Shown here piece by piece: positions 1 through 64,000 of a DNA stretch of 64,000 bases. This DNA comes from Candidatus Beckwithbacteria bacterium GW2011_GWC1_49_16. GTDB taxonomy: Bacteria > Patescibacteriota > Microgenomatia > UBA1400 > CG1-02-47-37. Under the pieces are notes generated by a model. It saw nothing but the letters and a program-made list of their open reading frames with translations. It was not told where the DNA came from and made no database searches. The stretch covers positions 192,193 through 256,192 of the forward strand of contig CP011210.1 of assembly GCA_001029675.1 (NCBI GenBank), read 5' to 3'. The position numbers were made by a program, and so were the translations under genes. Each line of letters starts with the position of its first letter. Position 1 is the first letter of the stretch.

Positions 1-390
1 TTTTCTTAAATGTCCGGATTGGTTTTGGGGCAGTAATTTATCAGTTACTTGCTTTTGAATTTTAAGAATCAGGGTTAAATCTAACTTGAGACTACCAGAC
101 GAAAGTTGCCGGTTAAGGTCTTTTAAGGCTTGGTTGTAGTTTAAAACTTCCCGCTCGCTGGCGCGGATAAATTTAGGTTTGTTTTTGAGAATCCTTTTTA
201 CCTCGGTTAGCGGCAAGGGGTTGCCTTCGATGTTGGTTGAGGCGAAGCTGGAGATTTCCCGGGCGTTTTTCTCCAAAGTGGCCAGCACGACATCGGGGAG
301 ACGCTGTCGGTTTAAATCGGCCACGAGTTTGGTGATTTTTTTTATTTGGTTTAAGAGCCGGTTGGTAATGGTGTAGCGGGGTTTAAACAT
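1..390 (-). CDS. Fic/DOC family protein, N-terminal 130 aa; gene continues beyond window start
   Basis: Minus-strand translation from ATG at 388-390 reads MFKPRYTITNRLLNQIKKITKLVADLNRQR...STNIEGNPLPLTEVKRIL..., matching the conserved N-terminal IEGNxL region of Fic proteins. Open to the window edge. Confidence 0.45.
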   Translation of the reverse strand, partial: MFKPRYTITNRLLNQIKKITKLVADLNRQRLPDVVLATLEKNAREISSFASTNIEGNPLPLTEVKRILKNKPKFIRASEREVLNYNQALKDLNRQLSSGSLKLDLTLILKIQKQVTDKLLPQNQSGHLRK

Positions 391-436
391 TAGTCTAATT
401 TTAGACGAAAACTAGACGATTGACAACCTTCAGGGT

Positions 437-1429
437 TTATCCTTGAAGGTGGGGAGTTTCCGGGAGAACGTCGGCCGGGGGTGTGTCCGGGGGGCGGGAG
501 CGGCGGCGCTTGAGAACAATCAGGGTTATTAGGGCAATTAGGGCAATTGCGATAAGGATAATTTCTTTGACCGGGATAATCCAGAAGTAAATCAAGCCCT
601 CGATGGGAACATTAGTGTCGCCGGCAGTGGCGGTCAATTTAGCGGCGTAACGGCCCAAGCGGTACTTGCCGGGGACTTCGAAGTCATAAGTGCGGGAGGC
701 AAAAGGAAAGATGTTTTTTTCCTCGAGTTCAAACTCGGCGACAGTGTTGTTGACCATGTTGGTGACGCTGACACTACCGGTGGGGCGGAGGTGGACGTCG
801 CCCAGGTTTTCGATCTCGGCAAAAAGCTTGATCGGGCCGTAGTAGGCAAATGTTTTCTCGACTGAAAATTCTTTTAAGAGTGCGGCCTCGGTGACGTCGC
901 CGATGACGTTAAGATAAACCAGGGTGCCGGTGCGTTGTTCAATGCCCGAGCCGCCGCCGACAACAGTGTCCCCCCCGCCGCCAATTTGCCCCTCGGTGAT
1001 CGGTTTATAGGTGACCATGGCGTAGTGGCCGCCGGCCAGCGCGTCGGCGGGAATGGCGATTAACAGGTCGACGACGGCGGTTTGGCCGGGGGCGACCAAA
1101 ACTTTGTCGGGTGAGGTGGTCAGCCAGGATTTGAGGCTCCAGCGGCCGGAAACGGCTTCAGAGACGGCGACGGGAGTACCTTGGTTGTTGGTGACGATAA
1201 AGTCAGAAGTTTCGATGCTAAAGGCGAGTTCTTGGTCAGAACCGTTGGAAACCTTTAAAGTTTCCTGGAGGGTGGCGCCGGGCAGGGCTTCGACTTCCAG
1301 CCTGGGAGGAACGGCGGTGATGGTGATTTCGCTTGGGGCAGGCGGGGCGACTTGCCCAAAAACAGATCGTAGATTGTAGGTGGTAGATAGTAGAAGGGAA
1401 AAGAGGAGGAGGGGCAGGAGGCGTTTCAT
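437..1429 (-). CDS. cell-surface protein with signal peptide and C-terminal TM anchor plus basic tail (DUF916/DUF3324-like, CscA-like topology)
   Basis: N-terminal signal peptide MKRLLPLLLFSLLL and a C-terminal hydrophobic segment followed by KRRRSRPP. Paralogous to the 2906..3970 gene. Confidence 0.5.
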   Translation of the reverse strand: MKRLLPLLLFSLLLSTTYNLRSVFGQVAPPAPSEITITAVPPRLEVEALPGATLQETLKVSNGSDQELAFSIETSDFIVTNNQGTPVAVSEAVSGRWSLKSWLTTSPDKVLVAPGQTAVVDLLIAIPADALAGGHYAMVTYKPITEGQIGGGGDTVVGGGSGIEQRTGTLVYLNVIGDVTEAALLKEFSVEKTFAYYGPIKLFAEIENLGDVHLRPTGSVSVTNMVNNTVAEFELEEKNIFPFASRTYDFEVPGKYRLGRYAAKLTATAGDTNVPIEGLIYFWIIPVKEIILIAIALIALITLIVLKRRRSRPPDTPPADVLPETPHLQG

Positions 1430-1432
1430 AAT

Positions 1433-2896
1433 TTAAAACGTCGCGGTGGCGGTATAAGTGACGTTGTTTTCGTAGTCGCCGGCCGACTGTGTAGTATCGA
1501 CCACCAAGCGGTAGCAGACATAAAGGTCCTCGGTGGTGGAGGGAGTAGAGGTGTTGGACATAATCTGTAAGACCGCGTCGCTGTCGTCGGGAGTCTCGCT
1601 GGCCGTGGCCGTTGAGGGCACCATGCGGGCACAGTAATCGGCGCCGCCGGCGCAACTGCCGGTGACAGTATCATATTCAAACGGGACGGTAGTAGCATCG
1701 ATGTTTTCGAGCGAAAAACCAAATCCGGAGACGTCGTTTTCCGTCGACCAATCACCGCTGGTGGTGTCGGTGCAATCTTCGCCGTCGCAGTCGGTGTTTT
1801 CAATTTCGGTCGTGTGGTCGCCGCCGATTGACAGTTGGTCGTCGGAGATAACGGTGACAGCATAGCCGCCGAGAGCGTTGGTGACGGCGGAGAGTTTCTG
1901 GGCGGCGTCGTTAAAGGCGGCTAGGGTTACCGCGCCGAAAGGAACGGTGGTGGCGGTAGTGGTGACGTCGGTGGTGACGCCGCAGCGTGAACCGCTGGCA
2001 GCCTCGCCGGCAACGGTGAAGGTGATCGAGGGGTCGACGGTGGCGGTGACCCGGACCGACTCGATGACGGCGATCTTGATAGTGGTGGAGTCGAGCACCG
2101 GGTAGTCGCTGGTGCGGGAGCCTAAGTGTTGAACGGTGACGGTGTAGGTGTCGGCGGTGCCGGCAGCGTGTCCGGTAGCGGCAACGGGGTTGATCAGGTC
2201 GGTAGCGCCGCCGTCGCCGATGGTGAAGGTTAAGCTGGCATTGACATTGTTAGTGCCGTTGTAGCGGGCCTCAAAGCAGTGGTTGCCGGCGGAGCAAAAA
2301 GTGCCGCCGGAAACGGTGGCGGTGGGTGATTCCCAGGAAGTGACGCCGCCGCCGGTGGGAGCGGTTAAATCGCCGGCGACAATGCTGTTGAAGTCAAAGC
2401 CGTCGTGGTTGGGGATGCCGTCGTTGACGCCGTTGGTGCCTGAGGGAATCAAAATTCTGATGGCGCCGTTGGGGATGGCGGTAGCAGTGGTGAAAGCCAG
2501 GGTGTGGGTGGCCGAGCGGGTGGCAATCACCAGGTCGTCGTCTTCAACATCGCCGGAGGCCAGGCCGGCGGTGATGGTGAATTCGTCGGTGTCGATGATG
2601 TCGTCGACGGTGTAAGTCGAGCCGGTAGAGCCGTCGCCGATCCAGGTAGTGTCACCGGTGAAAAGGTTAGCGGTAGAAGTAGAGGGCATGCCCGAAGTGT
2701 TGACTTTGACGATGGTGGTGCCGACAGTGTGGGCGCCGTTTAACGAGCCGTAGTAGGACAGGCGCGAGGTGGACAGGGTGTCTTTGACCGAGGTTAAGTT
2801 GGCTGAATCAAGCTCGGGGGGGCGGACTAAAAGGGCGCCTTGGATGGAGAGGGCGAGTAGAGTTGAGATTAAGACTTTGGCTAAAAAACGTTTCAC
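1433..2896 (-). CDS. secreted Thr/Gly-rich surface protein (WxL-like architecture, C-terminal AGDYENxVTY motif)
   Basis: 487 aa with a signal peptide and low-complexity T/G/S-rich body. Its C-terminus ...SAGDYENNVTYTATATF parallels the C-terminus of the 3972..4694 protein. Confidence 0.45.
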   Translation of the reverse strand: MKRFLAKVLISTLLALSIQGALLVRPPELDSANLTSVKDTLSTSRLSYYGSLNGAHTVGTTIVKVNTSGMPSTSTANLFTGDTTWIGDGSTGSTYTVDDIIDTDEFTITAGLASGDVEDDDLVIATRSATHTLAFTTATAIPNGAIRILIPSGTNGVNDGIPNHDGFDFNSIVAGDLTAPTGGGVTSWESPTATVSGGTFCSAGNHCFEARYNGTNNVNASLTFTIGDGGATDLINPVAATGHAAGTADTYTVTVQHLGSRTSDYPVLDSTTIKIAVIESVRVTATVDPSITFTVAGEAASGSRCGVTTDVTTTATTVPFGAVTLAAFNDAAQKLSAVTNALGGYAVTVISDDQLSIGGDHTTEIENTDCDGEDCTDTTSGDWSTENDVSGFGFSLENIDATTVPFEYDTVTGSCAGGADYCARMVPSTATASETPDDSDAVLQIMSNTSTPSTTEDLYVCYRLVVDTTQSAGDYENNVTYTATATF

Positions 2897-2905
2897 CAGT
2901 TAATC

Positions 2906-3970
2906 TTATTTCTTTTTAAAGAATTCTGTCAAGGATGATTTCCTCATAAAATTCCTACCAAAAAGGTAGAAGTTAATGATCAAAAACAGCGCCAGCAGGG
3001 CTTTGTAGGGTAGGACTAGAAACTTGATGGTAGCGGAAACGGTGTTGGTGGTATCGGCCGGGGTAATTTGGGCGGTGGCGGAGTAGAGGCCCAAAGGGAA
3101 AAGGGGATTCCAACCAACAACACACCCGGTGTGTAAGTTTCTTTCACACCGGGTGTGTTCGAGTGAAGTAAGCGATCTGGTGGAGCCGGCCAAAATGTTG
3201 TCTTCACGCAGAGGCAAGACGGCGCTTGACTGACCAAACATGTTGGTGACGGTGATTGAACCGACGGCTTTGAGTTTGGTTTGGGAGGTGTTTTTGACCC
3301 GGAGGGTAAAGCCGATGGGGTCGAAAGAATCCAATAAGGAGAGTCCTCGAAGGGAACCTTCAAGGACTCTCCTTGAAGGTCTGAACTCTTCTATTTTGGC
3401 GTTTCTGACCGGTTGGCCGTCGCGGGAAACGGTCAGCAGGATATTGGCGCCGATAGCGGCGCGGGAGAGGCTGCCCGAGCCGCCGATTAGGCCCTCGGTG
3501 TCGGAGTCGAAAAGAAAGGTTAAGGAGTGATCGGCGTCGGCAGCGGTTTCCGGGACGCGGATTTTCAAAACCAGCTCCTGGGTGGCGCCGGCGGCAAGCG
3601 CAAAGCGGGCGGGAAGATCAAGGTCGGCGTTTTGCAGGGAGAAATAGCTCACTGTCGGAGAAACTTCATTGGGGAGGACTTCGACGTGGCCGAGCTCGTC
3701 AGCCGGGCGGAAAGGGACGATCCTGGCGGTAATGTTGGTGTCGTCGCCCATATTTTTCAAGCGGTAAACTTGGGTGATGGCGGTGCCGGGTTTGATGGTG
3801 ACTTCCAAAAGCGGCGGCCAGATGGAAAGAGAGGTGGTTTGCCCGTAAGCGGCTGGCGCTGCGTAAACCGTAAACAGTAAACCGTAAACGGTAATTATCA
3901 GAGGTAAAAATAAATTACCGAATGTCGTTTTTAATGTTCCTCCATTAAGGTCCGACCTTTTTGTAGGCAT
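2906..3970 (-). CDS. cell-surface protein, paralog of 437..1429 (signal peptide plus C-terminal TM anchor)
   Basis: The 2906..4162 ORF is probably initiated at the internal Met (MPTKRSDL...) at 3970, giving signal peptide LPLIITVYGLLFTVYAAPAAYG. LEVTIKPGTAITQVYRLKN resembles LEVEALPGATLQETLKVSN of the paralog. C-terminal TM plus RKSSLTEFFKKK tail. Contains in-frame palindromic element at 3121..3157. Confidence 0.5.
   Translation of the reverse strand: MPTKRSDLNGGTLKTTFGNLFLPLIITVYGLLFTVYAAPAAYGQTTSLSIWPPLLEVTIKPGTAITQVYRLKNMGDDTNITARIVPFRPADELGHVEVLPNEVSPTVSYFSLQNADLDLPARFALAAGATQELVLKIRVPETAADADHSLTFLFDSDTEGLIGGSGSLSRAAIGANILLTVSRDGQPVRNAKIEEFRPSRRVLEGSLRGLSLLDSFDPIGFTLRVKNTSQTKLKAVGSITVTNMFGQSSAVLPLREDNILAGSTRSLTSLEHTRCERNLHTGCVVGWNPLFPLGLYSATAQITPADTTNTVSATIKFLVLPYKALLALFLIINFYLFGRNFMRKSSLTEFFKKK
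3121..3157. repeat. palindromic element variant CACACCCGGTGTG-taagtttcttt-CACACCGGGTGTG, in-frame in surface-protein gene
   Basis: Exact inverted 13-mers. Read on the minus strand as HTRCERNLHTGCV. Confidence 0.9.
3863..3897. repeat. (GTAAACN)x5 heptamer tandem repeat in signal-peptide-coding region
   Basis: gtaaacc gtaaaca gtaaacc gtaaacg gtaatta. Encodes ITVYGLLFTVY. Confidence 0.8.
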
Positions 3971-3971
3971 A

Positions 3972-4694
3972 TTAATAGCCGGGGGTGGCGATAAAAGTGA
4001 CGGCATTTTCGTAGTCGCCGGCGGCTTGGGTGGCGGAAATATTAACTTTGTAAGTGGCGGTGGCGCTGCGGTCTTGGCCGACGTTGGCACTCGACATGAC
4101 AATTTGGGCGGTTTCGGCGGCAGAAGCATCGGCGAACTGCCTGAAGTAAGTAGAGTTGACAAAGTCGGCCGGAATGTCGTTACCGCTCATGTTGAAGCCA
4201 AAGCCGAAGTTGGCGCTATTGGTCCAGACGGCAGCGGTGGTTTCGTCGCAAGCGGTGTCGCAGGTGGTGTCAGGGATGGTGGTAGATGAGGTTTGCAGTT
4301 TCAAGGGGTGGTTGGCAAAGGCAGCGACCGAGTAGCCGCCCGCCCCGCCGGCAGAGACGGTTAGGGTGTTGGTTTGGGTAGAGAAGCTAGACGGGGTCAA
4401 AGCGCCAAAGTCGATGGACAGATCAGAGATGGTAAAGGCAAAAGCGATGATGGTTTTGATATAGGGGAAGCCAGCGCGGACGATGTAGCCGGTCGAATCG
4501 TATTGCCCCGGGGCGGTTTGGCCGACGGTGTCCAAAATATTGTAGTTATTCGAGGATTTACTGCCAGAAGTCATGTTGAGGTTGGTAAACTGGAGCTCAT
4601 AAGAGTCAGAAGACATGTTTTCGGCCCTGGCGGGCGTAAACCGTAATCCGTAAACCGTAATCAGTAAAATCAGACTCAAAAGCAGTTTTTTCAT
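3972..4694 (-). CDS. secreted surface protein (paralog of 1433..2896, C-terminal AGDYENAVTF motif)
   Basis: Signal peptide MKKLLLSLILLITVYGL. C-terminus AAGDYENAVTFIATPGY matches the 487-aa protein. Confidence 0.5.
   Translation of the reverse strand: MKKLLLSLILLITVYGLRFTPARAENMSSDSYELQFTNLNMTSGSKSSNNYNILDTVGQTAPGQYDSTGYIVRAGFPYIKTIIAFAFTISDLSIDFGALTPSSFSTQTNTLTVSAGGAGGYSVAAFANHPLKLQTSSTTIPDTTCDTACDETTAAVWTNSANFGFGFNMSGNDIPADFVNSTYFRQFADASAAETAQIVMSSANVGQDRSATATYKVNISATQAAGDYENAVTFIATPGY
4635..4669. repeat. (CGTAAWC)x4-5 heptamer tandem repeat in signal-peptide-coding region
   Basis: cgtaaac cgtaatc cgtaaac cgtaatc agtaaaa. Encodes ITVYGLRFTP. Confidence 0.8.
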
Positions 4695-5425
4695 TCGTCG
4701 GTCGCTTGGTCGATGGTTTGCTGCAACTTTTTGCCTGATTGGGCCAGCTTCTTGAGGTCTTGGTAGAGTTGGTTTAATTTTTCTCTTTGGTGATAAGGGA
4801 TACGGGATAGGTTAGTCGTAAGTTGAGAAACGATATCCATTGCTTGATCTATTTTGTTATGGAATTCTATAGAAAGCCAGATTAAAGTAGTTGATTCTTC
4901 GTCACTGATGGTTTGATTGAGGATTTTAGCTTGATGTTTGAGGACTTTTATTCTATTTTTTCCTTCTAGCAGTCTTATATATTGAGTGCCAAAGATAAGC
5001 GCCAGAGGAGCCATGAATATGAGAGAAAAGAGGTTGACCAGCTGGGAGTTGGTCAAAGGGGCCGAATTTATCAGAAAGAAGCCTACGAGTGCTAAAGAAG
5101 TGATGAAGCTTACTAAGGGCATGAGGAAGAGGCTCAAGCCGAAGAGGAGAAGGTAAAGTAAGAACAGAAGGGGGGAGTCGAGGCCGCCGGTGGACAAAAC
5201 CAGCAGCAAGGTCAAAATAGTGTAGATAATAGCTTTTGATATGTTTTGATATTTTATGTTAGATTTATGATGGCGCAGGAGCAGGTCGTGAAATAGATAA
5301 AACAGGATCAACAGGGCAGTCAGTTGCAAGGAAAACTTGGACAGTTCAGGATTTTCCCGCCAATAGAAAGAAAAAGCCACGGCGAAGATTAATAAAAGCG
5401 AGTTTAACAGTACGGGCAGGGTCAT
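4691..5425 (-). CDS. hypothetical membrane protein with C-terminal coiled-coil
   Basis: Four or more N-terminal hydrophobic helices followed by a charged helical C-terminus. Confidence 0.4.
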   Translation of the reverse strand: MTLPVLLNSLLLIFAVAFSFYWRENPELSKFSLQLTALLILFYLFHDLLLRHHKSNIKYQNISKAIIYTILTLLLVLSTGGLDSPLLFLLYLLLFGLSLFLMPLVSFITSLALVGFFLINSAPLTNSQLVNLFSLIFMAPLALIFGTQYIRLLEGKNRIKVLKHQAKILNQTISDEESTTLIWLSIEFHNKIDQAMDIVSQLTTNLSRIPYHQREKLNQLYQDLKKLAQSGKKLQQTIDQATDE

Positions 5426-5479
5426 AGAATTATTGTACTAGTAAATGTCGGTCGGCGTCAATTTTGGTATAATAGAGGT

Positions 5480-5776
5480 ATGGCTAACAAACTGCCGCGG
5501 CGCTTTGCCAAGTATTTCTGGGATGTGGATCCTAAAAAGATTGACTTGGTGGTAAATGACGACTACGTGATTAAAAGGATGTTAGATTTGAGTGAAACCA
5601 GTGGCATTAAGTGGTTGCTTAAGCGTTATGGTGTGGCCAAAATCAAGCAGGTGTTGCGTCACTCCCGAGGGATTAAAAGGAAAACGGCCTGGTTTTGGAT
5701 GAACGTTTTGAATTTACCAAAAGAGGAGATAAAGTGTTTAAGAACACCTTATCAGTCGACACCTTTCGGGGTTTAA
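5480..5776 (+). CDS. small protein upstream of the AbiEii-like gene (possible antitoxin/partner)
   Basis: 98-aa ORF overlapping the start of the downstream nucleotidyltransferase gene. No recognisable domain. Confidence 0.3.
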   Translation: MANKLPRRFAKYFWDVDPKKIDLVVNDDYVIKRMLDLSETSGIKWLLKRYGVAKIKQVLRHSRGIKRKTAWFWMNVLNLPKEEIKCLRTPYQSTPFGV

Positions 5777-6372
5777 AGCTGGTAGGCAAAAGCAAGATAT
5801 TGCCTGGTGCCTATTTGGCGGGCGGGACGGCGCTAGCCTTGAGGTTGGGGCACAGACGATCGGTAGATTTGGACTTTTTTACCAGAAAAAAATTTAATGA
5901 ACAGATTGTGGTGCGGCGACTAAAAAAGCTGGGCAAGTTTAAAGAGAAAACGGTTGATTGGCAAACGGTTATGGGTAGTCTATTTGGGGTAAGTTTTAGT
6001 TTATTTTATTTTGAGTATCCGTTAGTGGGGAAGACCGATCAGTTTGAAGGGGTAGCTATCGCTTCGCTTAAAGATATAGCGGCGATGAAGTTGAGGGCTA
6101 TAGGCGATCGGGGGACCAAGAGAGATTTTGTCGACCTGTTTTTTTTGGCCAAGGAAATGCGCTTGGCAGAAGTGTTTCAGCTTTACCATAAGAAGTTTGG
6201 CGGGCTTACGGAGCAAAAGTATCATTTGTGGCGGGCCTTAAACTACTTTGAAGATGCCGATAAGGACGTCTTGCCGAAAATGTTTAGGCCGGTCGAGTGG
6301 AGTCAAGTGAAGCGGTTTTTTAACGGCGAGGTGAAAAAGTTAGCCGCCGAGTTGAAGTTGACGCGGGGGTAG
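5695..6372 (+). CDS. nucleotidyltransferase AbiEii/AbiGii (DUF1814) family toxin-like protein
   Basis: Motif LAGGTALALRLGHRRSVDLDFF is characteristic of AbiEii-type nucleotidyltransferases. The start may be downstream of 5695. Confidence 0.6.
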   Translation: MDERFEFTKRGDKVFKNTLSVDTFRGLKLVGKSKILPGAYLAGGTALALRLGHRRSVDLDFFTRKKFNEQIVVRRLKKLGKFKEKTVDWQTVMGSLFGVSFSLFYFEYPLVGKTDQFEGVAIASLKDIAAMKLRAIGDRGTKRDFVDLFFLAKEMRLAEVFQLYHKKFGGLTEQKYHLWRALNYFEDADKDVLPKMFRPVEWSQVKRFFNGEVKKLAAELKLTRG

Positions 6373-6436
6373 AGATTTTTGATAAGTTGTGGTATAAAGT
6401 AACCTTAGTCTGCCCGAAAGGCGGATTTTTAGTATG
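6371..6436 (+). promoter_or_regulatory. conserved ~65-bp 5' leader (copy A) with tataaa box and CUGCC-CGAAA-GGCGG hairpin plus U-run immediately before ATG
   Basis: Near-identical to 6922..6988: gttgtggtataaa(g/c)taac...agtctgcccgaaaggcggatttttagtATGG. Confidence 0.4.
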
Positions 6437-6892
6437 GCGCCGGAGATTTTTTACCCAGACAATGATAGAGTCAAAGAATTGTCATTTCAACCGAGTCAGA
6501 GTTATTTAGGAATAGATTTAAAAGCTGAAGGAGGGGTTGATACAGAAGCAATTGATGACTTTGGAGTAGAAGTGGGTAAGCATATTGCTGGAACTTTAAC
6601 TCTTAAGTATGTGGTTGTGGAGGATTTAATGTTTGTTTTTTCGGGAAACGTTCAACACCTTGATTTTTGGAATTCAGCCGTAAAATTGACAGATCTAAAA
6701 ATTCAGGCAGCAGGGTTGTTGGTTTTACCTGATGAGTCCAACAGATTTGGTCTAAGAATGTTACGAAATGAGGCTCCAAGTATGGTGGGCAAGAATCTTT
6801 TTTTTGAGAGAGAATCGAAAGCATATACTGAGAAAGTTATCATTCCAGGCCTAGGTGAGGGGTTTTTATTATCAGAGCTTGGCGTTTTATAA
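6434..6892 (+). CDS. hypothetical protein
   Basis: 152-aa ORF directly downstream of conserved leader copy A. Confidence 0.35.
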   Translation: MAPEIFYPDNDRVKELSFQPSQSYLGIDLKAEGGVDTEAIDDFGVEVGKHIAGTLTLKYVVVEDLMFVFSGNVQHLDFWNSAVKLTDLKIQAAGLLVLPDESNRFGLRMLRNEAPSMVGKNLFFERESKAYTEKVIIPGLGEGFLLSELGVL

Positions 6893-6921
6893 AGCTTCTC
6901 AGTTCTTTGGCTTTTTTAAGC

Positions 6922-6988
6922 TAGAGTTTTTGGGCAGGTTGTGGTATAAACTAACTCAAGTCTGCCCGAAAGGCGGATTTTTAGTATG
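6922..6988 (+). promoter_or_regulatory. conserved ~65-bp 5' leader (copy B)
   Basis: Direct repeat of 6371..6436 ending at the ATG of the 6986 gene. Confidence 0.4.
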
Positions 6989-7708
6989 GGATTTGAAACA
7001 CAATCAGGATTACCAGGAAAACCACAATTTGGCTGGGATTCTCCTGCGACTCAAGAGGCGGTGGAGCGAGCCAAAAAAGCCACGATAAGGAAGATAGGTA
7101 AAGGAGAGTTGAAGTTAAGTTTGGGGCAGGGAGGTGGAGAGAGGGTTGTTAGCTATAGTTCAGGAATTAAGGTTGGGTTACCTTTGGAAGATGTAGCCAA
7201 GATTGCCCCGGGTAGGGACGGAAGTTTGTCTGTCGGCCGAATGCATTTAATGAGCCAATGGTTGAGGGCTTTTAACCTTTATGATTTGAGTTTTGATTCT
7301 GATTCAGAGAGTGTAAGAGTTATTAAAAACTTTAGATCTTCAGTGACGCTTGGAGGGTTCAGGCCAGCAGTGGATGTAATGGTGGGCGCTAGCGACTACC
7401 ACCATGGCGGAGTAAAGTTACCCGATGGTTATTGGTTTCTTAATAGCGCCAGAAGGGTTATTGGCGGGTTGATGCTGTTTTATGAGGGTGAGGATTTCGG
7501 CGCAGTGAGGGATAGGGGTTTCTTAGTGGTACAGCAAGGCGAGGATAATAAAACCGTGGCTGCTTTTCCGGACTACATGGGTCGACTTTGGCCGGTGCCG
7601 TTTGCGGAGCAGACAGGGCCTGGCCTGAAGAGGATGTTTGAGGAGGGAGGAGCTTTGGCAGCTTGGAATCCGGTGATAGGGGTTTGCGATCCGGAATTTA
7701 AAACATAA
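6986..7708 (+). CDS. hypothetical protein
   Basis: 240-aa ORF downstream of leader copy B. Confidence 0.4.
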   Translation: MGFETQSGLPGKPQFGWDSPATQEAVERAKKATIRKIGKGELKLSLGQGGGERVVSYSSGIKVGLPLEDVAKIAPGRDGSLSVGRMHLMSQWLRAFNLYDLSFDSDSESVRVIKNFRSSVTLGGFRPAVDVMVGASDYHHGGVKLPDGYWFLNSARRVIGGLMLFYEGEDFGAVRDRGFLVVQQGEDNKTVAAFPDYMGRLWPVPFAEQTGPGLKRMFEEGGALAAWNPVIGVCDPEFKT

Positions 7709-7763
7709 TTGGTGAGGGAGTAGATTTTTTTGTATACTCCCATTATCGGGAGTTTTTTGTTTT

Positions 7764-10310
7764 ATGAGTTTTGACCATAATAAAATCGAAGCCAAGTGGC
7801 GGAAGAAATGGCGGGAGTCTGGGCTATATAAGGTAGACCTTAAAGGCGCCAAAAAGCCCTTTTATAACTTAATGATGTTTCCATATCCTAGCGCCGAAGG
7901 GCTTCATGTGGGTAACATGTACGCTTTCACCGGGGCGGATTTTTACGGCCGGTTCCAGGCGATGCGGGGGCAAGAGGTGTTTGAGCCGATTGGGCTTGAC
8001 GGTTTTGGGATTCACAGCGAAAACTACGCCATCAAGATCGGCGCCCACCCGTCGCAGCAAGCCAAGGTGAGTCAGAAGCGCTTTTACGACCAACTATCCC
8101 GCATCGGTAACCGCTTTTCCTGGGAACAGCGTTTGGAGACTTACGATCCCGAGTACTACAAATGGACCCAGTGGCTGTTTATCAAGATGTTTGAGAAAGG
8201 GTTGGCGGTCAGGAAAAAATCGATGGTCAACTGGTGCCCGAGCTGTAAAACGGTTCTGGCCGACGAGCAGGTCGAGGGCGGGGTGTGTGAGCGGTGTAAG
8301 ACGCCGACGGTGAGAAAAGAGACCTATCAGTGGTTTTTCAAGATTACCGACTATGCCGACAGACTGCTTGGTAACATCGACAAGATCGACTGGCCGCAAA
8401 AGATTAAGACCGCCCAAAGGAATTGGATTGGTCGCAAAGAAGGCATTAACATCACTTACGAAATTAAAGGCAGCAAAAAAACAGTCACTTGTTTTACAAC
8501 CACGCCGGTGAATTTTGGCGCCACTTTTATTGTTATTGCTCCTGAACATGTGTTAGTAAAAGAAAGTAAGAACAAAAAAATCCAAGAATATGTCACTAAG
8601 GCACTGAAAAAAACTGAACAGCAGCGACAAATGGAAGGAAAAGAGAAAACCGGCGTTTTCACCGGGCTTTATGCTGTTAATCATGTCACCAAAAAAGAAA
8701 TTCCCATTTGGGTGGCAGATTTTGTCTTAAAAGACGTTGGCACTGGGGCGGTTCAGGGTTGCCCGGGGCATGATTTACGCGACTTTGAGTTTGCCAAGAA
8801 GTTTGGATTGCCGATTACACGGGTTGTGGTTGGTCCTGATGGGGACAGAAACGAAATTACCAGAAAGGAGCAAGTGATTCAGTCGGGAACGTCAGGAAAA
8901 ATGGTAAATTCAGACTTTTTGAACGGTATGGAGTTTAGTAAAGCAATGCAAAAAACCATGGATTACTTTGAAGAAAGGGGTTGGGGCGAAAGAGTGATTA
9001 GTTTTCACCTGCGCGATTGGCTCATATCCCGCCAACGCTACTGGGGGCCGCCGATACCGATGATTTTTTGTGATAAGTGCGAATGGCAGCCGGTGCCCGA
9101 GAAAGATTTGCCGGTGGAGTTGCCGTTCGTCAAAGACTATCAGCCTTTGGGCGAGGGTAAGGCGCCTTTGGAGAAAGCCCCGAAAGAGTGGCTTGAGGTC
9201 AAGTGCCCGAATTGCGGCGGGAAAGCCAGAAGAGAGACAGACGTCTCGGATACTTTTCTAGACTCAAGTTGGTATTTTTTACGTTATCCTTCGATTAAAT
9301 CCAATAAGGACAGTCTTCCCGGTACCGGAAAGACTGTCCTTAGGGAAAAACTGCCGTGGGATCAAGAGGTCACACGGCGCTGGCTGCCGGTCAACGCCTA
9401 CATTGGCGGCGCCGAGCACGCGGTGTTGCATCTTCTGTACTCGCGCTTTGTCTGGATGTGTTTAAGAGATTGGGGGTATTTGCCCAAAAGCCTGGGTGAC
9501 GAGCCGTTTCCGTTTTTGTATTCCCACGGCCTGTTAATCAAAGACGGTGCCAAGATGAGTAAAAGCCGCGGCAACGTGGTTATTCCTGACGAGTACATGG
9601 AAAAATTCGGCACCGACGCTTTGCGGATGTACTTGATGTTTATCGGCCCCTACGACCAGGGAGGGGATTTCCAAGATACGGGGATGATGGGGATGAGGAA
9701 GTTTTTGGATCGGGTGTGGCGGTTGGTGATTGCCATCCAGGACACTCCCGGAGTGAAAAATTCTGCCACTCCGGGAGTGTCTGAGGTGGGTCGCTTCCGG
9801 CATCAGACGGTAAAAAGAGTTACCCAGGCCATGGAAAACTTGCGCTACAACGTCGGTATCGCCGCTTTGATGGAGTATGTTAACTTCTTGGAATTTCACC
9901 TTAGATTACTCACTCCCGGAGTGAAAAATTCCTCCACTCCGGGAGTGGTTGTGGAAGCCGTCGAAACTTTAGTATTGCTGCTGGCGCCAATGGCACCGTT
10001 TATCAGCGAAGAGATGTGGCAGATGCTGCGCAAATCCGAAGCACGAAGCACGAAATTCGAATCCGTCCACCAGCAAGCTTGGCCGACTTTTGACGAAGAG
10101 AAAGCGCGCGCCGATAAAGTTGAAGTGGTGGTCCAGGTTAATGGCAAACTGCGCGCCCGGTTGAGCCTTGGTCGAGACGAAGCCCAAGACAAAGAGCAGG
10201 TGTTTAAGGCAGCCAAGTCAGAGGCGGCGGTCAAAAGATACCTTGAGAACAAAAAGCCGGTCAAGGAGATTTTTGTCAAGGGCAAGCTGGTTAACCTGGT
10301 GGTTAGATAA
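7764..10310 (+). CDS. leuS: leucyl-tRNA synthetase
   Basis: 848 aa with a class I HIGH-type motif (HVGN) and KMSKS (GAKMSKSRGN). Carries two in-frame palindromic inserts (TPGVKNSATPGV, TPGVKNSSTPGV) and a heptamer-repeat insert (SEARSTKFES). Confidence 0.95.
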   Translation: MSFDHNKIEAKWRKKWRESGLYKVDLKGAKKPFYNLMMFPYPSAEGLHVGNMYAFTGADFYGRFQAMRGQEVFEPIGLDGFGIHSENYAIKIGAHPSQQAKVSQKRFYDQLSRIGNRFSWEQRLETYDPEYYKWTQWLFIKMFEKGLAVRKKSMVNWCPSCKTVLADEQVEGGVCERCKTPTVRKETYQWFFKITDYADRLLGNIDKIDWPQKIKTAQRNWIGRKEGINITYEIKGSKKTVTCFTTTPVNFGATFIVIAPEHVLVKESKNKKIQEYVTKALKKTEQQRQMEGKEKTGVFTGLYAVNHVTKKEIPIWVADFVLKDVGTGAVQGCPGHDLRDFEFAKKFGLPITRVVVGPDGDRNEITRKEQVIQSGTSGKMVNSDFLNGMEFSKAMQKTMDYFEERGWGERVISFHLRDWLISRQRYWGPPIPMIFCDKCEWQPVPEKDLPVELPFVKDYQPLGEGKAPLEKAPKEWLEVKCPNCGGKARRETDVSDTFLDSSWYFLRYPSIKSNKDSLPGTGKTVLREKLPWDQEVTRRWLPVNAYIGGAEHAVLHLLYSRFVWMCLRDWGYLPKSLGDEPFPFLYSHGLLIKDGAKMSKSRGNVVIPDEYMEKFGTDALRMYLMFIGPYDQGGDFQDTGMMGMRKFLDRVWRLVIAIQDTPGVKNSATPGVSEVGRFRHQTVKRVTQAMENLRYNVGIAALMEYVNFLEFHLRLLTPGVKNSSTPGVVVEAVETLVLLLAPMAPFISEEMWQMLRKSEARSTKFESVHQQAWPTFDEEKARADKVEVVVQVNGKLRARLSLGRDEAQDKEQVFKAAKSEAAVKRYLENKKPVKEIFVKGKLVNLVVR
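9743..9779. repeat. palindromic element CACTCCCGGAGTG-aaaaattctgc-CACTCCGGGAGTG, in-frame in leuS
   Basis: Exact inverted 13-mers separated by 11 nt. Translated as TPGVKNSATPGV. Confidence 0.9.
9911..9947. repeat. palindromic element CACTCCCGGAGTG-aaaaattcctc-CACTCCGGGAGTG, in-frame in leuS
   Basis: Second copy 168 bp downstream of the first. Translated as TPGVKNSSTPGV. Confidence 0.9.
10033..10066. repeat. heptamer-type simple repeat insert (CGAAGCA x2.5) in leuS
   Basis: aaatccgaagcacgaagcacgaaattcgaatccg encodes SEARSTKFES. Related to the inserts in argS and truB. Confidence 0.7.
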
Positions 10311-11328
10311 ATTTGTCCAGGATGATATAGACGACCATGGCAAAGAAAGCCGAGGCGGGAATGGTTAAAAACCAAGCCAGAACGATTCTTCTGGCCGTGC
10401 CCCAGCTGACGGCACGATTGGCCCGGGTGGCGCCGACCCCCATGATCGAGCCGGAGATAGCGTGGGTGGTTGAAACCGGAAAACCCATAAAGCTTGAGGC
10501 AGCCAGCACTATGGCGCTGCCGGTTTCGGCGGCAAAACCCTGGTAGGGCCGCAGTTTGGTAATTTTTTTGGCCATGGTTTTGACGATCTTCCAGCCGCCG
10601 AGTAAAGTGCCCAAGGCAATAGTTAAGTTGACGCTGATAATCACCCAAAGGGGAACTTGAAAGTGAGTCAGAAAGCCTTGCTGGACCAAAAGAATGGTTA
10701 ATATCCCCATGACTTTCTGGCCGTCGTTTGAGCCGTGGGTGACGGAAAAGAAAAAGGAGGAGAAAATTTGTAACAGGCGAAAATAAGGGTTGATTTTGAC
10801 GGTAGAGAAACGGATAAACAAGCGGATAATCAGAGCGATAAACAGAAAAGTAAAGCTAAAAGAGATAACCGGCGAGGCGACCATGGGGATGATTACTTTG
10901 TTCCAAACGCCGATGAGGTTGACCGGCGACCAGCTTCTGGCAGCCGTGGCGCCGGCGCCGACCAGACCGCCGATCAAAACGTGGGATTCGGATATGGGCA
11001 AACCCCAGAACCAGGTGGCCACATCAAAAATCAAGCCGCCGATCAACGCCGCCAGGATGAGTTTGTAGCTGATGATGTTAGGGTCAATAATGCCTTGACC
11101 GATGGTGGCGGCCACAGCCGTGCCTAAAAGAACACCCATGAAGTTGCCCAACGCCGAGAGCATTACCGCTTGTCCGGGTTTTAAAACCCGGGTGGCGACG
11201 ATGGTGGCGATGGCGTTGGCCGCGTCAGAAAAGCCGTTCCAAAAAGCAAAAAAAAGACTCACCGCCAGGGTAAGAATAAACAACCCCATCAAAGGTTTTT
11301 CATGACAACTTTTTGAGTCAGGTTGCAA
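10303..11328 (-). CDS. inorganic phosphate transporter, PiT family
   Basis: Polytopic membrane protein with GFSDAANAIATIV and GSNDGQKVMGI motifs typical of PiT (PF01384). Confidence 0.85.
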   Translation of the reverse strand: MQPDSKSCHEKPLMGLFILTLAVSLFFAFWNGFSDAANAIATIVATRVLKPGQAVMLSALGNFMGVLLGTAVAATIGQGIIDPNIISYKLILAALIGGLIFDVATWFWGLPISESHVLIGGLVGAGATAARSWSPVNLIGVWNKVIIPMVASPVISFSFTFLFIALIIRLFIRFSTVKINPYFRLLQIFSSFFFSVTHGSNDGQKVMGILTILLVQQGFLTHFQVPLWVIISVNLTIALGTLLGGWKIVKTMAKKITKLRPYQGFAAETGSAIVLAASSFMGFPVSTTHAISGSIMGVGATRANRAVSWGTARRIVLAWFLTIPASAFFAMVVYIILDKFI

Positions 11329-11915
11329 AACTCTTCGATTTTGTCAGTGAGTGTCTCCAGGATCTCAAAAACTTCTTTTTTCTGGATGAGGCTTTTTATA
11401 TTTTTCTCCCGCATCAGTTGTTCGAGGCAGTCTAAAAGCAGGTTGTCGGCCTGGTTTTCCAGGCGGTGGATTTTTCTGGCGTGGGAGCGCATCTCTTTCT
11501 GGCTCATTTGTCTGATTTTGCCCACCAGCTTTTGCGATTCCTGGATCATAGCGTTAATAATTTGGGTGAACTGTTTAATTTTTAAGTTTTGACCGTCGAG
11601 CTTGTAAATGTTGATTCTTCTGGCTGAGGCTTGAACCAGGTCAATCAGGTCGTCGGCGGAGATGATTAGGTTGCCCAGGTCTTCGTGGTCGACAGGGGTG
11701 ATAAAGGTCTGGTTTAACTTGTCAAAAACGTCGGTGATGATGTTGTCGGCCTGGCTTTCCAGGTTTTCGATGAGGCGAACGGTTTTAGGGGAGAAGGCGC
11801 CTTTTTGTAAAGAATGATGGAGGAGGGCGGAGGCTTTGACCACCAGGTTGATGTGCTCGTCCAAAAGCTCAAAAAAAACTTTGTCTTGGGGGATGAGCCA
11901 GTCTTTGAGTTTCAT
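11289..11915 (-). CDS. DUF47 / PhoU-like phosphate transport regulator (Pit accessory protein)
   Basis: Immediately upstream of and overlapping the PiT gene. N-terminus MKLKDWLIPQDKVFFELL is typical of the TIGR00153 family. Confidence 0.8.
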   Translation of the reverse strand: MKLKDWLIPQDKVFFELLDEHINLVVKASALLHHSLQKGAFSPKTVRLIENLESQADNIITDVFDKLNQTFITPVDHEDLGNLIISADDLIDLVQASARRINIYKLDGQNLKIKQFTQIINAMIQESQKLVGKIRQMSQKEMRSHARKIHRLENQADNLLLDCLEQLMREKNIKSLIQKKEVFEILETLTDKIEEFCNLTQKVVMKNL

Positions 11916-11965
11916 ATGGCAATAAAAAGCTGCCGCCGGCAGCCAAGTTAATTTATAGACGCAAC

Positions 11966-12613
11966 TTGATCAGAAGTCAATCTTTGCCTAAAATTAAACT
12001 AATGGAGTTGGAGAGGTTGGTTAAAGAAAAGCCTTATTTGGTGACGGTGGCTTTGGTGGGGGCACTACTCATCGGCGTGGGCGTTCTTTCGGCGGCAATG
12101 ATTGCGGGGAGAGCCAGTTCGAGTGAGATTGAGATAGTAAGAAGTGGTGAGGAGGCCTTCGACGATGCTCAGGATAAAGAGATTTTTGTCGATGTTTCCG
12201 GGGCGGTGATCAAGCCGGGGCTTTACCAATTGGCGGCAGACGCCAGGGTCAACGACGCTTTGGCGGCGGCGGGGGGTTTGGATGAGGCAGCCGACCGGGA
12301 GTGGTTTGCCAAAAACATCAACTTAGCCCAGAAAGTTGAAGACGGAGCCAAAATTTTTATCCCGACTATCAGTGAAACCAGCAGTGAAAACTTGGGAGTT
12401 GGCGGTGGCGCGGCGGGGGAGACAGTCACCGGCAAAGTCAACGTCAACACGGCAACTGCCGCCGAATTAGATTTGTTATGGGGCATCGGACCGGCCACGG
12501 CGGAGAAGATCATTGCCAACCGGCCTTATTCAAGCGTCGAAGAACTGTTGGACAAGAAAGTGTTGAAGAGCAATGTTTATGAAACCAATCGCGACAAACT
12601 TACGGTTTATTAA
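11966..12613 (+). CDS. comEA: competence protein ComEA (SLBB domain plus helix-hairpin-helix)
   Basis: N-terminal TM, then EIFVDVSGAVIKPGLYQL (SLBB) and C-terminal GKVNVNTATAAELDLLWGIGPATAEKII (HhH). Confidence 0.85.
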   Translation: MIRSQSLPKIKLMELERLVKEKPYLVTVALVGALLIGVGVLSAAMIAGRASSSEIEIVRSGEEAFDDAQDKEIFVDVSGAVIKPGLYQLAADARVNDALAAAGGLDEAADREWFAKNINLAQKVEDGAKIFIPTISETSSENLGVGGGAAGETVTGKVNVNTATAAELDLLWGIGPATAEKIIANRPYSSVEELLDKKVLKSNVYETNRDKLTVY

Positions 12614-12638
12614 TAAGCTTCGGCTAAGCCTCTAGCCG

Positions 12639-13856
12639 ATGAGGGGCTTCAAGTGGTTTTTGATATGGTTTGTGGTTTTTTTAGTGAGATTCTGGTTTGA
12701 GGTTCAGGAGAAACAAAAGATAGCTAAGTTTGCCGGGGATGAAGTCAGGCTGACGGGAAGAATATCTTCTGTACCAATACTACAGGGTACCAGACAAAAC
12801 TTTGATTTAGGCCGGGTAAAGGTGGTGACCGAGCGCTTTCCGGAGTACCACTACGGCGATAGGCTAAGGCTTTCTGGCACTCTGGAGGAGAAGGTGTTAA
12901 CTCCAGGATACTCAAGGTTTAGCTTGGTGTATCCGAGCGTTTCCAAAATAGAGACTTATAGCACAAACTCTTGGGTTTTTAGGTTGAGAAGTAAGCTTGA
13001 AGGGATTTTTCGCCGGAACCTGCCGGAGCCTGAAGCTTCATTACTTTCCGGCATTGTTTTGGGGATTAAGTCGAGTTTGCCGTATGATTTCTGGCAAGCG
13101 TTAAGAAAGACGAGTACTTTACACATCGTGGTGGCTTCCGGCTACAACGTCACCGTGGTCATCGGCACGGTGATCAAGTATTTAGCCGGGTTAATCAAAC
13201 GAAGCTGGGCGGTGGGGTTAGGTGTGGCCGCGGTGGTGGTTTATACCCTGATGGCCGGGGGAGAGCCGGCGATTGTCCGGGCGGCGATCATGGGCAGTTT
13301 GGCTTATTTAGGCCAGGTTTTGGGTAGAAAAAGCGATGGAGTAAGGCTGCTTCTGGCAGCGGCGGGAGTGATGCTTTGGGTTGAGCCGAGCCTGGTTTAT
13401 GATGTCGGCTTCAGATTATCGGTGGCGGCTACCGCCGGGTTGTTGTTGATAGCCCCGCTTCTAGGCAAGGTGTTCGACCGGGTGGCACTCATTGGTAAAG
13501 ACTTATCCGAAACCACGGCGGCCCAGATTGCCGTCTGGCCGATACTTTTGACCACCTTTGGCCAGGTGAGTGCTTTTTCTATATTAATTAATGGTTTGAT
13601 ACTGTGGTTGGTGCCGATGATCATGGTTTTGGGGGCGGTGCTGGCAGGGGCGGGATTAGTTTTGGGGCCTTGGGCGGCTCCGATAGGCTGGCTTGCTTAT
13701 GGCCCGCTACACTTGATGGTGGGGGTGATTTCCTGGTTTGGCGGCTTGTCTTTTGTCAGTTGGACCGTGGATCTTAAAGCCTCGGTTATCGGCAGTTTCA
13801 CTTGGGTTTTTTTGTACTATCTGGTTTTGGGGGTGGTGATCTGGCGAAAAAGATAA
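12639..13856 (+). CDS. comEC: ComEC/Rec2 N-terminal part (DUF4131 plus competence membrane domain)
   Basis: LHIVVASGYNVTVV and a multi-TM competence domain. Ends 55 nt after the start of the next ORF, which continues in another frame. Confidence 0.75.
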   Translation: MRGFKWFLIWFVVFLVRFWFEVQEKQKIAKFAGDEVRLTGRISSVPILQGTRQNFDLGRVKVVTERFPEYHYGDRLRLSGTLEEKVLTPGYSRFSLVYPSVSKIETYSTNSWVFRLRSKLEGIFRRNLPEPEASLLSGIVLGIKSSLPYDFWQALRKTSTLHIVVASGYNVTVVIGTVIKYLAGLIKRSWAVGLGVAAVVVYTLMAGGEPAIVRAAIMGSLAYLGQVLGRKSDGVRLLLAAAGVMLWVEPSLVYDVGFRLSVAATAGLLLIAPLLGKVFDRVALIGKDLSETTAAQIAVWPILLTTFGQVSAFSILINGLILWLVPMIMVLGAVLAGAGLVLGPWAAPIGWLAYGPLHLMVGVISWFGGLSFVSWTVDLKASVIGSFTWVFLYYLVLGVVIWRKR

Positions 13857-14713
13857 ACCTAATTTTGTTTCTTTTAGTGTTGCTGGTGGGGTTGACCATC
13901 CGGCAGCTGCCGGACGATAAGCTTCATCTTATTTTTTGCGACGTCGGCCAGGGTGATGCGACGTTGATTTCTTACAAAAACTGGCAAATGCTGGTTGACG
14001 GCGGGCCGGGGGACGCGGTGGTTTCTTGTTTGGGAGAACACATGTCTTTTTGGGATAGGAAAGTGGAAGTTTTAGCCGTGACTCACCCCCAAGCAGACCA
14101 CATTATCGGTTTAGTTGAAGTGGTTAGGCGCTACCGGGTAGAAAAGGTAATTGCCGGAAGCTATCTAAACGACACGGCCGAGTTCAGGGCCTTTTACGAG
14201 GCGGTGACGGCCAAGAATTTGCCGGTATTCTCGCCGGTGCAAGGAGATAAATTTCGCCTGGGGCAAGTGGATTTGGCCGTGTTATGGCCAAGGCAGCAAA
14301 CCGGTGACCTGGCTTGGAACGGGCAGGGTCACGAGCTGGTCTTGGGGGCAGAGTATCAAGGCGAGATCAACGAAACCTCGTTTGTATTAAAAGGGACTTT
14401 CAGCGGGTTTGACTTTTTGTTGACCGGCGACATCGGTGAGGCGACGGAGCGACGGCTGGTGGACAAAGTGGGGCAAGTAGAGGTGTTGAAAGTGGCCCAC
14501 CATGGCAGCAAGTATTCATCAAGCGGGCAGTTTTTGGAGGAAGTCAGGCCGGAAGTGGCGGTAATATCAGCCGGACAAAACAACCGCTTTGGTCACCCGA
14601 CGGCAGAAACTTTGTCCCGGCTTGAAGCGGTGGGGGCCAAGGTGTTTCGCACCGACGAGATGGAAACGATTGAAATAGTCAGCGATGGGCAAAAATATTG
14701 GTTTGTGTTATAG
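13802..14713 (+). CDS. comEC: ComEC C-terminal metallo-beta-lactamase domain (separate ORF or frameshifted)
   Basis: DVGQGDATLI, VTHPQADHIIG and VAHHGSKYSSS are MBL-fold ComEC motifs. Overlaps the upstream ComEC part in a different frame. Confidence 0.75.
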   Translation: MGFFVLSGFGGGDLAKKINLILFLLVLLVGLTIRQLPDDKLHLIFCDVGQGDATLISYKNWQMLVDGGPGDAVVSCLGEHMSFWDRKVEVLAVTHPQADHIIGLVEVVRRYRVEKVIAGSYLNDTAEFRAFYEAVTAKNLPVFSPVQGDKFRLGQVDLAVLWPRQQTGDLAWNGQGHELVLGAEYQGEINETSFVLKGTFSGFDFLLTGDIGEATERRLVDKVGQVEVLKVAHHGSKYSSSGQFLEEVRPEVAVISAGQNNRFGHPTAETLSRLEAVGAKVFRTDEMETIEIVSDGQKYWFVL

Positions 14714-14741
14714 TAACAGGGAGAATATTTAGTCAACGAGT

Positions 14742-15515
14742 GTGGAGATAAAAATGGCTTTAAGAATCAGAGACCGGATCCTTTTGGGCCTGGCGGTGGG
14801 GGGAGAGATTTTGGACGCAATTGAGTCCGGTTCCCGGGCGTACCCGACCGAAAAGCTTTACACCTTCACGCCGCCGGGTTACTCAAAAAGGAAGTACCGC
14901 CACTTGGTAGGTAGGCTCGCGCGGGAAGATTTAATCAAAAGAGTGGTAATAAACGGTGGAGTACATTTTCGGATCGGCGATGCCGGAAGAAATCGGCTTA
15001 CCAGCTTGCGGCCGGCATTAAAACTTAAAAACAAACCTTGGGATGGGTTTTGGCGCTTGGTGGTGTTTGACGTGCCGGAAAGAGACAGGCGGAAAAGGGA
15101 TTTGTTGAGAAGAAAACTCAAGTTAATGGGTTTTGGGGCGTTGATGTACAGTACTTATATATCCCCTTACGACCAAGAAGAGAGTTTAGTGGAGTTTTTT
15201 AAACTCAATAAAATTCCCGACGTGCTGCTTTTGGAAGCCAAACAAAAAAACTTAGGGGAGCCCAAGAAGTTGGCCGAAAAAGCTTGGAATTTGAGTGGGA
15301 TTGCCAAAAGGTACTTAGCCGTTGCCGAACAGCTGACTACCAGGTTTGGCATAGGAAGCGTTCAAAAACGCGAGGACTTTTTGAAAAAGGTCTATGGCGA
15401 GTACCTCAAAGTTTTAACCGCCGACCCGTTTTTACCCAGAGACCTTTTACCCGATTCCTGGCCGGCGGAGAAAGTTAGAAAGATAGTTCTGGCCGCAGGG
15501 GTGGTGAAGGAGTAG
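14742..15515 (+). CDS. PaaX-like transcriptional regulator (wHTH plus PaaX_C-like domain)
   Basis: WDGFWRLVVFDVPERDRRKRDLLRRKLKLMGFGAL matches the PaaX C-terminal signature WDGxWxLVxFxxPE...R..LR..L...GFG. Confidence 0.5.
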   Translation: MEIKMALRIRDRILLGLAVGGEILDAIESGSRAYPTEKLYTFTPPGYSKRKYRHLVGRLAREDLIKRVVINGGVHFRIGDAGRNRLTSLRPALKLKNKPWDGFWRLVVFDVPERDRRKRDLLRRKLKLMGFGALMYSTYISPYDQEESLVEFFKLNKIPDVLLLEAKQKNLGEPKKLAEKAWNLSGIAKRYLAVAEQLTTRFGIGSVQKREDFLKKVYGEYLKVLTADPFLPRDLLPDSWPAEKVRKIVLAAGVVKE

Positions 15516-15530
15516 GTTTGAGGGTAGAAT

Positions 15531-17288
15531 ATGGTGATGAATCTTGAAGGGAAGATAAAAACAGCGATTGATAAAGTCTTGAAAGATTTTGGCGTTCCCG
15601 GAGGTGAATTTAAAGTGGAGCACCCCGAAAACGAGGCGCATGGGGATTATTCGGCCAACGTGGCTCTAGTTGCTGGAGGTGGGCGAGACTTAGCCGAGAA
15701 GATCACGGAGAAATTGAGAGCGGATAAAGGGTTGGAGGAAATTGCTTCGAAAATTAAGGTCGCAGGAGCCGGTTTTATTAATATATCAATCAAAACTGAC
15801 CATCTTATCACTCAAGCTGTTGAACTGCTAAAAGAAGGCTATATGGGGGGTAAAAGCACACGCCGCCAAGGCTTTGTGGGGCAAAGGATCATGGTCGAGT
15901 TTACTGACCCCAACCCTTTCAAGGAGTTTCATATCGGGCATCTTTACTCCAACATTGTCGGTGAGTCTTTGTGCCGGCTGCTTGAGGTGGAGGGAGCAGA
16001 GGTAAAGCGAGTTAATTATCAGGGCGATGTCGGTTTACATGTCGCCAAAGCCATTTGGGGCATGAAGCAGATGATCCAAAAAGATATAGATTTAAATAGT
16101 TTGAGTAAGAAATCTTTGCCTGAAAGGCAAAAGTTTATGGGTCAGGCTTACGCCATGGGGGCGACTGCCTACGAGGAAGACAAAAAGGCTAAAGAGGAGA
16201 TAGAGGTTTTAAATAAAAAGATTTACGAGCTTGATGATGACGTCAGGCAGTTATACGAGAAAGGTAGAGGTTGGAGCTTGGAGTATTTTGAGACGATTTA
16301 TAAGCGCTTGGGAACTAAGTTTGACGACTATTTTTTTGAAAGAGAAGTGGGTCAGGTGGGTTTAAAATTGGTTAAGGAGTTTTTGAAAAAAGGTGTCTTT
16401 GAAGAAAGCCAGGGGGCGGTGGTGTTTCCCGGAGAAAAGTATGGCCTTCATACCCGGGTGTTTGTCAATAAGCTAGGCCTGCCGACTTATGAAGCTAAGG
16501 ATTTGGGTCTGGCGCCGACCAAATACGGACGCTACCAATACGACCAATCGATTATCGTCACCGCCAACGAGATCGATGAGTACTTCAAGGTGGTAATTGC
16601 CGCTTTGAAAAAGATAAATCCTAAGCTGGGGAAGAAAACCCGCCACGTGTCGCACGGGATGGTCAAGCTGCCGGAGGGAAAGATGAGCTCGAGAACCGGC
16701 AAGATCGTCACCGGCGAGTGGCTGCTTGATGAAGCCCGCGCCAGAGCTTTGAAAATTATGGCGGAGGCAGAGATTAGTGAAGAGGAGAAAGAAATAATCG
16801 CCGAGCAGGTGGGCCAAGCGGCGGTCAAGTACGCGTTACTCAAAACCGGCATTGGCCAGGACGTGGTGTTTAACTTTGGCACCTCGGTATCGTTTGAGGG
16901 CAACTCCGGGCCGTATCTTCAATATACTTACGCCAGAGCGCAGAGCGTCTTGGCAAAATCCGAAACTCGAAGCACGAAGCACGAAAAAATTTCGGATTTC
17001 GGATTTCGGATTTCGGATTTAGCACCAGAGGAACTCGCAGTGCTGCGCTGGCTTTACCGCTACGGGGAAGTGGTGGATGAGGCGGCGGCGGAGTTGTCAC
17101 CCAACCTGGTAGCCAACTTCCTTTTCGAGCTAGCCCAGCGTTTCAACAGTTTTTACAATAAAATGCCGATTTTGAAAGCCAAAGACGAAAAGATTAAGAG
17201 TTTGCGTTTGCTACTGACGGCGGCGACGGCAGAGGTGGTTAAACGAGGTTTGTATCTTTTGGGGATTCAGTCCCCGGAGAAGATGTAG
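15531..17288 (+). CDS. argS: arginyl-tRNA synthetase
   Basis: HIGH motif (FHIGHLYS), Arg-tRNA synthetase core and DALR anticodon-binding C-terminus. Contains heptamer-repeat insert encoding ETRSTKHEKISDFGFRISD. Confidence 0.95.
   Translation: MVMNLEGKIKTAIDKVLKDFGVPGGEFKVEHPENEAHGDYSANVALVAGGGRDLAEKITEKLRADKGLEEIASKIKVAGAGFINISIKTDHLITQAVELLKEGYMGGKSTRRQGFVGQRIMVEFTDPNPFKEFHIGHLYSNIVGESLCRLLEVEGAEVKRVNYQGDVGLHVAKAIWGMKQMIQKDIDLNSLSKKSLPERQKFMGQAYAMGATAYEEDKKAKEEIEVLNKKIYELDDDVRQLYEKGRGWSLEYFETIYKRLGTKFDDYFFEREVGQVGLKLVKEFLKKGVFEESQGAVVFPGEKYGLHTRVFVNKLGLPTYEAKDLGLAPTKYGRYQYDQSIIVTANEIDEYFKVVIAALKKINPKLGKKTRHVSHGMVKLPEGKMSSRTGKIVTGEWLLDEARARALKIMAEAEISEEEKEIIAEQVGQAAVKYALLKTGIGQDVVFNFGTSVSFEGNSGPYLQYTYARAQSVLAKSETRSTKHEKISDFGFRISDLAPEELAVLRWLYRYGEVVDEAAAELSPNLVANFLFELAQRFNSFYNKMPILKAKDEKIKSLRLLLTAATAEVVKRGLYLLGIQSPEKM
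16965..17020. repeat. composite simple repeat in argS: CGAAGCA x2 followed by (TTCGGAT)x4, flanked by inverted AAATCCGAAA / TTTCGGATTT
   Basis: The tandem 7-mers and the inverted 10-mers can both be read directly from the sequence. The repeat is in-frame in argS. Confidence 0.8.
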
Positions 17289-17293
17289 TGCCC

Positions 17294-18736
17294 CTAGTAT
17301 TCAATAAATCCAGGAATGTCTCTGGGATCAATACCGGGGTTTTCGTCTAGGATTTGCTCTCTCTCTTTTTGGGTGATGGGTCTGAGCCCGTGGGGTTGGT
17401 GGATTTTTTGGACTCTGCTACCTATATTTCTTGAGGCGTAGATGAGGAAGAAGACGATGGTAAGTCCCGTGCCTCCATAGCACAAAAGAGGGGTCCAGAA
17501 AGATTTTGTCTCATCGGCGCCCGGAGTTAATGGGGTTACTAGGGTGTTAGGAATTTCGAGTTTTGGTCTGCCAGTAGAAGACGGGAGAGGGGCAGCGGCA
17601 TAACTGGTAGCGGTTTTGTTGGCATTTTTAACGGCGTTGGTGGCTTCAAGGTTGGCCCGGTGTTCTTCAAGTGCCTCGAAAGGGGTTCGGTGAAGGGAGT
17701 AAGGAATGGGTTGTTTATAGTAGTCTTCGGTTTTTGGTAGTTGGTTTTGGACAGGAAGCTGTAAGTCCTTTAAGAGGGTCCAGTAGCGGTTGTGGACGGG
17801 GCGGAGGCCGAGATCGGAAACATAATTTTCTCCAGTGCCTTCAACCAGGGCATAAGTTTCACCGTTGGGACCTTCGGTGAGCTCATAGACGGTGACGCTG
17901 GTACCCAGAGGTAGAGGATAACTGAAACTATCCAGGGCGATGTCGTAGTCGGGTTCTTGAGTGTAGGTTAACAGCGGGCGGGGAAAGTCATGGGGGCTGG
18001 CTTTTAGACCGAAGGCGTTCCAGAAGTCATTTTCTAAGTTGGGGTTTTGTTGCAGATAGAATTCATACAGATCTCCCAGGGCAAGCTTAGGAGAGTCGTA
18101 TGGAGCCAGTTGTTTAAAGTTTTCTTGGAATTTTTCTGGTATGACGATGGCTTCCTGGGCTAGATTTTGGGTAAAAAAGCCGCTTTCCAGATGCCGTTGG
18201 TTGAGTTCTTTGACTATGATATCAATCTCACCGCCGAGGCTGGCTTGAGCTAGTTGTTCCCGGTCGAGGGCGATGATGAAAGAGAAAAGATCGTTAGCTC
18301 TGGGTTGAAAGGTAAGTAAAGCAATGGCTTTGTCCGAGCCAGGATCGAGACTAAGGCGATGGACGGTAAGGGGTTGACCGGTATACTGTGGCGGACCCTG
18401 CTTTTGGTATTCGAGGGGTTTATCTCTGGAAAAAAGTTTGTCTTCATAGACGTTGCCTTTAAGAATGTTGAGGGTTTGGTTACCAGTTTGAGAAAAAGCT
18501 TGGCGATATACGTCAAAACCTTCACCGTTTTGGTCAATGATCGAAAAGACTTCAAACTCGGCGTCGGCAGAAAGAGTAATAGTGCCGATGCCTGGTCCTA
18601 AGGGAAAAGGCTCGATAGTTGATTCCTGCTCTGGTTTAAGTAGACCGCCGCAGGCTGACTCAACGGCTGCTCCGGCCGCAAATATAGTAGCGACTTTGAG
18701 AAAGTTTCTTCTAGAAAGTTGTTCTGCTGCTGGCAT
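17294..18736 (-). CDS. predicted Tat-secreted protein with C-terminal TM anchor
   Basis: N-terminal twin-arginine motif SRRNFLKVATIFAAGAAV and a C-terminal hydrophobic helix. Confidence 0.5.
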   Translation of the reverse strand: MPAAEQLSRRNFLKVATIFAAGAAVESACGGLLKPEQESTIEPFPLGPGIGTITLSADAEFEVFSIIDQNGEGFDVYRQAFSQTGNQTLNILKGNVYEDKLFSRDKPLEYQKQGPPQYTGQPLTVHRLSLDPGSDKAIALLTFQPRANDLFSFIIALDREQLAQASLGGEIDIIVKELNQRHLESGFFTQNLAQEAIVIPEKFQENFKQLAPYDSPKLALGDLYEFYLQQNPNLENDFWNAFGLKASPHDFPRPLLTYTQEPDYDIALDSFSYPLPLGTSVTVYELTEGPNGETYALVEGTGENYVSDLGLRPVHNRYWTLLKDLQLPVQNQLPKTEDYYKQPIPYSLHRTPFEALEEHRANLEATNAVKNANKTATSYAAAPLPSSTGRPKLEIPNTLVTPLTPGADETKSFWTPLLCYGGTGLTIVFFLIYASRNIGSRVQKIHQPHGLRPITQKEREQILDENPGIDPRDIPGFIEY

Positions 18737-18760
18737 AAACCTCTATTATACTATAGGGCT

Positions 18761-20113
18761 TTAAATCAGGGAAGAGAGCAGGAATAAAAACAGCAGCCCC
18801 GGTTGAAGCGTCAGGGGGTAGTGATCGAAAAGGCCGAGGAAGAGAAGTAAGCCGTAAAGCGTAATCGGTAAGCTGTAATTTTTAGATTTTATCGCCCGGT
18901 AGAAAGGAGAAAAGATCAAGTAAAGGAAGCCGGCCAGTCCCAAAATTCCGGTTTCGGCCAGGATCAATAGATAGACGTTGTGGACCGGTTGTAAAAAGCG
19001 GGTGGTGGCGGGAATTAAGCCGTAGCGGTCCATGATGACGGTGAAGTTGTTCAGTCCGACCCCGGTGAGCGGGGATTCTTTAACCATGGACAGGGCCATT
19101 TGGGTTAACTGCGACCGGCGGCTGAAGGAAGATTGGGGGGCCAAAAAGCTCAAGTTTTGGGCAAAGACCAAAAACAGCAGTAAAACTCCGGCGTAGAAAG
19201 CGACTAGCTTGACAGCAACTGATTTCACTCCCGGAGTGAAAAATTCCTCCACTCCGGGAGTGGGATTACTAAGCCGGTCCTGCCAGAAAGAAAAGCGGGG
19301 CAGGTCTTTGATCAGGGCCAACTGTTTGGCGCGGAGCTTTTGTTTGAGCGAGTCGGTTTGAAGCAAAGTTGCTGCCGGCAGGCCGATTAACAAAAACCCC
19401 AGCCAGGCGGAGAGGGAAAAGGTGAGGAATAAGCTGGCTACGCCAGCGGTAATCAGTAATCCGTAATAGGTAGTGCGTAAAAAGTTGACCTTCAAGGATA
19501 AACCCTGAAGGTGCTGGCGGATAACTAGCGGCAGGGTGACGGCCAAAAAGCCGCCTAGAACGTTAGGATGGGGAGTGGTGCCCAAAGGCGGGACTTTGAG
19601 CGAGCCGTCAAACCAGGTGATTTTGTCGATACCCGGTGTCGCGTCGGTGTAGGGTTGTTCGCCCAGAAACCAAAAGCCAAAGATTGAAGACTGGTTTAAC
19701 CATTGAGTCAGAGCCAGAAGCGATTGGAATAAAACCGCCAGGCTTAAGGTTTTGGCAATTGAGGGAAGGTGGATTTTAAGGTCAATGTGGCGGCGGATCC
19801 AGAGGCTAAAAAGAGATAGCTCAAAAAATTTAAGCCATTTGTAGGCGGCCGGCACGAACGAGGCGGAAAAAATTACTGAAGGTAAAAGTAAAGCTAAAAA
19901 AACGGCCGTGGGGCCACGACCTTTTGGTCGGGACGAAGAACTAAACCACAGGCCAAGAAGTAAGAATATGAGAAAGTCGGTAAGATAGACGGTGGGGACA
20001 AGATAGTCGACCAGGGTGCCGGAGACGTATGATGAGGGCAGAATAAAGTGACGGGCAAGATTAGTGGGCAGAAGAAAGAGGATTAAATAGAAAAGCCGGT
20101 ATTGCCAGACCAT
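18761..20113 (-). CDS. polytopic membrane protein, possibly O-antigen ligase/polymerase-like
   Basis: More than 10 predicted TM helices. Contains in-frame palindromic element (TPGVEEFFTPGV) and two GTAANNN heptamer repeats (ITLYGLL, TTYYGLLIT). Confidence 0.35.
   Translation of the reverse strand: MVWQYRLFYLILFLLPTNLARHFILPSSYVSGTLVDYLVPTVYLTDFLIFLLLGLWFSSSSRPKGRGPTAVFLALLLPSVIFSASFVPAAYKWLKFFELSLFSLWIRRHIDLKIHLPSIAKTLSLAVLFQSLLALTQWLNQSSIFGFWFLGEQPYTDATPGIDKITWFDGSLKVPPLGTTPHPNVLGGFLAVTLPLVIRQHLQGLSLKVNFLRTTYYGLLITAGVASLFLTFSLSAWLGFLLIGLPAATLLQTDSLKQKLRAKQLALIKDLPRFSFWQDRLSNPTPGVEEFFTPGVKSVAVKLVAFYAGVLLLFLVFAQNLSFLAPQSSFSRRSQLTQMALSMVKESPLTGVGLNNFTVIMDRYGLIPATTRFLQPVHNVYLLILAETGILGLAGFLYLIFSPFYRAIKSKNYSLPITLYGLLLFLGLFDHYPLTLQPGLLFLFLLSSLI
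18844..18871. repeat. (GTAANNN)x4 heptamer repeat
   Basis: gtaaagc gtaatcg gtaagct gtaattt. Encodes ITLYGLL in a TM helix. Confidence 0.6.
19226..19262. repeat. palindromic element CACTCCCGGAGTG-aaaaattcctc-CACTCCGGGAGTG, in-frame in membrane protein gene
   Basis: Identical to the second leuS copy. Read on the minus strand as TPGVEEFFTPGV. Confidence 0.9.
19448..19482. repeat. (NGTAATN)x5 heptamer repeat
   Basis: ggtaatc agtaatc cgtaata ggtagtg cgtaaaa. Confidence 0.55.
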
Positions 20114-20153
20114 TAAAAATTACTATAGCATAATCTGTGTTATACTCGAGCTT

Positions 20154-21428
20154 ATGAGATTAAAACCTCAAAAAAAATTACTGAAAAACGGCTTGACTTT
20201 GGTGACGGTGCCGATGGGCTCGGCTTCGGTTTCGGCGGTGCTTTTGGTGCGGGTGGGCAGCCGGGACGAGTCGGTGAGTGTAAACGGCATGTCTCACTTT
20301 TTGGAGCACATGGTGTTTAAAGGCACCAAAAAGTGGCCGACGTCACGGGAGATGAACCAGGTGATCGATTCTGTAGGCGGAGTGTATAACGCCTTTACCT
20401 CGCACGAGAATACCGGTTTTTGGGTCAAGCTAGCCAAAAAACACCTGAAGCTGGGTTTGGAGTATTTGCAACAGGCAGTGTTTGAGCCGCTGTTGCCGGC
20501 TGACGAACTTGAGCGGGAGCGGGGAGTGATTTTGGAAGAAATCAAGATGTACGAGGACAACCCGATGGCCAACGTAGCCAAGAGCTTTGTGGCCCAGCTT
20601 TACCAAGGCACAACTTTAGGCCAGCAGATTATCGGTACTGCCGCTAACATCAGAAGTTTAAAAAGAGACCAGTTTTACCGGCATCTTAAGCGTTGGTACC
20701 AGCCTAAAAATATGGTCTTGACCGTGGCCGGGGGAATTGACGGCAACGTCGGCCGCCTGGCGACAGAGGTTTTCAACAATAACTTTACCAGTCAGGTGAA
20801 GTTTGCCCGCCGGGTGAAAGAGATCAAAGTGGAAAAAACCGACAAAATTAGAGTAGTGAGTAAGGATATTAAGCAAGCTCACTTTTGTTTAGGAATGACC
20901 ACTTTCAGAAGGGGTCACCAAGACCGCTATGCCCTGGCAGTGTTAAACACGGTTTTGGGGGCCAACTCGAGTTCCCGGCTGTTTGAAGAAATCAGGAATA
21001 AGCGAGGGTTGGTTTATTACGTCAGAACCGGGCTCAATAGTTTTTACGAAACCGGCTATTTAGTGGCCCAGGCAGGCTGCGACGTAAAAAGAGTTGGCGA
21101 GGCGGTCAAGGTGACTGTCGGTGAGTACGACAAGATGACGGGCAGGGTCAGCGGCATTACCGACGAGGAGTTAACCCGGGCCAAAGAATATCTCAAAGGC
21201 AGATTAGCTTTGGACTTGGAGGATAGCCAGGAGGTGGCCGGCATGTTTGGTGAAGATTTGCTGATGGAAAATAAGTTGAGGCCGGTGGAGGAGCTCTATC
21301 GGGGAGTAGAAAAAGTGACGGCGGTCGACGTCACCAGAGTGGCCAAGGCCATTTTTAGCCCCGAGCGTTTGCGCTTGACCGTAGTCGGGCCATTTAAGGG
21401 GAAAAATGAGTTTGCTAAGCTGGTATGA
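20154..21428 (+). CDS. M16 family (pitrilysin/insulinase-like) zinc peptidase
   Basis: Inverted zinc-binding motif HxxEH (SHFLEHMVFKGT) near the N-terminus. Confidence 0.85.
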   Translation: MRLKPQKKLLKNGLTLVTVPMGSASVSAVLLVRVGSRDESVSVNGMSHFLEHMVFKGTKKWPTSREMNQVIDSVGGVYNAFTSHENTGFWVKLAKKHLKLGLEYLQQAVFEPLLPADELERERGVILEEIKMYEDNPMANVAKSFVAQLYQGTTLGQQIIGTAANIRSLKRDQFYRHLKRWYQPKNMVLTVAGGIDGNVGRLATEVFNNNFTSQVKFARRVKEIKVEKTDKIRVVSKDIKQAHFCLGMTTFRRGHQDRYALAVLNTVLGANSSSRLFEEIRNKRGLVYYVRTGLNSFYETGYLVAQAGCDVKRVGEAVKVTVGEYDKMTGRVSGITDEELTRAKEYLKGRLALDLEDSQEVAGMFGEDLLMENKLRPVEELYRGVEKVTAVDVTRVAKAIFSPERLRLTVVGPFKGKNEFAKLV

Positions 21429-22279
21429 CAGTTTTCTTGCTGGCATTTATCGCGATGGTAAGTTTAGGGGTAGGTTGGTTTTTTGCCGCTCGGTCGTCAA
21501 AGGATATGGATCCGCTTGCTTCGATGTTTATGTTTCAGCTAGTCGGGATACCTTTTTTCTTACTGCTTTTACCCTGGGCTCCAGCTGGATTTAATAGCGG
21601 TTTGTGGTTGCCGATTTTTTTGGTGGGAGTCTACGAAACCTTTGTGATGTTGTTGCTGTTTTATACAATGAGAATTGGTGATATCAGCGTGGTTTTTCCT
21701 ATAACTACAGGAGGTTATGCGCTGGTGGCCTTTGTTTTAGGCTGGCTGTTTTTACACGAAACAACATCGTTGGCCAGGATTTTAGGCATGTTATTGGTGA
21801 TTTTGGGGATAGTTTTGGTTTCAGCTAAGACTACAAAAGAAAAGATAAGGCAAAAAACCGGACTCAAAAAGGGAGCTTTGCCTGCTATGTTGGTCGCAGT
21901 TGGTACTGGGTTATATTTATTTTTGGTGGGGTTGGTAGCAAGGGGAAGTAGTTGGTTTGTGACGGCGTTGGGGATAAGAATAGCTATTTCGCTCACGGCC
22001 CTCATGCTGTTGTTGGTGAAGAGAGTAAGTCTTAAAAAGTTGTGGCAGGGGGTGGTGTGGCAGTGGATTTTGCCGGCAGCTTTTTTAGATGTTTTGGGGT
22101 TTTCCTTTTACAACATGGTAGTGGTTCAAGCCGAAGTCTCTTACGCCACGATTATGATTTCGGCCCAGTCTTTGATAACGGTGCTTCTGGGTTATTTTGT
22201 CTTAAAAGAGCAGGTTGTCAGGCGTCAGTGGGCGGGAATATTTTTGGCCATTGGCGGTTTGGTGATTTTACAGCTTTGA
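21425..22279 (+). CDS. DMT/EamA-like 10-TM transporter
   Basis: Two-fold repeated 5-TM architecture. Confidence 0.55.
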   Translation: MTVFLLAFIAMVSLGVGWFFAARSSKDMDPLASMFMFQLVGIPFFLLLLPWAPAGFNSGLWLPIFLVGVYETFVMLLLFYTMRIGDISVVFPITTGGYALVAFVLGWLFLHETTSLARILGMLLVILGIVLVSAKTTKEKIRQKTGLKKGALPAMLVAVGTGLYLFLVGLVARGSSWFVTALGIRIAISLTALMLLLVKRVSLKKLWQGVVWQWILPAAFLDVLGFSFYNMVVVQAEVSYATIMISAQSLITVLLGYFVLKEQVVRRQWAGIFLAIGGLVILQL

Positions 22280-22296
22280 TGGTGTATATTTAATCT

Positions 22297-22767
22297 ATGG
22301 CCAAAGAGCAGTCGGTAGTTTTAGTTAAACCGGACGGGTTACAGCGGGGGTTGTTGGGCGAGATGGTCAGCCGGTTTGAGAGGAAGGGGTTGAAGTTGGT
22401 GGCAGTCAAGATGATGAGACTAACGGATGAGATTTTGGATCATTGGTACGAGCATCACAAGGACAAGGATTTTTTTGACGAGCTTAAATCTTTCATGAAG
22501 TCGGCGCCGATTGTGGCCATGCTGTGGCAGGGGGTGGAGGCGGTGGCGGTGGTGAGAAAGCTTTGCGGCACTACTTCGGGCCGTGAGGCCGAGGCCGGTT
22601 CGATCAGAGGCGATTTTTCCATCAGCCAACAATTGAATCTGATCCACGCGTCAGACAGCGTCGATAATGCCGACAGGGAAAGAAAACTTATTTTCAAAGA
22701 CGGCGAGATAATCGATTGGGAAAGCGCGGCCGAGGCTTTGGTTTATTCGGCGGCAGAGAGAAGTTAA
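22297..22767 (+). CDS. ndk: nucleoside diphosphate kinase
   Basis: SVVLVKPDG...RGDFSIS...NLIHASD matches the NDK catalytic His motif. Confidence 0.95.
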   Translation: MAKEQSVVLVKPDGLQRGLLGEMVSRFERKGLKLVAVKMMRLTDEILDHWYEHHKDKDFFDELKSFMKSAPIVAMLWQGVEAVAVVRKLCGTTSGREAEAGSIRGDFSISQQLNLIHASDSVDNADRERKLIFKDGEIIDWESAAEALVYSAAERS

Positions 22768-23138
22768 AGGTTTTTAAGAAAGTTTTTGATTCTGTTTCTG
22801 TCTTCGTTTGGTTTGTTCCCTTTATAGTATATCTCAATAAAAATAATCTTAGAGTTTGATTTGAGAAAGGCGTAGATGACTCTTAGTCCACTTCTTGAGC
22901 CTTTACCAAAGAGGGATTTACAGGCAAATTTCTTGATTTTACAGATATCAACTTTCTGGCTACAAAGTTCTGGAATTGGGAAAATGCTGCGGTTATCTGT
23001 GTTTTGAAGGTAAAGAAGTTCTATCGTGGTCTTTTTGACAAGGTTAAAGTCTTCGTGAAGGGTTCTTAAGCGTTTCTTTAGCTTCTTAAAATCCTTTTTA
23101 AATTCTGGAGTCTGTTCATAGATTAGATTTATCGTCAT
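22764..23138 (-). CDS. putative toxin (RelE/ParE-like fold) partnered with the Panacea-domain antitoxin
   Basis: 124 aa overlapping the upstream HTH-DUF4065 gene by ~23 nt. Pattern GKGSRSGLRVIYAF...IIFIEIYYKGNK resembles RelE/ParE toxins. Confidence 0.45.
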   Translation of the reverse strand: MTINLIYEQTPEFKKDFKKLKKRLRTLHEDFNLVKKTTIELLYLQNTDNRSIFPIPELCSQKVDICKIKKFACKSLFGKGSRSGLRVIYAFLKSNSKIIFIEIYYKGNKPNEDRNRIKNFLKNL

Positions 23139-23874
23139 AGCTTCTTACAGACGTTTCATCGGTGCGATAAAAGACTGCTTCGTATTCTATTTGTTGGCCT
23201 TGTTTGGCGGTAATAAAGGGAACATCTTTATGAGAGTAGACGCTTAAGTCGTTGGCGTTTTTATCCGAGAGCCTATTTAAGACTTCGTCGATGTGTTTGA
23301 TTTCTCTGGCAGTGAGTAAGTTGATATTTGGGGAACGATTAGGCAGATACTTCTTTTGATCGTACTGGAAGTATTTGCTTTTAACTTGGACGATTTCTTT
23401 TTTCTTTTCCATGTCCTGAATAACTTGGTCGAACATTGCCGGGGTGGGACCATGGTGGTTTTTAACATAAGCTGCCCCTATCAATTGCTCTTCAAATTTT
23501 TCGTAAAAGTCAAAGTCGATAAAGTAGAGTAGCTTGTAGATAACGGTTTTACCTACGTTACGCTTGGCGCCGACTTTTTCCAGGACGTAAAGCAAAACCT
23601 CTTTGAACTTGTCCACTTTTTCTTGAGGAATACTGATGCGGATGGTGTCATTTTTAATGAGAGGTTTTTTAGCTTTGGTGATCATAACTGTGATTTTAGG
23701 AAGATTAAGTATTGACTCAAGTCTTTTTAACTCTTTCAGGGTGAGTTCCCGAGAACCCTTTTCTACTAATATGTATGTCGGGCGAGAGATACCTAGTTTT
23801 TTAGCCAGGTAGGCTTGAGATAAACCTAGTTCTGTCCGTTTCTTTCTGATGATGCTTTCAAGAGATTGAACCAT
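23116..23874 (-). CDS. HTH_XRE plus Panacea (DUF4065) domain antitoxin-like protein
   Basis: N-terminus LGLSQAYLAKKLGISRPTYILVEKG is an XRE HTH. C-terminus KTVIYKLLYFIDFDFYEKFEEQLIGAAYVKNHHGPTPAMF matches the DUF4065/Panacea signature (KLxKLLY...W.HGPV). Confidence 0.6.
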   Translation of the reverse strand: MVQSLESIIRKKRTELGLSQAYLAKKLGISRPTYILVEKGSRELTLKELKRLESILNLPKITVMITKAKKPLIKNDTIRISIPQEKVDKFKEVLLYVLEKVGAKRNVGKTVIYKLLYFIDFDFYEKFEEQLIGAAYVKNHHGPTPAMFDQVIQDMEKKKEIVQVKSKYFQYDQKKYLPNRSPNINLLTAREIKHIDEVLNRLSDKNANDLSVYSHKDVPFITAKQGQQIEYEAVFYRTDETSVRSYDDKSNL

Positions 23875-23945
23875 AAACCGCTACCAGTTTAGCAGGTGTA
23901 AAGAATTTTTGTCAAGTCTTAGAGTAAGAAATGTTGACACAGAAC

Positions 23946-24080
23946 TTACTTTTTATTGACGTATTTCCACAGGGTCATGATGGCCAGAACCAAAAGGATT
24001 AGGACTAGGATGTAGATGAGCCAGCCGAAAAACATGACAGAGCCGCCTCCCCAACCGTTCATCATTTGATATCCCCACAT
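23946..24080 (-). CDS. small hydrophobic peptide (44 aa) with strong SD
   Basis: GGAGGTGA lies 7 nt upstream of the ATG. Product is MWGYQMMNGWGGGSVMFFGWLIYILVLILLVLAIMTLWKYVNKK. Confidence 0.3.
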   Translation of the reverse strand: MWGYQMMNGWGGGSVMFFGWLIYILVLILLVLAIMTLWKYVNKK

Positions 24081-24539
24081 TTTGCCTCACCTCCTTTAAC
24101 AAGAGAGTTTTTAACTTGAAGCGTGATCTTTAAGTTTTTTTCGTAAAGTCTTTATCTCGTTGATAATCTCATCCCTGATTTCATAGAGTTCATCCTGGAA
24201 AGATTTAGAGTTTTCATTTAAGCCTTGATTCGTGACTAACTTGTCTGATTTGATCATTACGTTATTATTGTTGGTGATTGACGAGTGGTTGTTAATTGGT
24301 CGGGGTGGCCCGCCTAAGGCGGGCGGCCTGTCGCCTAAGGCGACCGCTCTGCCAACTGATAATTTTTGCTTTAACCATTTTCTTCCTTGCCCAGACTTAA
24401 GTTGTCTTTCTCTTTTCTTAGTTTTGTATATTTAGATTGACCGGAATTATGTTCATGAATCCGCCTTTTAAGATTATTAGTATGTCCAATGTAATGTCTT
24501 TCATTTTTATAACTTTTAATGACGTAGACGTAATACATG

Positions 24540-24612
24540 TCGGAGAGCCGGGATTCGAACCCGGGACCTCGTCGTCCCGAACGACGCGCGCTACCAACTG
24601 CGCTACTCTCCG
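24540..24612 (-). tRNA. tRNA-Pro (anticodon CGG)
   Basis: Hand-folded cloverleaf: acceptor CGGAGAG/CTCTCCG, D-arm GCGCAGTTGGTAGCGC, anticodon loop TTCGGGA, T-arm CCGGG-TTCGAAT-CCCGG. No encoded CCA. Confidence 0.85.
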
Positions 24613-24680
24613 TAACCGGCGATTCGTCTAAGGCGGGCGACCGCGCTACTCCGCCTCAGGCGGACGCTACACCCCGTGGG

Positions 24681-24752
24681 TGCCCCCACCAGGAGTCGAA
24701 CCTGGATTAGAGGTTTAGGAAACCTCTGTTCTATCCATTAAACTATGGGAGC
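24681..24752 (-). tRNA. tRNA-Arg (anticodon CCU)
   Basis: Acceptor GCTCCCA/TGGGGGC, anticodon stem GAGGT/ACCTC with loop TTCCTAA, T-arm CCAGG-TTCGACT-CCTGG. Confidence 0.85.
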
Positions 24753-24808
24753 TAGTGAACCTGAAAGGATTATAGCAAATTTATATTTGGTATAATCATT
24801 CTGTTTTT

Positions 24809-26371
24809 ATGATGGCAGAACGAGAAAAAAAACAGCAGCTTCATCCCGGTATGGTAATACATGCGGAAAAGTTGCTTGATGAAGCTGGAGCAAGAAATAA
24901 GAATTATAATGAATTACTGAATCAGGGACGAAGGCAAAAGATAGTTGAGTTTCTTGGAGAAGGAACTGTTTTTAACAACTACACTCAAGCATACATGGAG
25001 GCTTTTGTGGCAGCAGACGAAGTGTTAACCCTCGATCATGGTTTAGAGGGTTTAAAAGTGCTTCCGTCCTTGAAACGGGTAGCGTTGGTTTTTGGAGAAG
25101 ACTTGCCTCCACAGGAAGGAATTTTTAGGCGCCTAGAGGACATTATGTTTGACACTCAATTTTTTGCAGATAGGCATTATGATAAGAGAGAAATTGGGCA
25201 GGGTTTGAGCGGTTTACAGAAAATGATTGCCTTTTACTATAACGCCACGGAGGTAAAGTTGAGATTTATACCTATGGAAGAAAAACTGTATGATGATGCT
25301 TGGTTCACATATTTGGGTCAGATGTTAATAGAGCGAAGAATTTGGAATAACCTAGACAGTTTTAGGGGGGAAGACAGTTTTGAAACAATGGTTAACTTTC
25401 ATAAATACTACAAAGTTAACGCCTCTCATGTTTTTGCACACATTAGAAGAATTCCTAGTGGTAGATACTTAGAATTAAGCGCTAGAGATACGTCTGAACC
25501 AAGAGAGAGGGTGTTGTCTTTTCAAAGAGATGTGATTGATATCGAAGATTTACTAGAGGGAGAAGAAAATTTTTCTTTAGTCGATCTAGAAACGCTCGCG
25601 GAAAGATTATCGAAAAAGCATCAAACTATAATGGGGCAGCTTTTAGCTGGTCAAAGTCAAAAGATGCTTATAGAAGGTGGTTTTAAAAGAAGAGAAATTC
25701 AGTTAGCGACGTTTGAATTTGGCAAAGTGCTGGCAGAATTAGACGAGAAGTATAAAGGCTTGATAGTTGCTGAAAAGCAAAAACAAGCGAACATGAAAGA
25801 ATTATGGGAGAATTTGCATATGGCGACGAGATATCTAACCCTCAGAGAGTTTTTTAATCATGTTTCAAGGTTGGGTCAAAGAGAAAGGTTTGCAATGCTG
25901 AAAATGACTGGTTACTCCGACCCGGGAAAATCTCTAAAGGAATCGGCGCAGGCCCATGGATTTTCAGGAGAGTTAATTATAATGAGGGATTTTAGCAGCG
26001 CCGTAAAATCATTAACCGAATCAGTTTCTAAATATAAACTTATTGACGAAAATAGTTCTCTAAAGATCAATCCTAAAAAATTAGTAAGGGAATCAGAAAA
26101 TGTTAGATCTTTTAGGGTTGAAAAGGAGAGAGCTTTGAGGCCTGATGGACGGGGTAAAATAGTTGATAATATGATGTTATCCAGCGACGGCGAATTTATG
26201 AATTTATTGCCGTCTCATTTGCGCCGAACTTTTCTTTTGTTAATCGAACTAAACGATGATGGAGAATCATTGAAGCACAGTCGACAATCATTAATCAATA
26301 AATATGGATTGGGTTCAGGCAGATTGGATCGTCATATTGCTTCGATTAAAAGGGTGATTGAAGATTATTAA
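24809..26371 (+). CDS. hypothetical protein (520 aa, no recognisable domain)
   Basis: Long ORF adjacent to the tRNA pair. No signal peptide or TM. Confidence 0.45.
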   Translation: MMAEREKKQQLHPGMVIHAEKLLDEAGARNKNYNELLNQGRRQKIVEFLGEGTVFNNYTQAYMEAFVAADEVLTLDHGLEGLKVLPSLKRVALVFGEDLPPQEGIFRRLEDIMFDTQFFADRHYDKREIGQGLSGLQKMIAFYYNATEVKLRFIPMEEKLYDDAWFTYLGQMLIERRIWNNLDSFRGEDSFETMVNFHKYYKVNASHVFAHIRRIPSGRYLELSARDTSEPRERVLSFQRDVIDIEDLLEGEENFSLVDLETLAERLSKKHQTIMGQLLAGQSQKMLIEGGFKRREIQLATFEFGKVLAELDEKYKGLIVAEKQKQANMKELWENLHMATRYLTLREFFNHVSRLGQRERFAMLKMTGYSDPGKSLKESAQAHGFSGELIIMRDFSSAVKSLTESVSKYKLIDENSSLKINPKKLVRESENVRSFRVEKERALRPDGRGKIVDNMMLSSDGEFMNLLPSHLRRTFLLLIELNDDGESLKHSRQSLINKYGLGSGRLDRHIASIKRVIEDY

Positions 26372-26379
26372 GATTTTTC

Positions 26380-27525
26380 TTAATACTTGAAATTTAAGCT
26401 CGGTTGGCGGTCGAGCTTTTTAGGGTTTTTGACAAAGTCTTTTTTGAGGAATTTGAAGTAAGCAGCTACGGCGATCATGGCGGCGTTGTCGGTGAAGAGT
26501 TTTTTGGAAAAAGGCAGGTAGACGGGTAGGTTATGGCCGCGGGCGACGCGGCGCAGCTGGCGGCGGATGTAGAGATTAGAAATAACGCCGCCGCCCAAAA
26601 GGATGCCTTTAGGCTGGGTTTTTTTAATGGCAAGCTCGAGCTTGCCGGTCAAACTGTCGGCGACGGCTTTTTGGAAAGAGGCGGCCAGGTTGTGGGTGAA
26701 ATTTAAGCTAAGGGTCTGACCTTTTTTATTTTGGATGATATACAGAGCAGCGGTTTTAAGGCCGGAGAAAGAAAAGTTTAAGTCTTTGGAGTGCTGCATG
26801 GGTACGGGCAGGGGGATTTTGGCTATAGCCAGCGGCGAAGCTTTACGGGCCAGTTCCTCAATGATCGGGCCGCCGGGGTAGCCCAATTTAAGCATTTTGG
26901 CCAGTTTATCCAAGGCCTCGCCGGCAGCGTCGTCCAGAGTTTCGCCCAAAAGTTGATAACGGCCGATGGCGTGGACAAGAACAAGTTGGGTGTGGCCGCC
27001 GGAAACGAGGAGAGCTAGCAAGGGGAATTTGATAGACACACCCGGTGTGGGGGATTTCTTCACACCGGGTGTGTTGGGTAAGGCCAGGGGTGAAAGCAGA
27101 TGTCCTTCCATGTGGTTGACGGCGATTAGAGGCAGATGGAGGTAGGCGGCGAGCTTGCGGGCAGTAGCGATGCCGACTTCCAGGGCCGGGGCCAGGCCTG
27201 GGCCAACGGTGACGGCGATGGCGTCGAGAGAATCCGTCAAGGTCGGACCTTTCGCCTGCCGGCGAGCCCTGCTTGGCTGGCTGCCAGGCATTCCTTTTAA
27301 GGTCCGACCTTGCCTGCGCGCTCGCATCAGCGCCTCCCGCACCACATAGTCGATTTTTTCTTGGTGGGCGCGCTTGGCCAGATGGGGGACGACCCCGCCG
27401 TACTTTTTGTGGATGTTAATTTGGGAGGCGATGACGTTGGAGAGGATTTTGCGGCCGCGGCTGACGGCGGCGGCGGTTTCGTCGCAGGAAGTGTCGATGG
27501 CTAGAATTAAAGGCTGTTTCATCAA
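26380..27525 (-). CDS. tsaD: tRNA N6-adenosine threonylcarbamoyltransferase TsaD (Kae1/YgjD family)
   Basis: LILAIDTSCDETAAAV...GGVVPHLAKRAH N-terminal signature and GGGVISN C-terminal motif. Carries in-frame palindromic insert TPGVKKSPTPGV. Confidence 0.9.
   Translation of the reverse strand: MMKQPLILAIDTSCDETAAAVSRGRKILSNVIASQINIHKKYGGVVPHLAKRAHQEKIDYVVREALMRARRQGRTLKGMPGSQPSRARRQAKGPTLTDSLDAIAVTVGPGLAPALEVGIATARKLAAYLHLPLIAVNHMEGHLLSPLALPNTPGVKKSPTPGVSIKFPLLALLVSGGHTQLVLVHAIGRYQLLGETLDDAAGEALDKLAKMLKLGYPGGPIIEELARKASPLAIAKIPLPVPMQHSKDLNFSFSGLKTAALYIIQNKKGQTLSLNFTHNLAASFQKAVADSLTGKLELAIKKTQPKGILLGGGVISNLYIRRQLRRVARGHNLPVYLPFSKKLFTDNAAMIAVAAYFKFLKKDFVKNPKKLDRQPSLNFKY
27037..27073. repeat. 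palindromic element variant CACACCCGGTGTG-ggggatttctt-CACACCGGGTGTG, in-frame in tsaD
   Basis: Exact inverted 13-mers. Minus-strand reading gives TPGVKKSPTPGV. Confidence 0.9.
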
Positions 27526-27885
27526 AGCATTTTACCACTTTTTCACACTGGTAAAAACAGGTAAATAGACGGCGGAAGGGTGACGACTTCTATATAATTA
27601 TAGGTTCTATGGGCTTCGGTAATTATTTTGTTAGTGGCCGAGTTTGACTCGGTTCTTTGGGTGGTAAAACGTCAAATTCCGTGAAAACTAAGAAAAAAGC
27701 TGACTCAAGATTTAAAAACGAGCAGCAAACGTGTTCAATTATTGATTTAAGATCAGTTTTATTTGGTGAATGTTGGGTTAAAAAAACTTTTTCAACCTGG
27801 AATCAGTCATTTGGCGATAAATTAATATAGGCTTTTAAAAAATTGGAAACAAGACAAGAAGAAGATTTTAAGCTATGATAGCAGT

Positions 27886-28242
27886 ATGCCGGAAGTGTTA
27901 ATGGCGGTTTTGCCAATGATTTTATGGTTTGTCGAGCGCTTATTGCCTTTTCCGGCAGTAGTGGAAGAGGTGGCCAAGGCTTTGGTGGTGGTTAGGGCTG
28001 ATGGGCGGCGCCAAGCTTTCTTCTTGGGTTTGATTTTCGGCTTGTCCGAGGCTTTTTTGTTTTTAGTCAACGCCAACCTGCTGGCGGACTTGACCGGCTT
28101 TTGGCGGCGGCTACTTTTTACCGTGCCGATGCACGGCGTCACCGCCGGGCTGATTATGTTGTGGGGAAAACGCTACTGGTGGTTGGGTTTGCCTCTGGCG
28201 ATGCTGGCACACGCTTGGTTCAATCTAAGAATTGCGAGCTGA
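27886..28242 (+). CDS. small membrane protein with PrsW/CPBP-like motifs
   Basis: EEVAK (EExxK), MHGV (xxxH) and HAWFN (HxxxN) spaced as in CPBP/PrsW intramembrane proteases. Only 118 aa. Confidence 0.35.
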   Translation: MPEVLMAVLPMILWFVERLLPFPAVVEEVAKALVVVRADGRRQAFFLGLIFGLSEAFLFLVNANLLADLTGFWRRLLFTVPMHGVTAGLIMLWGKRYWWLGLPLAMLAHAWFNLRIAS

Positions 28243-30538
28243 CCCACCAGGATTGACCGGAGTCTTGCCGGCTAAAGTCGATACGGGACCAATCATCACT
28301 GGTTTCAAAGACATAAACATCCAGGCTGGTTTTGACGGCCATGACTACGGCCGCGGCCGGGTCGGGTTTGAAGCGTACGTTGACGCTTGAGCCTTCAGGC
28401 ACGGTCAGGCGTTTGGGAGTGGCCTCTCCCAGCACCTGTTTTTCCTGTTTGACGTTGACTTCTTGAGGCAGGGGTGAAGGTGAGGCCGAGGGTGAAGGTG
28501 AGGCCGGGGCGACTTCTAGGATTGTCGGTTCGGGTGCGCTTTTGGGCCGGAGTAAGGCCTGGGTGATGATGACGGTGACGATGGTGGTTGCCAGGATCAC
28601 CAGCGGGATCAGGGCAGGGTTAGATATAAGCCGCCGCCAATCACCCGGCGTTGCCGCTGCGGTCAACGATTTTGGTTTGGTTGCCTTGGTGGATTTAAAC
28701 CTGATCTGACGCATATAAATGGTCAGGAAGACAAAACCGGCAATGACAATGATGATGATTCCCCAGACGGCGACGGCCTGAACGCCGCCGATAAAGCCGA
28801 AGATCGAGCCGGTGCCCGAGGCTTGGGCTACCAGGTCTTGAAGACGGGCCATGTTGGTATTGACGCCATTAAGCTCGAGCTGGGCTTCGCGGTAGGTGCG
28901 GATGCGGTTTTCCGGGGCGATGGCTTTGCTTTGGGCTAAAAGAATTTTATTGACGGTGACGTCGATTTCCGACTTTAACACCGTGCCTTGGGCAAAGTAA
29001 CTGGTTTTTTCCAGCGGCCTTAAGAGTTCGGCTGCCTGGTTTTTGAGCGCATCCAGCTCGGAGGCCGTCAGCTGCCAAATGTCTTCAACCTCGACGGCCA
29101 CCAGCTTGGTTTCTTGGGGTTTTAAAGTGTAGGAGCCGGAGACAAACAACGCCTCTTCGGTGGTGTCGTAATGGGTTTCCAGGGACGGGTCGAGGCCGAT
29201 GATGTTTTCGGTTTTTAACTCCCGGGGCAGGAAAAACTTTAAGGGGACGGTTTGGCTGATGACGCTTGATGGGTTGGTGATGACCGCCCTAAAGATGATG
29301 CTGCCTTCTTCAAGCCATAGAGAGCGGATCGGGTCGCCCGGCCTGACGGCCAGAAGCTGGCGGTTTAAGCCAAGTAAGGCTTTGAGATTAAAAAGCAGAT
29401 TTTTTAAGTTGAGTTTTTTATCTTTGTTTGTCTTGGTGGGTTGAATCAAGCTGCCTCCGCCGGGATACTGGTTTAAGGCGAGAACCTGTTTTTCCATGGC
29501 GGTGACACTGGTGGTTAAAAGTGTTTCTCCCTGCCCTTGCCAGTTTTCCAGAAGCAGGGCCAGTTTTTGGTTTTGGTTTTCCAGAGCGGCGTCGCGGGCG
29601 GCGACATATGCCAGGAAACCAAAAAGCGTTGCTTGGGCGCTGGTATCGCCTGGGTGGCCAACAAAACTTTTCAACTGGTCTAGGTTTTGGTTCTGGACGG
29701 CTAGGTTAATGGCTTTGATTACCGGCGCATCCCAGTCATTAACTAGCGCGGTCAGAGCCGAAGGGTTAGTAAACAAAATGGCGCTGCCTGACTGGACCCA
29801 ATCATAAAGGGCTTGGGCGTGTTTCCGGCTTTGCTCGAGTTTGACGTTCAGGTCGGGAATGGTCTGGCCCTCCTCCAAAGACAAAGACACCACCGGGGCG
29901 TTGACCAGTTTTTCCAGAAGCACCCGCTGTTGCTGTTGTTCTTGGGTAATGGCGGTAATTTGCTGGGCCGGGCCGGAGGTGGAAGTGGTGACGGCCGAAG
30001 TCCAGATGTTGGCGATAAGATCGCCAAAGGTAGTCAAGGAGCGGGTGGAGTGATCCCAAATGTCGGCAATCAAATCGCCGAAGTCAGTTAAAGAGCGAGA
30101 AGAGTAGGACCAGACCTCGGCAGCGGTTAGTCCGGGAGAAGGCGAGGCGGCCGAGGCCGTCACCTCAAAGGTTTTGTCGATACATAAATAGTCGGCGCCC
30201 GAGCTGCAGCACAGAGTAGTCGGGTAAAGCCCCTCGGTCGTATCAATAGTCGCGTCGTAATGATACCAGGCGTCAATCGGGGCAGTGATGCCGTCAATGT
30301 CTAAAAAACTGCTGCCGTTAGGGTATGAGGCGGTCAAATCACAACTGGCGTCGGTATCCAAGGCGTACTCATCGTCATACAAAAACTCGCCGATGGTGCA
30401 GGTAGCGGAAGTGGGGCACTGTTGATAGGTGGCGGCTAGTGCCGGTCGGGCCGGGAGCAAAAAAGCCAGGGCAAGCAGGTAGAACATGCCATCAGCTTTT
30501 ATTTTTCTTGCTTTTGGTTGGGGGGCTGTCGTTTTCAT
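28220..30538 (-). CDS. large membrane-anchored surface protein with C-terminal SH3b-like domain
   Basis: Signal peptide likely from the internal Met (MFYLLALAFLLPARPALA). Internal TM helices, a tandem ~19-aa repeat (SRSLTDFGDLIADIW / TRSLTTFGDLIANIW) and an SH3-like C-terminus. Confidence 0.5.
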   Translation of the reverse strand: MKTTAPQPKARKIKADGMFYLLALAFLLPARPALAATYQQCPTSATCTIGEFLYDDEYALDTDASCDLTASYPNGSSFLDIDGITAPIDAWYHYDATIDTTEGLYPTTLCCSSGADYLCIDKTFEVTASAASPSPGLTAAEVWSYSSRSLTDFGDLIADIWDHSTRSLTTFGDLIANIWTSAVTTSTSGPAQQITAITQEQQQQRVLLEKLVNAPVVSLSLEEGQTIPDLNVKLEQSRKHAQALYDWVQSGSAILFTNPSALTALVNDWDAPVIKAINLAVQNQNLDQLKSFVGHPGDTSAQATLFGFLAYVAARDAALENQNQKLALLLENWQGQGETLLTTSVTAMEKQVLALNQYPGGGSLIQPTKTNKDKKLNLKNLLFNLKALLGLNRQLLAVRPGDPIRSLWLEEGSIIFRAVITNPSSVISQTVPLKFFLPRELKTENIIGLDPSLETHYDTTEEALFVSGSYTLKPQETKLVAVEVEDIWQLTASELDALKNQAAELLRPLEKTSYFAQGTVLKSEIDVTVNKILLAQSKAIAPENRIRTYREAQLELNGVNTNMARLQDLVAQASGTGSIFGFIGGVQAVAVWGIIIIVIAGFVFLTIYMRQIRFKSTKATKPKSLTAAATPGDWRRLISNPALIPLVILATTIVTVIITQALLRPKSAPEPTILEVAPASPSPSASPSPLPQEVNVKQEKQVLGEATPKRLTVPEGSSVNVRFKPDPAAAVVMAVKTSLDVYVFETSDDWSRIDFSRQDSGQSWWVSSQFLD

Positions 30539-30671
30539 TTAAAGCCCGCCTGAATTCGTTGGTGGCCCGGCGGATGCCTCGGGCCAGTTCCGGCAGTTTA
30601 TCGCCGCCGAAAAACAGCATCAAGACCAGGGCTATGACGATAATCTCGCCCAGACCAATATTGGCAAACAT
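30492..30671 (-). CDS. tatA: twin-arginine translocase TatA/E family protein, copy 1 (59 aa)
   Basis: MFANIGLGEIIVIALVLMLFFGGDKLPELARGIRRATNEFRRA. Too short for the ORF track. Confidence 0.8.
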   Translation of the reverse strand: MFANIGLGEIIVIALVLMLFFGGDKLPELARGIRRATNEFRRALNENDSPPTKSKKNKS

Positions 30672-30674
30672 TGA

Positions 30675-30842
30675 TTATTCTTTTTCTTTGATGGCCTCTT
30701 TGAGGTCTTTGGAGGCTTTTTTAATCTCCACCTTAGACTGGCCCAAATTTTTACCCATCTTAGGCAAAAATTTGGCGCCAAAGAGCACCAACAAAACGAC
30801 CGCTATGATGATAATCTCGGTCGTTCCCAGGTTAGCAAACAT
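30675..30842 (-). CDS. tatA: TatA/E family protein, copy 2 (55 aa)
   Basis: MFANLGTTEIIIIAVVLLVLFGAKFLPKMGKNLGQSKVEIKKA. Confidence 0.8.
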   Translation of the reverse strand: MFANLGTTEIIIIAVVLLVLFGAKFLPKMGKNLGQSKVEIKKASKDLKEAIKEKE

Positions 30843-30869
30843 GGTTTCTCCTTTCTTGTTGGGGTAATT

Positions 30870-31013
30870 TTATTTTTCTTTGCTGGCCCGCCTAAATTCT
30901 TTAATAGCTTGGCCAATACCCCGCATCAATTCGGGGATTTTTTTGCCGCCGAATAAAAGGATGATGATGACGGCGATGACGATGATTTCGGTGCTGCCGA
31001 TGTTACGAAACAT
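30870..31013 (-). CDS. tatA: TatA/E family protein, copy 3 (47 aa)
   Basis: MFRNIGSTEIIVIAVIIILLFGGKKIPELMRGIGQAIKEFRRASKEK. Confidence 0.8.
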   Translation of the reverse strand: MFRNIGSTEIIVIAVIIILLFGGKKIPELMRGIGQAIKEFRRASKEK

Positions 31014-31016
31014 TAA

Positions 31017-31196
31017 TTATTCACCCCCTTCATCTTCCTCTTTAAAGGCTTTTTGGATGTCTTTTTTGGCGCCTTTTAACTCCCGGCCGGCCTGGCCCAA
31101 GCCCCGGGCCAGTTCCGGTAGTTTTTTACCGCCAAACAGCACCAGTAAAACGACAAGAATGACGATAATTTCGACAGCGCCTAAGTTTTTAAACAT
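31017..31196 (-). CDS. tatA: TatA/E family protein, copy 4 (59 aa)
   Basis: MFKNLGAVEIIVILVVLLVLFGGKKLPELARGLGQAGRELKGAKKD. Confidence 0.8.
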   Translation of the reverse strand: MFKNLGAVEIIVILVVLLVLFGGKKLPELARGLGQAGRELKGAKKDIQKAFKEEDEGGE

Positions 31197-31911
31197 AACT
31201 TCTATTAAATATTAGCGTCAGTTCAAAAAGAAGTAAAGGGGGAATTGTCAGAATAGTTAAAGAGACGATGTCGTTGGGGGGGAGTAAGGCTACCAGGATC
31301 AAGATGGCGGTGTAAATATAGCGGCGGGAGCGTTTGAGGGACAAGGGCGACAGGACGTGAAGCTGGATCAGCCCGGAAAGGACGATCGGCAGTTGGAACA
31401 CTAGAGCCATGAGGATGCCGGTAGAGATGATTTGCCTTAAAAACCCGCTTAGATCCCAGAGGTTTTCGACGGCGAAGTCGGCCGAGACTTGGGTATAAAG
31501 GCTAATTATAAACTGGATGATCCAGGCGCCGAAGGCAAAGCCGACGACAAATAAAATCAGGCTGACGGGGTAGAGGCGTACCAGCAAGCGGTATTCTTTA
31601 GCCCTTAAAGCCGGGCTGATAAAGCGGATCAGATAAAAACCCAAAAGCGGCAGGGACACGCTCAAGCCGGTCAAGACACCGGAACTGACGGCCAGGTCAA
31701 TAAACTGGTAAGGGGAGGTCAAAACCAGGTTGATACCTTCGAGATTAAATAGGTGCATGATGGTTTTAATGATCGGTTGGTAATAAATAAAGCCCAGGGC
31801 ACCGCCGCCGATAAAGACGGCGATGACATGGAATAAGCGCTTTTGGGCTTCCTTTAAGTAGGGCAGGTATTTGGCAATGGCTTGGTCCCGGTAGTCTAAT
31901 TTAGGGCTCAT
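31189..31911 (-). CDS. tatC: twin-arginine translocase subunit TatC
   Basis: 6-TM protein with the TatC N-terminus (YLPYLKEAQKRLFHVIAVFIGGGALGF). Directly upstream of the tatA array on the same strand. Confidence 0.85.
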   Translation of the reverse strand: MSPKLDYRDQAIAKYLPYLKEAQKRLFHVIAVFIGGGALGFIYYQPIIKTIMHLFNLEGINLVLTSPYQFIDLAVSSGVLTGLSVSLPLLGFYLIRFISPALRAKEYRLLVRLYPVSLILFVVGFAFGAWIIQFIISLYTQVSADFAVENLWDLSGFLRQIISTGILMALVFQLPIVLSGLIQLHVLSPLSLKRSRRYIYTAILILVALLPPNDIVSLTILTIPPLLLFELTLIFNRSYV

Positions 31912-33245
31912 TTAAGTGAAGCTAGAGTGGCTTTGGTTTTGGCGTCTTTAAGGGTTTTGGCAGCTGAACCGGTGACGGTGTGGCCGCTGGTAATTACTTC
32001 ATCCCAAACACCATTGACGATATTAGTGATGTCGTCTCCGGTGACCGCGCCGCCGGTGTCAATGAATGTTCCAACACTGCCCACGCTTTGAGTCGAACCG
32101 GCAGTATTCCCCGAGAAAGTATTATGGAGGCGGATGCCGGTCCGGACTACCCCGTTACCGACATTGATGCCGTAGCTGGTATTGTTGTAGATGATATTAT
32201 TTTCAAAGATATTGTCGGTTGAGTTGCTGCCGGTGATGACCACTCCGTCGGCGGGCGTGGGGACTGTGCCGCTGCCGGTGACAATACATTTTCTTACCGT
32301 CGACAGGGTAGTGTAGTCACCCATATTGATTCCGTTACCCTTGCAGTTTTCCACCACACAGGTTTCTACGATTGTTCTGGCGCTTGAGCTGATATCGATG
32401 CCGCTGCCGGTCGCGCCATATACCCAGCAGTCTTCGATTTGTGCCCGGTCACCGGTAACGGTGATGCCGTTGTCAGTGCCGCCGGCGGCAGTTGTAATGT
32501 AAAAGCCGGATACCTCCACATTGTCTGCCTGAATATTGATCGTTGGGGAACCCTCGGTACCTGTTAGTTTGAATGGGTATCCTGGGCCTCTTAGTTTTAA
32601 GTTGTCAATGGTGATATCTAAGGTTTCGGTAGTGGTCACGCCGCCGCTGGTGGTTGATAAAGCAAAAATGATGTCGCCCGCGCCGGCGCCGGGGGTGGCT
32701 AGCTGTTGGGCCCGATCAAAAGTCAAGACCGCATTAGCTGGAGTGGTACCATCGTTTCCGTCATTGCCTTTGGTCGGATCAGGGTTCCAGTACCAAATAC
32801 TACCAATGGATTTATTTTTTCCCCGCAAAGATTCCAAAAGGTATAAAGTGGCGTAGTCGGCGTCGGCCTGGATGATCGTCGGCGAGGACGACTGGGCAAT
32901 CACCACTTGGGTAAAGGCAGTCGGGTAGATGGGATTGTTGGCATAGTCATTGATGGCCACCAAATTGCCGCCGGAAACAGTACAAAGGATTGTGCCGGAT
33001 AGGCCGTCTCTGGCCTCAAACGACAACCGCCAGTTATTGATCAGCTCCAAAGTAATGCCGATGTAAGAGCCGCCGCCCAGGGGTTGTTTACCGTAGGCAT
33101 TAGCAATCGTGCCGTAATCTAAGTTAATTAACTGTTCCTCATAAAGCCGGATTTGGTCGTGAAGATCCTGAATTTCTACCGAGGTCTGGGGGGCGTCCAC
33201 TTGGATAATTCTTTCGTATTTAAAAAAAGTTAATGCGGCAGGCAT
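31908..33245 (-). CDS. right-handed parallel beta-helix repeat protein (pectate-lyase/tailspike-like), no signal peptide
   Basis: Repeated GxxG/NxxI rungs: GITVTGDRAQIEDCWVYGATGSGIDISS...CKGNGINMGD...NNIIYNNTSYGINVGNG. Confidence 0.55.
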   Translation of the reverse strand: MPAALTFFKYERIIQVDAPQTSVEIQDLHDQIRLYEEQLINLDYGTIANAYGKQPLGGGSYIGITLELINNWRLSFEARDGLSGTILCTVSGGNLVAINDYANNPIYPTAFTQVVIAQSSSPTIIQADADYATLYLLESLRGKNKSIGSIWYWNPDPTKGNDGNDGTTPANAVLTFDRAQQLATPGAGAGDIIFALSTTSGGVTTTETLDITIDNLKLRGPGYPFKLTGTEGSPTINIQADNVEVSGFYITTAAGGTDNGITVTGDRAQIEDCWVYGATGSGIDISSSARTIVETCVVENCKGNGINMGDYTTLSTVRKCIVTGSGTVPTPADGVVITGSNSTDNIFENNIIYNNTSYGINVGNGVVRTGIRLHNTFSGNTAGSTQSVGSVGTFIDTGGAVTGDDITNIVNGVWDEVITSGHTVTGSAAKTLKDAKTKATLASLK

Positions 33246-33246
33246 G

Positions 33247-34092
33247 TTAAGAATCTAAATAAACTGAAATTTTTAATTCTGGGATCAAACGTTTATTTCT
33301 GTAAATATAATTTACATCAGGATTGATCTTAATCGCCAGATAATTTTTGGGAATCTTCGATAATTCTTGCCCGGTTTGATTAAAGCTTTGATTAGTCTCA
33401 TCAAGCTGAAAACAAATCAGCCGCATGGCTGATTTGGGTGAAAAGGGTAAGCCTGATTGGTTAATCACCAGTTTTTTTTGCCCTGCCGGTTGGTAAAAGT
33501 TGATCGGAATTAGCCCCCGGTCCATCAAGGCCACAAACCGGCCGATATTTTCGGCCACTACCCGGCTAAACTCTGTTTTTTTGGCTTTTTGACCGGGGTG
33601 ATCTCTAAGATGCTCTAAAAGGTGGCGGTTAACCAAGTGGATTTGTCCTCGTTTGTCTTGAGCAAAAAACACTAATGAATTGTTGTATTGAAACAGGGGA
33701 GTCAATCGGTATTGTTTAAAAATTGGTACAATTTTCTCATCAATTCTGGCCGCAGTTAGATCAAGTAAATTCGGATCATTGACCAAAAAGGCCCTAGTTT
33801 TGGTGTTATAAATTCTTAATCTCAAGTTTTTGACGGCAATTTTTACTAGATTTACCGTCAAATTATCGTTGGCAGCACAAGTCAAAACAATTTGTTTTGT
33901 CCGGGTGTTTATTTTCATTGCCGCCATCATTTTTGTCTCTGGGTAAGATATCAGCAAGGTTTGATTTTTACCCTTTTTTACCTCAACTTCTCCGGTAAAG
34001 GTTAAAAGATAGTCGTTGATTTTTTGTAAGCACTTTTGTAAGTTGACAGAAGAGTTGGTGCTTATCAGCCTATAGGTTACAAGCTTTGCCAT
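33247..34092 (-). CDS. hypothetical protein
   Basis: 281-aa ORF. No recognisable domain. Confidence 0.4.
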   Translation of the reverse strand: MAKLVTYRLISTNSSVNLQKCLQKINDYLLTFTGEVEVKKGKNQTLLISYPETKMMAAMKINTRTKQIVLTCAANDNLTVNLVKIAVKNLRLRIYNTKTRAFLVNDPNLLDLTAARIDEKIVPIFKQYRLTPLFQYNNSLVFFAQDKRGQIHLVNRHLLEHLRDHPGQKAKKTEFSRVVAENIGRFVALMDRGLIPINFYQPAGQKKLVINQSGLPFSPKSAMRLICFQLDETNQSFNQTGQELSKIPKNYLAIKINPDVNYIYRNKRLIPELKISVYLDS

Positions 34093-34099
34093 TTAATGG

Positions 34100-34429
34100 T
34101 TACTTAACCAATTTTTTGAGCTTTTCGGCTTGGACAATGTCGTTTTTTAAAACTTTAATCATGCCGTCAATCCGCTTGAGTTCGTTTCTTTCTTTTTTGA
34201 TCGCTTCCTCAAATACTTTGATGTTCTGCTTGATTTTATTCTGGTATCTTTTTAAATCATTAACACCATAGCCGCGGATAATTTTGATTTTTTCCAGCTC
34301 TGCCTTTGACGGAATCGAGCTAACGATTGGCGTCGATGATGGCAATGATTTGGAAGAGCCTTTGGATCTCTTTTTCTTCGGCATCGATTTGATCCTGAAA
34401 TAATTTAATATTGCGGCGGCGGCGGGCAA
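34100..34429 (-). CDS. coiled-coil protein (possibly frameshift-linked to 34320..34502)
   Basis: Lys/Glu-rich heptad pattern. Overlaps a 60-aa ORF that carries a similar motif (NIKLFQDQIDAEEKEIQRL vs NIKVFEEAIKKERNELKRI). Confidence 0.3.
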   Translation of the reverse strand: MPAAAAILNYFRIKSMPKKKRSKGSSKSLPSSTPIVSSIPSKAELEKIKIIRGYGVNDLKRYQNKIKQNIKVFEEAIKKERNELKRIDGMIKVLKNDIVQAEKLKKLVK

Positions 34430-34506
34430 TTTCGTCCTCCAGGGCAGGCTTACTGTAGCGCAAGGCTTCCTCTTTGGTGACCGGAAGGGTCGGGTCGGTC
34501 ATCTGG

Positions 34507-34779
34507 TTATCCCCAAAAACGTTTTTTCCGGGCAGGTTTATTAGTTTTACCCTTGGCGATTTTGCTTGGTTTTTTGGCAGTTTTTTTACTGGCTAATTTG
34601 GCTGCTTTTTTTTGGGCTTTCTTTTTGGCGGCCAAAAGGCGGTCGATAGCCCGGGTCAGTTTTTCTTGAGAAGGTTCCCGGAAACGGACTACTCCTGACG
34701 CGTCCCGGGCGATGTGAAGGATTTTCGCACCACCATCATATGAGGAAACCGAGAGTTGATAGCCTTTATGGTATTTCAT
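34507..34779 (-). CDS. small protein with Lys-rich histone-H1-like tail
   Basis: C-terminus KKKAQKKAAKLASKKTAKKPSKIAKGKTNKPARKK. Confidence 0.4.
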   Translation of the reverse strand: MKYHKGYQLSVSSYDGGAKILHIARDASGVVRFREPSQEKLTRAIDRLLAAKKKAQKKAAKLASKKTAKKPSKIAKGKTNKPARKKRFWG

Positions 34780-34785
34780 AAGTTA

Positions 34786-37338
34786 TTAACTAAAGATCGT
34801 ATCGGTGCTTCTAATCACAGACACGGTCATGCCGTTACTGGTAATTGTTGAGTCCTGTTCAAAGGGGATCATTCTCGGGGCAGCAGTAGAGTGCCGGGCG
34901 CGGACCCGGGTGAAAACAGTGGTGTCATAAACAACTTGGACTGTTTCCGAGTCTTCCGATCCGATCGAGCCGGTAGTTTCGTGAACATCGATAAATGGCA
35001 CATAAAGCGTGTCATTGGTGGCTTCCGGGGCAATCGGCAGGGTGTTAATTTCATAGCCGTCAGTGTTGGTAAAGCCGGTTACGGTGGTCATGTTAACGTT
35101 GTCATCGTCAACTACTTCGGTGATATAACCGACTGCGCCGTTGGCAGTGCGCCGGATTAAGTCACCCACTTTAGCGGTGGCAAAAGCACCGGTATCTTGG
35201 ATATGGGTGGTGGTATTGCCGGTGGCGTCTGATGTCAAACCGGTGGTTGAGTCTAAAGTGAAAACACTGCCGCTCCAGGAGGCAAAGCGGATTCGGTATT
35301 CGGTATTGGCACTATCATCCACAATTCTCAATACTCCGCCGACGGTTTTGCCTGGTTCGTCAATCCTGATTGTTTGGTTGACAGTTAAACTGGTGCCGCC
35401 GGCAGCCTCGCCGCCGACACAGGTGTAGTAGTTTTTTTCAATATCACCGCCAGAGCCGGTCAATCTAAAGACGGCGATTCTGTCGCCTTCAATCGTTTTA
35501 TTAACAGTAACGTTTACCTTAATTGGGGCCAGTCTCACTGTACCGCCGTCATCAACCAGCTGAAAATTATTTAAGTCAGAATCCAGACGATCGTTAAGGT
35601 AAACTCCTGGGGCACAGAAGAACTTGCCGCCGGCGAAGGTGCCGAAAGGAGCGGCGCTGATTGGGGTAATGGTAGCGATTGTTGCCCCGGTTGGGTTTAT
35701 AGTTACACCGCCGCCGGTAATGCTACCGCCGCCGGCAGTAAAAGTTCCCCGGGAATCTCTTAAAATCAGGATATCATCTGTAGAGTTATGGTTAGTACAG
35801 GTGCCAGTTGCGCCGGTGCCGGCTTGGGTGACTACTGTTCCGGTAGTGATAGTGCCGTCGTCGCTGGTATAGCCGGAGATTTTGTAATCAGAGCCGATAT
35901 AAGATTCGCCGATAACCGTGGCTGCACCCGGGTCAATGTCGTCGGCATTTAGGTTGCGCCTGGTAATGTATTTTGTCCACTGGTAGACTTTGCCGACTGA
36001 ATTTTGATTACAGTCAATGACGATCGAGTAGTTTTCATTTGTCCCGTTTTCGTCAACGTCAAAACTGCCTCCGTCGGCCATTCCGCCGAAAGCAAGCGTT
36101 GCGGGAGTGCCGCTTTCCCAAAATGTCGTCCCTGAAGTTGTTGCCGGTCCGGCAACAACCGGAGCCGAAGCGGTGATCGTGCCGCTGCCGTCGCCATCTG
36201 ATTGAGTCGAGAAAACATATTCTTGAATGACGGTATCGCTAGCAGAAAAATCAGTGATCGGTTCACCGAGTAGGTAATAGTAAATATAGTTGTTGTCGGT
36301 ATCAATGGCGGTAATCACTCCGCGCTTGGTAGTTGTAGCCCAAGTATTGGCGCCGGAGTTGGTCCAATATATATAGTTACCAACATCAAAGTTTGCCACA
36401 GAGGCAGTCATTGTCATTCGGCTGTAGCCGGTTGGATTGTCCAGGTCAGTACCGGTTTGAAGCGGGATAGGGTTACGACCCACCACCCCGGCAGTAGTGA
36501 TCAAGTCCACAGTATAGTAGGAATAGGTTTTGGAGTATTGCCGGGCATAGACTTTGATCCAGCCTTCGTCGGTTTCCGCACCCAACTCCTGGACGTTGAT
36601 CAAAATGTCGATATGGTCGGTGGACAAACCTGTAGTTTTGTCGCTCCACCAGTCGCTTTGGGTGTCTTTGTAGGCGGTTAAATAGGCACCGTCTTGATAG
36701 ACGTAAATATGAGTGTAGTTTTCAATCGCACCGATGGAATAGATATTGGCCCAGAGCGATTCGCCGGCGGAAACGGCCGCGGCCGATTGGGTAGCGGTGT
36801 GGGTGTTACAGGTAATACCGCCTGAGGTTGAGTTCCAGTCGTTAGCGAGAGCATTGTTAGCTGGCCTGATCCACAAGGTGCTGCCGGCGCCGGTGCCTTT
36901 TACATCCAAGAGCGTCCCGGAGTCGAGGTCGGTGTCGTGGCTGATGGTCTCACCGATGTCGCCAGCAACGATATTGGTATTGTTGCAGGTGACTTTGACG
37001 ATACCGACATTGCCGGTGCCGTCACCCGGCAGGTCTCTTTGCCATTCAGCCGTTTTTAAAGCACCGCCATAGAGGTGTTCGACCGTGGTTCGGTCAATAA
37101 ACCAGGGGTCTTTATCGCCTGTGTCAATAATGCCGATGGTGTACTCGGTCGGGGTCTGGGCGGACATGGGCACGCCGTCGTCCATCTGGGTGAGTTCGTC
37201 AAAGAGGTCCTGGAGAGCCGAGTAGAGTTCATTGATCGTTCTGGTGCCGGTGTCCGATCCGGTCCAAACAATCCGCTTCTGCCGATTTTCGGCGCCGTAG
37301 TAAACTGTGAAGTCACCGCTTAAAATAGTGTCTGACAT
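34786..37338 (-). CDS. giant fibre/tail-fibre-like protein (850 aa, Thr/Gly-rich beta-rich, no signal peptide)
   Basis: N-terminal module ...TINELYSALQDLFDELTQMDDGVPMSAQTP... is shared with the 82-aa ORF at 38548..38796. Long low-complexity T/G/S/N-rich body. Confidence 0.5.
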   Translation of the reverse strand: MSDTILSGDFTVYYGAENRQKRIVWTGSDTGTRTINELYSALQDLFDELTQMDDGVPMSAQTPTEYTIGIIDTGDKDPWFIDRTTVEHLYGGALKTAEWQRDLPGDGTGNVGIVKVTCNNTNIVAGDIGETISHDTDLDSGTLLDVKGTGAGSTLWIRPANNALANDWNSTSGGITCNTHTATQSAAAVSAGESLWANIYSIGAIENYTHIYVYQDGAYLTAYKDTQSDWWSDKTTGLSTDHIDILINVQELGAETDEGWIKVYARQYSKTYSYYTVDLITTAGVVGRNPIPLQTGTDLDNPTGYSRMTMTASVANFDVGNYIYWTNSGANTWATTTKRGVITAIDTDNNYIYYYLLGEPITDFSASDTVIQEYVFSTQSDGDGSGTITASAPVVAGPATTSGTTFWESGTPATLAFGGMADGGSFDVDENGTNENYSIVIDCNQNSVGKVYQWTKYITRRNLNADDIDPGAATVIGESYIGSDYKISGYTSDDGTITTGTVVTQAGTGATGTCTNHNSTDDILILRDSRGTFTAGGGSITGGGVTINPTGATIATITPISAAPFGTFAGGKFFCAPGVYLNDRLDSDLNNFQLVDDGGTVRLAPIKVNVTVNKTIEGDRIAVFRLTGSGGDIEKNYYTCVGGEAAGGTSLTVNQTIRIDEPGKTVGGVLRIVDDSANTEYRIRFASWSGSVFTLDSTTGLTSDATGNTTTHIQDTGAFATAKVGDLIRRTANGAVGYITEVVDDDNVNMTTVTGFTNTDGYEINTLPIAPEATNDTLYVPFIDVHETTGSIGSEDSETVQVVYDTTVFTRVRARHSTAAPRMIPFEQDSTITSNGMTVSVIRSTDTIFS

Positions 37339-37432
37339 AGCAGGCTATAAAGTTCAGTATGGGTGGTTTTTCAAACCCTGTCAAGTAGGAGTCCTTGACA
37401 TAGACTTTAATAAAAGTTAGACTTTCGTTAAA

Positions 37433-38566
37433 ATGAAGTTATATAAAAGAAAGGTATTCTCTGTTATCCAACGGCTGGTGGAAAGAGAAAAGTCGTTGGT
37501 GATTACCGGTGGAAGACAGGTAGGTAAGTCATCGGTTTTGCTTTACCTAAAGGAGTGGTTAGAGCGTCAAGGTAAACGGACGGTTTTCTACGATTTGAAC
37601 TTTTCGGATGGGCCGTTTAACCTGGCAGCCGATTTAACCGCCAAGGGGGTAGGCGGCGACCAGCCGGTTTATGTTTTGGTAGATAACTGGCGGCCGGAAG
37701 CAGGCGGGGAGCTTGAGAAAAACTTTCATCTGGTGGCCGCCAGCGCGGTCAAAGCCTTTCTGCCCGCCTCGGCCCGGGCGGTGGAAGTGCTACCTTTGTC
37801 TTTTGCCGAGTTTTTAGAGTTTAAAGCGGCAGACCCAAAAGACGCGTCCCAATGGCCGGAGCTTTACCGGGAGTTTGTTAGCTACGGTGGTTTTCCGGCA
37901 GTGGTGCTGGAGCCGGTAGTGGAGCAAAAGAAGCAAGTTTTGTGGCAGATAGTGGATCTTTATTTAAGAAAAGACCTTAGCGATTTGGCCCGGATCAAGG
38001 ACCCTACTAAGTTTTACCAGCTGCTTTCGGCCCTGGCCGGCAGATCCGGTCAGGTTCTAGACATGATGGCTCTGACCCGGGAACTGAAAGTGTCTTTTCC
38101 CACCCTGAAAAAGTATCTGGCGATATTGGAGCAGACTTTACTGGTGCAGACGGTCAAACCTTACAGCCGCCAGCCGGAGAGGGAGATCAGCAAAAGCCCC
38201 AAGGTGTATTTTTTGGACAGCGGCCTGATGTCACTTTTATGGTTGAACCAGTTTTCAACCAAGATTCTTGAGCCGGTGTTTGCTACCAACGTCTTTGCCG
38301 AGTTGGTTAAGAAGGTGGGCCGGGAGGCGGTCGGCTTTTGGCGCACCAAAGCCGGGGCCGAGGTCGATTTTGTGGTTGAAAAGGGCGGCGGCGACCTGCC
38401 TGCCGGCAGGCAGATTTTGGCCGTTGAGGCCGAAGTCAACTTCGACCGCTTTAGCCCCAAAGACATCAATAGTTTCAAGCGCCGCTACGACCCCAAGCGC
38501 TGGCGGGTGATCGGGCTGACCGGAGAAAAAATGGCCAAAAACGGCTTTTACCCTTGGGAGATGTGA
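37433..38566 (+). CDS. AAA-family ATPase (AAA_14 plus DUF4143)
   Basis: Walker A VITGGRQVGKSSVLLYL and the DUF4143-type C-terminal region. Lies between the fibre-like genes. Confidence 0.65.
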   Translation: MKLYKRKVFSVIQRLVEREKSLVITGGRQVGKSSVLLYLKEWLERQGKRTVFYDLNFSDGPFNLAADLTAKGVGGDQPVYVLVDNWRPEAGGELEKNFHLVAASAVKAFLPASARAVEVLPLSFAEFLEFKAADPKDASQWPELYREFVSYGGFPAVVLEPVVEQKKQVLWQIVDLYLRKDLSDLARIKDPTKFYQLLSALAGRSGQVLDMMALTRELKVSFPTLKKYLAILEQTLLVQTVKPYSRQPEREISKSPKVYFLDSGLMSLLWLNQFSTKILEPVFATNVFAELVKKVGREAVGFWRTKAGAEVDFVVEKGGGDLPAGRQILAVEAEVNFDRFSPKDINSFKRRYDPKRWRVIGLTGEKMAKNGFYPWEM

Positions 38567-38796
38567 CCCTTTAAAAATTTTCGGCTGGCTTTATCAATAG
38601 TCCAGCCATTGATCAGTTTAAACTCGTCCTTGGCTTGGGCCTTTATCGGAATGTCGTAGCGCATGTTTTCCGGCTCGTCAAACAGATCCATGAGAAATGA
38701 GTATAGTTGTTTGGCGTTGTAACTTTTACCGCTGCCTTTTTCCTGGCAGCTGATGGTCTTGGTTTTAAAGTCGACTTGAAAAACTGTTGGCGTCAT
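38548..38796 (-). CDS. small protein sharing the N-terminal module of the 850-aa fibre protein
   Basis: NAKQLYSFLMDLFDEPENMRYDIPIKAQAKDEFKLINGWTI parallels TINELYSALQDLFDELTQMDDGVPMSAQTPTEYTIGII. Confidence 0.35.
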   Translation of the reverse strand: MTPTVFQVDFKTKTISCQEKGSGKSYNAKQLYSFLMDLFDEPENMRYDIPIKAQAKDEFKLINGWTIDKASRKFLKGHISQG

Positions 38797-38797
38797 A

Positions 38798-40735
38798 TTA
38801 GGTATTAGAATCTATTCTCAGGGTGACTTGTAGGTCTAACCCCGTGCTTGATGCGATCGTTGCAGTAGTGCTAAGCGGAACATATCTTGTGTATCCGGTA
38901 GAACTTTTTCGTACCCTGACATAACAATCAGCCGGAGTGGCTCCGGCAAAAGAGCCGGAAGCAACCCCAGAGGCATTGGTGTCGGTATTGAGAATCTCGC
39001 TATCGTCTGAAGTTAGGAACACAGCTGTCTGTGCCAGTTCTATCGGATCGGTGGCGGTATCGTTCACAGTTATGGTTATCGGCACTGATCCCTGGAAAAC
39101 GACTATTCCCGTATTGGTAGAGGGGTTTGAGGTGCCCGACTTTGATATCACCAGCGCGTCTTGGGGAGAAGTTGAGTTGTGGACGTCTTTTTCATTGCCG
39201 TTGAAGTTTAGGTCAGTGTAGGTAATCGGGGTAGTCACGCTGTAGGCATCGGATGAATCCCACCGATTGTCGGATCCATTGGCAAGACCGGCTGCACAAA
39301 CCAAATTATTATTATCAGTAATGCTGGTCACCGTGGCGTACGATCCGTCGATTTCGTTATAGGCTATATCGTTCACCGCCGCAGTGGTCAGGAAAGAGGC
39401 CGAGCTGTCCGTCAGCGTCACTCCTGTTGCGTCCGGGGTGGTGACTGTTCCCGTGGCCACTCCGGGTATGGTATCGTGCTCTATGCCGTGGGCTACATCA
39501 GAGCTGGCGTGGCTGTTGGCCAAGAAGTTACATTTTTGTATATTGATCGAACTGTTCCAAAGCAGGGCTGATCGGTTGCTGGCATCAGCCGTGCCGTCGT
39601 CATAGACGGTGGTGAAGTTACAGTTTCTGATTTGTACCCCTCCCACCGGATCAAACTGCTCGCAACCCGAAAAAGAACTTGAAAATAATTTGTGTGCCGT
39701 ATTTGTTCCCCAAGTTAGTGACCCAGATAAACTTTCAAAAGAACAGGCGTACCATTCGCTGGTGTTTACACTCCCGTTATCAAAGGAGATGTTGACGTGG
39801 TAGGTGGAATTACCTACTACTGACCAGCCGTTTCGTCCCGAATCAGAACCTACAGGCTTTCCGATTATTATCGAGTTTGTGCCCGTACCCCCGACACAAT
39901 TAATATCAAAATAGTCAAGCGGCACCGAATTGGTAAAAGAAGTGCCGTCATAATACCGGGGCTCTGCTACGAATATTTTTGAATTGATATCAGACAAGGT
40001 TGAGTCGGTGGCGGCAGTCGTATCTCCCAAAATTAATTTTCCGTTTAGTTCGACGGCTGTTTGTGAATCGTTTAGGGACTGGATAATGCCATGCCGATTG
40101 GTGGTTTCGTTGGCCAGAAGGTCGGCAACCAAAGCATCGCTGGTCGATGTTCCTGTGACTGTGATCCCGGTGCCTACCCTGATTTGATCAACCACCAGGT
40201 TGTCAAAACGGGCCGTAGCCGTGGTATCTGCGAATAGGCCAAAATATCTGACTGCTGCCAGGTTTATTGCCGTACCCGAACTGGCCGATACGGTTTCGGT
40301 TGGGTCCAGGACAAACCTTTTCCAACCTCCGGAATAGTTATCTTTGCCATAAAAATACCACAGGTGGTACTGCGTGGCCGATGGCGTGGAGCTCTCCAGA
40401 AATACCCCAAAACCACCGGTATTTTTGGTCTGCAGTAGTCCGGCCGCCAAAAAGTTCCCCCAGATGTACACCATTTGCCCAAAAGCATTGCCGCCGCCGG
40501 TAAAGTCTAGCGTGTTGCCAGCACCGATGTCTGCGTACAGTGCTACTCTTTTATTGTTGGAAGTAATTGTCACGGCACCCGTTCCTTCAATAGCGCCATC
40601 GGCCACACCTATTGATGGCGTAGCTCCGCCTGCGGTAATCTTGATCACTCCCCAGCCGGTTGTCGAATCGGCGGTATTGACCACGCCGTTGCTGGTTGGT
40701 CCGGTTGTTCCGTTCCAGGTGACTGTCGCTGCCAT
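38798..40735 (-). CDS. giant fibre-like protein (645 aa, beta-helix-like repeats, no signal peptide)
   Basis: T/G/S/N-rich low-complexity protein with repeated NxxG rungs. Confidence 0.5.
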   Translation of the reverse strand: MAATVTWNGTTGPTSNGVVNTADSTTGWGVIKITAGGATPSIGVADGAIEGTGAVTITSNNKRVALYADIGAGNTLDFTGGGNAFGQMVYIWGNFLAAGLLQTKNTGGFGVFLESSTPSATQYHLWYFYGKDNYSGGWKRFVLDPTETVSASSGTAINLAAVRYFGLFADTTATARFDNLVVDQIRVGTGITVTGTSTSDALVADLLANETTNRHGIIQSLNDSQTAVELNGKLILGDTTAATDSTLSDINSKIFVAEPRYYDGTSFTNSVPLDYFDINCVGGTGTNSIIIGKPVGSDSGRNGWSVVGNSTYHVNISFDNGSVNTSEWYACSFESLSGSLTWGTNTAHKLFSSSFSGCEQFDPVGGVQIRNCNFTTVYDDGTADASNRSALLWNSSINIQKCNFLANSHASSDVAHGIEHDTIPGVATGTVTTPDATGVTLTDSSASFLTTAAVNDIAYNEIDGSYATVTSITDNNNLVCAAGLANGSDNRWDSSDAYSVTTPITYTDLNFNGNEKDVHNSTSPQDALVISKSGTSNPSTNTGIVVFQGSVPITITVNDTATDPIELAQTAVFLTSDDSEILNTDTNASGVASGSFAGATPADCYVRVRKSSTGYTRYVPLSTTATIASSTGLDLQVTLRIDSNT

Positions 40736-40792
40736 ATTTCTACTTTACGACAAAATGTAACTTAGCAAAAGGGGGTAGGTGATGTGTTATGG

Positions 40793-41275
40793 TCAATCGT
40801 CATCGTCATCGTCATCGGGGGTAAAGGGGTTGGGGGCAGCCGCAATTTTTTCGTGAGCCGAGTGGAGCATTCCCTGAAGTAAAAGCAGGGCTGTCGGTAA
40901 AAGTAGGGCCAGACCAGCGGCCGCCAGAGAAAACGACCATTCCAGCGTTACCATCTTTGAGGCAGTAGCAGTTTGCTGAAGCGCATAAAGCTGCATCAAG
41001 CCGGCAATTACCAATAAGCTGCCGCCTTTAGCCAGGTGGGCCGATTCAAAGAAAGAAAAGACCCATAAAGGGGATAAAAACAAGCCTAAAGCCCGGATAA
41101 AAATAATCGCCGCGGTAAAGGGATAAGTGTTAAAGAAGGTTTGGTTTAAAAAGACGTAGGGCGAGGAAGGTTTAATGGTTAAAGGATCAATTCCGGACTG
41201 CAAAACATAGGTTAACAAAAACAGTCCGCCGATGATTGCCAAAACATATTCTTTGCCGATTTTCATTAAGCTCAA
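40793..41275 (-). CDS. hypothetical membrane protein with poly-Asp C-terminus
   Basis: 4-5 TM helices. C-terminal DDDDDD is encoded by a (GTCATC)n repeat at 40795..40818. Confidence 0.4.
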   Translation of the reverse strand: MSLMKIGKEYVLAIIGGLFLLTYVLQSGIDPLTIKPSSPYVFLNQTFFNTYPFTAAIIFIRALGLFLSPLWVFSFFESAHLAKGGSLLVIAGLMQLYALQQTATASKMVTLEWSFSLAAAGLALLLPTALLLLQGMLHSAHEKIAAAPNPFTPDDDDDDD

Positions 41276-41281
41276 TTTAGC

Positions 41282-42265
41282 CTAATCGTGCCAGCGTTTC
41301 AAGTGGAGGCGGTAGAAATAGAGGTTAGCTAGAAAAAATAATGCCGAAAAGGTTAATCCGATAATCAGCGTAGCTTTTGGCAGATTTTCCTCGGCGGCAG
41401 TTAAGACAAGCGAGGGTTTGGCGGTAACAAAAATCGTCCACGAGGCATTGCCGACAGTGACGTATTTTTTAGTATGTAGCAAAGCAGGAAATTTCATCGG
41501 ATCAAACTCCGGGTCGGAATCAAAGAGTAAGTGTTCAGTTCCGGGAGGGGAATCATAGTGATCGTGGAAGATGGCAAAGTCGATATCCGGCATGGGGTTT
41601 TGCCGGCCGAAAAGGGCGGTAAACAGGTCGGCATCCCGGAAAGCCAGGTTAACAAAACCGATCAGTTGACTGCGCCGTTCGTCGATACTTCTGGGTGTCT
41701 CGCCGCCGCGGTAAAGCGGTGCCGTTAGAAAAAATCCCGGCCGATTGGTGGTGACCAAAGTAAAAGGTTGACTGGAGAGAATTTCGCCGCTGTCGCGTAC
41801 CTGCTCTAAAAAGGCTTTTCGTTCCTGCCTGGTGTTGTGGTCAAATCCCAGGGCGGTTTCCCGGTCGGCAAGCGGTTCAATATAAACAGTAATCAATTTT
41901 TCGCCCCGGCGCTCAAAAAAGGCCACCGAGGAAATACCGGGATAGTCATTGAGTAGGTTCAGCGAGGCAGTATAGGCGCTAAATTCTTCTTTAGTAACTC
42001 CAGAGTTACTGCCGGCCCAGAACGCTTGGAGTCCCTTGAGAGTGGTGACGTGGGTGAGCATGCGCTCTTCAATCCACTGCTGCACCCGCTCGCTGGTTTG
42101 CTCGAAGATTTTTTGTTTTTCCCTTGCCAGAGTTTTCTGGGTCAGAGAGTATGCCAGCAGGGTAGTTACCAACAACAGAATATTCAGGCCGCTCAGCACC
42201 GTCAGGAATTTTTTATCCTGTTGGTGTTCGGCCGGTTGGTTAAAAGATGTCTTCAAAGTCGTCAT
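41282..42265 (-). CDS. CHASE-like extracytoplasmic sensor domain protein flanked by two TM helices (no output domain)
   Basis: TM at the N-terminus and at the C-terminus (LIIGLTFSALFFLANLYFY) with a ~250-aa periplasmic domain between. Confidence 0.45.
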   Translation of the reverse strand: MTTLKTSFNQPAEHQQDKKFLTVLSGLNILLLVTTLLAYSLTQKTLAREKQKIFEQTSERVQQWIEERMLTHVTTLKGLQAFWAGSNSGVTKEEFSAYTASLNLLNDYPGISSVAFFERRGEKLITVYIEPLADRETALGFDHNTRQERKAFLEQVRDSGEILSSQPFTLVTTNRPGFFLTAPLYRGGETPRSIDERRSQLIGFVNLAFRDADLFTALFGRQNPMPDIDFAIFHDHYDSPPGTEHLLFDSDPEFDPMKFPALLHTKKYVTVGNASWTIFVTAKPSLVLTAAEENLPKATLIIGLTFSALFFLANLYFYRLHLKRWHD

Positions 42266-43070
42266 AAATTAGGCCGTCGCGGCCGTCCCAATTAGTAGAA
42301 AAACCGGTACTGCCTGCAAAATAGCGGTAAGCGCCGGTATCGACGCCGGTTAAGGTTTCCCGTTGAATGTACCAGTTGCCGTTTTTGTCAGTAAAGCCGT
42401 AGTAGGCGAAGTCGGGATCGGAAGTGTCGTCGATTTGGGAGATGTTATAGCCGTCGGTGGGCTGTTTTTGAGCCGGATCAATGGCAGCGCCGCTTAAGTC
42501 TTTCAAGGCCACAGTGCCCGGCCCGGGCATGGAGCCGAAAAAGGTGGCCTGGGCTTCTTTAGACACCAACGACATGAAAAAGAGGGATAGTCCGGTCGAG
42601 CCGATGAGTTTAAGAAAGAGTCTCCGGTCGCGGTCGGAAATGCCGGCCGGCCCCGCCACTACCTTGCCGGAAAGCGGCGACTCACGGGTTTTTCCGGCAG
42701 TGGTGACGGTTTTAAAAAAAGTCAGCGGCTGAAAACCGGTGGGGAAACGGCGGGGCAGGGAACGGGGCCGGCGGACCAGCTCGAAGGCTAAATGATAAAT
42801 AAGCGGAACTAAAAGCAGGGGGAATACCAGCCCGGCAATTGAGCTGGCCGATTTGATCCCGGCCGCGCCGATCATGACTAAAACCAGCAAATTGTAAATT
42901 AAGAGCAGCCTTAAGAGCATAAGTTTTAGGGTATGGCAAAGACCGTAACCACGGTAATTAAAAGCAGGGTCAGGCTCAAGCGGAAGCCAAAGCTGGGTTG
43001 GAGCAAAAAACTTTTGAAAGAAAAAGAATCGCGGTAATGACTGATTTGGGGCTGATCGGGGAACAACCAC
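42240..43070 (-). CDS. hypothetical protein; C-terminal part likely a separate Tat-secreted protein
   Basis: Internal twin-arginine signal SDRDRRLFLKLIGSTGLSLFFMSLVSKEAQA is preceded by an in-frame GTG. The upstream part is hydrophobic. Confidence 0.4.
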   Translation of the reverse strand: MVVPRSAPNQSLPRFFFFQKFFAPTQLWLPLEPDPAFNYRGYGLCHTLKLMLLRLLLIYNLLVLVMIGAAGIKSASSIAGLVFPLLLVPLIYHLAFELVRRPRSLPRRFPTGFQPLTFFKTVTTAGKTRESPLSGKVVAGPAGISDRDRRLFLKLIGSTGLSLFFMSLVSKEAQATFFGSMPGPGTVALKDLSGAAIDPAQKQPTDGYNISQIDDTSDPDFAYYGFTDKNGNWYIQRETLTGVDTGAYRYFAGSTGFSTNWDGRDGLIYDDFEDIF

Positions 43071-43287
43071 TCGGCGTACTTTTGAACAAAGAGGCGGTTT
43101 TTGGCGGTTTGCCTGAACGCGGCTGCCAGAAAATAAGCCACCAGCGGCAGTAAAAAGATCAAGGTTACCCCCCGGCTGGCGGCGGCAATCAGCAGACAGA
43201 TGAGGCTGCCGTAGTAGAGTCGGTAGGCGCGCCAGCGCTTGCGCCGCAGTTTAGTTAGGATTAACAGTCGGTTGGCTTCGGCTTGGT

Positions 43288-43662
43288 TTAGCGGCGTAGG
43301 TAACCTCCTTGTTGGTAGGCGAGTAACAGGGCAATGGTTAAAAACAGCAACCGGTTTAACTGGACGGTCAGCGATACCGTTCGGTTGGAAAAAGCGTCGA
43401 TTAAAATGAGGCCTAAGCCCAAAAGAATTAAACCCCGGATGAGTTTTAAGGGCAGGTTTTTGCCGGCGGCGGCGGGGGAGGCGGGGTTGGTTTTCAGCGG
43501 AGCGCCCAAGAATTCCTCCAAAGAGGTTTGGGGAATGCGGAAGCGGCCTTGGTGTTTGGTACCCCGGCTGGCCTTAATCCGGCCTTCGTTTAAGTATTTA
43601 TAAAGGGTGTTGGTGGAACAGCCGACGATTTGGGCGGCTTTTCTGACAGTGTAGAGCTGCAT
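43288..43662 (-). CDS. excisionase/MerR-type HTH domain fused to TM helices
   Basis: MQLYTVRKAAQIVGCSTNTLYKYLNEGRI followed by two hydrophobic helices. Confidence 0.45.
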   Translation of the reverse strand: MQLYTVRKAAQIVGCSTNTLYKYLNEGRIKASRGTKHQGRFRIPQTSLEEFLGAPLKTNPASPAAAGKNLPLKLIRGLILLGLGLILIDAFSNRTVSLTVQLNRLLFLTIALLLAYQQGGYLRR

Positions 43663-43740
43663 GGGCAGGTTTTCTCTTGTTTTTTACAAGTTTTTACCAA
43701 TTGGGTTAATTCTATTGATCTATTTTGATGCTGTCAAGCC

Positions 43741-44391
43741 CTAGGGAACTACGTCTGCCAATCTAACCCAGCCTGATTGAGTGGAGTTTAGTTGAATTTT
43801 AAAAAAATCAGCGGCAAATTCCAGAGAGGGGAAAGTTTCTCCTGTCGTGGCGATGTCGATAATTTGACTATTTAAATTAGGTTGGGAGTAGATGTTGGCC
43901 GCCTGGTGGGAAATGGTGATTGTGCCCAGAGTAAATTGTGGCGTTGGCGACGGTTGGATATCGGGTAAAACCAAGAGTTCCGGGTCGATGGCAAGCGTCG
44001 GCGAGGGGGCGACTGCAGCGGTTGAGCAGACCGGGCAGTCCGGTTGAACCGGTTTGAGCCAAAAAGACAGTTGAAAGGTGATCAGACCCAGAACGGTAAG
44101 GCAGAAAACCACGATGACCACTCTTAGCGACCAGACGGCCTCCGAGGTTTTTTGGGGATTGGTTAAGTTGAGCCAAGAAAGAGCGGTCAAAGGAGCGACG
44201 ATGATTAGGTTGGCGGTTCTGACCGGGCCGGAAAGAAGCAGTAGGCTGGCCAGAAATATCACCGTCGAGGCGATGATGGTGTAAAGCTGGTAAAAGCGAA
44301 ACAGCTTTTTAGGCACAAACCGATTATAGCCATGTGTTATGATAATTGGTAGTATGCAAGAGTGTATTTTTTGCCAGATTGTGGCCGGCAA
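43741..44391 (-). CDS. membrane protein with C-terminal SH3b-like domain
   Basis: N-terminal TM helices. C-terminus ...IYSQPNLNSQIIDIATTGETFP...GWVRLADV resembles bacterial SH3. Confidence 0.4.
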   Translation of the reverse strand: MPATIWQKIHSCILPIIITHGYNRFVPKKLFRFYQLYTIIASTVIFLASLLLLSGPVRTANLIIVAPLTALSWLNLTNPQKTSEAVWSLRVVIVVFCLTVLGLITFQLSFWLKPVQPDCPVCSTAAVAPSPTLAIDPELLVLPDIQPSPTPQFTLGTITISHQAANIYSQPNLNSQIIDIATTGETFPSLEFAADFFKIQLNSTQSGWVRLADVVP

Positions 44392-44749
44392 ACTGCCCAG
44401 CTACAAGGTTTACGAGGATGAGGAGTTCTTGGCTTTTTTGGATATTTTTCCCAAATCAACCGGTCACACTTTGGTGATTCCTAAAAAGCACGTGGAGTGG
44501 GTGTGGGACCTGCCTGCCGGCAGGCAGGTTACTCCGAATTTAGGCAAGTACTTTGAAGTAGTGGGTAAAATTGCCAAAAACCACAGGAAACTGGCGCCCG
44601 ACGGGATTGTCCGGTCGATCATCTGGGGCTGGGAAGTGCCTCATGCTCATATTCATCTTCTTCCGGGAAAAAGTAACGACCTTTCGGGTGAGAAGCTGGG
44701 TGACGAGAAAATGAAGCAGATACAAAGGCAGTTTAGCCTCAAAAAATGA
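44339..44749 (+). CDS. HIT family hydrolase
   Basis: CIFCQI...FLDIFPKSTGHTLVIPKKH...HAHIHLLP histidine triad. Confidence 0.85.
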   Translation: MIIGSMQECIFCQIVAGKLPSYKVYEDEEFLAFLDIFPKSTGHTLVIPKKHVEWVWDLPAGRQVTPNLGKYFEVVGKIAKNHRKLAPDGIVRSIIWGWEVPHAHIHLLPGKSNDLSGEKLGDEKMKQIQRQFSLKK

Positions 44750-45732
44750 GGCTCGCACCCAAGTTTTGGTGGGGACTGGGGCTGGTTTTAATCCTTCACG
44801 GAGTTATGTTTTGGGTCAAGCAGAGTCAAAACCCGCTCTGGTACCAGCAGGATAACTATGTGGGTTATGCCAGGGGGTTGATTGAGGGTGGCGGGATTGA
44901 CCAACCGTGGTTGTTTCCCGGGTTGGCGATGTTGATCGCTGCCGCGGCCAAGGCGGTCGGCAGCGTGGTGGTAGCGGCAACAGGGGTGGCGGCAATAAGC
45001 TTGGCGGCGATTTACGCTTTAGCTTACTTAATGACTTATGATTGGTTATTTGCCGCGATGATTAGCTTGTTTCCGCCGATAGTGTTTGAGCAGACGAGTA
45101 AAGTGAGTACGACCGGCTTAGTGGTGGCGGGCTGGCTTGGTGCCTACTACCTCTACAGTAAGCGGCGGGGCTATTGGGCCAGCTTGGTGACGGTTTTATC
45201 GGCTTTGGTGAGGCCGGTGGCGGTGATTTTGGGCGTAGCTTGGCTGATAGATTTAGGCACAAAGGGGAAGTATAAAGAGGCGTTGATTAACGGATTGATT
45301 TTGGGGTTGTTTCCCATGGGCTTGTGGCTGTTTAACCGGCAAGTGTTTGGCGAGGGGGTGTTTTATCAAGCAAAAATGTACCAAACTTTGGGGCCGGTGC
45401 GGGTGGGGATTGTTCAGTTTGGCAGGGACATTTTGCGGGCGGTTGATTGGGGCTACTGGCGGATTCTGGCTTCGGGTTTGACCTATTTGGGGCTGTCTTT
45501 GGTCTTGGTAGGGATGATAATAAAAAGCCGGGCCGAGGTTTTGATCAAGTGGTGGGCGGGGCTGACTTTGGTTTATGTTTTGGCAGTGGGGCCGGAGCCG
45601 CTGCTGGAGGAGTTTAGGCGTTACATTGCGGTTTTGTTTCCTTTGGGACTGGTGGTTTTATACCCGAGATTTAAGCCTTACCGGTTGGTCTTAGGAGTGC
45701 TGATGGTGATGTCTCTGGCGGCTTTTTGGTGA
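44746..45732 (+). CDS. hypothetical polytopic membrane protein
   Basis: About 9 TM helices. Possibly glycosyltransferase-C-like. Confidence 0.4.
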   Translation: MRLAPKFWWGLGLVLILHGVMFWVKQSQNPLWYQQDNYVGYARGLIEGGGIDQPWLFPGLAMLIAAAAKAVGSVVVAATGVAAISLAAIYALAYLMTYDWLFAAMISLFPPIVFEQTSKVSTTGLVVAGWLGAYYLYSKRRGYWASLVTVLSALVRPVAVILGVAWLIDLGTKGKYKEALINGLILGLFPMGLWLFNRQVFGEGVFYQAKMYQTLGPVRVGIVQFGRDILRAVDWGYWRILASGLTYLGLSLVLVGMIIKSRAEVLIKWWAGLTLVYVLAVGPEPLLEEFRRYIAVLFPLGLVVLYPRFKPYRLVLGVLMVMSLAAFW

Positions 45733-46775
45733 GGCGGGGTTTTGAGGTTGACCAAGACAACGCGGGCGCGTGATTTTTGAGCCAGAGTTAGCAGCGGTTT
45801 TAGGGTGCGGCCGGCCCACTCGACGGCGGCGACGGTTTTGGTTTTGAGGCGATCTTCAAGATGAAGCTGATAAAACTCCTCGATGTGACTAAGCCGCCAA
45901 GTGTCAAGGTGTAAAAACTTGCCGAAAACTTTATAGCGGCGGAAGGGGTATTCTCTTTCGATGGTGTAGGTGGGCGAAACGATGGTTTGAGGGATTTTAA
46001 GAAACCGGCCGATGCCTTTGGCAAACTGGGTTTTGCCCGAGCCAAGGTCACCAATGAGCAAAAACAGCAAGGGTTTTTTCTGTAAATCGTTCCAGTGTGC
46101 CAGCATCAGTTTTTGGGCCAAGTCGCTTGTTTCTTGAGGAGAGTGGGTGGTAACACTTTCCGCACTCCCGGAGTGGGGGAATTTTTCACTCCGGGAGTGA
46201 AGGAGTTTAATTTTGCCTTCGCGCAGAATCAGCGGATCATCCAGAGTGGTATCGACCACGGTGGAGGCCGGGCGGCGGGGGAGTTTACCAACATCAATAA
46301 TAAAATCAATCAAACTTTGCTGTTTTCGGCTGGTGTGTTTCAAAAGTTGGGAGATGGAATAAGGCTTGGGTTTGTAGGAGACATTGGCAGAAGTGGCGGT
46401 GATGGGGCGTCCCAGCCTGCCAGCGAGCGCCAGCGCTACCGGGTGATCAGGAATGCGGATCCCCAGAGTGCCGGTTTCTGACTCCACTCCCGGGGCGACT
46501 TTGCCCCGGCCCCACGACACCACAGTCAACGGTCCGGGTAAAAACTTTCTGTATAAGTTTTTAGCAGAGGTATTTAGTTTGACATATTTTGATGCCATGG
46601 TTTGGTCAGCGACGGCCACTGATAAAGGTTTGCCTTCGCGGCGGGATTTGTAGGCAAGTAATTTGGCGACCGCCTTTTTGCTGGTGGCGTCGACGCCGGC
46701 ACCGTAACACGTTTCGGTGGGGTAGATCACCAGGCCGTGGGCTTTTAAGACTTTGACGGCTTGGGTGATTTCCAT
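45678..46775 (-). CDS. fused L-threonylcarbamoyladenylate synthase TsaC (YrdC domain) and TsaE (YjeE P-loop) protein
   Basis: N-terminus VIYPTETCYGAGVDA...GIRIPDHPVALALAGRLGRPITATSAN is the YrdC domain. C-terminus LLFLLIGDLGSGKTQFAKGI...SPTYTI...HLDTWRL is TsaE. The palindromic insert (HSRSEKFPHSGSAE) sits in the inter-domain linker. Confidence 0.8.
   Translation of the reverse strand: MEITQAVKVLKAHGLVIYPTETCYGAGVDATSKKAVAKLLAYKSRREGKPLSVAVADQTMASKYVKLNTSAKNLYRKFLPGPLTVVSWGRGKVAPGVESETGTLGIRIPDHPVALALAGRLGRPITATSANVSYKPKPYSISQLLKHTSRKQQSLIDFIIDVGKLPRRPASTVVDTTLDDPLILREGKIKLLHSRSEKFPHSGSAESVTTHSPQETSDLAQKLMLAHWNDLQKKPLLFLLIGDLGSGKTQFAKGIGRFLKIPQTIVSPTYTIEREYPFRRYKVFGKFLHLDTWRLSHIEEFYQLHLEDRLKTKTVAAVEWAGRTLKPLLTLAQKSRARVVLVNLKTPPHQKAARDITISTPKTNR
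46163..46199. repeat. palindromic element CACTCCCGGAGTG-ggggaattttt-CACTCCGGGAGTG, in-frame at the TsaC/TsaE junction
   Basis: Exact inverted 13-mers separated by an 11-nt spacer. Confidence 0.9.
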
Positions 46776-48082
46776 TACTTAAGGTTAATCGAGTACAGAT
46801 TGGGGGGCTGGTTTGAACCGCCGTTTAAGGAGGCCAGAATTATCAGCCTGGAGCCGTTGGGCCAGGGATAGGCAAAGTCGTCGGAAAAAGGGCCGGCGTA
46901 GACGGTATCCTGGTTGGTGCCGTCGTATTCACCGATAACGATTTTACCCTCCTGGACTAAAATGTAGTGGCGGGAATCGGGGAACCACTGGACGGGCTGG
47001 AAGTGAATCGGGCTGTAGCGGTGGGAAAGAGTTTCGAGGGAGGAATCTTTCACTCCGGGAGTGTCAGTTGCAGGCGCAGCTGCCAGCCAGAAATTTTTGT
47101 CTTCTTCCAAGTCATAGATGTAAATGTTGTCTTTTTCAAGGTTGCGCCTTTGAACTTGGGTGGAGGAGGCTGGTACCGGCGGGATTAAGTTCTCTGGGAT
47201 GGTAAGAGTTTCCACAGCGGTGTACATCAGCTTGTCTTCGTCGGGTGACCAGTAGACGGCTCGGGCCGACTCGGTGGCAACTTTTTGCATAAATTCGGGC
47301 AGAAGGACTAGCCGTTCGTGGTCTTTTTTATCCAAAAGCTCGTGCCATTCTGAAAGGGTTACCGGCAGCCTGGCGGTGGCGTCTTTTAGGGTGGCGATGT
47401 CATTGAGGCTTGATACGGAAAGGAGAATGTTACGCTCGTCCGGCTGATTAAGGTTGACGCTAACCAGGATTTGGGATGAGTCGGGCGACCAGGTGAGACG
47501 GGCAACGGTAAAGTCAAAGTCCGGGTGGGGCCGGGAGATTTGCCGGGGCTCGGAGTTGAAGCCAAAGGGGCGGTCGAAAAGGTCTAAAACGTAGAGGCCA
47601 TTTTTGTCGTTGGTGGTGGCGTTGCCGACGGCAAAGGCGATCTTCTGGCCGTCGGGCGAGGGGGTGAGATTTAAAGCTCCGGAAAAAGTCAGGGGTTTTA
47701 AGTCGGGGACAGAGGGGAAGAGCCGGGCGTTGGTTTGGGCGACCAGTTCTGCCTCCAAAACCAAAGTTTTTTCCCAGGGAATGTAGCCGTCTTGGGCGAT
47801 TTTGACCCGGTACTGGCCCGGGGGCAAGTTTAAGGTGTCGTCGGTGGCGGTGGTCAACTTGTCGTTTAAAAAGACGCTGGCACCGCGGGGTACGGAGTTG
47901 GCGGCGAGCAACCCCGTGCCCTGTAAGGCCCGACTAGCCAGCGACGGCCGGTAGCCCCGGGCAAGCCTGATGGCAAAGTAAGTGCCGGTGACAAAAAACA
48001 AGACGGCCACGATGACGATCAAAAGCCTTGGGGTGCGCTGGAACATGGTAGCGGTATTATACCTTAATTTATAATCAGCCAA
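46775..48082 (-). CDS. PEGA-domain plus TolB-like beta-propeller repeat protein, N-terminal TM anchor
   Basis: PEGA motif (RGASVFLNDKLTTATDDTLNLPPGQYRVKIAQDGYIPWEKTL) and repeated WSPDxxxL propeller blades. Contains a half-site of the palindromic element (TPGVKDSS). Confidence 0.55.
   Translation of the reverse strand: MADYKLRYNTATMFQRTPRLLIVIVAVLFFVTGTYFAIRLARGYRPSLASRALQGTGLLAANSVPRGASVFLNDKLTTATDDTLNLPPGQYRVKIAQDGYIPWEKTLVLEAELVAQTNARLFPSVPDLKPLTFSGALNLTPSPDGQKIAFAVGNATTNDKNGLYVLDLFDRPFGFNSEPRQISRPHPDFDFTVARLTWSPDSSQILVSVNLNQPDERNILLSVSSLNDIATLKDATARLPVTLSEWHELLDKKDHERLVLLPEFMQKVATESARAVYWSPDEDKLMYTAVETLTIPENLIPPVPASSTQVQRRNLEKDNIYIYDLEEDKNFWLAAAPATDTPGVKDSSLETLSHRYSPIHFQPVQWFPDSRHYILVQEGKIVIGEYDGTNQDTVYAGPFSDDFAYPWPNGSRLIILASLNGGSNQPPNLYSINLK
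47050..47062. repeat. solo half-site CACTCCGGGAGTG of the palindromic element
   Basis: Followed by ...gcaggcgca..., which also occurs in the spacer of the GT4 copy. Confidence 0.7.
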
Positions 48083-50796
48083 TCAATGGTGGTGTTGGCG
48101 TTGACCGGGTAGTTGGTAAAGACGGTAAACTGGTTTTTATCTGGTTCTTTGATCACCCAGTATTTGGTGGCGGGCGAGTAAGACGAGGTAAAAGTGATGA
48201 TGACTTGGGAAGAATCGGTCAAGCGGTCGGTAGCGACAATGGCGTGATTGTTTCCGGTCGGAATTAGGACGGAGCCGGCAGCAGACAGATTTAGGCGGGA
48301 AAAACTAGCCGAGCCGGAAGAGTCGATGGCGCCCACCAGGCCTTCGATGTCGTTATAGAAAGTCAGGGCGGAGTTGGTAGCCAAAGTGACGCTTAGGTCT
48401 TGCCCTGGCGGTGGTTTTAGCTCGGAAGCGATTAGGGTTGGGGTGGTGATTGATTCTGATACCGCCAGCCTGCCGCTGATGGCGACGTTGCCGGCGGCGT
48501 CCAGAGTCATGACTCCGGCCAGAAAGTTGATGGCGCCGACCCCGCCGGGTTGAAGATAAAGGGTGTTGGAGCACTTCTCGGAGGTGGCCGAAGGGTCTCC
48601 TCCGAGGTGGGTGGGACAGGGTAAAGTAGAGATAGAGTTACCAGTAATCAGTAAATTGTCGTTTAGGTTTAGGGAGTTGGTGACTTTAAGGTTGGTGATA
48701 GTGGCTTGGCCGAGAACGGCCAGGTATTCGGAGAAAAAGCCGGAGTCGGCGCTAAGCGAGTTAAGATCAAGATGCCCGGAAGGGCTGGCCGTCGGGGCAG
48801 AGGCCAACAGAGCCGAGGCGGTGGCTGTTGAGTCGGGGTCGGCGGCGGCGGAAGCGGTGGCGCTGGTTTGCTGATAAGAAGCGACCAGGTCTTTGATTTT
48901 TTCTTTGAGGCCGTCGATGGCGGAAGCGTTAATGGATTTGGCGGTGAGTGTTCCGGAAACGGAAACGTCGCCGGTGATCTTTAAGGCTTGCCGGTCGGTA
49001 AGAGCCACGATTAAGTCTTGGTCAGAAACCGGTTTAATGAAGTTGGTGGTCAGCGCCTGGCCGACAGGGTCGGTGGAGACGTAGGGAGTAATCAGGGCTT
49101 CAAGGCGGCCGACGCGCTCATAGAGGTCCAAGATATAAAGGACGTTGTTTTCCACTCGTTCTAAGATAGCCATAATTGAAGTGGAGATGTTGAGGCCGGA
49201 GTTTTGGATTTCTTCCTGGCTGGGGACGCCGGGCAGGTGGTGGTAGGTGGCGATAAAGTCTTTGAGGGCGATGGGCGAGAGAAGTTGATAGCCAGTTTCA
49301 AAAACGTAGTCGGGGACGGCAGTGCCGTTGATGGTGACAGTGCCGCCGTCGGCGATGGTGATGCCGTTGCCGGCGTTGTCAAACAGCTTTAAGCCGGAGT
49401 CGTTGGTGGCCTCGATGAGATTGTCGGAAAGTTTGATGTTTTTAACGGTTAGCTCGTTATCAAAGTTGCCCTGTTTGGCATTTAGCTTGAAGCTCGCGCT
49501 GATGCCATAGCTGGTCTCGCCGCCCACACCTAAGCCGCCGGAAAAAACCAGATAGCCGTCCAGGTCGTTGGAGATAGAGTCGCCGTAGTCGGAGAAGGTT
49601 AGCCCGGTAGCGAGGGTTATGTCTCCGGCCAAAGACAAGCCGATGCCAGGAGCGGCAGGGTCGAGAAAGTAGGCAGAGTTATCAGAGTCGATCAGTTTGG
49701 GTGCGTAAAGGTTGCCTGAAATCAAGGTCGGTTGGGACAGGGTAATGGGGTAGACAGCGTCGTCGTCGATGGTGAGTAAAGTTTGGGCCGCGCCGCCCAA
49801 AACGCTAAAGGCGCTGTTGACTCCGGCCAAAGTCAATTTCAGGGAGGTGGCCGAGCTGGTGGCTAAGTCTCCTAAGGTTATATCTAGGTCGGTTTTGTTG
49901 GCGGTAAGGCTGGTGTTGCCGGCGTCGTAAAGGTTTTGGATGCTTGACTTGCCTGAAGGGGAGGCGGTGGGGTTTAGGTTGACCCAGTCTAAGCCGTCAA
50001 AGTAGTTGAGGTTGCCGGTGTTTTTGTCAACGTAGAGGCTGCCGACCTGATTTTCTGGTTGGTCGGTGGGAATGAATTTTAGGACCGGGGTAGTCAGGCT
50101 GCCTTGGATGAGGGCGTCATTCTTAAGATAAAAATTGCCTTTTTGATCTAAAAAAGACAGGGTGCCGGTGTCGCTGCCGATAGTAATCTGGCCGTTTAAA
50201 AAATTGGCTACCGAAGGCAGGGCGACTTCGACTTGAGAAGGGATGGCTAGTTGTTCAATGGCAGGGCTGGCGATTTCTTGATTGCCTCTGACATAAAAGT
50301 AGGTGGCCAGAGCCAGGCCGGTAAAGATTGCGGTTAGTCCTAGGTAGACTAAGGGTTTATGGGGTAGACTGGTTATTTGAAGCGGGGTTGGCGGTTTTTC
50401 CTTGGTCTCCGGCGACGGAGTCACGGGCAAGGTTTTGGGGGAAATTTGGGCTAAAATTTGTTTTAGGGTTTTTTCTGAATAGCCGGTATTGCCGGTTTTG
50501 TCGATGGTGAGTTTTAATCTTTTTTCTCTGGTCCAACGCCGCACTGTAGCCGGGGAAACTTTCAACAGCAACGAGGCCTGGTTTAAATCTAAGAGCCGGT
50601 CGGTGGGCGGCGGGTCAAACTGGCCGGTTTTGATGCCAACTAGGGTTTTTAGGTGTTGGTCGGTGTAGCGGCGTTGGTTACCGATGGTGCGGGTCGGGTT
50701 GACTAGTCCGGAGTCTTCCCAGCGGCGCAGGGTTTTGGGGTGAACGCCGACAAACTTGGCGGCAGCGGAGACGGAGTAGTGGTTTTGATCGGGCAA
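48064..50796 (-). CDS. membrane-spanning protein with two N-terminal cytoplasmic MerR/excisionase-type HTH domains and a huge extracellular domain (910 aa)
   Basis: AAKFVGVHPKTLRRWEDSGLV and ASLLLKVSPATVRRWTREKRL HTH pair, one TM helix (LVYLGLTAIFTGLALATYFYV), then an ~800-aa S/T/G-rich extracytoplasmic region. Confidence 0.5.
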   Translation of the reverse strand: MPDQNHYSVSAAAKFVGVHPKTLRRWEDSGLVNPTRTIGNQRRYTDQHLKTLVGIKTGQFDPPPTDRLLDLNQASLLLKVSPATVRRWTREKRLKLTIDKTGNTGYSEKTLKQILAQISPKTLPVTPSPETKEKPPTPLQITSLPHKPLVYLGLTAIFTGLALATYFYVRGNQEIASPAIEQLAIPSQVEVALPSVANFLNGQITIGSDTGTLSFLDQKGNFYLKNDALIQGSLTTPVLKFIPTDQPENQVGSLYVDKNTGNLNYFDGLDWVNLNPTASPSGKSSIQNLYDAGNTSLTANKTDLDITLGDLATSSATSLKLTLAGVNSAFSVLGGAAQTLLTIDDDAVYPITLSQPTLISGNLYAPKLIDSDNSAYFLDPAAPGIGLSLAGDITLATGLTFSDYGDSISNDLDGYLVFSGGLGVGGETSYGISASFKLNAKQGNFDNELTVKNIKLSDNLIEATNDSGLKLFDNAGNGITIADGGTVTINGTAVPDYVFETGYQLLSPIALKDFIATYHHLPGVPSQEEIQNSGLNISTSIMAILERVENNVLYILDLYERVGRLEALITPYVSTDPVGQALTTNFIKPVSDQDLIVALTDRQALKITGDVSVSGTLTAKSINASAIDGLKEKIKDLVASYQQTSATASAAADPDSTATASALLASAPTASPSGHLDLNSLSADSGFFSEYLAVLGQATITNLKVTNSLNLNDNLLITGNSISTLPCPTHLGGDPSATSEKCSNTLYLQPGGVGAINFLAGVMTLDAAGNVAISGRLAVSESITTPTLIASELKPPPGQDLSVTLATNSALTFYNDIEGLVGAIDSSGSASFSRLNLSAAGSVLIPTGNNHAIVATDRLTDSSQVIITFTSSYSPATKYWVIKEPDKNQFTVFTNYPVNANTTIDWLIIN

Positions 50797-51020
50797 AGGT
50801 TTACCTCTTGAAATGTCTAACTTTGTACAATGGTTGGACTGTTTTCACGATCCAGTATGGACTATATTAAAAAGGCTGTCAAGGTGGGGAAAATGAGATA
50901 AAATTGCTATAAATAGTTATATATTGTTATACTTATTGAGGCTTTAGAGAGAGTTAAATGATGTTTTTTGATATGTTTTGATAGTGACTAGTTTTTGCCA
51001 GTTGAGATTAAATTGGTGGC

Positions 51021-52073
51021 GTGCTAAATTTATTCACCATGGCGATGATTCAAAAAGTAGGCATAGATTTAGGCACGGCCAACTCGGTGGTGTATTTGGC
51101 GGGCAGCGGCATAGTGCTGGCCGAACCGACGGTGGTAGCGGTGACGGTGGAAGACAACCGGGTGGTGGCGGTGGGTAACGAAGCCAAAGAAATGCTGGGG
51201 AGGACTCCGGAAAACATTGTCGCTTCAAAGCCGATGCGCGACGGGGTGATTGCCGATTACGTGGTCACCGAAGCGATGTTGCGGTATTTTTTGCAGAAAG
51301 TGGCCGGGCGAAACTTGATTTTTAAACCGGACGTGATGATTTGCGTTCCCGCCGGTTGTACTCAAGTAGAGAGAAGAGCGGTTGAAGACGCCACCTACGC
51401 TGCCGGAGCCAGAGAAGTGTATATCATTCACGAGCCGTTTGCGGCGGCTTTGGGAGCCGGGGTGCCGGTGGGCGAGGCCTCGGGCAACATGATTGTCGAC
51501 ATGGGCGGCGGTTCGTCTGAAGCGGCAGTGATCTCTTTAGGCGGGGTGGTAGTGGCCAAGGGTATCCGGGTGGCCGGCAATAGCCTGGACGACGCCATCG
51601 CCGGTTTTGTCAGGAAAAAACACGGCCTGGTGGTGGGCGAGAGGATGGCCGAGGAGATAAAGATCAACTTGGGCCGAGCGTCGAGCGAAGTTGAAACCAC
51701 GAACCACGAACCACGAACCACGAACCAGAAAATGCGGGTCAAAGGCAGGGACAGCATCCAAGGCTTACCCAAATCAGTCGAGGTGACGGCAGAAGAGATT
51801 GAAGAGGCGATTAAACCTAAATTATCCCAGATCGTCGGCATGGTTAAGTCGGTTTTAGAGGAGATTCCGCCGGAGCTATCCAGCGACATTATTGATAAGG
51901 GGATTGTGATGAGCGGCGGGACGAGCCTGCTAACTAACCTGGACAAGTTACTGACTGCCGAGACCGGCGTTCCCTGCCACATTGCCGAAGAGCCGATGCT
52001 TTGCGTCGCCCGCGGCACGGGGATTGCTTTGGATAACCTGGAGCTTTACAAGCGGGCGATTAGTAAGAGGTAG
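51021..52073 (+). CDS. mreB: rod-shape-determining protein MreB
   Basis: IGIDLGTANSVVY, actin-fold phosphate motifs and GGGSSEAAV. The start may be the internal Met at ~51039. Contains (CACGAAC)x4 insert encoding ETTNHEPRTTNQ. Confidence 0.9.
   Translation: MLNLFTMAMIQKVGIDLGTANSVVYLAGSGIVLAEPTVVAVTVEDNRVVAVGNEAKEMLGRTPENIVASKPMRDGVIADYVVTEAMLRYFLQKVAGRNLIFKPDVMICVPAGCTQVERRAVEDATYAAGAREVYIIHEPFAAALGAGVPVGEASGNMIVDMGGGSSEAAVISLGGVVVAKGIRVAGNSLDDAIAGFVRKKHGLVVGERMAEEIKINLGRASSEVETTNHEPRTTNQKMRVKGRDSIQGLPKSVEVTAEEIEEAIKPKLSQIVGMVKSVLEEIPPELSSDIIDKGIVMSGGTSLLTNLDKLLTAETGVPCHIAEEPMLCVARGTGIALDNLELYKRAISKR
51698..51725. repeat. (CACGAAC)x4 perfect heptamer tandem repeat inside mreB
   Basis: The four perfect 7-mers can be read directly from the sequence. 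Confidence 0.85.
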
Positions 52074-52074
52074 C

Positions 52075-52845
52075 TTAGCGGTGTTTGACTACCAGTTTTC
52101 TGGCAGTCTTGGCAAAGTTTTTGTCGCCGATTAAGCCCTGGGCAACTTGAAAGTATTGTTCAGCTAGGCCGTATTCTTGGGCGGTAGTGTAAACTACCCC
52201 GTTAAAATACTTTTGCCTAGCCTCGGTTTCCAATCCGAACTGGTAATAGCGATTATTAGGCTGAAAGCCCCTGTCTCTTGCTTTTTTACCTAGGGTTAAG
52301 GCGTCAATCCTGTCTCCCAGAGAGGGTTTAAACTCTAAGTCATCAAAGGCATGACCTAGTTCATGGCCGGCTTTTTGGGCAAAAACCAGAAGACTTTCGC
52401 CAGAGGTGAGGCCGAAGTGCTCGGCGTATGCCTCGCGGCTTGCCAGGGCTATTTCTATTGGTTTTAGCTGACCTAAAAAGCCTGCCTTATATCTTGAGTG
52501 AGCAAAACTTTCATTGCCGGTGAGAGCGTTCATGGCGGGAAGAGTGTTAAATATTTCAACCTTAACCCCTTTAAGGTGAAGGGCATTAATGCCTCGTTGT
52601 ACTGCTTCGATTACACCCTGTTCGTAGTTGCGCCTAATGTTAGAGACAATTTGAGTTTGAAAGTTTCTTAAACGATCGATCGGACCAAGTCTTAACTCAA
52701 AAACTTTAGGGATATACCCTTCCTCAATGCCGGCGTAATGAGCAATTTGGGCAATAGGGTCTATTGAGTAAAGGTTTCTTAGGGGTTTTCTGGTGGGGGT
52801 GGTTTCGCTTTGTTTTGGAGAGGGTAGATCGCCGCGGTTGTCCAT
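52075..52845 (-). CDS. hypothetical protein with HExxH zinc-metallopeptidase-like motif
   Basis: AGHELGHAFDD. Confidence 0.35.
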   Translation of the reverse strand: MDNRGDLPSPKQSETTPTRKPLRNLYSIDPIAQIAHYAGIEEGYIPKVFELRLGPIDRLRNFQTQIVSNIRRNYEQGVIEAVQRGINALHLKGVKVEIFNTLPAMNALTGNESFAHSRYKAGFLGQLKPIEIALASREAYAEHFGLTSGESLLVFAQKAGHELGHAFDDLEFKPSLGDRIDALTLGKKARDRGFQPNNRYYQFGLETEARQKYFNGVVYTTAQEYGLAEQYFQVAQGLIGDKNFAKTARKLVVKHR

Positions 52846-52922
52846 AGGTAAATTTTACCACGACCATCGATTTACTTTCCCCCTTGACAATTTTCACGCG
52901 GGTGTGCGACACTTAAATATTG

Positions 52923-53456
52923 ATGTTTGCCAGAATGAAATACAAATGGCTTAAAAACAAGAAAAAGATTTTAGGGTTTGGTGGGCTTTCGGTGGCAGTA
53001 GTCGGCTTGGCAGTAGGGGTATCTTTAGTCCAAAGAAGTCAAAGACTCGAAAGTCAAGCTAGAAGTGAACAGGTAAATCCGTGCGGGTACGGACTGGATT
53101 GTACCGACAAACCCATTACAGGAGCAACGAGTTGTGTTGATCAATATGGAGGAAATTCTTACTGTTGTCCGGAAAACTCTATTAGGTGGTACGGAGCCTG
53201 TGTGGAGAAATGTGGGTCGGGCTTAAGCTGTTGGGATTATCCTGTCCAGGGTGCTTCTCGCTGTATTGTTATTACTAACAAGATAACTGAGACTTACTGT
53301 TGTCCAAAGGATAAGCCATGGAACCTAAATGGCGTTTGCAACCCGGCGCCTAGACGTTTTCGTCCTAACCCAGTCAATAAACCGACATCTTCTCCAGAAG
53401 GAGAGTCGGGAGTTCCTGGATTGCCGGAAGTGTCGGGCCAACCCATTCCTCTATAG
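52923..53456 (+). CDS. small secreted Cys-rich protein, paralog A
   Basis: Signal peptide MFARMKYKWLKNKKKILGFGGLSVAVVGLAV. 12 Cys in the mature part (CCPEN...CCPKD). Confidence 0.5.
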   Translation: MFARMKYKWLKNKKKILGFGGLSVAVVGLAVGVSLVQRSQRLESQARSEQVNPCGYGLDCTDKPITGATSCVDQYGGNSYCCPENSIRWYGACVEKCGSGLSCWDYPVQGASRCIVITNKITETYCCPKDKPWNLNGVCNPAPRRFRPNPVNKPTSSPEGESGVPGLPEVSGQPIPL

Positions 53457-53531
53457 AGTTAGTTTTTTACACACGGTTGATTACTTTCCCCCTTGACAAT
53501 TTTCACGCGGGTGTGCGACACTTAAATATTG

Positions 53532-54023
53532 ATGTTTGCCAGAATGAAGTTTAAGTGGTTAAAAAACAAGAAAAAGATTTTAGGGTTTGGCGGGCTTTCG
53601 GTAGCGGTGGTGGGACTGGCAGTAGCTTTAACAGCGCTTCAAACAGGGGGTTTGGATATCCGCTCTCTGGCTTCTCCACCAAAAACCAATGAGTTCTGTG
53701 AAGTGATAAGAAAAAACGACCCGAATTGTGAAAGAGTCCCCAGCAAATTAAAAAATTGCTGTCAGTCAACACCTTCGCCATCACCGACACCGACACCATC
53801 ACCGACACCTTTAGTATCCCCAACACCTGGAGACGGGAGTTTACCAGCTTGTCCAGCCGGAACAGATGCTGATAGATGTATCGATGTTGACCAGCCGAAT
53901 GATATTGTTGGAGGGGTTTGTTTGTCTGAAATTGATAGTGGAGAAACAACTTATACGGCCTGTTGCGCTGAAGGGAAGAAGCCGGTTTATGATTTTGACA
54001 GTGCTAAGTACATCTGCCAGTAG
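53532..54023 (+). CDS. small secreted Cys-rich protein, paralog B
   Basis: 5' region and signal peptide near-identical to paralog A, then a divergent Cys-rich mature domain with a (SPTP)n linker. Confidence 0.5.
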   Translation: MFARMKFKWLKNKKKILGFGGLSVAVVGLAVALTALQTGGLDIRSLASPPKTNEFCEVIRKNDPNCERVPSKLKNCCQSTPSPSPTPTPSPTPLVSPTPGDGSLPACPAGTDADRCIDVDQPNDIVGGVCLSEIDSGETTYTACCAEGKKPVYDFDSAKYICQ

Positions 54024-54067
54024 TTAGAAAAGATTAGTGGTTTCTGCGGGCGGGGAGGGGAAGTGAG

Positions 54068-55147
54068 CTAGGCAAGAAAATAGGTGTTAAGGGTAAACCG
54101 GTATTGTTCCAGGAATAATCTCTTGACGTGGTATAAGTTGTTTGTTTCATAAAACAAAATCAGGGCTTGTTTGTATTCGTTCTCATCGAGACTGCGGTAC
54201 GACAAAGGGAAATAATCGTTAGCCAAAAGGATGGCGTTGGCAATCATCCTGGCCGTGCGTTTGTTGCCATCGGCAAATGGCTGGATATAGGCAATCAAAG
54301 TAGAGGTCAGTGAGGCTTTTTCCAAAGGGTAATCGATGGCGTTAATGGTTTTAAGCGTCTGCTCCAGAGTCTGTCTAATCTGCCACTGGTTCCCCGGCGG
54401 CTGATAAGTAGTTCCGGTAATGCCCACCGCCTGCTTTCTCATGCCGCTGCCGATGTTTAAGTTTTTGGTGAGCGTGTTGTGGAGCTCTAGTAGGTCGGTA
54501 AGGGTTATTTTTTTAAACTCCCGTCTGTGGGCGACAATAGTCTTAAAAGCATCTTTATGATTCAAAATCATGATGGCTTCCTCTTTGGTGCGGCCGCTAG
54601 CCTCCTGACCCTGCTTGATGAGTGTCTCTGTCTCCAGTAAGGTATAGGTGTTGCCTTCGATTTTTGAAGATTTCCAGGAAAGTTCAATCACGTAGCGCTC
54701 GAGTTCACGATTAAGAATGGCGGGTTCAAGGGTTTTGGTCGCAGCGGTGAAGGAACGGGAAATGCCAGTCAGTTCTTGGCGCTCTTGAGAAGTGATTATT
54801 CCCGGTAGCCTCTCAAATATGTCGGTGGTAAACGATTTTAGGACGGATTTTCGCTCGTCAGGGTTAAGGGTAAAATATTGTTCCAGGTCAACGTAAGTGA
54901 TTAAGGGATGAACGTTTTTAGCCCGGTAGACGCGGCTGGGCCCACTGCCAGCGGCAACTGCCAGTCGGTTTTTGATAAGATGTTTTAAGTCTCTGGCCAG
55001 GGTGGCTTTGGAAACAGCAAAAACCGAGGGTAACTTGGCCGCTATTTGTTCCCGGGACAATTCGGCCTGTTGAGCGAAGAGGTTGAGGATGGATTTTTGC
55101 CTGTAATTAAGTGATATCGTCTCATTCATACTGTCTAATCGTCTCAT
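54068..55147 (-). CDS. Fic/DOC family protein with N-terminal wHTH; degenerate Fic motif (QPFADGNKRTAR)
   Basis: Canonical HPFx[DE]GNGRxxR appears as YIQPFADGNKRTARMIAN, with the catalytic His replaced by Gln. Confidence 0.6.
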   Translation of the reverse strand: MRRLDSMNETISLNYRQKSILNLFAQQAELSREQIAAKLPSVFAVSKATLARDLKHLIKNRLAVAAGSGPSRVYRAKNVHPLITYVDLEQYFTLNPDERKSVLKSFTTDIFERLPGIITSQERQELTGISRSFTAATKTLEPAILNRELERYVIELSWKSSKIEGNTYTLLETETLIKQGQEASGRTKEEAIMILNHKDAFKTIVAHRREFKKITLTDLLELHNTLTKNLNIGSGMRKQAVGITGTTYQPPGNQWQIRQTLEQTLKTINAIDYPLEKASLTSTLIAYIQPFADGNKRTARMIANAILLANDYFPLSYRSLDENEYKQALILFYETNNLYHVKRLFLEQYRFTLNTYFLA

Positions 55148-55190
55148 AATGAGACGATGAACGCAAGCGAAGTTGTGTTAAGATTTACTC

Positions 55191-56354
55191 ATGATAATCG
55201 GCATTGATGCGTCGAGGGCGTATAGCAAAGACCGGGCCGGGGTGGAGAATTATTCCAATGAGTTAATCTGGGAGATGGTCAGGTTGCCGGAAGCAAAAAG
55301 CCATCAGTTTCGGCTTTATGTCCGGGCGGGGGCAAAGGTAGATGATGAGGTGAGGGGAAAAGAAAATGTCGAGGTAGTGGAGATCCCCTGGCCGAGGTTG
55401 TGGACGCAAGGGGGGTTGGCGTTGGAGTGTTTGGTGCGGCCGCCGGACGTTTTGTTTATTCCGGCTCACACTTTGCCGGTAATAAGAAGGTCGAGTTTGA
55501 AAACAGTGGTCACCATTCACGGCGTCGAGTACGAGTATTTGCCCGAGTATTACCGTTGGCCGCAAAAACTTTATCTTAATCGTTCCACCGAGTACGCGGT
55601 TGAGAGAGCCGACAAAATCATTGCTGTTTCCAATTGGGTTAAAAAGGAGTTGGTTAGTCGCTTAGGAGGGGATGAGAAGAAGATTCAAGTGATTTATGAG
55701 GGGGTAGGAAGAAGGTTTTTGGCCGCGGCAGAAACGGGACTTAATAAAAAGTTTTTCCGCCAAGTCAAGCACAAGTACGGTTTGCCGGACAGCTACTTGT
55801 TGTTTGTGGGCACAATCCAGCCGAGAAAGAACCTGGAGAAGTTGATTGAGGCGTTTGCGAAGGTAATACACTCCGGGAGTGTGCCGCAGGCGCAACACCA
55901 CTCCGGGAGTGAACCGCATTTAGTCATTGCCGGGAAAAAGGGCTGGATGTACCAGGAGATTTACGCCGCGCCGAAAAAGTTTGGCGTGGCCGACAAGGTC
56001 AAGTTTATCGGCCGGGTGGCCGATTACGACTTACCGGCGGTTTATCAAGGGGCGGAGGCGCTGGTTTATCCGAGTCTAATGGAGGGTTTTGGCTTGCCGG
56101 TGTTGGAAGCGTTTACTTTAGGCATTCCGGTTATCACTTCCGATCGCGGAGCGCTAAAAGAAGTCGCGGCCGCCGCCGCTTTACAGATAGATCCGGAAAA
56201 TGTCAGTCATTTAGCAGACGCGATCGGTTTGGTGCTAAAAAACCGGCAGTTGCGCGAGGGTTTAAGGGAAAAAGGCCTGGGACGGGCTCGAGAGTTTTCT
56301 TGGCAAAAAGCCGCCCTAGCCACTTTGAGCCTGGTCACCGATGTGGTAAAATAG
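55191..56354 (+). CDS. glycosyltransferase family 4 (GT-B)
   Basis: GTIQPRKNLEKLIEAF and YPSLMEGFGLPVLEAFTLGIPVITSDRGALKEV (the EX7E region). Carries a palindromic-element variant encoding HSGSVPQAQHHSGSE. Confidence 0.85.
   Translation: MIIGIDASRAYSKDRAGVENYSNELIWEMVRLPEAKSHQFRLYVRAGAKVDDEVRGKENVEVVEIPWPRLWTQGGLALECLVRPPDVLFIPAHTLPVIRRSSLKTVVTIHGVEYEYLPEYYRWPQKLYLNRSTEYAVERADKIIAVSNWVKKELVSRLGGDEKKIQVIYEGVGRRFLAAAETGLNKKFFRQVKHKYGLPDSYLLFVGTIQPRKNLEKLIEAFAKVIHSGSVPQAQHHSGSEPHLVIAGKKGWMYQEIYAAPKKFGVADKVKFIGRVADYDLPAVYQGAEALVYPSLMEGFGLPVLEAFTLGIPVITSDRGALKEVAAAAALQIDPENVSHLADAIGLVLKNRQLREGLREKGLGRAREFSWQKAALATLSLVTDVVK
55869..55911. repeat. palindromic-element variant: CACTCCGGGAGTG x2 in direct orientation with 17-nt spacer, in-frame in GT4 gene
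   Basis: cactccgggagtg-tgccgcaggcgcaacac-cactccgggagtg. Confidence 0.8.
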
Positions 56355-57739
56355 GCTTAGTGTTATTGACTTCGATTAACCCCATTAACGGCAAGCCCTT
56401 AGGTTCGGTGAGGATGGCTACCAAGAAAGACGTCGAGGAGACGGTGGCCATGGCCAGAAGGAAACTCAAAGGCTGGAGGAGTTTGACACTCAAAAAACGG
56501 GCGGCGATTTTAGTCAAGTTGGCGGGTCTGTTACGAAAAAATCAAGAGAAACTGGCTGAATTAATTTCCCAAGAGATGGGCAAGCCTTTGACAGAAGCGG
56601 CCGACGAGGTCGAATCAACCGCTGAATATGTTGACTACTTCGTCAAGGAGGGATTAAAGGTTTTGGCAGACGAGAGTCTTTTTAAGCGGAAAACCGGGGT
56701 GAGTTTGATTCGTTACGACCCGGTTGGGGTGGTGGCGGTAATCAAAGCCTGGAACTTTCCGGTCAAGGTGCCGTTGTGGTCGATCGTGCCGGCTTTGCTT
56801 GCCGGCAACACCGTGGTTTACAAGCCGTCCGAGTACGTGCCTTTGGTGAGCCAGGAATTGGTTAAACTTATCTTTAGCGCCGGAGTGCCCCGCGAGGCTT
56901 TCGGGGTGGTTTATGGCCGGGGTAAAGTGGGAGAGATGTTGGTGGAGCAAGATATCGACATGATTTCTTTCACCGGCTCCACCAAGGTGGGTAAAGACAT
57001 TGCTCAAAAGGCAAGCGGGCGGTTAGTCAAGCTGGTCTTGGAGTTGGGCGGCAGTTCGCCGGCTTTGGTTTTAAAAGACGCGGACCTTGACCTGGCGGCC
57101 GAGAGGATTGTTTGGAGCCGGTTCAGAAACTGCGGCCAGGTTTGCGGCGCCATCAAAAGGGTTTACGTCGAGGAGGCGGTGGCCGATAAATTCATTGCTA
57201 AGGTGGTAGAGAAAGTTAAAGCCTTAAGGGTAGGCGACCCGCTGGACAAAAAGACCGCGATGGGGCCGCTGGTAAGCGAAAGGCAGCTGCGGCGGTTTCA
57301 GGATCAAGTCACCCGGGGCGTGGTGGCCGGCGGCAGGATCATCAGCGGCGGGCGCCGCATCAGGAAAGGAAAGCTGGCAGAGGGTTGGTTTCATGAGCCG
57401 ACGGTGATGGTTTACGTGTCCAACAAAAATCCGGTGATGCAGGAAGAGGTGTTTGGGCCTTTGCTTCCGGTGATGCGCGTGGTCAGTTTCTCGGCTGGGT
57501 TAACTTTCGCCAATGACAACCCTTATGGCTTAACGGCGGCGGTGTTTACCCGGTCTAAGCTTAAGGCCAACCGGGCGGTTGAGACGCTCGTGGCCGGGTC
57601 GGTCTATGTCAACGAGGCAGGCTTTTTGTCGCCTGAATCTCCCTGGAGCGGGTTAAAAAACAGCGGATTAGGGGTGGAAAACTCGCGCCACGGGCTTTTA
57701 GAGTTTGTTCATAAGAGACATGTTTATTTTAGGGGTTAG
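56300..57739 (+). CDS. NAD(P)-dependent aldehyde dehydrogenase family protein
   Basis: KAWNFPVKVPLWSIVPALLAGN, ELGGSSP and catalytic-Cys region NCGQVCGAIKRVYV. The 5' end overlaps the GT4 gene, so the true start may be downstream (e.g. ATG at 56414). Confidence 0.85.
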   Translation: MAKSRPSHFEPGHRCGKIGLVLLTSINPINGKPLGSVRMATKKDVEETVAMARRKLKGWRSLTLKKRAAILVKLAGLLRKNQEKLAELISQEMGKPLTEAADEVESTAEYVDYFVKEGLKVLADESLFKRKTGVSLIRYDPVGVVAVIKAWNFPVKVPLWSIVPALLAGNTVVYKPSEYVPLVSQELVKLIFSAGVPREAFGVVYGRGKVGEMLVEQDIDMISFTGSTKVGKDIAQKASGRLVKLVLELGGSSPALVLKDADLDLAAERIVWSRFRNCGQVCGAIKRVYVEEAVADKFIAKVVEKVKALRVGDPLDKKTAMGPLVSERQLRRFQDQVTRGVVAGGRIISGGRRIRKGKLAEGWFHEPTVMVYVSNKNPVMQEEVFGPLLPVMRVVSFSAGLTFANDNPYGLTAAVFTRSKLKANRAVETLVAGSVYVNEAGFLSPESPWSGLKNSGLGVENSRHGLLEFVHKRHVYFRG

Positions 57740-58355
57740 GGTCGACCAGACTTCGACAAGTTCAGCGTTAAAAAAGGTGGCCTCCTGGGTTAAGGAGAGA
57801 GAAAAACGCTATATTGTCACCCCAAATCCGGAAATGATTGTCGCCGCTCAGAAAGACGAAGAGTTTAGGCGGATTTTGAACAGAGCCGATTTAGCCATTC
57901 CTGACGGAGTCGGTTTGCGCTTGGCCGATAGAAGGCTTCAGCGAGTGGCAGGGGCTGATTTGATGTTGGCTTTGATCAAACAAGGCTACAAAACTTTACT
58001 GGTCGGCGGCCGGCCGGGGGTAGCGCAAAGAGCGGCGGAGAGATTAGGAGTTTTGGGCATGACCGAACCAAGCGTGGCGGCAATTAACAAGATTAAGCCT
58101 GATTTGTTGTTCGTGGCTCTCGGCCACGGTAAGCAGGAGAAATGGATTGCCAAGAATTTACCCAAACTCAAAGTCAAAGTGGCCATGGGCGTGGGCGGGG
58201 CTTTGGATTATATTGCTAAGCCCTGGTTGCGGGCACCGCGGCTACTTCAGGCGCTTGGCTTAGAGTGGTTGTGGCGGTTAGCGTTGCAGCCCTGGCGGGT
58301 AAGAAGGCAGTTGAGCTTAGTGAAGTTTTTGTGGCTGGTGTTGAAGAGGGGTTAA
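57705..58355 (+). CDS. WecG/TagA/CpsF family glycosyltransferase
   Basis: Typical GT26 length and N-terminal FILGVRVD...IVTPNPEMIV motif. Confidence 0.7.
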   Translation: MFIRDMFILGVRVDQTSTSSALKKVASWVKEREKRYIVTPNPEMIVAAQKDEEFRRILNRADLAIPDGVGLRLADRRLQRVAGADLMLALIKQGYKTLLVGGRPGVAQRAAERLGVLGMTEPSVAAINKIKPDLLFVALGHGKQEKWIAKNLPKLKVKVAMGVGGALDYIAKPWLRAPRLLQALGLEWLWRLALQPWRVRRQLSLVKFLWLVLKRG

Positions 58356-58576
58356 CTTTTCTCCTGTATCCCCAGAAGCCATAAGACGGCTTCTTTTTTG
58401 TAGCGGCGGTCGCCCCGGGAGTTTATCCTGATGGCCGGCAATTTGCCGCGCTTGCCCCAACGTTTGATGGTTAAGGGGGAAACGCGCAGCAGATCGGCGA
58501 CTTCACGGACGGTGAGTAAATCCGGCAGGTTATCAAGAGATACAGATTTACCTTTTGATACACTTTGATCGACCAT
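58352..58576 (-). CDS. excisionase/MerR-type HTH DNA-binding protein
   Basis: LLTVREVADLLRVSPLTIKRWGKRGKLPAIRI. Confidence 0.45.
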   Translation of the reverse strand: MVDQSVSKGKSVSLDNLPDLLTVREVADLLRVSPLTIKRWGKRGKLPAIRINSRGDRRYKKEAVLWLLGIQEKS

Positions 58577-58650
58577 GGCTTGTTCACAAGGCAGCTAATT
58601 ACTACTTCAAGTAGAGTTAATATATCAAAGTGTGATAGAGAATGTCAAGA

Positions 58651-59067
58651 CTACTTGAGCTCAACCTGGGCGCCGGCGGCTTCAAGCTTTTTCTTGGCTT
58701 CTTCGGCCTGCTCTTTTTTGAAAGTGCCGACTTCTTTGGGAGCGGCTTCGGCCAGGTCCTTGGCTTCTTTGAGGCCCAGTTCCTGGTTGACTTCGCGTAG
58801 AGCCTTGATCACGCCGATTTTGTTGGCGCCGGCTGATGCCAGCACCACCTGATACTCTGATTTTTCTTCGGCGGCGGGTGCGCCAGCCGATTCGCCGGCG
58901 GCGGGAGCCGCAGCAGCGACAGCCATCGTCGGAGCCGCGGAAACGCCGAACTTATTCTCTAAAGCCTTAACCAGTTCATTTAGTTCCAAAACCGATAGCT
59001 TCTCGATCGTGTCGATGATTTTCTGCAACGAGGCGGAAACTTTAATTTCTTTCTTGGTATCTGCCAT
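58651..59067 (-). CDS. rplL: 50S ribosomal protein L7/L12
   Basis: N-terminal dimerisation helix, Ala/Glu-rich hinge, C-terminal [14 protein letters not shown]...LKEAKDL...VELK. Confidence 0.95.
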
Positions 59068-59582
59068 TAAGATTTCACCGCCTTTAAAACGTAAACTAAA
59101 TTTCTAAAATTTGCTGACAAGACGTTGACGATGCCGGTTAAGGGGGATTTGATGGTGGCCACGGTTTTGCCAATGAGTTCCACCTTGGAGGGGAGTGTGG
59201 CCAATTCTTCAACTTGGACTTTAGCTAAAGGTTCTTTGACTAAAAAACCCAGCTTGATCGTGGGTAGTTCGTTTTCTTTAACAAACTGGGCCAGGGTTTT
59301 GATTGGGGCGATGGGGTCAGAGTAAGCAAAGAGGGTCATGGTCGGGCCTTCCAGCGTTTGGGCAAAATCCTCTGGCAGAGAGTACTTTTCTGCCTCAAGA
59401 GCTAGTTTAAGAAGCGAGTTTTTAGCCACAACCAGCTCGCCTTCTACCTCAAGGATTTGGCGGCGGAGTTTGCTTTGTTGGGCGACGGTCAGGCCGCGGT
59501 AGTCGGCCAGCACCACGGATTTGGCCCGGGAGAGTTTGTCTTGGAGTGTTTTAACCTGGTCTAAGTTTTTTTGAGAAGGCAT
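59067..59582 (-). CDS. rplJ: 50S ribosomal protein L10
   Basis: Position immediately upstream of rplL, 171 aa, L10-like sequence. Confidence 0.9.
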
Positions 59583-59657
59583 AATTTCCTCGGTAGGGTT
59601 TATCCGCCGGCTGGCTGACCTACTGTCTTAGGACAAAAGGCATTATATAATCAGACC

Positions 59658-60323
59658 ATGGATTTTGTAAAGGGTCAAGTTAATTTAGATGAGGATATTT
59701 TGGTGGTGGATAAGCCGGTGGGTTGGACCAGCCATGACGTGGTGGCTAAAATAAGAGGGGAGCTTGGTAAGCACGAAACTCGAAGCACGAAACTCGAAAC
59801 TAAAATCGGTCACGGGGGGACGCTGGATCCGTTTGCCACCGGGGTGCTTTTAATCTTGGTGGGGAAAGCCACCAGAAGGTTTGAAGAGATAAAAACTTGG
59901 GATAAGGAGTATGTGATGACGGTTAAATTAGGGGCGGCCACGACCACGGGCGATCCTGAAGGAGAGGTAACGGAAACCAGGCCGGTAACAGGGGTAAAAA
60001 GGGAAAGGGTAGAGAGGGCTTTGAGAGATTTGACGGGGTTTTACCAGCAACAAGTGCCGGCTTACTCGGCGGTAAAAGTAGGCGGGGAGAGGCTTTACGC
60101 CCTTGCCCGGGAGGGAAAAGAGGTCAAGTTGCCCCGGCGTCAGGTAGAGATCAAAGAGATTGAGCTAGTTGACCTTCAAGGTTTATCCTTGAAGGTAAGG
60201 GTGGTTTGCGGCAGCGGCACCTATATGAGGCAGTTGGCGGTGGATATAGGAGAAAAGCTTGATCTTCCCGCTCATGCGGCGGCTCTGCGCCGCACCCGGG
60301 TAGGTGACTATGAGTTATCTTGA
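59658..60323 (+). CDS. truB: tRNA pseudouridine(55) synthase TruB
   Basis: VVDKPVGWTSHDVV...GHGGTLDPFATGVLLILVGKATR catalytic Asp motif. Contains a 14-nt x2 repeat insert encoding HETRSTKLETK. Confidence 0.9.
   Translation: MDFVKGQVNLDEDILVVDKPVGWTSHDVVAKIRGELGKHETRSTKLETKIGHGGTLDPFATGVLLILVGKATRRFEEIKTWDKEYVMTVKLGAATTTGDPEGEVTETRPVTGVKRERVERALRDLTGFYQQQVPAYSAVKVGGERLYALAREGKEVKLPRRQVEIKEIELVDLQGLSLKVRVVCGSGTYMRQLAVDIGEKLDLPAHAAALRRTRVGDYELS
59771..59798. repeat. (GCACGAAACTCGAA)x2 tandem repeat inside truB
   Basis: Shares CGAAGCACGAAA with the leuS and argS inserts. Confidence 0.8.
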
Positions 60324-61038
60324 GTTAGATCAGCAGTTTACGGCAAAAGCCGGGATTGTTAGAACCAGCTATCCCCTTGAAAAGGGGACTTTTCAGTGGG
60401 TGGGATTTTCTAAGACGCGAGAAGGGCTTTGGGGAGAAGAACCGGAGAAGATTTTTAAAGAGGCCAGGTGGGGAGCGACTGAACCCTGGTGGCGGGGAAC
60501 CAGACTTGAAGTTCATGGGTCCACGAGAGAGACGGCATTCTTATTAATGGGAACGGCTAACTTCCAGGTGGCGGTAGGCATGGGCAAAAGAGGTGAGCTA
60601 CAAAAAGTGGAGGCAGTCAGTTTGAGTCAGGATGGTTACTGGGAACGGGTGTTGTGTTTTGATGTCGGAGGGGTGTGGACGTTTTCCCGGCCGGCGATTA
60701 AAGGGAATATGGACCTGTTCTGGCAGACTATGAGGGGGGTACTGTTGAGTGGTTTGGATTTTGAAGAACTGGTGAAACAGACTGTTTATTTACCGACCCC
60801 AGAGGGCGACCGGTCAGAAGTGGCCATGGAGCTTGACAAAAGCGGAGAGTATCTGCTGATTACTGACAACGACTGGAGAGGATGGCTCGGAGTGAATTTA
60901 GACGGGGTCGATGTAGAGGAAACTAATGATTTGGAAAAGTTGTTGGAGTTGGTTGGAGTGGTATCACCGAGCCAAGAACAGGCTGTCGACTTAAGGGAAG
61001 CGGCAGACAGGCTTTTAGGGGGTTTAATCTACTTTTAG
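60304..61038 (+). CDS. hypothetical protein co-oriented with and overlapping truB
   Basis: 244-aa ORF. No recognisable domain. Confidence 0.45.
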   Translation: MTMSYLELDQQFTAKAGIVRTSYPLEKGTFQWVGFSKTREGLWGEEPEKIFKEARWGATEPWWRGTRLEVHGSTRETAFLLMGTANFQVAVGMGKRGELQKVEAVSLSQDGYWERVLCFDVGGVWTFSRPAIKGNMDLFWQTMRGVLLSGLDFEELVKQTVYLPTPEGDRSEVAMELDKSGEYLLITDNDWRGWLGVNLDGVDVEETNDLEKLLELVGVVSPSQEQAVDLREAADRLLGGLIYF

Positions 61039-61830
61039 CCTGATCGACGGGCTCATGGAGGAGCAGAGAAAGACGGAGGCGATGTTTTTTTTGGCGACGG
61101 CGGCAAACGCCGCTTTGATGTTTTCCTCGAGTTTGGTGTTTTCAAAAGAGAGTTTACCGACGGCCAGGTGCAGTAGCGGCGCTTTAGCTTCGGAGCGGAA
61201 GCGAAGGCTGCCGCCTGCCAGTTTTTTCTTTAACTCCTCGGGTTTGTCGGAAACGGTGCCGGCTTTGGGGTTGGGCATGAGGCCCTTGGGGCCTAAAATC
61301 TTGGCGTATTGAGCCACTTTGGGCATGATTTGGGGTTCGGCTAGAAGCACGTCGAAGTCGATTTTGCCGGCCTTTAATTTGACCAAGGTGGCGTCCGAGG
61401 CGATCTCGACCTTTTTGGTCTTGCCCGAGCCGTGGGGCAGGGTTAACTCGCCTGAGAGTTTGTCGGTGTTCAAGTTGAAGTGGAGTTCGACCGTGGGGTC
61501 AAAGTTGACATGAGAAATTTCTTTTAACAGTTTGATGGCGTCACTTACCGGGTAGGCCTTGGTTTTGTCGATTTTGGCGCGGGCCTCTTGGTAGCGCTGG
61601 CTTCTGGCGTGCTTGACGCGCTTTTTTTTCTTTTTGGGTCCCGGCTTATCAGCCGCGGATCCTCGACCCCGACTAGAAGTCGTGGGTCGGGACTTTATCG
61701 GTTCGGGTTCGGGCTGTGTTTCCAGTTCCGGTTTTTTGATTCTAATCCTTTGGTCGCGAGTGCCCCCGGCTTTGTATTGGGCGGATTCTGACTGAGACAG
61801 GTCGATGACGGCGACTTTCTTTTTACCCAT
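61024..61830 (-). CDS. rplA: 50S ribosomal protein L1 with ~75-aa Lys/Pro-rich N-terminal extension
   Basis: C-terminal two-thirds matches L1 (KAYPVSDAIKLLKEIS...FDPTVELHFNL...). Directly downstream of rplK. Confidence 0.9.
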   Translation of the reverse strand: MGKKKVAVIDLSQSESAQYKAGGTRDQRIRIKKPELETQPEPEPIKSRPTTSSRGRGSAADKPGPKKKKKRVKHARSQRYQEARAKIDKTKAYPVSDAIKLLKEISHVNFDPTVELHFNLNTDKLSGELTLPHGSGKTKKVEIASDATLVKLKAGKIDFDVLLAEPQIMPKVAQYAKILGPKGLMPNPKAGTVSDKPEELKKKLAGGSLRFRSEAKAPLLHLAVGKLSFENTKLEENIKAAFAAVAKKNIASVFLCSSMSPSIRLKVD

Positions 61831-62252
61831 TATTTCTCCACTTTAAGGCCCATCGACCGGGCCGAGCCGGCGACGATTTTTTTGGCGGCTTCAAGGTTGT
61901 TGGCGTTTAAGTCTTCCATTTTTTCTTCAGCAATTTTAGTCAGCTGTTCCTGGGTGATGGTGGCGACCTGATCGCGGCCGGGAGCCTGCGATCCTTTTTC
62001 CAGCTTCAACTCTTTTTTAATAAACTCGGTCACCGGAGGCTTTTTTAAGACAAAATCGAAAGAACGGTCTTCGTAGACGGTGATCACTGCCGGGATAACA
62101 CCGGACATAGTTTTGGTTTTTTCGTTGTAGGAGTTTACAAAGTCCATGATCGCCACACCGTGCTGGCCAAGAGCCGGGCCGACGGGCGGGGCCGGGTTGG
62201 CTTTACCGGCGGGCAGGTTGAGTTTGAGAACGACTTTGACTTTTTTGGCCAT
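61830..62252 (-). CDS. rplK: 50S ribosomal protein L11
   Basis: [33 protein letters not shown]. Confidence 0.95.
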
Positions 62253-62271
62253 ACTTGTCCGCCTAGGGCGG

Positions 62272-62293
62272 AAAAAAACCCGCTCACAGCGGG
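62272..62293 (-). terminator. intrinsic terminator/attenuator hairpin (CCCGCUGUGAGCGGG plus U7) between the Cys-rich gene and rplK
   Basis: Perfect 5-bp GC stem with a 5-nt loop followed by seven U on the minus strand, ~20 nt upstream of the rplK ATG. Confidence 0.4.
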
Positions 62294-62387
62294 AATTAGT
62301 TAAAATATTCTAGCGCAATTCCCTGAGAATCGCTCCCAGCCGACTAGCGTCGGCTAGTAAGGAGAGTATAGCAAAGCTGAAGAAGAC

Positions 62388-63269
62388 TTACAAGCACTGG
62401 CCGGTGCAGCGGTTAAGACAAATCGACCGGGATCCGGGCAGAATGCTTAGCTCGGGGAAGAGAGTGAAGACGGCATCGCACTGGGCGCTACAAGCGTTAC
62501 AGCTGATGCCGCCTAGGCTGGCCGAACCCCCTGGAATGCCCTCCCCGCCGATACCGTTAGTCGCATTGGATGCGTCTTGTGAGACAGTTGAGGTAGTTGT
62601 GGATGTGTCACTGCTGGTTCCTGTACAACTGGCTTGGTAGACCGCCAAAGCGGTTTGGCAGTTGGCTTGTTGGGCTCTTTTGCCGTATTTACAAAAAGGC
62701 ACCCCGGCGTCTTTGGCAATAGTAAAAGCCAGAGCGCTGCAGTCGTCGTTTCGGGGCAGGTCAAAAGAGCCGCAGCCTTCGTCGTGGAGCCTTTGGTAGC
62801 ATTCCTGAAACTTAACATCATCGCAGGGGACGGGGTAATTACAGGAGCCGCCGCTGCACAAAGAGGTGCCGCTTTGGCACGCTTGGGGGACGTTTCCCGG
62901 CGGCGGGTTGCCTCCGGATGAGCTGGGGGGGTCTTGGGGTGGAGGGTTATTATCAACGCAGCTCCAGCCATTACCACCATATTCTCCAATTGAACAGCGT
63001 TGTCCGTCACCGCATTCCTCAACCTTATTCCAATCACCGTTTTTACATTGAAAGACAGCGCTAATCCCTCCGGGCCTGTTGCAAGCAAAGGCGCCTTCTA
63101 AGTTGTCATTACAGCTTGCCGCCGGAGAATTTATGCCACCCGCCAAAGATCTGGTCCGGGTGGGGGACTGGGCAAGAAGGTAAGCAAAGCCGAGGCCGGC
63201 GACCAAGACCAGGCCGATGACAGCTTTGAGTAAAACGGAGAGCTTCTTGAGCCTATAAAACAGGGCCAT
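62388..63269 (-). CDS. secreted Cys-rich protein (28 Cys) inserted between nusG and rplK
   Basis: Signal peptide/TM LLKAVIGLVLVAGLGFAYLLA, then repeated C-x-C/G-rich modules with a PPPQDPP linker. Confidence 0.5.
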   Translation of the reverse strand: MALFYRLKKLSVLLKAVIGLVLVAGLGFAYLLAQSPTRTRSLAGGINSPAASCNDNLEGAFACNRPGGISAVFQCKNGDWNKVEECGDGQRCSIGEYGGNGWSCVDNNPPPQDPPSSSGGNPPPGNVPQACQSGTSLCSGGSCNYPVPCDDVKFQECYQRLHDEGCGSFDLPRNDDCSALAFTIAKDAGVPFCKYGKRAQQANCQTALAVYQASCTGTSSDTSTTTSTVSQDASNATNGIGGEGIPGGSASLGGISCNACSAQCDAVFTLFPELSILPGSRSICLNRCTGQCL

Positions 63270-63286
63270 CAGGGATCATTATAACC

Positions 63287-63880
63287 TTAGATTTTCTGAA
63301 CTTGCAAGAAGTCAAGCTCGACGGGGGTTTCACGGCCAAAGATGGACACCAAAACTTTGACCTTGCCGCGTTCGTTGTCGATACTCTCCACCGAGCCCAG
63401 AAAGTCGGCAAACGGCCCTTCGATAATTTTGACGGCCTCGCCGATGGTGAAGGCGGCCTTGTACTTGGGCGCCTCCATCTCCATGAACTTCAAGATGTTT
63501 TTGACTTCGGAGGCGGGCAGAGGGGTGGGTTTGTTGCCGGCGCCGACAAAGCCGGTAACACCCTGGGTGGTGCGGACCGCCAGCCAGGAGTCGTCGGTGA
63601 GGATCATTCTGACCAAAAGATAGCCGGGGAAAAGTTTTTCCCTGACGTTTTGCTTTTGACCTTTTTTGATCTGAATCTTGTTTTGGGTGGGGATTAAGAC
63701 TTCGAGGATCGAGTCAGTCAAGTTCATGGTTTTGACTCTTTGCTTTAAGCCTTGGGCGACTTTGTGCTCGTGGCCGGAGTAGGTGTGGACCACAAACCAG
63801 TTGGCTTTTTTACTGTCCTTATCGGAAATGACGATGTGGTTTTCCGAATCGGGTTGGGTTTTCTTTTTGGTTTTTACCAT
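63287..63880 (-). CDS. nusG: transcription termination/antitermination factor NusG
   Basis: NGN domain (WFVVHTYSGHEHKV) and KOW C-terminus (GEAVKIIEGPFADFLGSVESIDNERGKVKVLVSIFGR). Confidence 0.9.
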   Translation of the reverse strand: MVKTKKKTQPDSENHIVISDKDSKKANWFVVHTYSGHEHKVAQGLKQRVKTMNLTDSILEVLIPTQNKIQIKKGQKQNVREKLFPGYLLVRMILTDDSWLAVRTTQGVTGFVGAGNKPTPLPASEVKNILKFMEMEAPKYKAAFTIGEAVKIIEGPFADFLGSVESIDNERGKVKVLVSIFGRETPVELDFLQVQKI

Positions 63881-63882
63881 AT

Positions 63883-64000
63883 TTATTTGACTATCAGGCC
63901 GACCAGTTTAGTAAACAGGTAGTCGAGGCCGCCCAGCAGGGCGCCGGTGACGGCGCTGACGCCGATGACGATGCCGGTTAATTTGACCACCTGGTTTTTT
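63883..64000 (-). CDS. secE: preprotein translocase SecE, C-terminal fragment (gene continues beyond window end)
   Basis: Minus-strand reading ...KNQVVKLTGIVIGVSAVTGALLGGLDYLFTKLVGLIVK*. Sits directly upstream of nusG as in the canonical secE-nusG arrangement. Confidence 0.6.
   Translation of the reverse strand, partial: KNQVVKLTGIVIGVSAVTGALLGGLDYLFTKLVGLIVK

Follow-up and report, generated by a model that had tools for sequence, protein, structure and literature searches.

In the genome of a groundwater bacterium of the Beckwithbacteria (CPR), a toxin-antitoxin pair adjoins two tRNA genes in a swappable slot, and short GC hairpins stand around the same tRNA genes. The question raised by this locus is what the pair, the hairpins and the small ORFs beside them have to do with each other. 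The window, i.e., the whole stretch of DNA that was analyzed, is 64 kb long. Its interval from ndk to tRNA-Arg(CCT) is probably a horizontally acquired patch of low G+C content in which two unrelated components lie side by side, a toxin-antitoxin cassette and the wreck of a GIY-YIG/tRNA mosaic. Every feature listed in the original prediction is present where it had been placed. Three features had been passed over: a 55-aa truncated GIY-YIG ORF, a 48-aa ORF and the sequence of tRNA origin that surrounds the hairpins. The features of the locus are as follows.

22764-23138, minus strand: 124-aa ORF (ORF list), predicted PanT-type toxin (RelE/ParE fold; nearest structure, HigB-2)
23116-23874, minus strand: 252-aa ORF, predicted HTH-Panacea (PanA) antitoxin
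23886..23915, minus strand: candidate promoter of the toxin-antitoxin pair (TTGACA-18-TAAACT with TG)
23946-24080, minus strand: gene of a 44-aa single-transmembrane peptide (ORF list), with a strong Shine-Dalgarno sequence
24111-24257, minus strand: 48-aa ORF (ORF list), probably not a gene
24297..24359, minus strand: predicted 3' part of a split tRNA-Pro-like pseudogene (sequence reading, repeats and cloverleaf fold)
24371-24538, minus strand: truncated GIY-YIG nuclease gene, 55 aa (PF01541)
24539-24612, minus strand: intact tRNA-Pro(CGG) (ARAGORN; Rfam, 68.6 bits)
24613..24678, minus strand: Arg-Pro spacer with tRNA-Pro 5' pieces and hairpins (sequence reading, repeats D1 and D6)
24679-24752, minus strand: intact tRNA-Arg(CCT) (ARAGORN; Rfam, 64.7 bits)

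The 252-aa protein had been predicted to join an HTH to a Panacea/DUF4065 antitoxin domain, and a profile search of 23116..23874 bears this out. PF13274 (SocA_Panacea) matches residues 113 to 217 over model positions 2 to 109 of 113 with 60.7 bits (Pfam gathering cutoff, 25.7 bits), and PF01381 (HTH_3) matches residues 9 to 59 (E = 7e-13). The antitoxin and toxin genes overlap by 23 nt. In 7 out of 7 other lineages looked up, an HTH_3 plus SocA_Panacea gene likewise lies upstream of a toxin homologue and overlaps it, and the flanking genes at these loci are different and unrelated. No other sequence in the region comes as close to the promoter consensus as the promoter-like site, which agrees with it at 10 of 12 positions and is flanked by a TGTCAA...TTGACA inverted repeat that may serve as the operator. 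The pair thus shows the features of a type II toxin-antitoxin module, i.e., a bicistronic arrangement, overlapping genes, an HTH antitoxin and a promoter-like site of its own. It is assigned, as a prediction from sequence, to the PanAT type II cassettes because the toxin homologue follows the HTH-Panacea gene in all seven other lineages. The Panacea domain would bind and neutralize the toxin, and the HTH domain would repress the cassette promoter. Since HigB-2-like partners of PanA have already been catalogued, the cassette is a new member among known systems.

The 124-aa protein has no match in Pfam and none above the cutoff in NCBIfam, where 27.9 bits would be needed and RelE_StbE reaches 13.3 bits; searches of PADLOC and PHROGs were uninformative. 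Its family contains more than 584 homologue clusters, mostly from Patescibacteria. The AF2 model (pLDDT, 87.6) has a beta-alpha-alpha-beta4-alpha topology, in which, as in solved members of the RelE fold, a beta-alpha-alpha unit is followed by an antiparallel sheet. The RelE/ParE-like character expected of this partner is therefore supported by fold and not by Pfam. The top Foldseek matches in the PDB are HigB2, aRelE, YafQ and RelE, with TM-scores of only 0.5 to 0.67, and a profile of the family finds HigB-2 in the PDB at E = 0.0024, a weak sequence link. The toxin may cut mRNA on the ribosome; the lack of HMM matches above cutoff, the weak HigB-2 link and the low TM-scores leave room for a ParE-type activity.

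The alternative that the protein is a ParE-type gyrase poison, or another member of the RelE/ParE fold that is not a ribosome-dependent mRNA endonuclease, is unlikely. ParE shares the fold, ParE-like partners of PanA have been reported (PMC8832971), and no RelE-family HMM reaches its cutoff on this protein. Yet the nearest structures and sequences (HigB2, aRelE, YafQ, RelE and YoeB) are all mRNases. The model also carries a C-terminal helix after the sheet, and K67, K70, R86, Y89, E102, Y104, K106 and R116 are invariant in the family, a pattern that may correspond to the active site of a RelE-type enzyme. With this cassette, a widespread toxin family that has no Pfam model joins the Panacea network, and CPR bacteria, whose genomes are small and which are not tractable hosts, strictly maintain the HTH-Panacea/toxin pairing.

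The second part of the patch begins with the 55-aa ORF, the ATG of which abuts the 3' end of tRNA-Pro. The ORF matches PF01541 (E = 1.9e-11; 44.6 bits against a cutoff of 22.6) but covers only model positions 1 to 49 of 78, the C-terminal half being missing from the alignment, whereas full-length relatives are 79 to 95 aa long. It is read from this alignment as a gene remnant with an incomplete catalytic domain. Its G+C content is 29.8%, and it is 67 to 71% identical to GIY-YIG proteins of a group marked by the 'GTCGCC' hairpin. As the gene is truncated here, nothing in this genome now depends on it. An Rfam search for a group I intron around the ORF, covering this region of the window and 18 comparison loci, returned only tRNA and rRNA.

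Three hairpins, GCCCGCC-TAA-GGCGGGC, GTCGCC-TAA-GGCGAC and TCCGCC-TCA-GGCGGA, and a fourth, degenerate copy at 24625-24639 accompany the remnant. The motif CGCCTNAGGCG occurs three times in the 64-kb window against 0.04 expected. All three occurrences are at the hairpin locus, and a genome-wide REP-like hairpin family was accordingly rejected for the window. On the minus strand, 24297..24359 begins with a D-arm piece that resembles the D arm of tRNA-Pro (repeat D5), continues with GTCGCC-TTA-GGCGAC in the place of the anticodon arm and an AGGCC variable loop, and has GCCCGCC-TTA-GGCGGGC in the place of the T arm, followed by CACCCCG-A-CCA. The Arg-Pro spacer, read on the same strand, consists of CGGGGTGTAGC (24676-24666), TCCGCC-TGA-GGCGGA (24664-24650), GTAGCGCGGT (24649-24640) and the degenerate hairpin (24639-24616). 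When 24297..24359 is joined to 24666-24676, a 5' piece of only 11 nt, the product folds into a tRNA-Pro-like cloverleaf (-42.8 kcal/mol), the anticodon and T arms of which are perfect 6- to 7-bp stems with 3-nt loops and which ARAGORN rejects. Together, these pieces indicate that the hairpins are the arms of a predicted split tRNA-like pseudogene tied to the GIY-YIG gene remnant.

The original prediction had already held that the hairpins are not tRNAs themselves. ARAGORN and Rfam (E ≤ 10) agree, since they call only the two minus-strand tRNAs it had noted, tRNA-Pro(CGG) and tRNA-Arg(CCT), and none in the hairpin regions, the Rfam matches on the hairpins being at chance level (e.g., PyrR205, 18.9 bits). 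Among the identities it had offered for them, tRNA fragments come closest, and neither terminators nor remnants of integrase att sites fit. A short tRNA intron was also considered and rejected, as the interrupted copies occur without the rest of the tRNA.

To place the hairpins in a wider context, 80 metagenomic GIY-YIG loci were compared; they were selected by similarity to the GIY-YIG protein of the window and are not independent of phylogeny. An adjacent co-oriented tRNA was present at 33 of the 66 loci with full flanks, the other half having no adjacent tRNA, and 13 out of 35 such loci carried a partial copy (at least 11 nt) of the adjacent tRNA. The 'GAGCG-GTCGCC-N-GGCGAC-AGG' module of 24297..24359 recurs in 7 other GIY-YIG loci, and GTCGCC-N-GGCGAC directly after the end of a D arm was found 7 times near GIY-YIG ORFs and once elsewhere. 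GC-rich hairpins with 3-nt loops reach 0.66 per kb near GIY-YIG ORFs compared with 0.113 per kb elsewhere. The type of hairpin follows the GIY-YIG clade, although the proteins are only 45 to 72% identical. No description of such a GIY-YIG/tRNA mosaic in CPR bacteria was found in the literature with an incomplete search coverage, which is absence of evidence only.

These comparisons also bear on the possibility that the hairpins are terminators or RNA-processing signals of the tRNA operon, with the tRNA resemblance and the GIY-YIG link being incidental. The hairpins are stable GC stems adjoining tRNA genes, as such signals would be, and 24290-24365 has a more stable fold than its shuffled versions (minus strand, z = -2.9; plus strand, z = -4.2). 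However, a terminator scan found none at 24296-24359 or 24613-24678, and each of the hairpins lacks a downstream T-tract, which rules them out as intrinsic terminators. Moreover, the Arg-Pro spacer folds no better than shuffled sequence on the tRNA strand (z = 0.08), the same stems recur in partial tRNA copies by GIY-YIG genes at unrelated loci, the hairpin type tracks the GIY-YIG clade, and the pristine Arg-Pro spacer of a Woesebacteria genome (L008) is 7 nt long and has no hairpin. This explanation is thus improbable, and the hairpins are better regarded as parts of a wrecked GIY-YIG/tRNA mosaic, for which the following course can be proposed from the arrangement of the pieces. An older tRNA-Pro-like gene may have been split in its D arm, and the live tRNA-Pro and the now truncated GIY-YIG gene would lie between its halves. 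The 'CUAAGG' hairpins would mark where this gene had its anticodon and T arms, both having been turned into perfect GC stems that close on 3-nt loops, and the Arg-Pro spacer holds similar hairpins interspersed with its tRNA 5' pieces.

The 44-aa peptide, which had been included in the islet with the toxin-antitoxin module, fares less well. A functional third component, e.g., a regulator that acts together with the PanA pair or a membrane toxin resembling those of type I systems, would agree with its strong Shine-Dalgarno sequence (GGAGGTG, 7 to 8 nt upstream of the ATG), its single transmembrane helix, its position 72 nt upstream of the pair on the same strand, and its retention in a second allele of the same species (allele B, assembly L001) as a 45-aa version with an in-frame 3-nt indel, three synonymous changes and three conservative ones. 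However, the peptide precedes a different toxin-antitoxin pair in allele B, is absent upstream of the PanA pair at the loci of six other lineages checked, and gave no homologues outside the species when these were searched; the toxin-antitoxin cassette moreover has a promoter-like site to itself, past the end of the peptide gene. At three of the comparison loci (L087, L089 and L090), PanA is preceded by small ORFs, and these are unrelated to the peptide. A role in the module is thus very unlikely, and the peptide is species specific and outside the cassette. The neighboring 48-aa ORF (24111-24257) has no family match in Pfam or NCBIfam, loses 84 nt of its interior in allele B, with 18 codons left, and is probably not a gene.

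The cassette itself has a G+C content of 37.7%, compared with 49.8% for the 64-kb window, and falls within the lowest 0.5% of segments of the same length. In allele B, an RHH gene and a YafQ-like toxin gene occupy the same slot, and homology to the window breaks off with the stop codon of the 44-aa peptide gene and begins again where ndk ends. A scaffold gap of 100 N precedes allele B, which may represent a real tandem arrangement or come from a second strain merged into the same scaffold. A homologue search with the 520-aa ORF for syntenic relatives gave only itself, and full HMMER gave 12 weak relatives. An NDK search of genome contigs found no close relative (best, 62% identical) and provided the synteny comparison with Woesebacteria. 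There, the order ndk, tRNA-Pro(CGG), tRNA-Arg(CCT) is conserved and the content of the slot varies, with AbiEi/AbiEii between ndk and tRNA-Pro in one genome and another ORF filling the slot otherwise; one Woesebacteria locus (L009) has a full GIY-YIG gene between tRNA-Pro and tRNA-Arg. The slot would extend from the stop codon of the peptide gene to that of ndk and hold other toxin-antitoxin pairs in other strains and species. The low G+C content, the allele B swap and the Woesebacteria AbiEi/AbiEii genes support the variable, tRNA-adjacent islet without an integrase that had been proposed. Overall, the original prediction holds for the HTH-Panacea antitoxin, the RelE/ParE-like partner and the islet, is not upheld for the peptide, and was incomplete for the hairpins.

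An integrase-mediated genomic island that brought in the toxin-antitoxin genes and left the tRNA fragments and hairpins behind as att-site scars is hardly credible: a copy of a tRNA 3' end (CACCCCGACCA) does lie at the tRNA-proximal edge of the low-G+C patch, and classic 3'-half tRNA duplications are present in one comparison locus (tRNA-Cys of L150), but no integrase is among the precomputed Pfam matches within about 10 kb on each side, the fragments include 5' pieces and rewritten arms and not a simple 3'-end direct repeat, and the cassette boundaries in the alternative allele are the stop codons of the peptide gene and ndk, not the tRNA pieces.

Across CPR bacteria, hairpins of this kind would be the cognate companions of small GIY-YIG genes beside tRNA genes and may be sites or structures on which the nuclease acts, and breaks at them could help to make the neighborhood a recombination hot-spot. 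It is possible, though doubtful at present, that the CPR GIY-YIG genes of about 80 to 95 aa constitute an undescribed class of mobile elements that targets tRNA genes of many specificities, splits one while keeping or bringing an intact copy, rewrites its arms, and opens cargo slots without an integrase. If so, the rewritten arms would be clade-specific perfect GC hairpins serving as sites of a structure-specific nuclease, e.g., as cruciforms, the breaks would turn tRNA neighborhoods into integrase-free exchange slots for toxin-antitoxin genes and other cargo, and the window would contain a decayed element of this class, the cargo slot of which is still in use. The hairpins may hold the greater value of the locus, as they point to a GIY-YIG gene/tRNA/hairpin mosaic that recurs. 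Such a mosaic could account both for integrase-free hot-spots at tRNA neighborhoods of CPR genomes and for the odd GC-rich debris left beside tRNA genes by gene callers and tRNA finders. Should the nuclease truly act on these palindromes, it would amount to a minimal homing system guided by structure.

Compared with known systems, the cassette is closest to the PanAT systems with Panacea/DUF4065 antitoxins described by Kurata et al. in 2022 (PMC8832971), in which 343 catalogued PanAs have an N-terminal HTH and some predicted PanT groups, e.g., T14, have HigB-2 as the best HHpred match. It shares with them a Panacea antitoxin gene overlapping a small toxin gene, the N-terminal HTH and the RelE/HigB-2-like toxin fold. 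It differs in its CPR host, the lineage names searched being absent from the supplementary files of PMC8832971, in a toxin family that has no Pfam model and in a pairing that is predicted. The best structural and sequence neighbor of the toxin is Vibrio cholerae HigB-2 of HigBA2 (PDB 5ja8, 5ja9 and 8a0x), with which it shares the motif G-[KR]-G-x-[KR]-[SG]-G-x-R-[VI]-I-Y on the third predicted strand; however, the identity is about 18%, the antitoxin here is HTH-Panacea and not HigA2, and the antitoxin gene comes first. Islands placed at tRNA genes by tyrosine integrases resemble the patch in their variable, compositionally foreign cargo beside tRNA genes and in partial tRNA copies, whereas the patch has no integrase and no simple 3'-end direct repeat, and its cassette is exchanged at gene stop codons. 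The gene of phage T4 SegB, a GIY-YIG homing endonuclease that is free-standing, lies in a cluster of tRNA genes (PMC2330249), and the CPR genes are likewise embedded among tRNA genes, with DNA of the tRNA region as the presumed target. Unlike SegB, the CPR proteins are putative nucleases of 79 to 95 aa, barely above the 78 positions of the Pfam GIY-YIG catalytic-domain model, and their genes are chromosomal, lie beside many tRNA species and are accompanied by partial copies of tRNAs and by GC hairpins that have 3-nt loops. GIY-YIG genes also occur in non-intron insertions of CPR rRNA genes (PMC11270868), where the hosts are the same at the phylum level and the ORFs again lie in structured-RNA genes without a group I or II intron; here, however, tRNA genes are targeted, and the disrupted copy still has an intact one beside it.

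All of the features listed in the original prediction (ORFs, tRNAs, and hairpins) were found at the tRNA locus of this Beckwithbacteria genome, which belongs to the Microgenomates within the CPR, and the interpretation offered with them was borne out in part. A 55-amino-acid (aa) GIY-YIG ORF had been overlooked there. The features are listed below in 5' to 3' order along the minus strand.

24752-24679, minus strand: tRNA-Arg(CCT) (ARAGORN; Rfam)
Between tRNA-Arg and tRNA-Pro, minus strand: Arg-Pro spacer, 66 nt
24612-24539, minus strand: tRNA-Pro(CGG) (ARAGORN; Rfam)
24538-24371, minus strand: GIY-YIG ORF, 55 aa (PF01541)
24359-24297, minus strand: GC-rich stretch, 63 nt
24257-24111, minus strand: 48-aa ORF
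24080-23946, minus strand: 44-aa ORF
23874-23116, minus strand: 252-aa ORF
23138-22764, minus strand: 124-aa ORF
22297-22767, convergent to the 124-aa ORF: ndk

The two tRNAs score 68.6 and 64.7 bits in Rfam, in agreement with ARAGORN, and the stop codons of the 124-aa ORF and ndk overlap. The GIY-YIG ORF is a remnant that matches PF01541 (E = 1.9e-11) over only model positions 1 to 49 of 78. Its ATG lies 0 to 1 nt after the tRNA-Pro discriminator base (24536 to 24540) and lacks a Shine-Dalgarno sequence; at many other loci, the GIY-YIG ORF ends 0 to 20 nt ahead of the tRNA 5' end or overlaps it. tRNA processing could define the ends of GIY-YIG mRNAs, for example as a leaderless mRNA after RNase Z cleavage.

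The 252-aa protein contains an HTH_3 domain (residues 9 to 59) and an essentially complete SocA_Panacea domain (residues 113 to 217; 60.7 bits versus a cutoff of 25.7), which bears out its reading as an HTH-Panacea (DUF4065) antitoxin (PanA). The 124-aa partner had no match above cutoff in Pfam or NCBIfam and is a member of a well-conserved family comprising more than 584 clusters, most of them from Patescibacteria. Vibrio HigB-2 was the sole match in PDB searches with its single sequence (E = 0.023) and with the family profile (E = 0.0024), and these matches run through the motif G-K-G-x-R-x-G-x-R-[VI]-I-Y. The AlphaFold model, for which the family alignment was the input (pLDDT 87.6), shows a beta-alpha-alpha-beta4-alpha topology. 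In a Foldseek search of the PDB, each of its 38 best matches is a toxin of the RelE superfamily, with HigB2 first, followed by aRelE, HP0892, RelE, YafQ, and YoeB; the top ten have probabilities of 0.99 to 1.0 and TM-scores up to 0.67. The predicted structure thus agrees with the RelE/ParE-like pattern initially proposed for this protein. In seven other lineages, including contigs labelled Azambacteria, Schekmanbacteria, and Pacearchaeota, the gene for a toxin homologue directly follows an HTH_3 plus SocA_Panacea gene (259 to 264 aa) and overlaps it, and the neighbouring genes are never alike. Just ahead of the antitoxin gene is a TG-extended promoter-like site (TTGACA-18-TAAACT) that fits the consensus well. 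Taken together, the domains, the toxin fold, the conserved overlapping pairing, and the promoter-like site are hallmarks of an autonomous type II module, and the pair has the appearance of a real one. Since HTH-bearing PanAs (343 recorded) and untested PanA partner groups with HigB-2 as the best HHpred match have been reported previously (PMC8832971), the pair belongs to a known kind; it is ordinary in kind and adds a new member to PanAT. Family knowledge suggests that the toxin would act as a ribosome-dependent mRNase and not as a ParE-type poison, that binding by the Panacea domain would neutralise it, and that the HTH domain would autoregulate the cassette promoter. The Panacea region (residues 57 to 223) also shows a weak NCBIfam match (E = 7e-4) to the DarG antitoxin, at model positions 137 to 300 of 338 in its C-terminal part; this hints at a possible relationship between Panacea and the toxin-binding part of DarG.

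The G+C content of the cassette (22768 to 23945), 37.7% versus 49.8% across the window, falls among the lowest 0.5% of windows of that length, and that of the GIY-YIG remnant is likewise low (29.8%). The identical arrangement occurs in six assemblies of the same species, including L001 (JGI Ga0103680_10000082), in which the locus is repeated in a second form, version B (10376 to 11361), after a 100-N scaffold gap. Version B starts with 66 nt from the beginning of the 48-aa region, followed by an 84-nt deletion. It continues with a 45-aa peptide gene in a region 94% identical to that of the window and ends with an RHH_1 antitoxin plus a YafQ/RelE-like toxin that abuts ndk. Homology between the two forms stops at the peptide gene stop codon and restarts in the last ndk codon, which differs in the repeat (AAERG versus AAERS). 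Version B represents either an allele from a co-existing strain, collapsed into the same scaffold, or a genuine tandem arrangement. The gene order M16 peptidase, ndk, tRNA-Pro(CGG), and tRNA-Arg(CCT) is kept in distant Microgenomates, with variable filling. In one Woesebacteria locus (L008), a 161-aa ORF lies between ndk and tRNA-Pro, and the tRNAs are 7 nt apart. In another (L009, 8534 to 9765), the same slot holds a type IV toxin-antitoxin pair, AbiEi-like and AbiEii (PF08843, E = 2.4e-17), and a full 95-aa GIY-YIG gene lies between the tRNAs. The tRNA pair attracts other cargo in a further Microgenomates genome (L010, 3565 to 5192), where a thymidine kinase gene separates the two tRNAs and tRNA-Arg is closely followed by an IS200-like Y1 transposase (PF01797). 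No integrase was found within about 10 kb of the locus. The islet is therefore real, and variable without an integrase, as had been proposed.

The 44-aa ORF has a strong Shine-Dalgarno sequence and encodes a single transmembrane helix, and it is present in both forms with an in-frame indel. It is local context and not a module component, because it has no homologues beyond its own species, is missing at other PanA loci, and in version B stands upstream of another toxin-antitoxin pair. The 48-aa ORF, gutted in version B, is probably not a gene. The 520-aa ORF adjoining tRNA-Arg (24809 to 26371, plus strand) is a near-orphan: a word-index search returned only itself, full HMMER against 1.84 billion representatives gave 12 weak relatives (21 to 34% identity), and no match was found in Pfam, NCBIfam, PADLOC, or PHROG. 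Its G+C content is also low (38.1%, lowest 0.3% of same-length windows), and the ORF is therefore probably part of the foreign patch that contains the cassette.

The hairpins are the most interesting part of the locus. Their core, CGCCTNAGGCG, has three copies in the 64-kb window, where 0.04 would be expected; all three lie at this locus, and a degenerate fourth copy lies in the Arg-Pro spacer. As predicted, they are not themselves tRNAs, with no tRNA called in these stretches by ARAGORN or Rfam (E ≤ 10), and no T-tract follows any of them. On the tRNA strand, the GIY-YIG remnant is followed by a D-arm piece (TCAGTTGGCAGAGCG), a 15-nt hairpin (GTCGCC-TTA-GGCGAC) in place of the 17-nt anticodon arm, a 5-nt variable loop (AGGCC), a 17-nt hairpin (GCCCGCC-TTA-GGCGGGC) at the T-arm position, and an acceptor 3' strand with discriminator and CCA (CACCCCG-A-CCA). 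The matching acceptor 5' strand and D-stem start, CGGGGTGTAGC, open the Arg-Pro spacer and nearly equal the 5' end of a Woesebacteria tRNA-Pro; TCCGCC-TGA-GGCGGA, a second tRNA-Pro 5' piece, and the degenerate hairpin follow. Joined, the two outer pieces form a perfect cloverleaf (-42.8 kcal/mol) with a 7-bp acceptor stem and C1-G72/A73, the signature of bacterial tRNA-Pro. ARAGORN rejects this cloverleaf because both major arms have 3-nt loops.

When metagenomes were scanned with a GIY-YIG alignment, 80 loci were obtained, 66 of them with full flanks. A co-oriented tRNA lies within 150 nt of the GIY-YIG ORF in half of the latter (33 of 66), often 0 to 20 nt from the ORF end or overlapping it, and the adjoining tRNAs represent more than a dozen specificities. 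Exact partial copies (≥11 nt) of the adjacent tRNA were found in 13 of 35 loci with such a tRNA, typically as a 5' piece ahead of the ORF and a 3' piece past the intact tRNA. GIY-YIG flanks contain GC-rich perfect hairpins with 3-nt loops at a density of 0.66 per kb, compared with 0.113 per kb elsewhere. The module of D-arm end, GTCGCC-N(2-5)-GGCGAC, and variable loop was found seven times near GIY-YIG ORFs and once elsewhere, also in a tRNA-like context, and the window remnant is closest (67 to 71%) to proteins of this GTCGCC group. The adjacent pair TCCGCC-NNN-GGCGGA and CCAGCC-NNN-GGCTGG occurs at four loci with differing loops; GIY-YIG proteins of stem-sharing loci are only 45 to 72% identical. 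In the AT-rich L009, the GIY-YIG gene lies between TTCTGC-AAA-GCAGAA and GTTCTTC-TTT-GAAGAAC. The same pattern occurs at tRNA-Glu in an Azambacteria locus (L089), in the order diverged tRNA-Glu 5' half, two hairpins, 82-aa GIY-YIG gene, anticodon-arm copy interrupted exactly in its loop by two hairpins, and intact tRNA-Glu. Rfam detected no intron or other known RNA family at 18 of these loci. Given this recurrence, the window hairpins are a decayed instance of a mosaic of GIY-YIG gene, tRNA, and hairpins, and not the att-site remnants that the original prediction had listed first. The nuclease may act on the hairpins and may cause turnover of the adjacent cassette.

Further arrangements were observed at other loci. 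In L112 (2759 to 2960), next to a GIY-YIG gene, an intact tRNA-Ile(TAT) apparently sits within the anticodon loop of another tRNA-like sequence and is bracketed by an inverted repeat of about 17 nt (TCAAATGATTTTTCATT / AATGAAATCATTTGA). A direct repeat of about 110 nt with GGTGTGC-GCA-GCACACC brackets a GIY-YIG gene and tRNA-Thr in L101 (2373 to 2500 and 2818 to 2930), which looks like a duplicated or inserted cassette. In L150 (2306 to 2445), a 40-nt stretch after tRNA-Cys exactly duplicates the 3' part of this tRNA (positions 34 to 73), the classic footprint of an integrative element; a GIY-YIG gene and a partial tRNA-Ile copy with a hairpin occur at the same locus. A PanA-toxin pair lies about 2 kb from the tRNA-Glu mosaic in Azambacteria (L088/L089, 832 to 4375), and such proximity in 2 of 8 loci examined is too few for an association.

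Our literature search found no published account of the GIY-YIG/tRNA mosaic. Among described systems, two come closest to it: SegB of phage T4, a homing endonuclease of the GIY-YIG type encoded within a tRNA cluster (PMC2330249), and the GIY-YIG genes that occur in non-intron insertions of CPR rRNA genes (PMC11270868).

Follow-up and report, generated by a model that had tools for sequence, protein, structure and literature searches.

The locus analysed here lies in a 64,000-nucleotide stretch of DNA (the window) from Candidatus Beckwithbacteria, a groundwater bacterium with a tiny genome. On its minus strand tatC is followed directly at its 3' side by four short genes of the TatA family (Table 1), and the linkage to tatC is kept in more than 25 related loci. 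The original prediction of four genuine, diverged, tandem TatA-family genes at this position is borne out, as coordinates and sizes match our ORF listing; NCBI names the four proteins (AKM79004-AKM79007) 'TatA/TatE family subunit'. No further TatA-family ORF was found within the window.

Table 1. Coordinates of the tat genes, their flanking genes and candidate Tat substrates in the window
Feature	Position	Strand	Description
Candidate Tat cargo	17294..18736	-	480 aa; N-terminal signal MPAAEQLSRRNFLKVATIFAAGAAVES, C-terminal TM anchor
Membrane/surface protein	28220..30487	-	755 aa; predicted to be co-operonic; starts 4 nt past tatA paralog 4
tatA paralog 4 (A4, d4)	30492..30671	-	59 aa; PF02416, 45.6 bits
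tatA paralog 3 (A3, d3)	30675..30842	-	55 aa; PF02416, 50.1 bits
tatA paralog 2 (A2, d2)	30870..31013	-	47 aa; PF02416, 57.2 bits
tatA paralog 1 (A1, d1)	31017..31196	-	59 aa; PF02416, 54.3 bits
tatC	31189..31911	-	240 aa, signal-peptide receptor subunit; PF00902
Beta-helix protein	31908..33245	-	445 aa; PF13229, E=3e-12; directly upstream of tatC; predicted to be co-operonic
Candidate Tat-dependent membrane/secreted protein	42240..42920	-	226 aa; internal DRDRRLFLKLIGS Tat motif

All four short proteins match the TatA_B_E profile PF02416 with E-values of 4e-12 to 1e-15, at scores above its cut-off of 21 bits, and the alignments cover from positions 1-42 up to 1-51 of the 53 in the profile. 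Against the NCBIfam tatAE model (TIGR01411, cut-off 53.9) A1 to A4 score 52.9, 65.2, 44.9 and 44.8 bits, A2 being the only copy above the cut-off and A1 falling just under it. Ten positions are invariant in their alignment (M1, F2, N4, G6, E9, I10, I11, F21, G22 and P27), and the hydrophobic stretch (E9 to F21) is 13 residues long. A short transmembrane (TM) helix, an FGG/FGA hinge and an amphipathic helix are present in 4/4; a K(K)LPEL motif had also been attributed to every copy, and this part holds for A1 (GGKKLPEL), A2 (GGKKIPEL) and A4 (GGDKLPEL) but not for A3, which instead has FGAKFLPKM. The TM residue Glu9 of all four aligns to position 8 of E. coli TatA and of the TatB chains. The other copies share 52-57% protein identity with A1, and DNA identity among the paralogs is 57-66%.

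Beyond this common core each copy has features of its own. A1 bears the signature FGGKKLPELARGLGQAGRELKGAKK and an acidic tail that ends in GGE; its best match in the PDB is B. subtilis TatAd (2L16), its orthogroup d1 was seen across 18 loci, and its dN/dS against the nearest relative (L009) is 0.12. No other copy has a core as conserved as that of d1 (78%), and d1 follows the divergence of TatC most closely, with a mirror-tree r=0.84 over 13 loci and 40 aligned residues. A2 (dN/dS 0.08), which forms the d2 orthogroup, is a minimal form with the signature FGGKKIPELMRGIGQAIKEFRRASKEK that stops directly after the amphipathic helix, and its best PDB match is the TatA chain 9e07_F (E=1.3e-10). 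A3 (dN/dS 0.04) represents the type that has diverged furthest, FGAKFLPKMGKNLGQSKVEIKK standing where the LPEL..RG / EF motif would be; its best solved relative is likewise TatAd 2L16, and its similarity to TatB chains in the PDB is the lowest (17.4 bits). A4 combines the signature FGGDKLPELARGIRRATNEFRRAL with a basic/polar tail, and its scores against TatA and TatB chains in the PDB are nearly equal (35.2 versus 32.5 and 32.1 bits); the d4 orthogroup is present in closer relatives, and the pN of A4 against L009 is 0.14 with synonymous sites saturated.

Comparison with TatA, TatB and TatE references, which had been proposed as a check, reveals no copy that is TatB-like by curated models. On the tatB model (TIGR01410, cut-off 56.5) A1 to A4 score 39.9, 32.7, 32.4 and 31.1 bits, in each case under the cut-off and under the same copy's tatAE score. 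Given these scores and the missing extended C-terminal region (the TatB chains among the PDB matches have 190 and 193 aa against the 47-59 aa of the paralogs), we reject a TatB identity for any of them. Glu at TM position 8 is a TatB-type feature, but Glu9 is present in all four and does not discriminate among them, and a Glu at the TM polar position is also found in the TatA of N. salsuginis (PMC13323110) and of haloarchaea. TatE-type paralogs have Lys at position 8, often within an E3xxxxK8 motif (PMC5777986); as the equivalent position is Glu in 4/4 and the ExxxxK motif is absent, a TatE identity is likewise rejected. No TatB-like gene was found in the locus or elsewhere in the window, nor was any TatB-like orthogroup representative, including the divergent 'u2' type, recovered among the relatives by curated models. 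Within the window, TatC is thus accompanied by TatA-type subunits only, which is the minimal TatAC-type composition. As TatB and TatA are not cleanly told apart by any sequence motif (Alcock et al., PMC5201420), the roles of the individual paralogs are not settled by sequence alone.

The genes are packed closely: an 8-nt overlap joins A1 to the end of tatC, the spacers are 3 nt (A1-A2), 27 nt (A2-A3), 3 nt (A3-A4) and 4 nt (A4 to the next gene), and the start codon of tatC shares an ATGA with the stop codon of the beta-helix gene before it. The A2-A3 gap contains an AGGAG Shine-Dalgarno sequence that gives A3 its own ribosome-binding site. As no terminator signal rises above chance, the overlap and the short spacers point to tatC and the four tatA genes being one tight, translationally coupled operon.

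The array is 100% identical in six independent assemblies, which excludes the assembly duplication that the original prediction had thought unlikely, and the index of the collection lists this exact TatC in 75 blocks, a 1.05-Mb contig among them. Against L009, dN/dS is 0.04-0.12 for copies 1-3; in other comparisons synonymous sites are saturated, with a pN of 0.07-0.30. All five tat genes are intact and under purifying selection, the strength of which (low dN/dS) excludes the degenerate copies that the original prediction had named as a refutation. No evidence was found that the array stems from a duplication in assembly, from ORFs that arose by chance or from pseudogenes in decay. One public assembly, L006, seems to be without copy 3, but this apparent loss is a scaffold gap with Ns. 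With the strong Pfam E-values, dN/dS well below 1 and the low DNA identity between paralogs added to the six identical assemblies, we regard such an artefact as having a negligible probability.

The order and sizes of the array are repeated in five other related loci and in Collierbacteria, so that the proposed check for conservation in relatives gave a positive result and further showed the positions to be ancient orthogroups. In a neighbor-joining tree, which is built on 47 columns and carries no support values, copies group by position, and d3 falls together with 'u2', a type seen in relatives further away. Core identity between species at the same position is 67-78% for d1-d3 and 59% for d4, whereas different positions of one genome share 36-57%, and each orthogroup has its own consensus signature. 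Since each position constitutes an orthologous group with a distinct signature, the sequences point to ancient duplications and to non-redundant copies. Four copies do exceed the typical 1-3 TatA-family genes of a bacterial species, and the 1.1-2.7 per species that Simone et al. (2013, Table 1) report for most classes of bacteria, as the original prediction supposed; they are not, however, a peculiarity of this genome, as most related Microgenomates tat loci have 3-4 tatA copies beside tatC.

These observations bear on the proposal that the tandem copies are interchangeable and merely raise output, TatA being needed in large excess over TatC. All four copies have a complete TatA architecture, score best as TatA/E and share one operon, and a preprint reports TatA:TatC ratios of ~20-50:1 for Tat systems (bioRxiv 10.1101/2025.09.29.679310). 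Against this, the divergence of the copies is old, their synonymous sites being close to saturation, and their position signatures are kept across lineages whose TatCs are only ~50-68% identical, whereas interchangeable copies are expected to homogenise, vanish, or drift without position-specific conservation. Moreover, it is unlikely that three spare genes would be retained in a ~1-Mb genome through more than 20 sampled lineages. Hence, we consider simple dosage or redundancy unlikely.

The TatC of the locus matches PF00902 (E=2.1e-36), the match taking in positions 2-208 of a profile of 208, and aligns to the E. coli TatC chains 9dzz/9r91 with E ~6e-15. Its scores of 106-112 bits against the NCBIfam tatC models fall under the equivalog cut-offs of 132.7 and 192.6, which indicates a divergent TatC lineage. 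The residues that bind the twin-arginine (RR) signal are kept, F97 and E106 corresponding to E. coli F94 and E103, and both are invariant in 35 clade TatCs; the FEA variant of E. coli TatC blocks substrate binding (PMC5201420). The polar-cluster residues are replaced, with P211 for E. coli T208 and L218 for Q215, again invariantly (35/35), and the only conserved polar positions nearby are N213 (N/T/S) and S217. In E. coli, where the core complex is TatA1B2C3, the TM helices of TatA and TatB share one TatC site via the polar residue at position 8 (PMC13323110; PMC5201420). As the partners T208 and Q215 are Pro and Leu here, the geometry of TatA docking on TatC may differ from that in E. coli.

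Only two of the window's 127 ORFs with 80 aa or more match RRxF[LIVM][KRQ]. Both motifs of the two RR-signal proteins previously claimed do exist, but only one is N-terminal. It belongs to the 480-aa protein, an orphan with a weak match to the TAT_signal family PF10518. In the 226-aa protein the motif is internal: two N-terminal TM helices and a basic linker precede DRDRRLFLKLIGS, which is followed by AQA and an FFGSMPGPGT domain. This protein has a family of 269 homologues, and in a 20-sequence alignment R100, F102, L103 and K104 do not vary, while the first Arg is R in 17/20 and K in 3/20. In an AF2 model TM1 and TM2 have a pLDDT of 85-91, and residues 96-119 form a helix; the helix at the motif is weakly hydrophobic.

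Could the paralogs form alternative translocases with TatC for substrates of different type or size, in the manner of TatAd and TatAy in Bacillus subtilis? There, TatAdCd exports PhoD and TatAyCy exports EfeB, QcrA and YkuE (summarised in PMC3827258). The two RR candidates indeed differ in type, one being tail-anchored and the other polytopic with an internal signal, and the C-terminal tails differ among the paralogs. However, the specialised TatAs of B. subtilis each have their own TatC and separate regulation, while only one tatC is seen in the window, and it is TatC that recognises the signal; one translationally coupled operon would also prevent the use of the tatA genes under different conditions, and two RR candidates in 64 kb give no sign there of a large or diverse Tat secretome. 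Because of the one TatC and the one tight operon, we favor such cargo specialisation, which the original prediction had raised, less than a division of labor within one translocase and judge it rather improbable.

Both flanks of the tat genes encode large proteins. The upstream beta-helix protein is without a signal peptide; its gene adjoins tatC in seven related loci, and its C-terminal domain swaps between relatives. The downstream 755-aa protein carries a Sec-type signal and, besides a TM region at its C terminus, an SH3 domain (a weak SH3_3 match); its gene call is present in L002-L006, and homologues adjoin the tat clusters of 11 related loci. It could be imagined that at least one copy has left the Tat pathway to become a small membrane-active, holin-like or membrane-stress protein serving the neighboring genes, given that the tat genes sit within a conserved block of large signal-less proteins (an 850-aa protein and the beta-helix protein) and that one far-clade TatA-like protein has a sub-threshold phage-holin match (19.6 bits versus a cut-off of 34.75). 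Nevertheless, 4/4 keep all TatA hallmarks, including the TatC-docking Glu and the hinge, no neighbor matches any phage family, and the holin score is far under its cut-off, all of which makes a departure from the Tat pathway highly improbable.

The interpretation that we prefer, with a probability of roughly 55%, is that the locus encodes one functional TatAC-type (TatB-less) translocase made of a single TatC and four co-transcribed, diverged, non-redundant TatA subunits. In this proposed translocase TatC would bind RR signal peptides, and the Glu-bearing TM helices of the paralogs would compete for those TM-helix sites, located between TatC protomers, which are common to TatA and TatB in the E. 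coli core complex. The two RRxFLK proteins of the window, one with a motif invariant across its family, are candidate cargo for it. Their differing amphipathic helices and tails would then divide the jobs that are split elsewhere among TatB (the core-resident signal-peptide clamp), TatA (the bulk membrane-thinning pool) and TatE-like modulators. We tentatively posit that d1 acts as the resident core partner, since it is coupled to tatC translation, is the most conserved, and best tracks TatC divergence; that d2, minimal and with a TatA-like KEF motif, is the bulk membrane-thinning subunit; and that d3 and d4 are accessory or modulatory. These role assignments are tentative, gene order, conservation level and mirror-tree r being weak correlates. 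A TatB-like role for any paralog would be convergent and hypothetical, as none resembles TatB by curated models or length. Functional diversity among TatA paralogs has precedent in TatE and TatAc (PMC5777986).

A broader proposal, which we advance only as a doubtful but conceivable extension, is that the Microgenomates independently evolved a multi-subunit Tat system from a TatB-less ancestor, with 3-4 TatA lineages occupying fixed, non-interchangeable places on an altered TatC. One place would belong to a resident of the TatC core that had become TatB-like by convergence, another to a bulk subunit for membrane thinning and the rest to modulators, and a TatC that had lost the T208/Q215 cluster would use another contact for the invariant TM Glu. 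It is further conceivable that such a machine serves only the conserved flanking genes for large surface proteins.

As predicted from its genes, the locus encodes a form of the export machine for folded proteins that is unusually rich in subunits. TatA and TatC have been reported from Microgenomatia, Paceibacteria and Saccharimonadia among the CPR/Patescibacteria (PMC9166423); that report covers the same organisms and families but records only presence, and the papers found by full-text literature search make no mention of the conserved 3-4-paralog arrays and their orthogroups. The closest parallels lie in better-known systems. The minimal Tat of B. subtilis (TatAd-TatCd, TatAy-TatCy and the orphan TatAc) is likewise a TatB-less TatAC system with several short TatA paralogs, but its three TatAs and two TatCs come from separate, differently regulated loci, unlike the four TatAs and one TatC that share one operon within the window. 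The B. subtilis paralogs also have an FGP hinge and are without the TM Glu, in contrast to the FGG/FGA hinge and invariant Glu9 seen here. For TatAc, the third TatA of B. subtilis, there is evidence that it cooperates with another TatA instead of duplicating it (PMC5777986).

The TatABC(E) system of E. coli likewise has several TatA-family members and one docking site on TatC (E8 of TatB, Q8 of TatA); these members divide receptor and translocation roles (PMC5201420; PMC13323110), and the RR-binding residues of TatC are common to both systems. It differs in having three paralogs, one of them a TatB of ~170 aa, and T208/Q215 in TatC, as opposed to four very short paralogs, all adjacent to tatC, with neither TatB nor TatE and an invariant Pro/Leu pair. 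Haloarchaeal Tat, which is TatB-less, has 2-4 TatC homologues and only 1-2 TatAs of 75-145 aa. The haloarchaea have expanded TatC, whereas the Microgenomates clade shows the opposite, with one TatC beside 3-4 very short TatAs.

The tatC gene and the four tatA paralogs that follow it, designated d1-d4 in order (the labels also name their orthogroups), are arranged head-to-tail on the minus strand, with the start of d1 overlapping tatC by 8 nt, gaps of 3 nt between d1 and d2, 27 nt between d2 and d3 (containing an AGGAG ribosome-binding site) and 3 nt between d3 and d4, and the next gene starting 4 nt beyond d4. At the other end, tatC overlaps the stop of the gene upstream. Taken together, tatC and the four tatA genes look like one translationally coupled operon. 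In a promoter scan, the 850-aa gene of the surrounding block was preceded by a good -35/-10 match, while promoter-like and terminator-like sites across the operon showed no excess over shuffles (14 vs 10.0 +/- 2.7 and 20 vs 15.2 +/- 3.7, respectively). Each of the four small proteins hits PF02416 (TatA_B_E), with scores of 45.6-57.2 bits (E=4e-12 to 1e-15; cut-off 21 bits), and no further TatA-family ORFs were found within the 64-kb window; a non-Tat role for the copies has little support. In a protein alignment they share M1, F2, N4, G6, E9, I10, I11, F21, G22 and P27, and the other three paralogs are 52-57% identical to d1. The original prediction ascribed to every copy an N-terminal TM helix ending in FGG/FGA, followed by K(K)LPEL and an amphipathic helix, a description that holds apart from d3, which reads FGAKFLPKM.

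Features of the tat locus, its flanking block and candidate Tat cargo in the window
Feature	Coordinates	Strand	Description
850-aa protein	34786..37338	-	first of block
three small ORFs		-	between 850-aa and 281-aa genes; block members
281-aa protein	33247..34092	-	block member
beta-helix protein	31908..33245	-	445 aa; precedes tatC; Beta_helix Pfam match
tatC	31189..31911	-	240 aa; PF00902 over whole profile, E=2e-36
tatA d1 (A1)	31017..31196	-	59 aa; PF02416 match
tatA d2 (A2)	30870..31013	-	47 aa; PF02416 match
tatA d3 (A3)	30675..30842	-	55 aa; PF02416 match
tatA d4 (A4)	30492..30671	-	59 aa; PF02416 match
membrane protein with SH3 domain	28220..30487	-	755 aa; follows the four tatA genes
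candidate Tat cargo	17294..18736	-	480 aa; textbook N-terminal SRRNFLK Tat signal MPAAEQLSRRNFLKVATIFAAGAAV; C-terminal TM anchor
candidate internal-RR protein	42240..42920	-	226 aa; two N-terminal TM helices, then RR motif
CHASE-domain gene	41282..42265	-	extracellular sensor domain; PF03924, E=1.6e-29

The array proteins (AKM79004-AKM79008 and others), which belong to Candidatus Beckwithbacteria (CPR/Patescibacteria, Microgenomates), occur on many contigs, one of 1,049,888 bp, and the 810-bp array is 100% identical across six independently assembled contigs. This identity excludes an assembly duplication, which had already been considered unlikely. Two apparent strain variants were discarded: a three-copy form (L006) reflects a scaffold gap with Ns, and a truncated array (L007) a contig end.

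A scan of metagenome contigs with a TatC profile recovered 38 related loci, in nearly all of which an HMM of the four paralogs detected TatA genes adjoining tatC. Relatives with 60-68% TatC identity (L009, L010, L012 and L016, and likewise L048) share the tatC-d1-d2-d3-d4 order and its pattern of gene sizes. At 49-55% TatC identity the array is d1-d2-d3, in some cases with a fourth copy, and in this group Candidatus Collierbacteria (L013/L046) is a four-copy case. At 38-45%, tatC is flanked by two upstream copies and one downstream copy, and some of these loci carry a further copy a few kb off. Of the loci that contig ends leave intact, about 12 have four copies, 9 have three, 3 have two and 2 have one. 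Conservation of the array in related genomes, which the original prediction had proposed to check, is thus borne out, with the same ordered array present and three to four copies being usual in the clade.

In a neighbour-joining tree (which carries no support values) the proteins cluster by array position rather than by genome, each position having its own consensus: FGGKKLPELARGLGeSGkELKKAkk with an acidic tail, often with a GGE end, in d1; FGgKKiPEL.RGia.aIKEFr.AsKe followed by the stop codon in d2; FGakfLPK.GKnlGESgkElKkAaKeLK in d3; and FGG.KlPELarGia.a.kEFR.al in d4. Across 13 loci with a mean TatC identity of 62%, the 40-residue core is 67-78% identical between proteins of the same position (59% for d4), as against only 36-57% between different positions within one genome. 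Relative to the nearest relative, dN/dS is 0.12 for d1, 0.08 for d2 and 0.04 for d3, and d4 has a pN of 0.14 with saturated synonymous sites; between paralogs within the genome dS exceeds 1. The position-wise grouping, core identities and substitution rates together indicate that the duplications are ancient and that the copies have not been interchangeable in evolution. By the same sequence comparisons, purifying selection acts on all four copies, and none is a degenerate pseudogene, the latter having been raised as a possible objection. The explanation that the copies are redundant, or merely raise gene dosage, is disfavored by this position-specific conservation. As a separate observation, the d1-type C-terminus often reads G-G-E(-P) at or near its end (in the window and in L009, L013-L015, L018-L020, L025 and L026), despite acidic tails that are otherwise variable, with lengths of roughly 10 to 40 residues.

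The original prediction had also asked whether one of the copies is TatB-like, to which the answer by profile and PDB-chain scores is negative. NCBIfam models score each higher as TatA/E than as TatB (52.9/39.9 bits for d1, 65.2/32.7 for d2, 44.9/32.4 for d3 and 44.8/31.1 for d4), as do orthogroup representatives from relatives, including 'u2', the most divergent type from a distant clade. The best solved relative is B. subtilis TatAd for d1 and d3, and the TatA chain 9e07_F for d2 and d4, with d4 alone scoring nearly equally on TatB chains (35.2 vs 32.5 and 32.1 bits). A TatB identity was accordingly rejected for every orthogroup, none being better as TatB by either NCBIfam models or PDB chains. 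At 47-59 aa, all four are far shorter than TatB, and the TatE signature (Lys8 / ExxxxK) is absent from them. These scores, the short length and the lack of a TatE signature point to a TatB-less 'TatAC' system with four TatA-type subunits. All four have a glutamate at the TM position aligning with TatB E8 and TatA Q8. Alcock et al. (PMC5201420) reported that no motif cleanly separates TatB from TatA; hence, a TatB-like role for one of the paralogs is compatible with the sequence.

On the TatC side, the signal-binding residues F94 and E103 of E. coli TatC, whose double alanine substitution (the FEA variant) blocks substrate interaction (PMC5201420), align with F97 and E106 of the window TatC, both invariant in 35 clade members. 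The E. coli polar cluster, T208 and Q215, which hydrogen-bonds the polar residue of TatA/TatB (PMC5201420), aligns with P211 and L218, likewise invariant in those 35. Despite this proline and leucine, the partner glutamate is kept by every TatA paralog. The conserved polar positions near P211 and L218 are N213 (N/T/S) and S217, which are candidate TatC contacts of Glu9.

As judged from the sequences, the locus thus encodes a complete, conserved and co-operonic set, a single TatC and four different TatA-type proteins, in which the RR-binding site is intact; cargo is plausibly present in the window. In E. coli, the TM helices of TatA and TatB bind one shared site between TatC protomers via the polar residue at position 8, the core complex has the composition TatA1B2C3, and TatA in bulk is brought in for membrane thinning (PMC5201420, PMC13323110). 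Extrapolating shared docking and a division of roles from this established biology, we propose that all four paralogs might dock via Glu9 and be specialized through their amphipathic helices and tails, with some possibly serving as resident core-complex subunits that do the job of TatB and others as the bulk translocation subunit. The most conserved paralog, d1, is also that whose divergence best follows TatC in a mirror-tree comparison (r=0.84 vs 0.43 for d2 and 0.61 for d3), although such correlations are a weak hint. Weak pointers allow a tentative and speculative assignment of these roles: d1, with its translational coupling to tatC, its conservation and its tracking of TatC, would be the resident core subunit, and d2, the minimal form with a TatA-like KEF motif, the bulk subunit. 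Specialization of the copies for different cargo, as in B. subtilis, is less favored, given that only one TatC is visible and the genes share one operon.

Among 127 ORFs of at least 80 aa in the six frames of the window, only two match RRxF[LIVM][KRQ], both with a hydrophobic stretch after the motif. These are the two RR-signal proteins originally predicted, but in the second the motif is not N-terminal. The first is an orphan, with no homologue but itself among 5.8 billion proteins. The second is one of at least 269 CPR proteins in a family with two N-terminal TM helices, a basic linker, the motif D-x-[DNE]-[RK]-R-x-F-L-K-L-I-G-S, a weakly hydrophobic helix and then Lys, and A-x-A, after which come an invariant FFGS(M/V)PGPGT and, over about 100 aa, a conserved domain without a Pfam match. 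R100, F102, L103 and K104 are invariant in an alignment of 20 sequences, and the helices are supported by an AF2 model that is weak in other respects (mean pLDDT 64, pTM 0.31). This layout resembles that of the actinobacterial Rieske-type proteins, and joint insertion by Sec and Tat has been described for proteins so organized (PMC3471235, PMC5449189); in the literature found, this class is not reported from CPR. The conserved tat array shows that CPR bacteria actively maintain Tat for export, and the family-wide conservation of an internal Tat motif likewise argues that the pathway is in use. The CHASE-domain gene lies directly downstream of the internal-RR gene and overlaps it. Near related tat clusters, RR-signal candidates are only scattered, indicating no conserved adjacent cargo: one, MSRRRFLTLSLAGVGALTG, lies about 630 bp upstream of tatC (L018, 2808..3371, +), and another carries an N-terminal ERRKFFKYLF followed by F-G-S (L042, 1117..1590, +), loosely recalling the internal-RR family in motif.

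The tat genes lie inside a conserved block (28220..37338, -) that recurs in L027, L035 and L048, with TatC identity in such relatives down to 41-45%. No signal peptides were detected in its 850-aa, 281-aa and beta-helix proteins, and no informative Pfam match beyond Beta_helix. In L010, L011 and L024 the beta-helix protein keeps its N-terminal ~125 aa, with the remainder replaced. A prophage origin was rejected, with no PHROG match for the neighboring genes. Across the window (1..64000), GC skew, (G-C)/(G+C), is strongly positive on the plus strand (0.06-0.33 in 2-kb bins), independent of gene strand.

Work continues on how TatA-family paralogs divide labor (receptor function of the TatB type, membrane thinning of the TatA type and modulation of the TatE type), and the first structures of Tat core complexes date only from 2025-26. 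This clade offers a natural experiment, with paralogs of 47-59 aa in four separable orthogroups beside one TatC in a strongly streamlined genome of about 1 Mb, where the genes kept are presumably needed. Were the paralogs to differ in role, they would reveal the minimal sequence features that set each role and show that evolution can arrive at a TatB-like function repeatedly; were they redundant, the finding would be a mere gene-dosage curiosity. The use of Tat also bears on how episymbiont-like CPR cells build their surface.

On CPR Tat, the literature found comprises one paper, which records the presence of TatA and TatC only (PMC9166423). The four proteins themselves are ordinary members of a known family, already annotated by NCBI as 'TatA/TatE family subunit'; what appears to be new is the conserved multi-orthogroup architecture and the altered TatC polar cluster, for which we found no prior description. 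E. coli and B. subtilis have three TatA-family genes each. Class averages among surveyed bacteria are about 1.1-2.7 per species (Table 1 of Simone et al. 2013, our copy-number baseline, in which the Deinococci row looks anomalous), and haloarchaea have 1-2 TatA. Against these counts, four adjacent paralogs per TatC are unusual in general, as originally predicted, but they are the norm within this CPR clade.

Follow-up and report, generated by a model that had tools for sequence, protein, structure and literature searches.

Gene content of the locus

The window (the whole 64,000-nucleotide stretch analysed here), from a Candidatus Beckwithbacteria genome, a very small bacterium of groundwater, carries on its minus strand a phage-type cassette that opens with p645 (38798–40735), modelled as a jelly-roll (CBM-like), a right-handed beta-helix and small CnaB/transthyretin-like beta-sandwiches. 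It continues with p82 (38548–38796), a stand-alone gene for the N-terminal module of p850; p850 itself (34786–37338), a highly conserved, all-beta multi-domain protein; p90 (34507–34779), an accessory protein with a small N-terminal domain and a Lys-rich tail; a tandem of coiled-coil paralogues common to phage and cell cassettes (34100–34502), namely p60 (34320–34502) and p81/p109 (34100–34345, with the longest ORF reaching 34429); and p281 (33247–34092). p445 (31908–33245), which joins a conserved adaptor-type N-terminal domain of ~125 aa to a right-handed beta-helix, closes the cassette. On the plus strand, a DUF4143/AAA ATPase gene (37433–38566) is convergent and overlapping with p82. Every ORF that an earlier, sequence-only reading had placed in this cluster was recovered at its coordinates, including the coiled-coil and Lys-rich small ORFs and the opposed ATPase interleaved with the three large genes; its ORF order is corrected here, as p82 lies upstream of the p850 gene and downstream of the p645 gene on the coding strand.

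That reading had overlooked the overlap of tatC with the p445 stop, four tatA genes and an upstream protein with a Tat signal. The p445 stop overlaps the start of tatC (31189–31911, minus strand; Pfam TatC, E 2e-36) at ATGA, and four tandem tatA paralogues follow on the same strand (30492–31196, with copies at 31017–31196, 30870–31013, 30675–30842 and 30492–30671), recognized by the TatA N-terminal motif and, for the public gene calls, by Pfam TatA_B_E. Next come p772 (28220–30538, minus strand), a large envelope protein with a Sec signal and two C-proximal TM helices, and p118 (27886–28242, plus strand), a small, PrsW-like polytopic membrane protein in which an EExxK motif is conserved. On the other side of the cassette, all on the minus strand, lie p160 (40793–41275), a small polytopic membrane protein with predicted TM segments and an acidic tail; p327 (41282–42265), a membrane sensor with a Pfam CHASE domain that neighbours the cassette in some relatives only (few loci were positive by tblastn); and p276 (42240–43070), in which two N-terminal TM helices precede a twin-arginine signal and a C-terminal domain of ~100 aa, predicted to be exported. 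The public gene call for p276 is shorter (42240–42920). As the sequence-only reading had stated, capsid, terminase, portal and integrase families are absent near the cluster (Pfam, ±10 kb). The other ORFs of the window have no homologue in 81 phage loci, save for a weak glycosyltransferase match.

The three large proteins

Composition (Thr 12.6–14.9%, Gly 10–12%) and hydropathy agree with the earlier description of p645, p850 and p445 as Thr/Gly/Asn-rich, beta-rich proteins without signal peptides or TM segments. In none of the three does a 19-residue window reach a Kyte–Doolittle value of ≥1.6 or is the N-terminus hydrophobic, and a hydrophobic N-terminus occurs in 0/72, 0/55 and 0/21 genomic homologues of the large proteins. 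Each of the three genes already starts at the first possible start codon behind the preceding stop, which leaves no room for a signal peptide further upstream; re-annotation of the starts, by which Sec or Tat signals were to have refuted the earlier reading, can add none. The term fibre holds for homology to phage tail proteins and is not quite apt for shape, as the AlphaFold (AF2) models of p645 (pLDDT 92.8, pTM 0.84) and p850 (pLDDT 82, pTM 0.72) are compact multi-domain beta structures.

Weak Foldseek matches link p645 to Agl-KA glucanase, the Klebsiella K1 capsule-specific polysaccharide lyase, CBMs and, at its C-terminus, CnaB2. Its residues 1–425 are 46–53% identical to proteins of two phage contigs (L009 and L010), and its C-terminal 100–140 aa are kept in the phage gene directly upstream of the 850-like gene. 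p445 contains a Pfam Beta_helix (E 2.9e-12) and has a NosD-like match. Against phage copies, mostly residues ~4–130 alone align (40–53% identity), with 360–440 residues aligning in a few loci; the N-terminal adaptor domain has no sequence match in the PDB. p850, the likely hub of the cassette, has at least 693 homologues, with ~50% identity over the full length across Microgenomates classes; its family forms 871 clusters at 50% identity in a representative library and occurs in 79 IMG/VR loci, where phage copies reach 47–53% identity to p850. It has neither a fold nor a sequence match in the PDB, and its best Foldseek matches, to Sap S-layer domains, are weak (TM-score about 0.1).

Small genes and the embedded ATPase

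The module that p82 had been said to share with the p850 N-terminus is borne out by BLASTP (E 2e-7, 35% over 55 aa) and hhalign (Prob 99.5%, E 1.4e-22, 81 columns). p82 and its counterparts in nine further genomic loci make up a family of 10 members (81–118 aa), and no degraded 850-like remnant lies downstream of p82. It is a conserved stand-alone gene, and not the 5′ fragment of a fourth fibre gene that had been suggested. Both coiled-coil families follow the 850-like gene in phage and genomic loci alike, and p60 is 50% identical to the copy in L012 (E 6e-10). The p90 family is found in 16 genomic and 0 viral loci. The p281 family, confined to the subclade of the window, is found in 12 genomic and 0 viral loci, and p281 has no Pfam, PHROG or PDB profile match.

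The ATPase matches DUF4143 (E 5e-30) and, weakly, AAA_14 in Pfam, as well as the PADLOC candidate defence family PDC-S01 (E 3.7e-45), the only PADLOC match obtained. It occupies the same position and orientation in L006 and L091 (40% identity) and in L093 (28%), is absent from the phage loci and is unlikely to be a structural component of the cassette. A candidate defence ATPase inside the cassette in several lineages would also suit a phage-related intracellular role.

Relatives in phage structural modules

The 850-like, 445-like, 645-like and coiled-coil families are common to viral and genomic loci. In phages the order is terL, portal, head genes, 645-like, 850-like, coiled-coil and 445-like; the same cassette order stands directly after the head genes in many IMG/VR contigs. 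Among IMG/VR loci with at least 3 kb downstream, 47/57 have a 445-like gene after the 850-like gene; a 645-like gene is ahead of it in 38/66 phage loci with an 850-like ORF. A head, portal or terminase family lies in the flanks examined of 27/81 phage loci, with markers such as MCP phrog_2522 (E 1e-77) and portal phrog_113 (E 2e-67 and 3e-125). The phages that carry the cassette families have unrelated types of head and portal and include a lambda-J-type siphovirus binned with Desulfarculales; the families are also present on contigs assigned to Gemmatimonadota, Bacteroidales, Planctomycetia and archaea. Sequence comparison shows the p645, p850 and p445 families to be homologous to phage tail proteins, and the earlier suggestion of tail fibres or tailspikes was right in terms of homology, given that these families sit in phage structural modules.

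Linkage to Tat and membrane proteins

The linkage between cassette and Tat genes holds in both directions. tatC lies downstream of the cassette in 40/52 testable genomic loci (median distance 3 kb) versus 0/52 viral loci, and the reciprocal search from TatC finds a 445-like gene upstream in 21/30 loci and an 850-like gene upstream in 14/17. The membrane proteins of this platform are confined to cells: the p160 family is found in 27 genomic loci, the p772 family in 32 and the p118 family in 31, each with 0 viral loci. Of the p772 family members, 26/32 have a hydrophobic N-terminus. In one genomic locus (L008), the p772 homologue has SH3_3 and the p118 homologue a weak Pfam match to PrsW protease.

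p276 has a twin-arginine signal of canonical form, DRRLFLKLIGSTGLSLFFMSLVSKEAQA; RRxFLK, an h-region and AxA|AFFGS are conserved in 16/22 members of its family from genomic loci. Its two TM helices are followed by the RR motif and then by a third hydrophobic segment. Its C-terminal domain aligns with the phage family fam10 (hhalign, Prob 83%, E 8.7e-6; Prob 79.7% with full-length alignments); with one exception, the remaining pairs among 255 cell–phage family pairs scored ≤19%, and two separate controls gave 0.3–14%. fam10 lies directly upstream of the phage 645-like gene, colinear with the cell locus. These profile comparisons give moderate support to the view that the putatively exported domain of p276 resembles a phage fibre knob, fam10.

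Conservation, selection and exchange

The cassette is a chromosomal locus that is vertically maintained across Microgenomates and WWE3. Its synteny is kept in Woese-, Roizman-, Levy-, Davies- and Shapirobacteria, WWE3 and others, with identical gene order across class-level lineages and intact, full-length ORFs in every genome examined. It is under strong purifying selection in these chromosomes, with dN/dS of about 0.03 for the 850-like and 0.02–0.06 for the 445-like genes, both as low as or below tatC. A conserved position together with homology to ordinary S-layer or adhesin families had been named as evidence against the earlier reading; the position is conserved, and that homology is not found. 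Gene order conserved among related small genomes can exaggerate functional coupling.

The stable platform carries the cassette as one unit: distances between 850-like proteins correlate strongly with those between 445-like N-terminal domains (rho 0.74) and only weakly with those between TatC proteins (rho 0.20). In a neighbour-joining tree, cell clades are interspersed with phage clades, and midpoint rooting places non-CPR and viral sequences at the base; the tree is crude, and transfer between phages and cells may have run in either direction. Over time, cassette types are probably swapped with phages, and the Tat platform is passed on by vertical descent.

Discussion

In our best reading, which we hold with about even confidence, the cassette and its Tat genes encode a phage receptor-binding complex that the cell has domesticated and the dedicated Tat platform that carries it; the complex is probably exported in folded form and displayed on the cell surface. 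We infer export, surface display, a hitch-hiking route and a ligand as follows. The core parts would be the depolymerase-type beta-helix p645, the hub p850, the small coiled-coils and the tailspike-type p445, with its constant N-terminal domain as adaptor and a variable beta-helix part; beneath them would lie a cell platform of tatA(x4)/tatC and the membrane proteins p276, p160, p772 and p118. The signal-less cassette proteins could fold and assemble in the cytoplasm, like phage tail proteins, and cross the membrane through the dedicated Tat translocon, most plausibly by hitch-hiking on p276 or docking to it. The twin-arginine signal of p276 would export the knob-like domain, which would be membrane-anchored afterwards, and the complex, once on display, would bind a polysaccharide on the surface of a partner cell or in the cell's own envelope and might cleave it. 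Several points count against this reading: p645, p850 and p445 have no twin-arginine motif, hitch-hiking is a rare mode of Tat export, an assembled or trimeric complex of such size could surpass known Tat cargo, and the rate at which p850 evolves is unusually low for a protein of a receptor-binding complex.

Tailspikes and branched receptor-binding complexes, as in P22 (gp9-type) and multi-tailspike podo- and myoviruses such as G7C and CBA120, offer a close likeness in several respects: a p445-type beta-helix with a conserved N-terminal adaptor and an exchangeable distal part, several such proteins side by side in the virion structural module, the lack of signal peptides and, for p645, the weak fold match to the K1 capsule-specific lyase. 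Unlike in these phages, the cassette is chromosomal, in a cell without head, portal, terminase or tail-tube genes, is under strong purifying selection and is coupled to Tat; in addition, the p850 hub matches no solved tail protein, and the N-terminal adaptor domain finds no counterpart by sequence in the PDB. R/F-type tailocins, eCIS/PVC, T6SS and GTAs likewise consist of phage structural genes kept by cells with no replicating phage. Here, by contrast, only the receptor-binding end is kept, without sheath, tube, baseplate, tape-measure or capsid genes; those machines leave the cell by lysis or work from within the cytoplasm, whereas the cassette is linked to membrane anchors and a Tat translocon and is conserved across Microgenomates and WWE3 rather than patchy.

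Tat hitch-hiker export is established for E. coli HybOC and DmsAB, and in the actinobacterial Rieske protein QcrA Sec-inserted TMs precede a Tat-dependent one. p276 resembles both, as a signal-bearing partner encoded beside signal-less folded proteins and in its succession of two TM helices, RR motif and third hydrophobic segment. Known hitch-hikers are cofactor-containing redox enzymes; the p276 domain has no evident cofactor ligands, and its putative cargo would be a phage-type glycan-binding complex. The multi-domain all-beta architecture also recalls S-layer proteins and adhesins such as B. anthracis Sap and CnaB-domain pilins. Unlike these, p850 reaches TM-scores of only about 0.1 to its matches, the cassette proteins lack a signal peptide as well as SLH, LPXTG and any other anchoring motif, and they evolve far more slowly than typical S-layer proteins.

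The cell function proposed above could also have arisen by transfer in the opposite direction, with a native Microgenomates envelope, adhesin or wall-remodelling complex repeatedly captured by phages as host-envelope-binding tail proteins. We consider this unlikely, though worth keeping in mind: the Tat-linked cell clades are tight and numerous with viral sequences between them on long branches, the cellular copies are highly constrained by dN/dS, and the platform genes are cell-specific. Against capture, the families span unrelated phage head and portal types and reach the siphovirus binned with Desulfarculales, their breadth from Gemmatimonadota to archaea is more readily explained by a primarily viral module, the midpoint root puts non-CPR and viral sequences basal, and missing signal peptides are natural for phage tail proteins and not for cell-surface proteins.

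More doubtful still is an intracellular anti-phage decoy, in which the cell's copies of tail components would co-assemble with, titrate or poison the tails of an invader, the PDC-S01-type ATPase would belong to a defence island and Tat would be adjacent by chance. The PADLOC match of the ATPase and its recurrence at the same spot in several genomes, the absence of export signals from the cassette proteins, the phage copies 47–53% identical to p850 and a p82 module that could compete for a docking site on the hub would all fit. This reading leaves aside a Tat linkage that is strong both ways and includes a translational overlap, as well as a Tat-signal protein at the locus with a phage-fibre-like exported domain; furthermore, the ATPase is limited to one subclade with the cassette present throughout Microgenomates, and PADLOC recognizes nothing beyond it. 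Defence genes have a patchy, fast-turnover distribution, unlike the near-universal presence and dN/dS of 0.03 seen here. The decaying prophage remnant that the sequence-only reading had considered, functionless tail genes left by an integrated phage, is highly improbable; conservation and selection have in effect refuted it. In its favour stand the homology to genes of phage structural modules and an HTH_17 (excisionase-like) gene ~3 kb away. The cassette, however, is intact in all genomes examined, in the same order across classes and at a dN/dS of about 0.03, the public collection records the exact p850 protein in 78 blocks, genes for integrase, capsid, terminase and portal are absent nearby, and neither att-like repeats flanking the cassette nor a compositional island at it was found.

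The other suggestion of that reading, an undescribed apparatus exported independently of Sec, comes closer, given the tatC overlap, the four tatA genes and the Tat signal of p276. Overall, a conserved cassette with three large proteins of sugar-binding type, beside an exporter of folded proteins, suggests that the cell reuses phage host-recognition hardware on its own surface.

Genes of the locus and predicted structures

The flagged genes run together along the minus strand and comprise p645 (645 aa, 38798-40735, -), p82 (82 aa, 38548-38796, -), p850 (850 aa, 34786-37338, -; hereafter the hub), a 90-aa protein with a Lys-rich tail (p90, -), two small coiled-coil proteins (p60 and p81, -), p281 (281 aa, -) and p445 (445 aa, 31908-33245, -), with a DUF4143 ATPase embedded in the opposed orientation (37433-38566, +). 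Of these, p645, p850, the coiled-coil proteins and p445 make up the phage-type cassette. GC skew is positive throughout the window (1-64000; 0.05-0.33), independent of gene orientation, and reaches its minimum at 32-41 kb, the minus-strand cassette. p645, p850 and p445 have a high content of Thr, Gly, Asn and Ser, and none has a hydrophobic N-terminus or transmembrane (TM) segment. An ORF scan thus bore out the ORFs, composition and missing signal peptides and TM segments described in the sequence-only reading, and re-annotation of the starts could not reveal a hidden signal, because these ORFs are already the longest possible, beginning at the first start codon past the upstream stop. The module said to be shared by the 82- and 850-aa proteins was likewise recovered at the p850 N-terminus (BLASTP E 2e-7; profile-profile Prob 99.5% over 81 columns); the 82-aa ORF had been placed downstream, and on the coding strand it lies upstream of the 850-aa gene. 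Presence of this module at the p445 N-terminus was not established (hhalign Prob 23%, BLASTP negative).

All proteins of the locus are named "hypothetical" in every public record. Among the cluster ORFs, Pfam matched only a right-handed beta-helix in p445 and DUF4143/AAA in the ATPase, and a PHROGs search gave no match to any cluster protein. AlphaFold2 models of the monomers (p850, pLDDT 82, pTM 0.72; p645, pLDDT 92.8, pTM 0.84) predict compact multi-domain beta structures rather than fibres, with p850 all-beta and globular. From the earlier picture of three giant fibre or beta-helix proteins, we retain the beta-helix, in p445 and p645, and set aside the fibre shape for p850 and p645. The p645 model has three parts, namely a CBM-like jelly-roll, a beta-helix with weak matches to alpha-1,3-glucanase, GH110 and the Klebsiella K1 capsule-specific polysaccharide lyase, and CnaB/transthyretin-like sandwiches.

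The hub had no counterpart among solved structures by sequence, profile or Foldseek against the PDB, where its model drew only generic beta-sandwich matches (TM ~0.1). PDB sequence searches with p850, p645, p445, p281 and the family profiles A1 (850 family), A2 (p445 N-terminal domain) and A3 (p281) returned nothing usable; a lone weak match of p281 to "tail protein gp15" (E 0.073) was treated as chance because it was lost with the family profile. Against BFVD, the p850 model matched many large, mostly unnamed phage structural proteins (E down to 5e-9, TM ~0.1), which is supportive of phage kinship in flavour only.

Conservation in cellular genomes

The 850 family has at least 693 matches, at ~50% identity over the full length, in Roizman-, Woese-, Beckwith-, Blackburn- and Levybacteria and in WWE3, and 871 clusters in a 50%-identity representative library. 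Gene order at the locus is shared between classes, and the arrangement 850, small ORFs, (281), 445, tatA/tatC is maintained in three distant genomes. A scan with one genome per species yielded 66 loci. Where at least 6 kb of downstream sequence was available, tatC followed the 850-like gene in 40 of 52 genomic loci (median distance 3 kb) versus 0 of 52 viral loci; genomic loci lacking it were mostly contigs placed in bins of non-CPR organisms, and these contigs resemble phage DNA. The reverse search, starting from TatC relatives on metagenome contigs, found a 445-like gene upstream in 21 of the 30 loci for which at least 3 kb of upstream sequence was available, and an 850-like gene in 14 of the 17 with at least 6 kb. 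TatC, TatA, p772, p118, p160, p276, p281, p90, p82 and the ATPase are confined to genomic loci. Between close genome pairs, dN/dS is ~0.03 for 850-like and 0.02-0.06 for 445-like genes, equal to or below that of tatC, which indicates purifying selection.

The exact 850-aa sequence occurs in 78 blocks of a public assembly collection (JGI, ENA, NCBI, Logan), so the window strain or a very close clone is present in many samples. Several MAG records (TPA_asm; L091, L094, L095, L099-L101, L104 and others) contain the complete Microgenomates-type locus, with tatC and p772 in place, under titles such as "uncultured Gammaproteobacteria" or "uncultured Pseudomonadales" that look unreliable.

The possibility that the 82-aa ORF is the 5' fragment of a fourth fibre gene fails: p82 has family members of 81-118 aa in nine other genomes, no 850-like remnant follows it, and it is not a gene fragment. 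The ATPase matches the PADLOC candidate anti-phage family PDC-S01 (PDLC04789, E 3.7e-45) and Pfam DUF4143 (E 5e-30); the PDC-S01 model consists of AAA plus DUF4143 and applies to the embedded ATPase alone, which makes it a candidate defence gene. Homologues lie at the equivalent site, likewise opposed, in loci L006 and L091 (40% identity) and L093 (28%), and because site and orientation are kept we regard the ATPase as conserved in a subclade rather than recently inserted.

Homologous modules in phages

The likeness to tail fibres and tailspikes proposed from composition found firm footing in viral contigs. Residues 1-425 of p645 are 46-53% identical to proteins of two phage contigs, one of which has a terminase, an HK97-type capsid protein and SU10-type adaptors, and a scan of IMG/VR with the 850-family profile returned 79 loci. 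In these the 645-, 850- and 445-like genes adjoin, downstream of major capsid protein, portal and terminase genes: a 645-like gene precedes the 850-like gene in 38 of the 66 loci with an 850-like ORF, a 445-like gene follows it in 47 of 57 with at least 3 kb downstream, and coiled-coil proteins of the p60/p81 family stand between the two in 15. The usual phage order is terminase, portal, head genes, a few small genes, 645-like, 850-like, (coiled-coil) and 445-like. PHROGs identified a major head protein (E 1e-77), portals (E 2e-67 and 3e-125) and a lambda-J-type central fibre (E 8e-141) on phage loci, and a head or packaging marker was present within the flanks examined in 27 of 81 viral loci. 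A tblastn search of p850 and p645 against 50,697 GenBank phage records found nothing; phage relatives of these two proteins exist only in metagenomic viral contigs.

Conservation is uneven along the proteins. In most phage 445-like copies it is limited to the N-terminal ~125 aa (40-53% identity), in p645 the C-terminal 100-140 aa are the part that accompanies the 850-like gene, and many 850-family members have only profile positions 1-290 in common. This pattern follows the logic of receptor-binding proteins, an attachment domain with exchangeable parts. As in tailspikes and tail fibres, the cassette combines structural-module homologues, beta-helix or beta structure (p445, p645) and a conserved attachment domain. 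Four IMG/VR contigs of 349-452 kb (L015, L021, L032 and L039), possibly jumbo phages, carry cassette copies 47-49% identical to the window hub, and in L021, L032 and L039 a major head protein of the phrog_2522 family lies 6 kb upstream.

The Tat platform and p276

On its 3' side the cassette abuts a twin-arginine translocation locus: the start of tatC (31189-31911, -) overlaps the p445 stop, and four tandem tatA paralogues follow (30492-31196, -; 59, 47, 55 and 59 aa). Other Microgenomates loci have one to three tatA copies, and this multiplicity might be tied to an unusually large Tat cargo. Beyond tatA lie p772 (772 aa, an envelope protein with a Sec-type signal) and then a PrsW-like membrane protein; upstream of p645 are p160 (a small polytopic membrane protein), a CHASE sensor and p276. 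The sequence-only reading had overlooked the p445/tatC overlap and all of these neighbours. The small PrsW-like polytopic membrane protein p118 (27886-28242, +; conserved motif P(Y/F)PxxxEE(I/L)xK), found at 31 genomic loci, could be a dedicated processing protease for some locus-encoded substrate. No holin-like or TatA-like small proteins were seen 3' of the cassette in phages.

The three large proteins are not classical Tat substrates: a twin-arginine signal is absent from p645, p850, p445 and their homologues and present in the neighbouring p276 family (p276, 42240-43070, -; 22 genomic loci). p276 has two TM helices and then a twin-arginine signal of textbook form, DRRLFLKLIGSTGLSLFFMSLVSKEAQA; RRxFLK, the h-region and AxA|AFFGS are retained in 16 of the 22 members from genomic loci. 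Directly past the AxA site the family has an invariant AFFGS(x)PGPG. The dual Sec/Tat topology resembles that of actinobacterial Rieske proteins, whereas the exported domain of p276 is without obvious cofactor ligands.

That exported domain (~100 aa) shares the motif YxG...WxI(K/R)...G..F..W(D/N)xR..L(S/T)Y with fam10, a family of small phage proteins encoded directly upstream of the 645-like gene in phage modules (profile-profile Prob 83%, E 8.7e-6, 57 columns; two unrelated controls, 14% and 0.3%). In one fam10 member a collagen repeat precedes the shared domain, as expected of a small fibre that ends in a C-terminal knob. Among 255 pairings of a cell family with a phage family, p276-fam10 scored 79.7%; one pair scored higher, fam11/fam19 at 97.5%, absent from the window, and all others reached at most 19%. 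By this similarity the cell locus and the phage module are colinear (knob-like domain, 645-like, 850-like, coiled-coil, 445-like). What sets the cell version apart is the fusion of its knob-like domain to a membrane anchor and a Tat signal. The higher-scoring pair links fam11, a family of 172 aa found only in cells (L116:10761-11279 and 18 further genomic loci), with fam19, a phage protein of ~70 aa flanking the cassette in phages (L047:8027-8284, L044:12160-12375), at hhalign Prob 97.5%, E 6e-12, and is a further piece common to phage modules and cell loci.

Cassette exchange and direction of transfer

Across 41 Tat-linked loci, pairwise distances of 850-like proteins and 445-like N-termini correlate strongly (Spearman 0.74), whereas these cassette distances follow those of TatC only weakly (0.20, Mantel p 0.001). 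In the locus pairs L117/L131, L128/L129 and L143/L151 the 850-like proteins are 79-92% identical, compared with 50-64% for TatC and 49-56% for p772; one genome pair has hubs 92%, TatC 64% and p772 49% identical. Either extreme constraint or lateral cassette exchange later than genome divergence would give this excess of hub over platform similarity. Roizmanbacteria have differing cassette types, and in a crude neighbour-joining tree viral clades are interleaved with Tat-linked cell clades. Our interpretation is that the Tat platform is stable and that the cassette it carries is replaced from time to time, phages being the exchange partners. Because the cassette families occur in phages whose head types are unrelated, and also on contigs assigned to hosts outside the CPR, the comparison favours a viral origin for the original transfer.

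Discussion

We read the locus as a phage structural module that has been domesticated, and see a real possibility that it is a new route of protein display; no earlier description of the cassette/Tat locus turned up in the literature that could be searched. In the mechanism we propose, the cassette proteins would fold and assemble in the cytoplasm, as during phage infection, and cross the membrane folded via Tat, hitch-hiking on or docking to p276, to give a membrane-anchored surface complex that binds and possibly cleaves glycans. p82, which repeats the N-terminal docking module of the hub as a separate protein, may regulate or cap the docking site. The case for hitch-hiker cargo is circumstantial: the genes lie together, the cell locus is colinear with the phage module, and p276 is similar to fam10. 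In its fullest form, the proposal is that Microgenomates, presumed episymbionts, surface-display a phage-derived receptor-binding complex, which would assemble in the cytoplasm and leave the cell already folded through a dedicated multi-TatA translocon while hitch-hiking on a membrane-anchored fibre-knob protein. The complex would serve to recognize and grip partner cells and have its specificity renewed by cassette swaps with phages, possibly those of the partners; as a whole this remains tentative and is unlikely to be right.

The sequence-only reading had offered a prophage remnant or an undescribed fibre system. An inert prophage remnant is refuted: the locus has no integrase or head or packaging genes within +/-10 kb, the window holds no other phage-like ORF, neither flanking att-like repeats nor a compositional island was found at the cassette, and the conserved order and dN/dS of ~0.03 speak against decay. 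A native cell apparatus later captured by phages would have the same function with the transfer running in reverse; given the spread of the families over unrelated phages, we think this improbable. That the cassette is an intracellular anti-phage decoy draws on the PDC-S01 match of the embedded ATPase, but the ATPase is restricted to one subclade and the Tat coupling is left unexplained, and we give this idea little credence.

Known surface machines also fit poorly. An S-layer or sortase-anchored adhesin was rejected, as the proteins are without signal or TM segment and have no SLH, LPXTG or CWB Pfam domains, and fold matches to Sap and CnaB reach TM-scores of only 0.1-0.2 over the whole query; a tailocin, eCIS or T6SS was rejected with no sheath, tube, baseplate or tape-measure match in the cluster (Pfam, PHROGs). 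The cassette would work similarly to the branched tailspike complex of phages. It is conceptually like domesticated phage-tail machines, but here there is no tail-body gene at all, and the locus is Tat-coupled and conserved across Microgenomates and WWE3.

On the conservative reading, a cassette exchanged between phages and cells is anchored to a stable chromosomal platform, and its genes make up a set of markers with which phages infecting CPR bacteria or their partners can be found. If the display model is true, it would mean a new route for displaying proteins and a new means by which a cell gains host-recognition hardware: phage receptor-binding modules would have been domesticated without the rest of the tail, and Tat hitch-hiking would extend from redox enzymes to large structural cargo. 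To our knowledge, apart from Saccharibacteria, in which type IV pili are implicated, little has been learned of the means by which the ultra-small CPR/Patescibacteria recognize other cells and attach to them. The locus is among the most conserved features of Microgenomates genomes without annotation and, if the model holds, would give a whole class-level radiation a concrete, testable candidate for its surface recognition apparatus.
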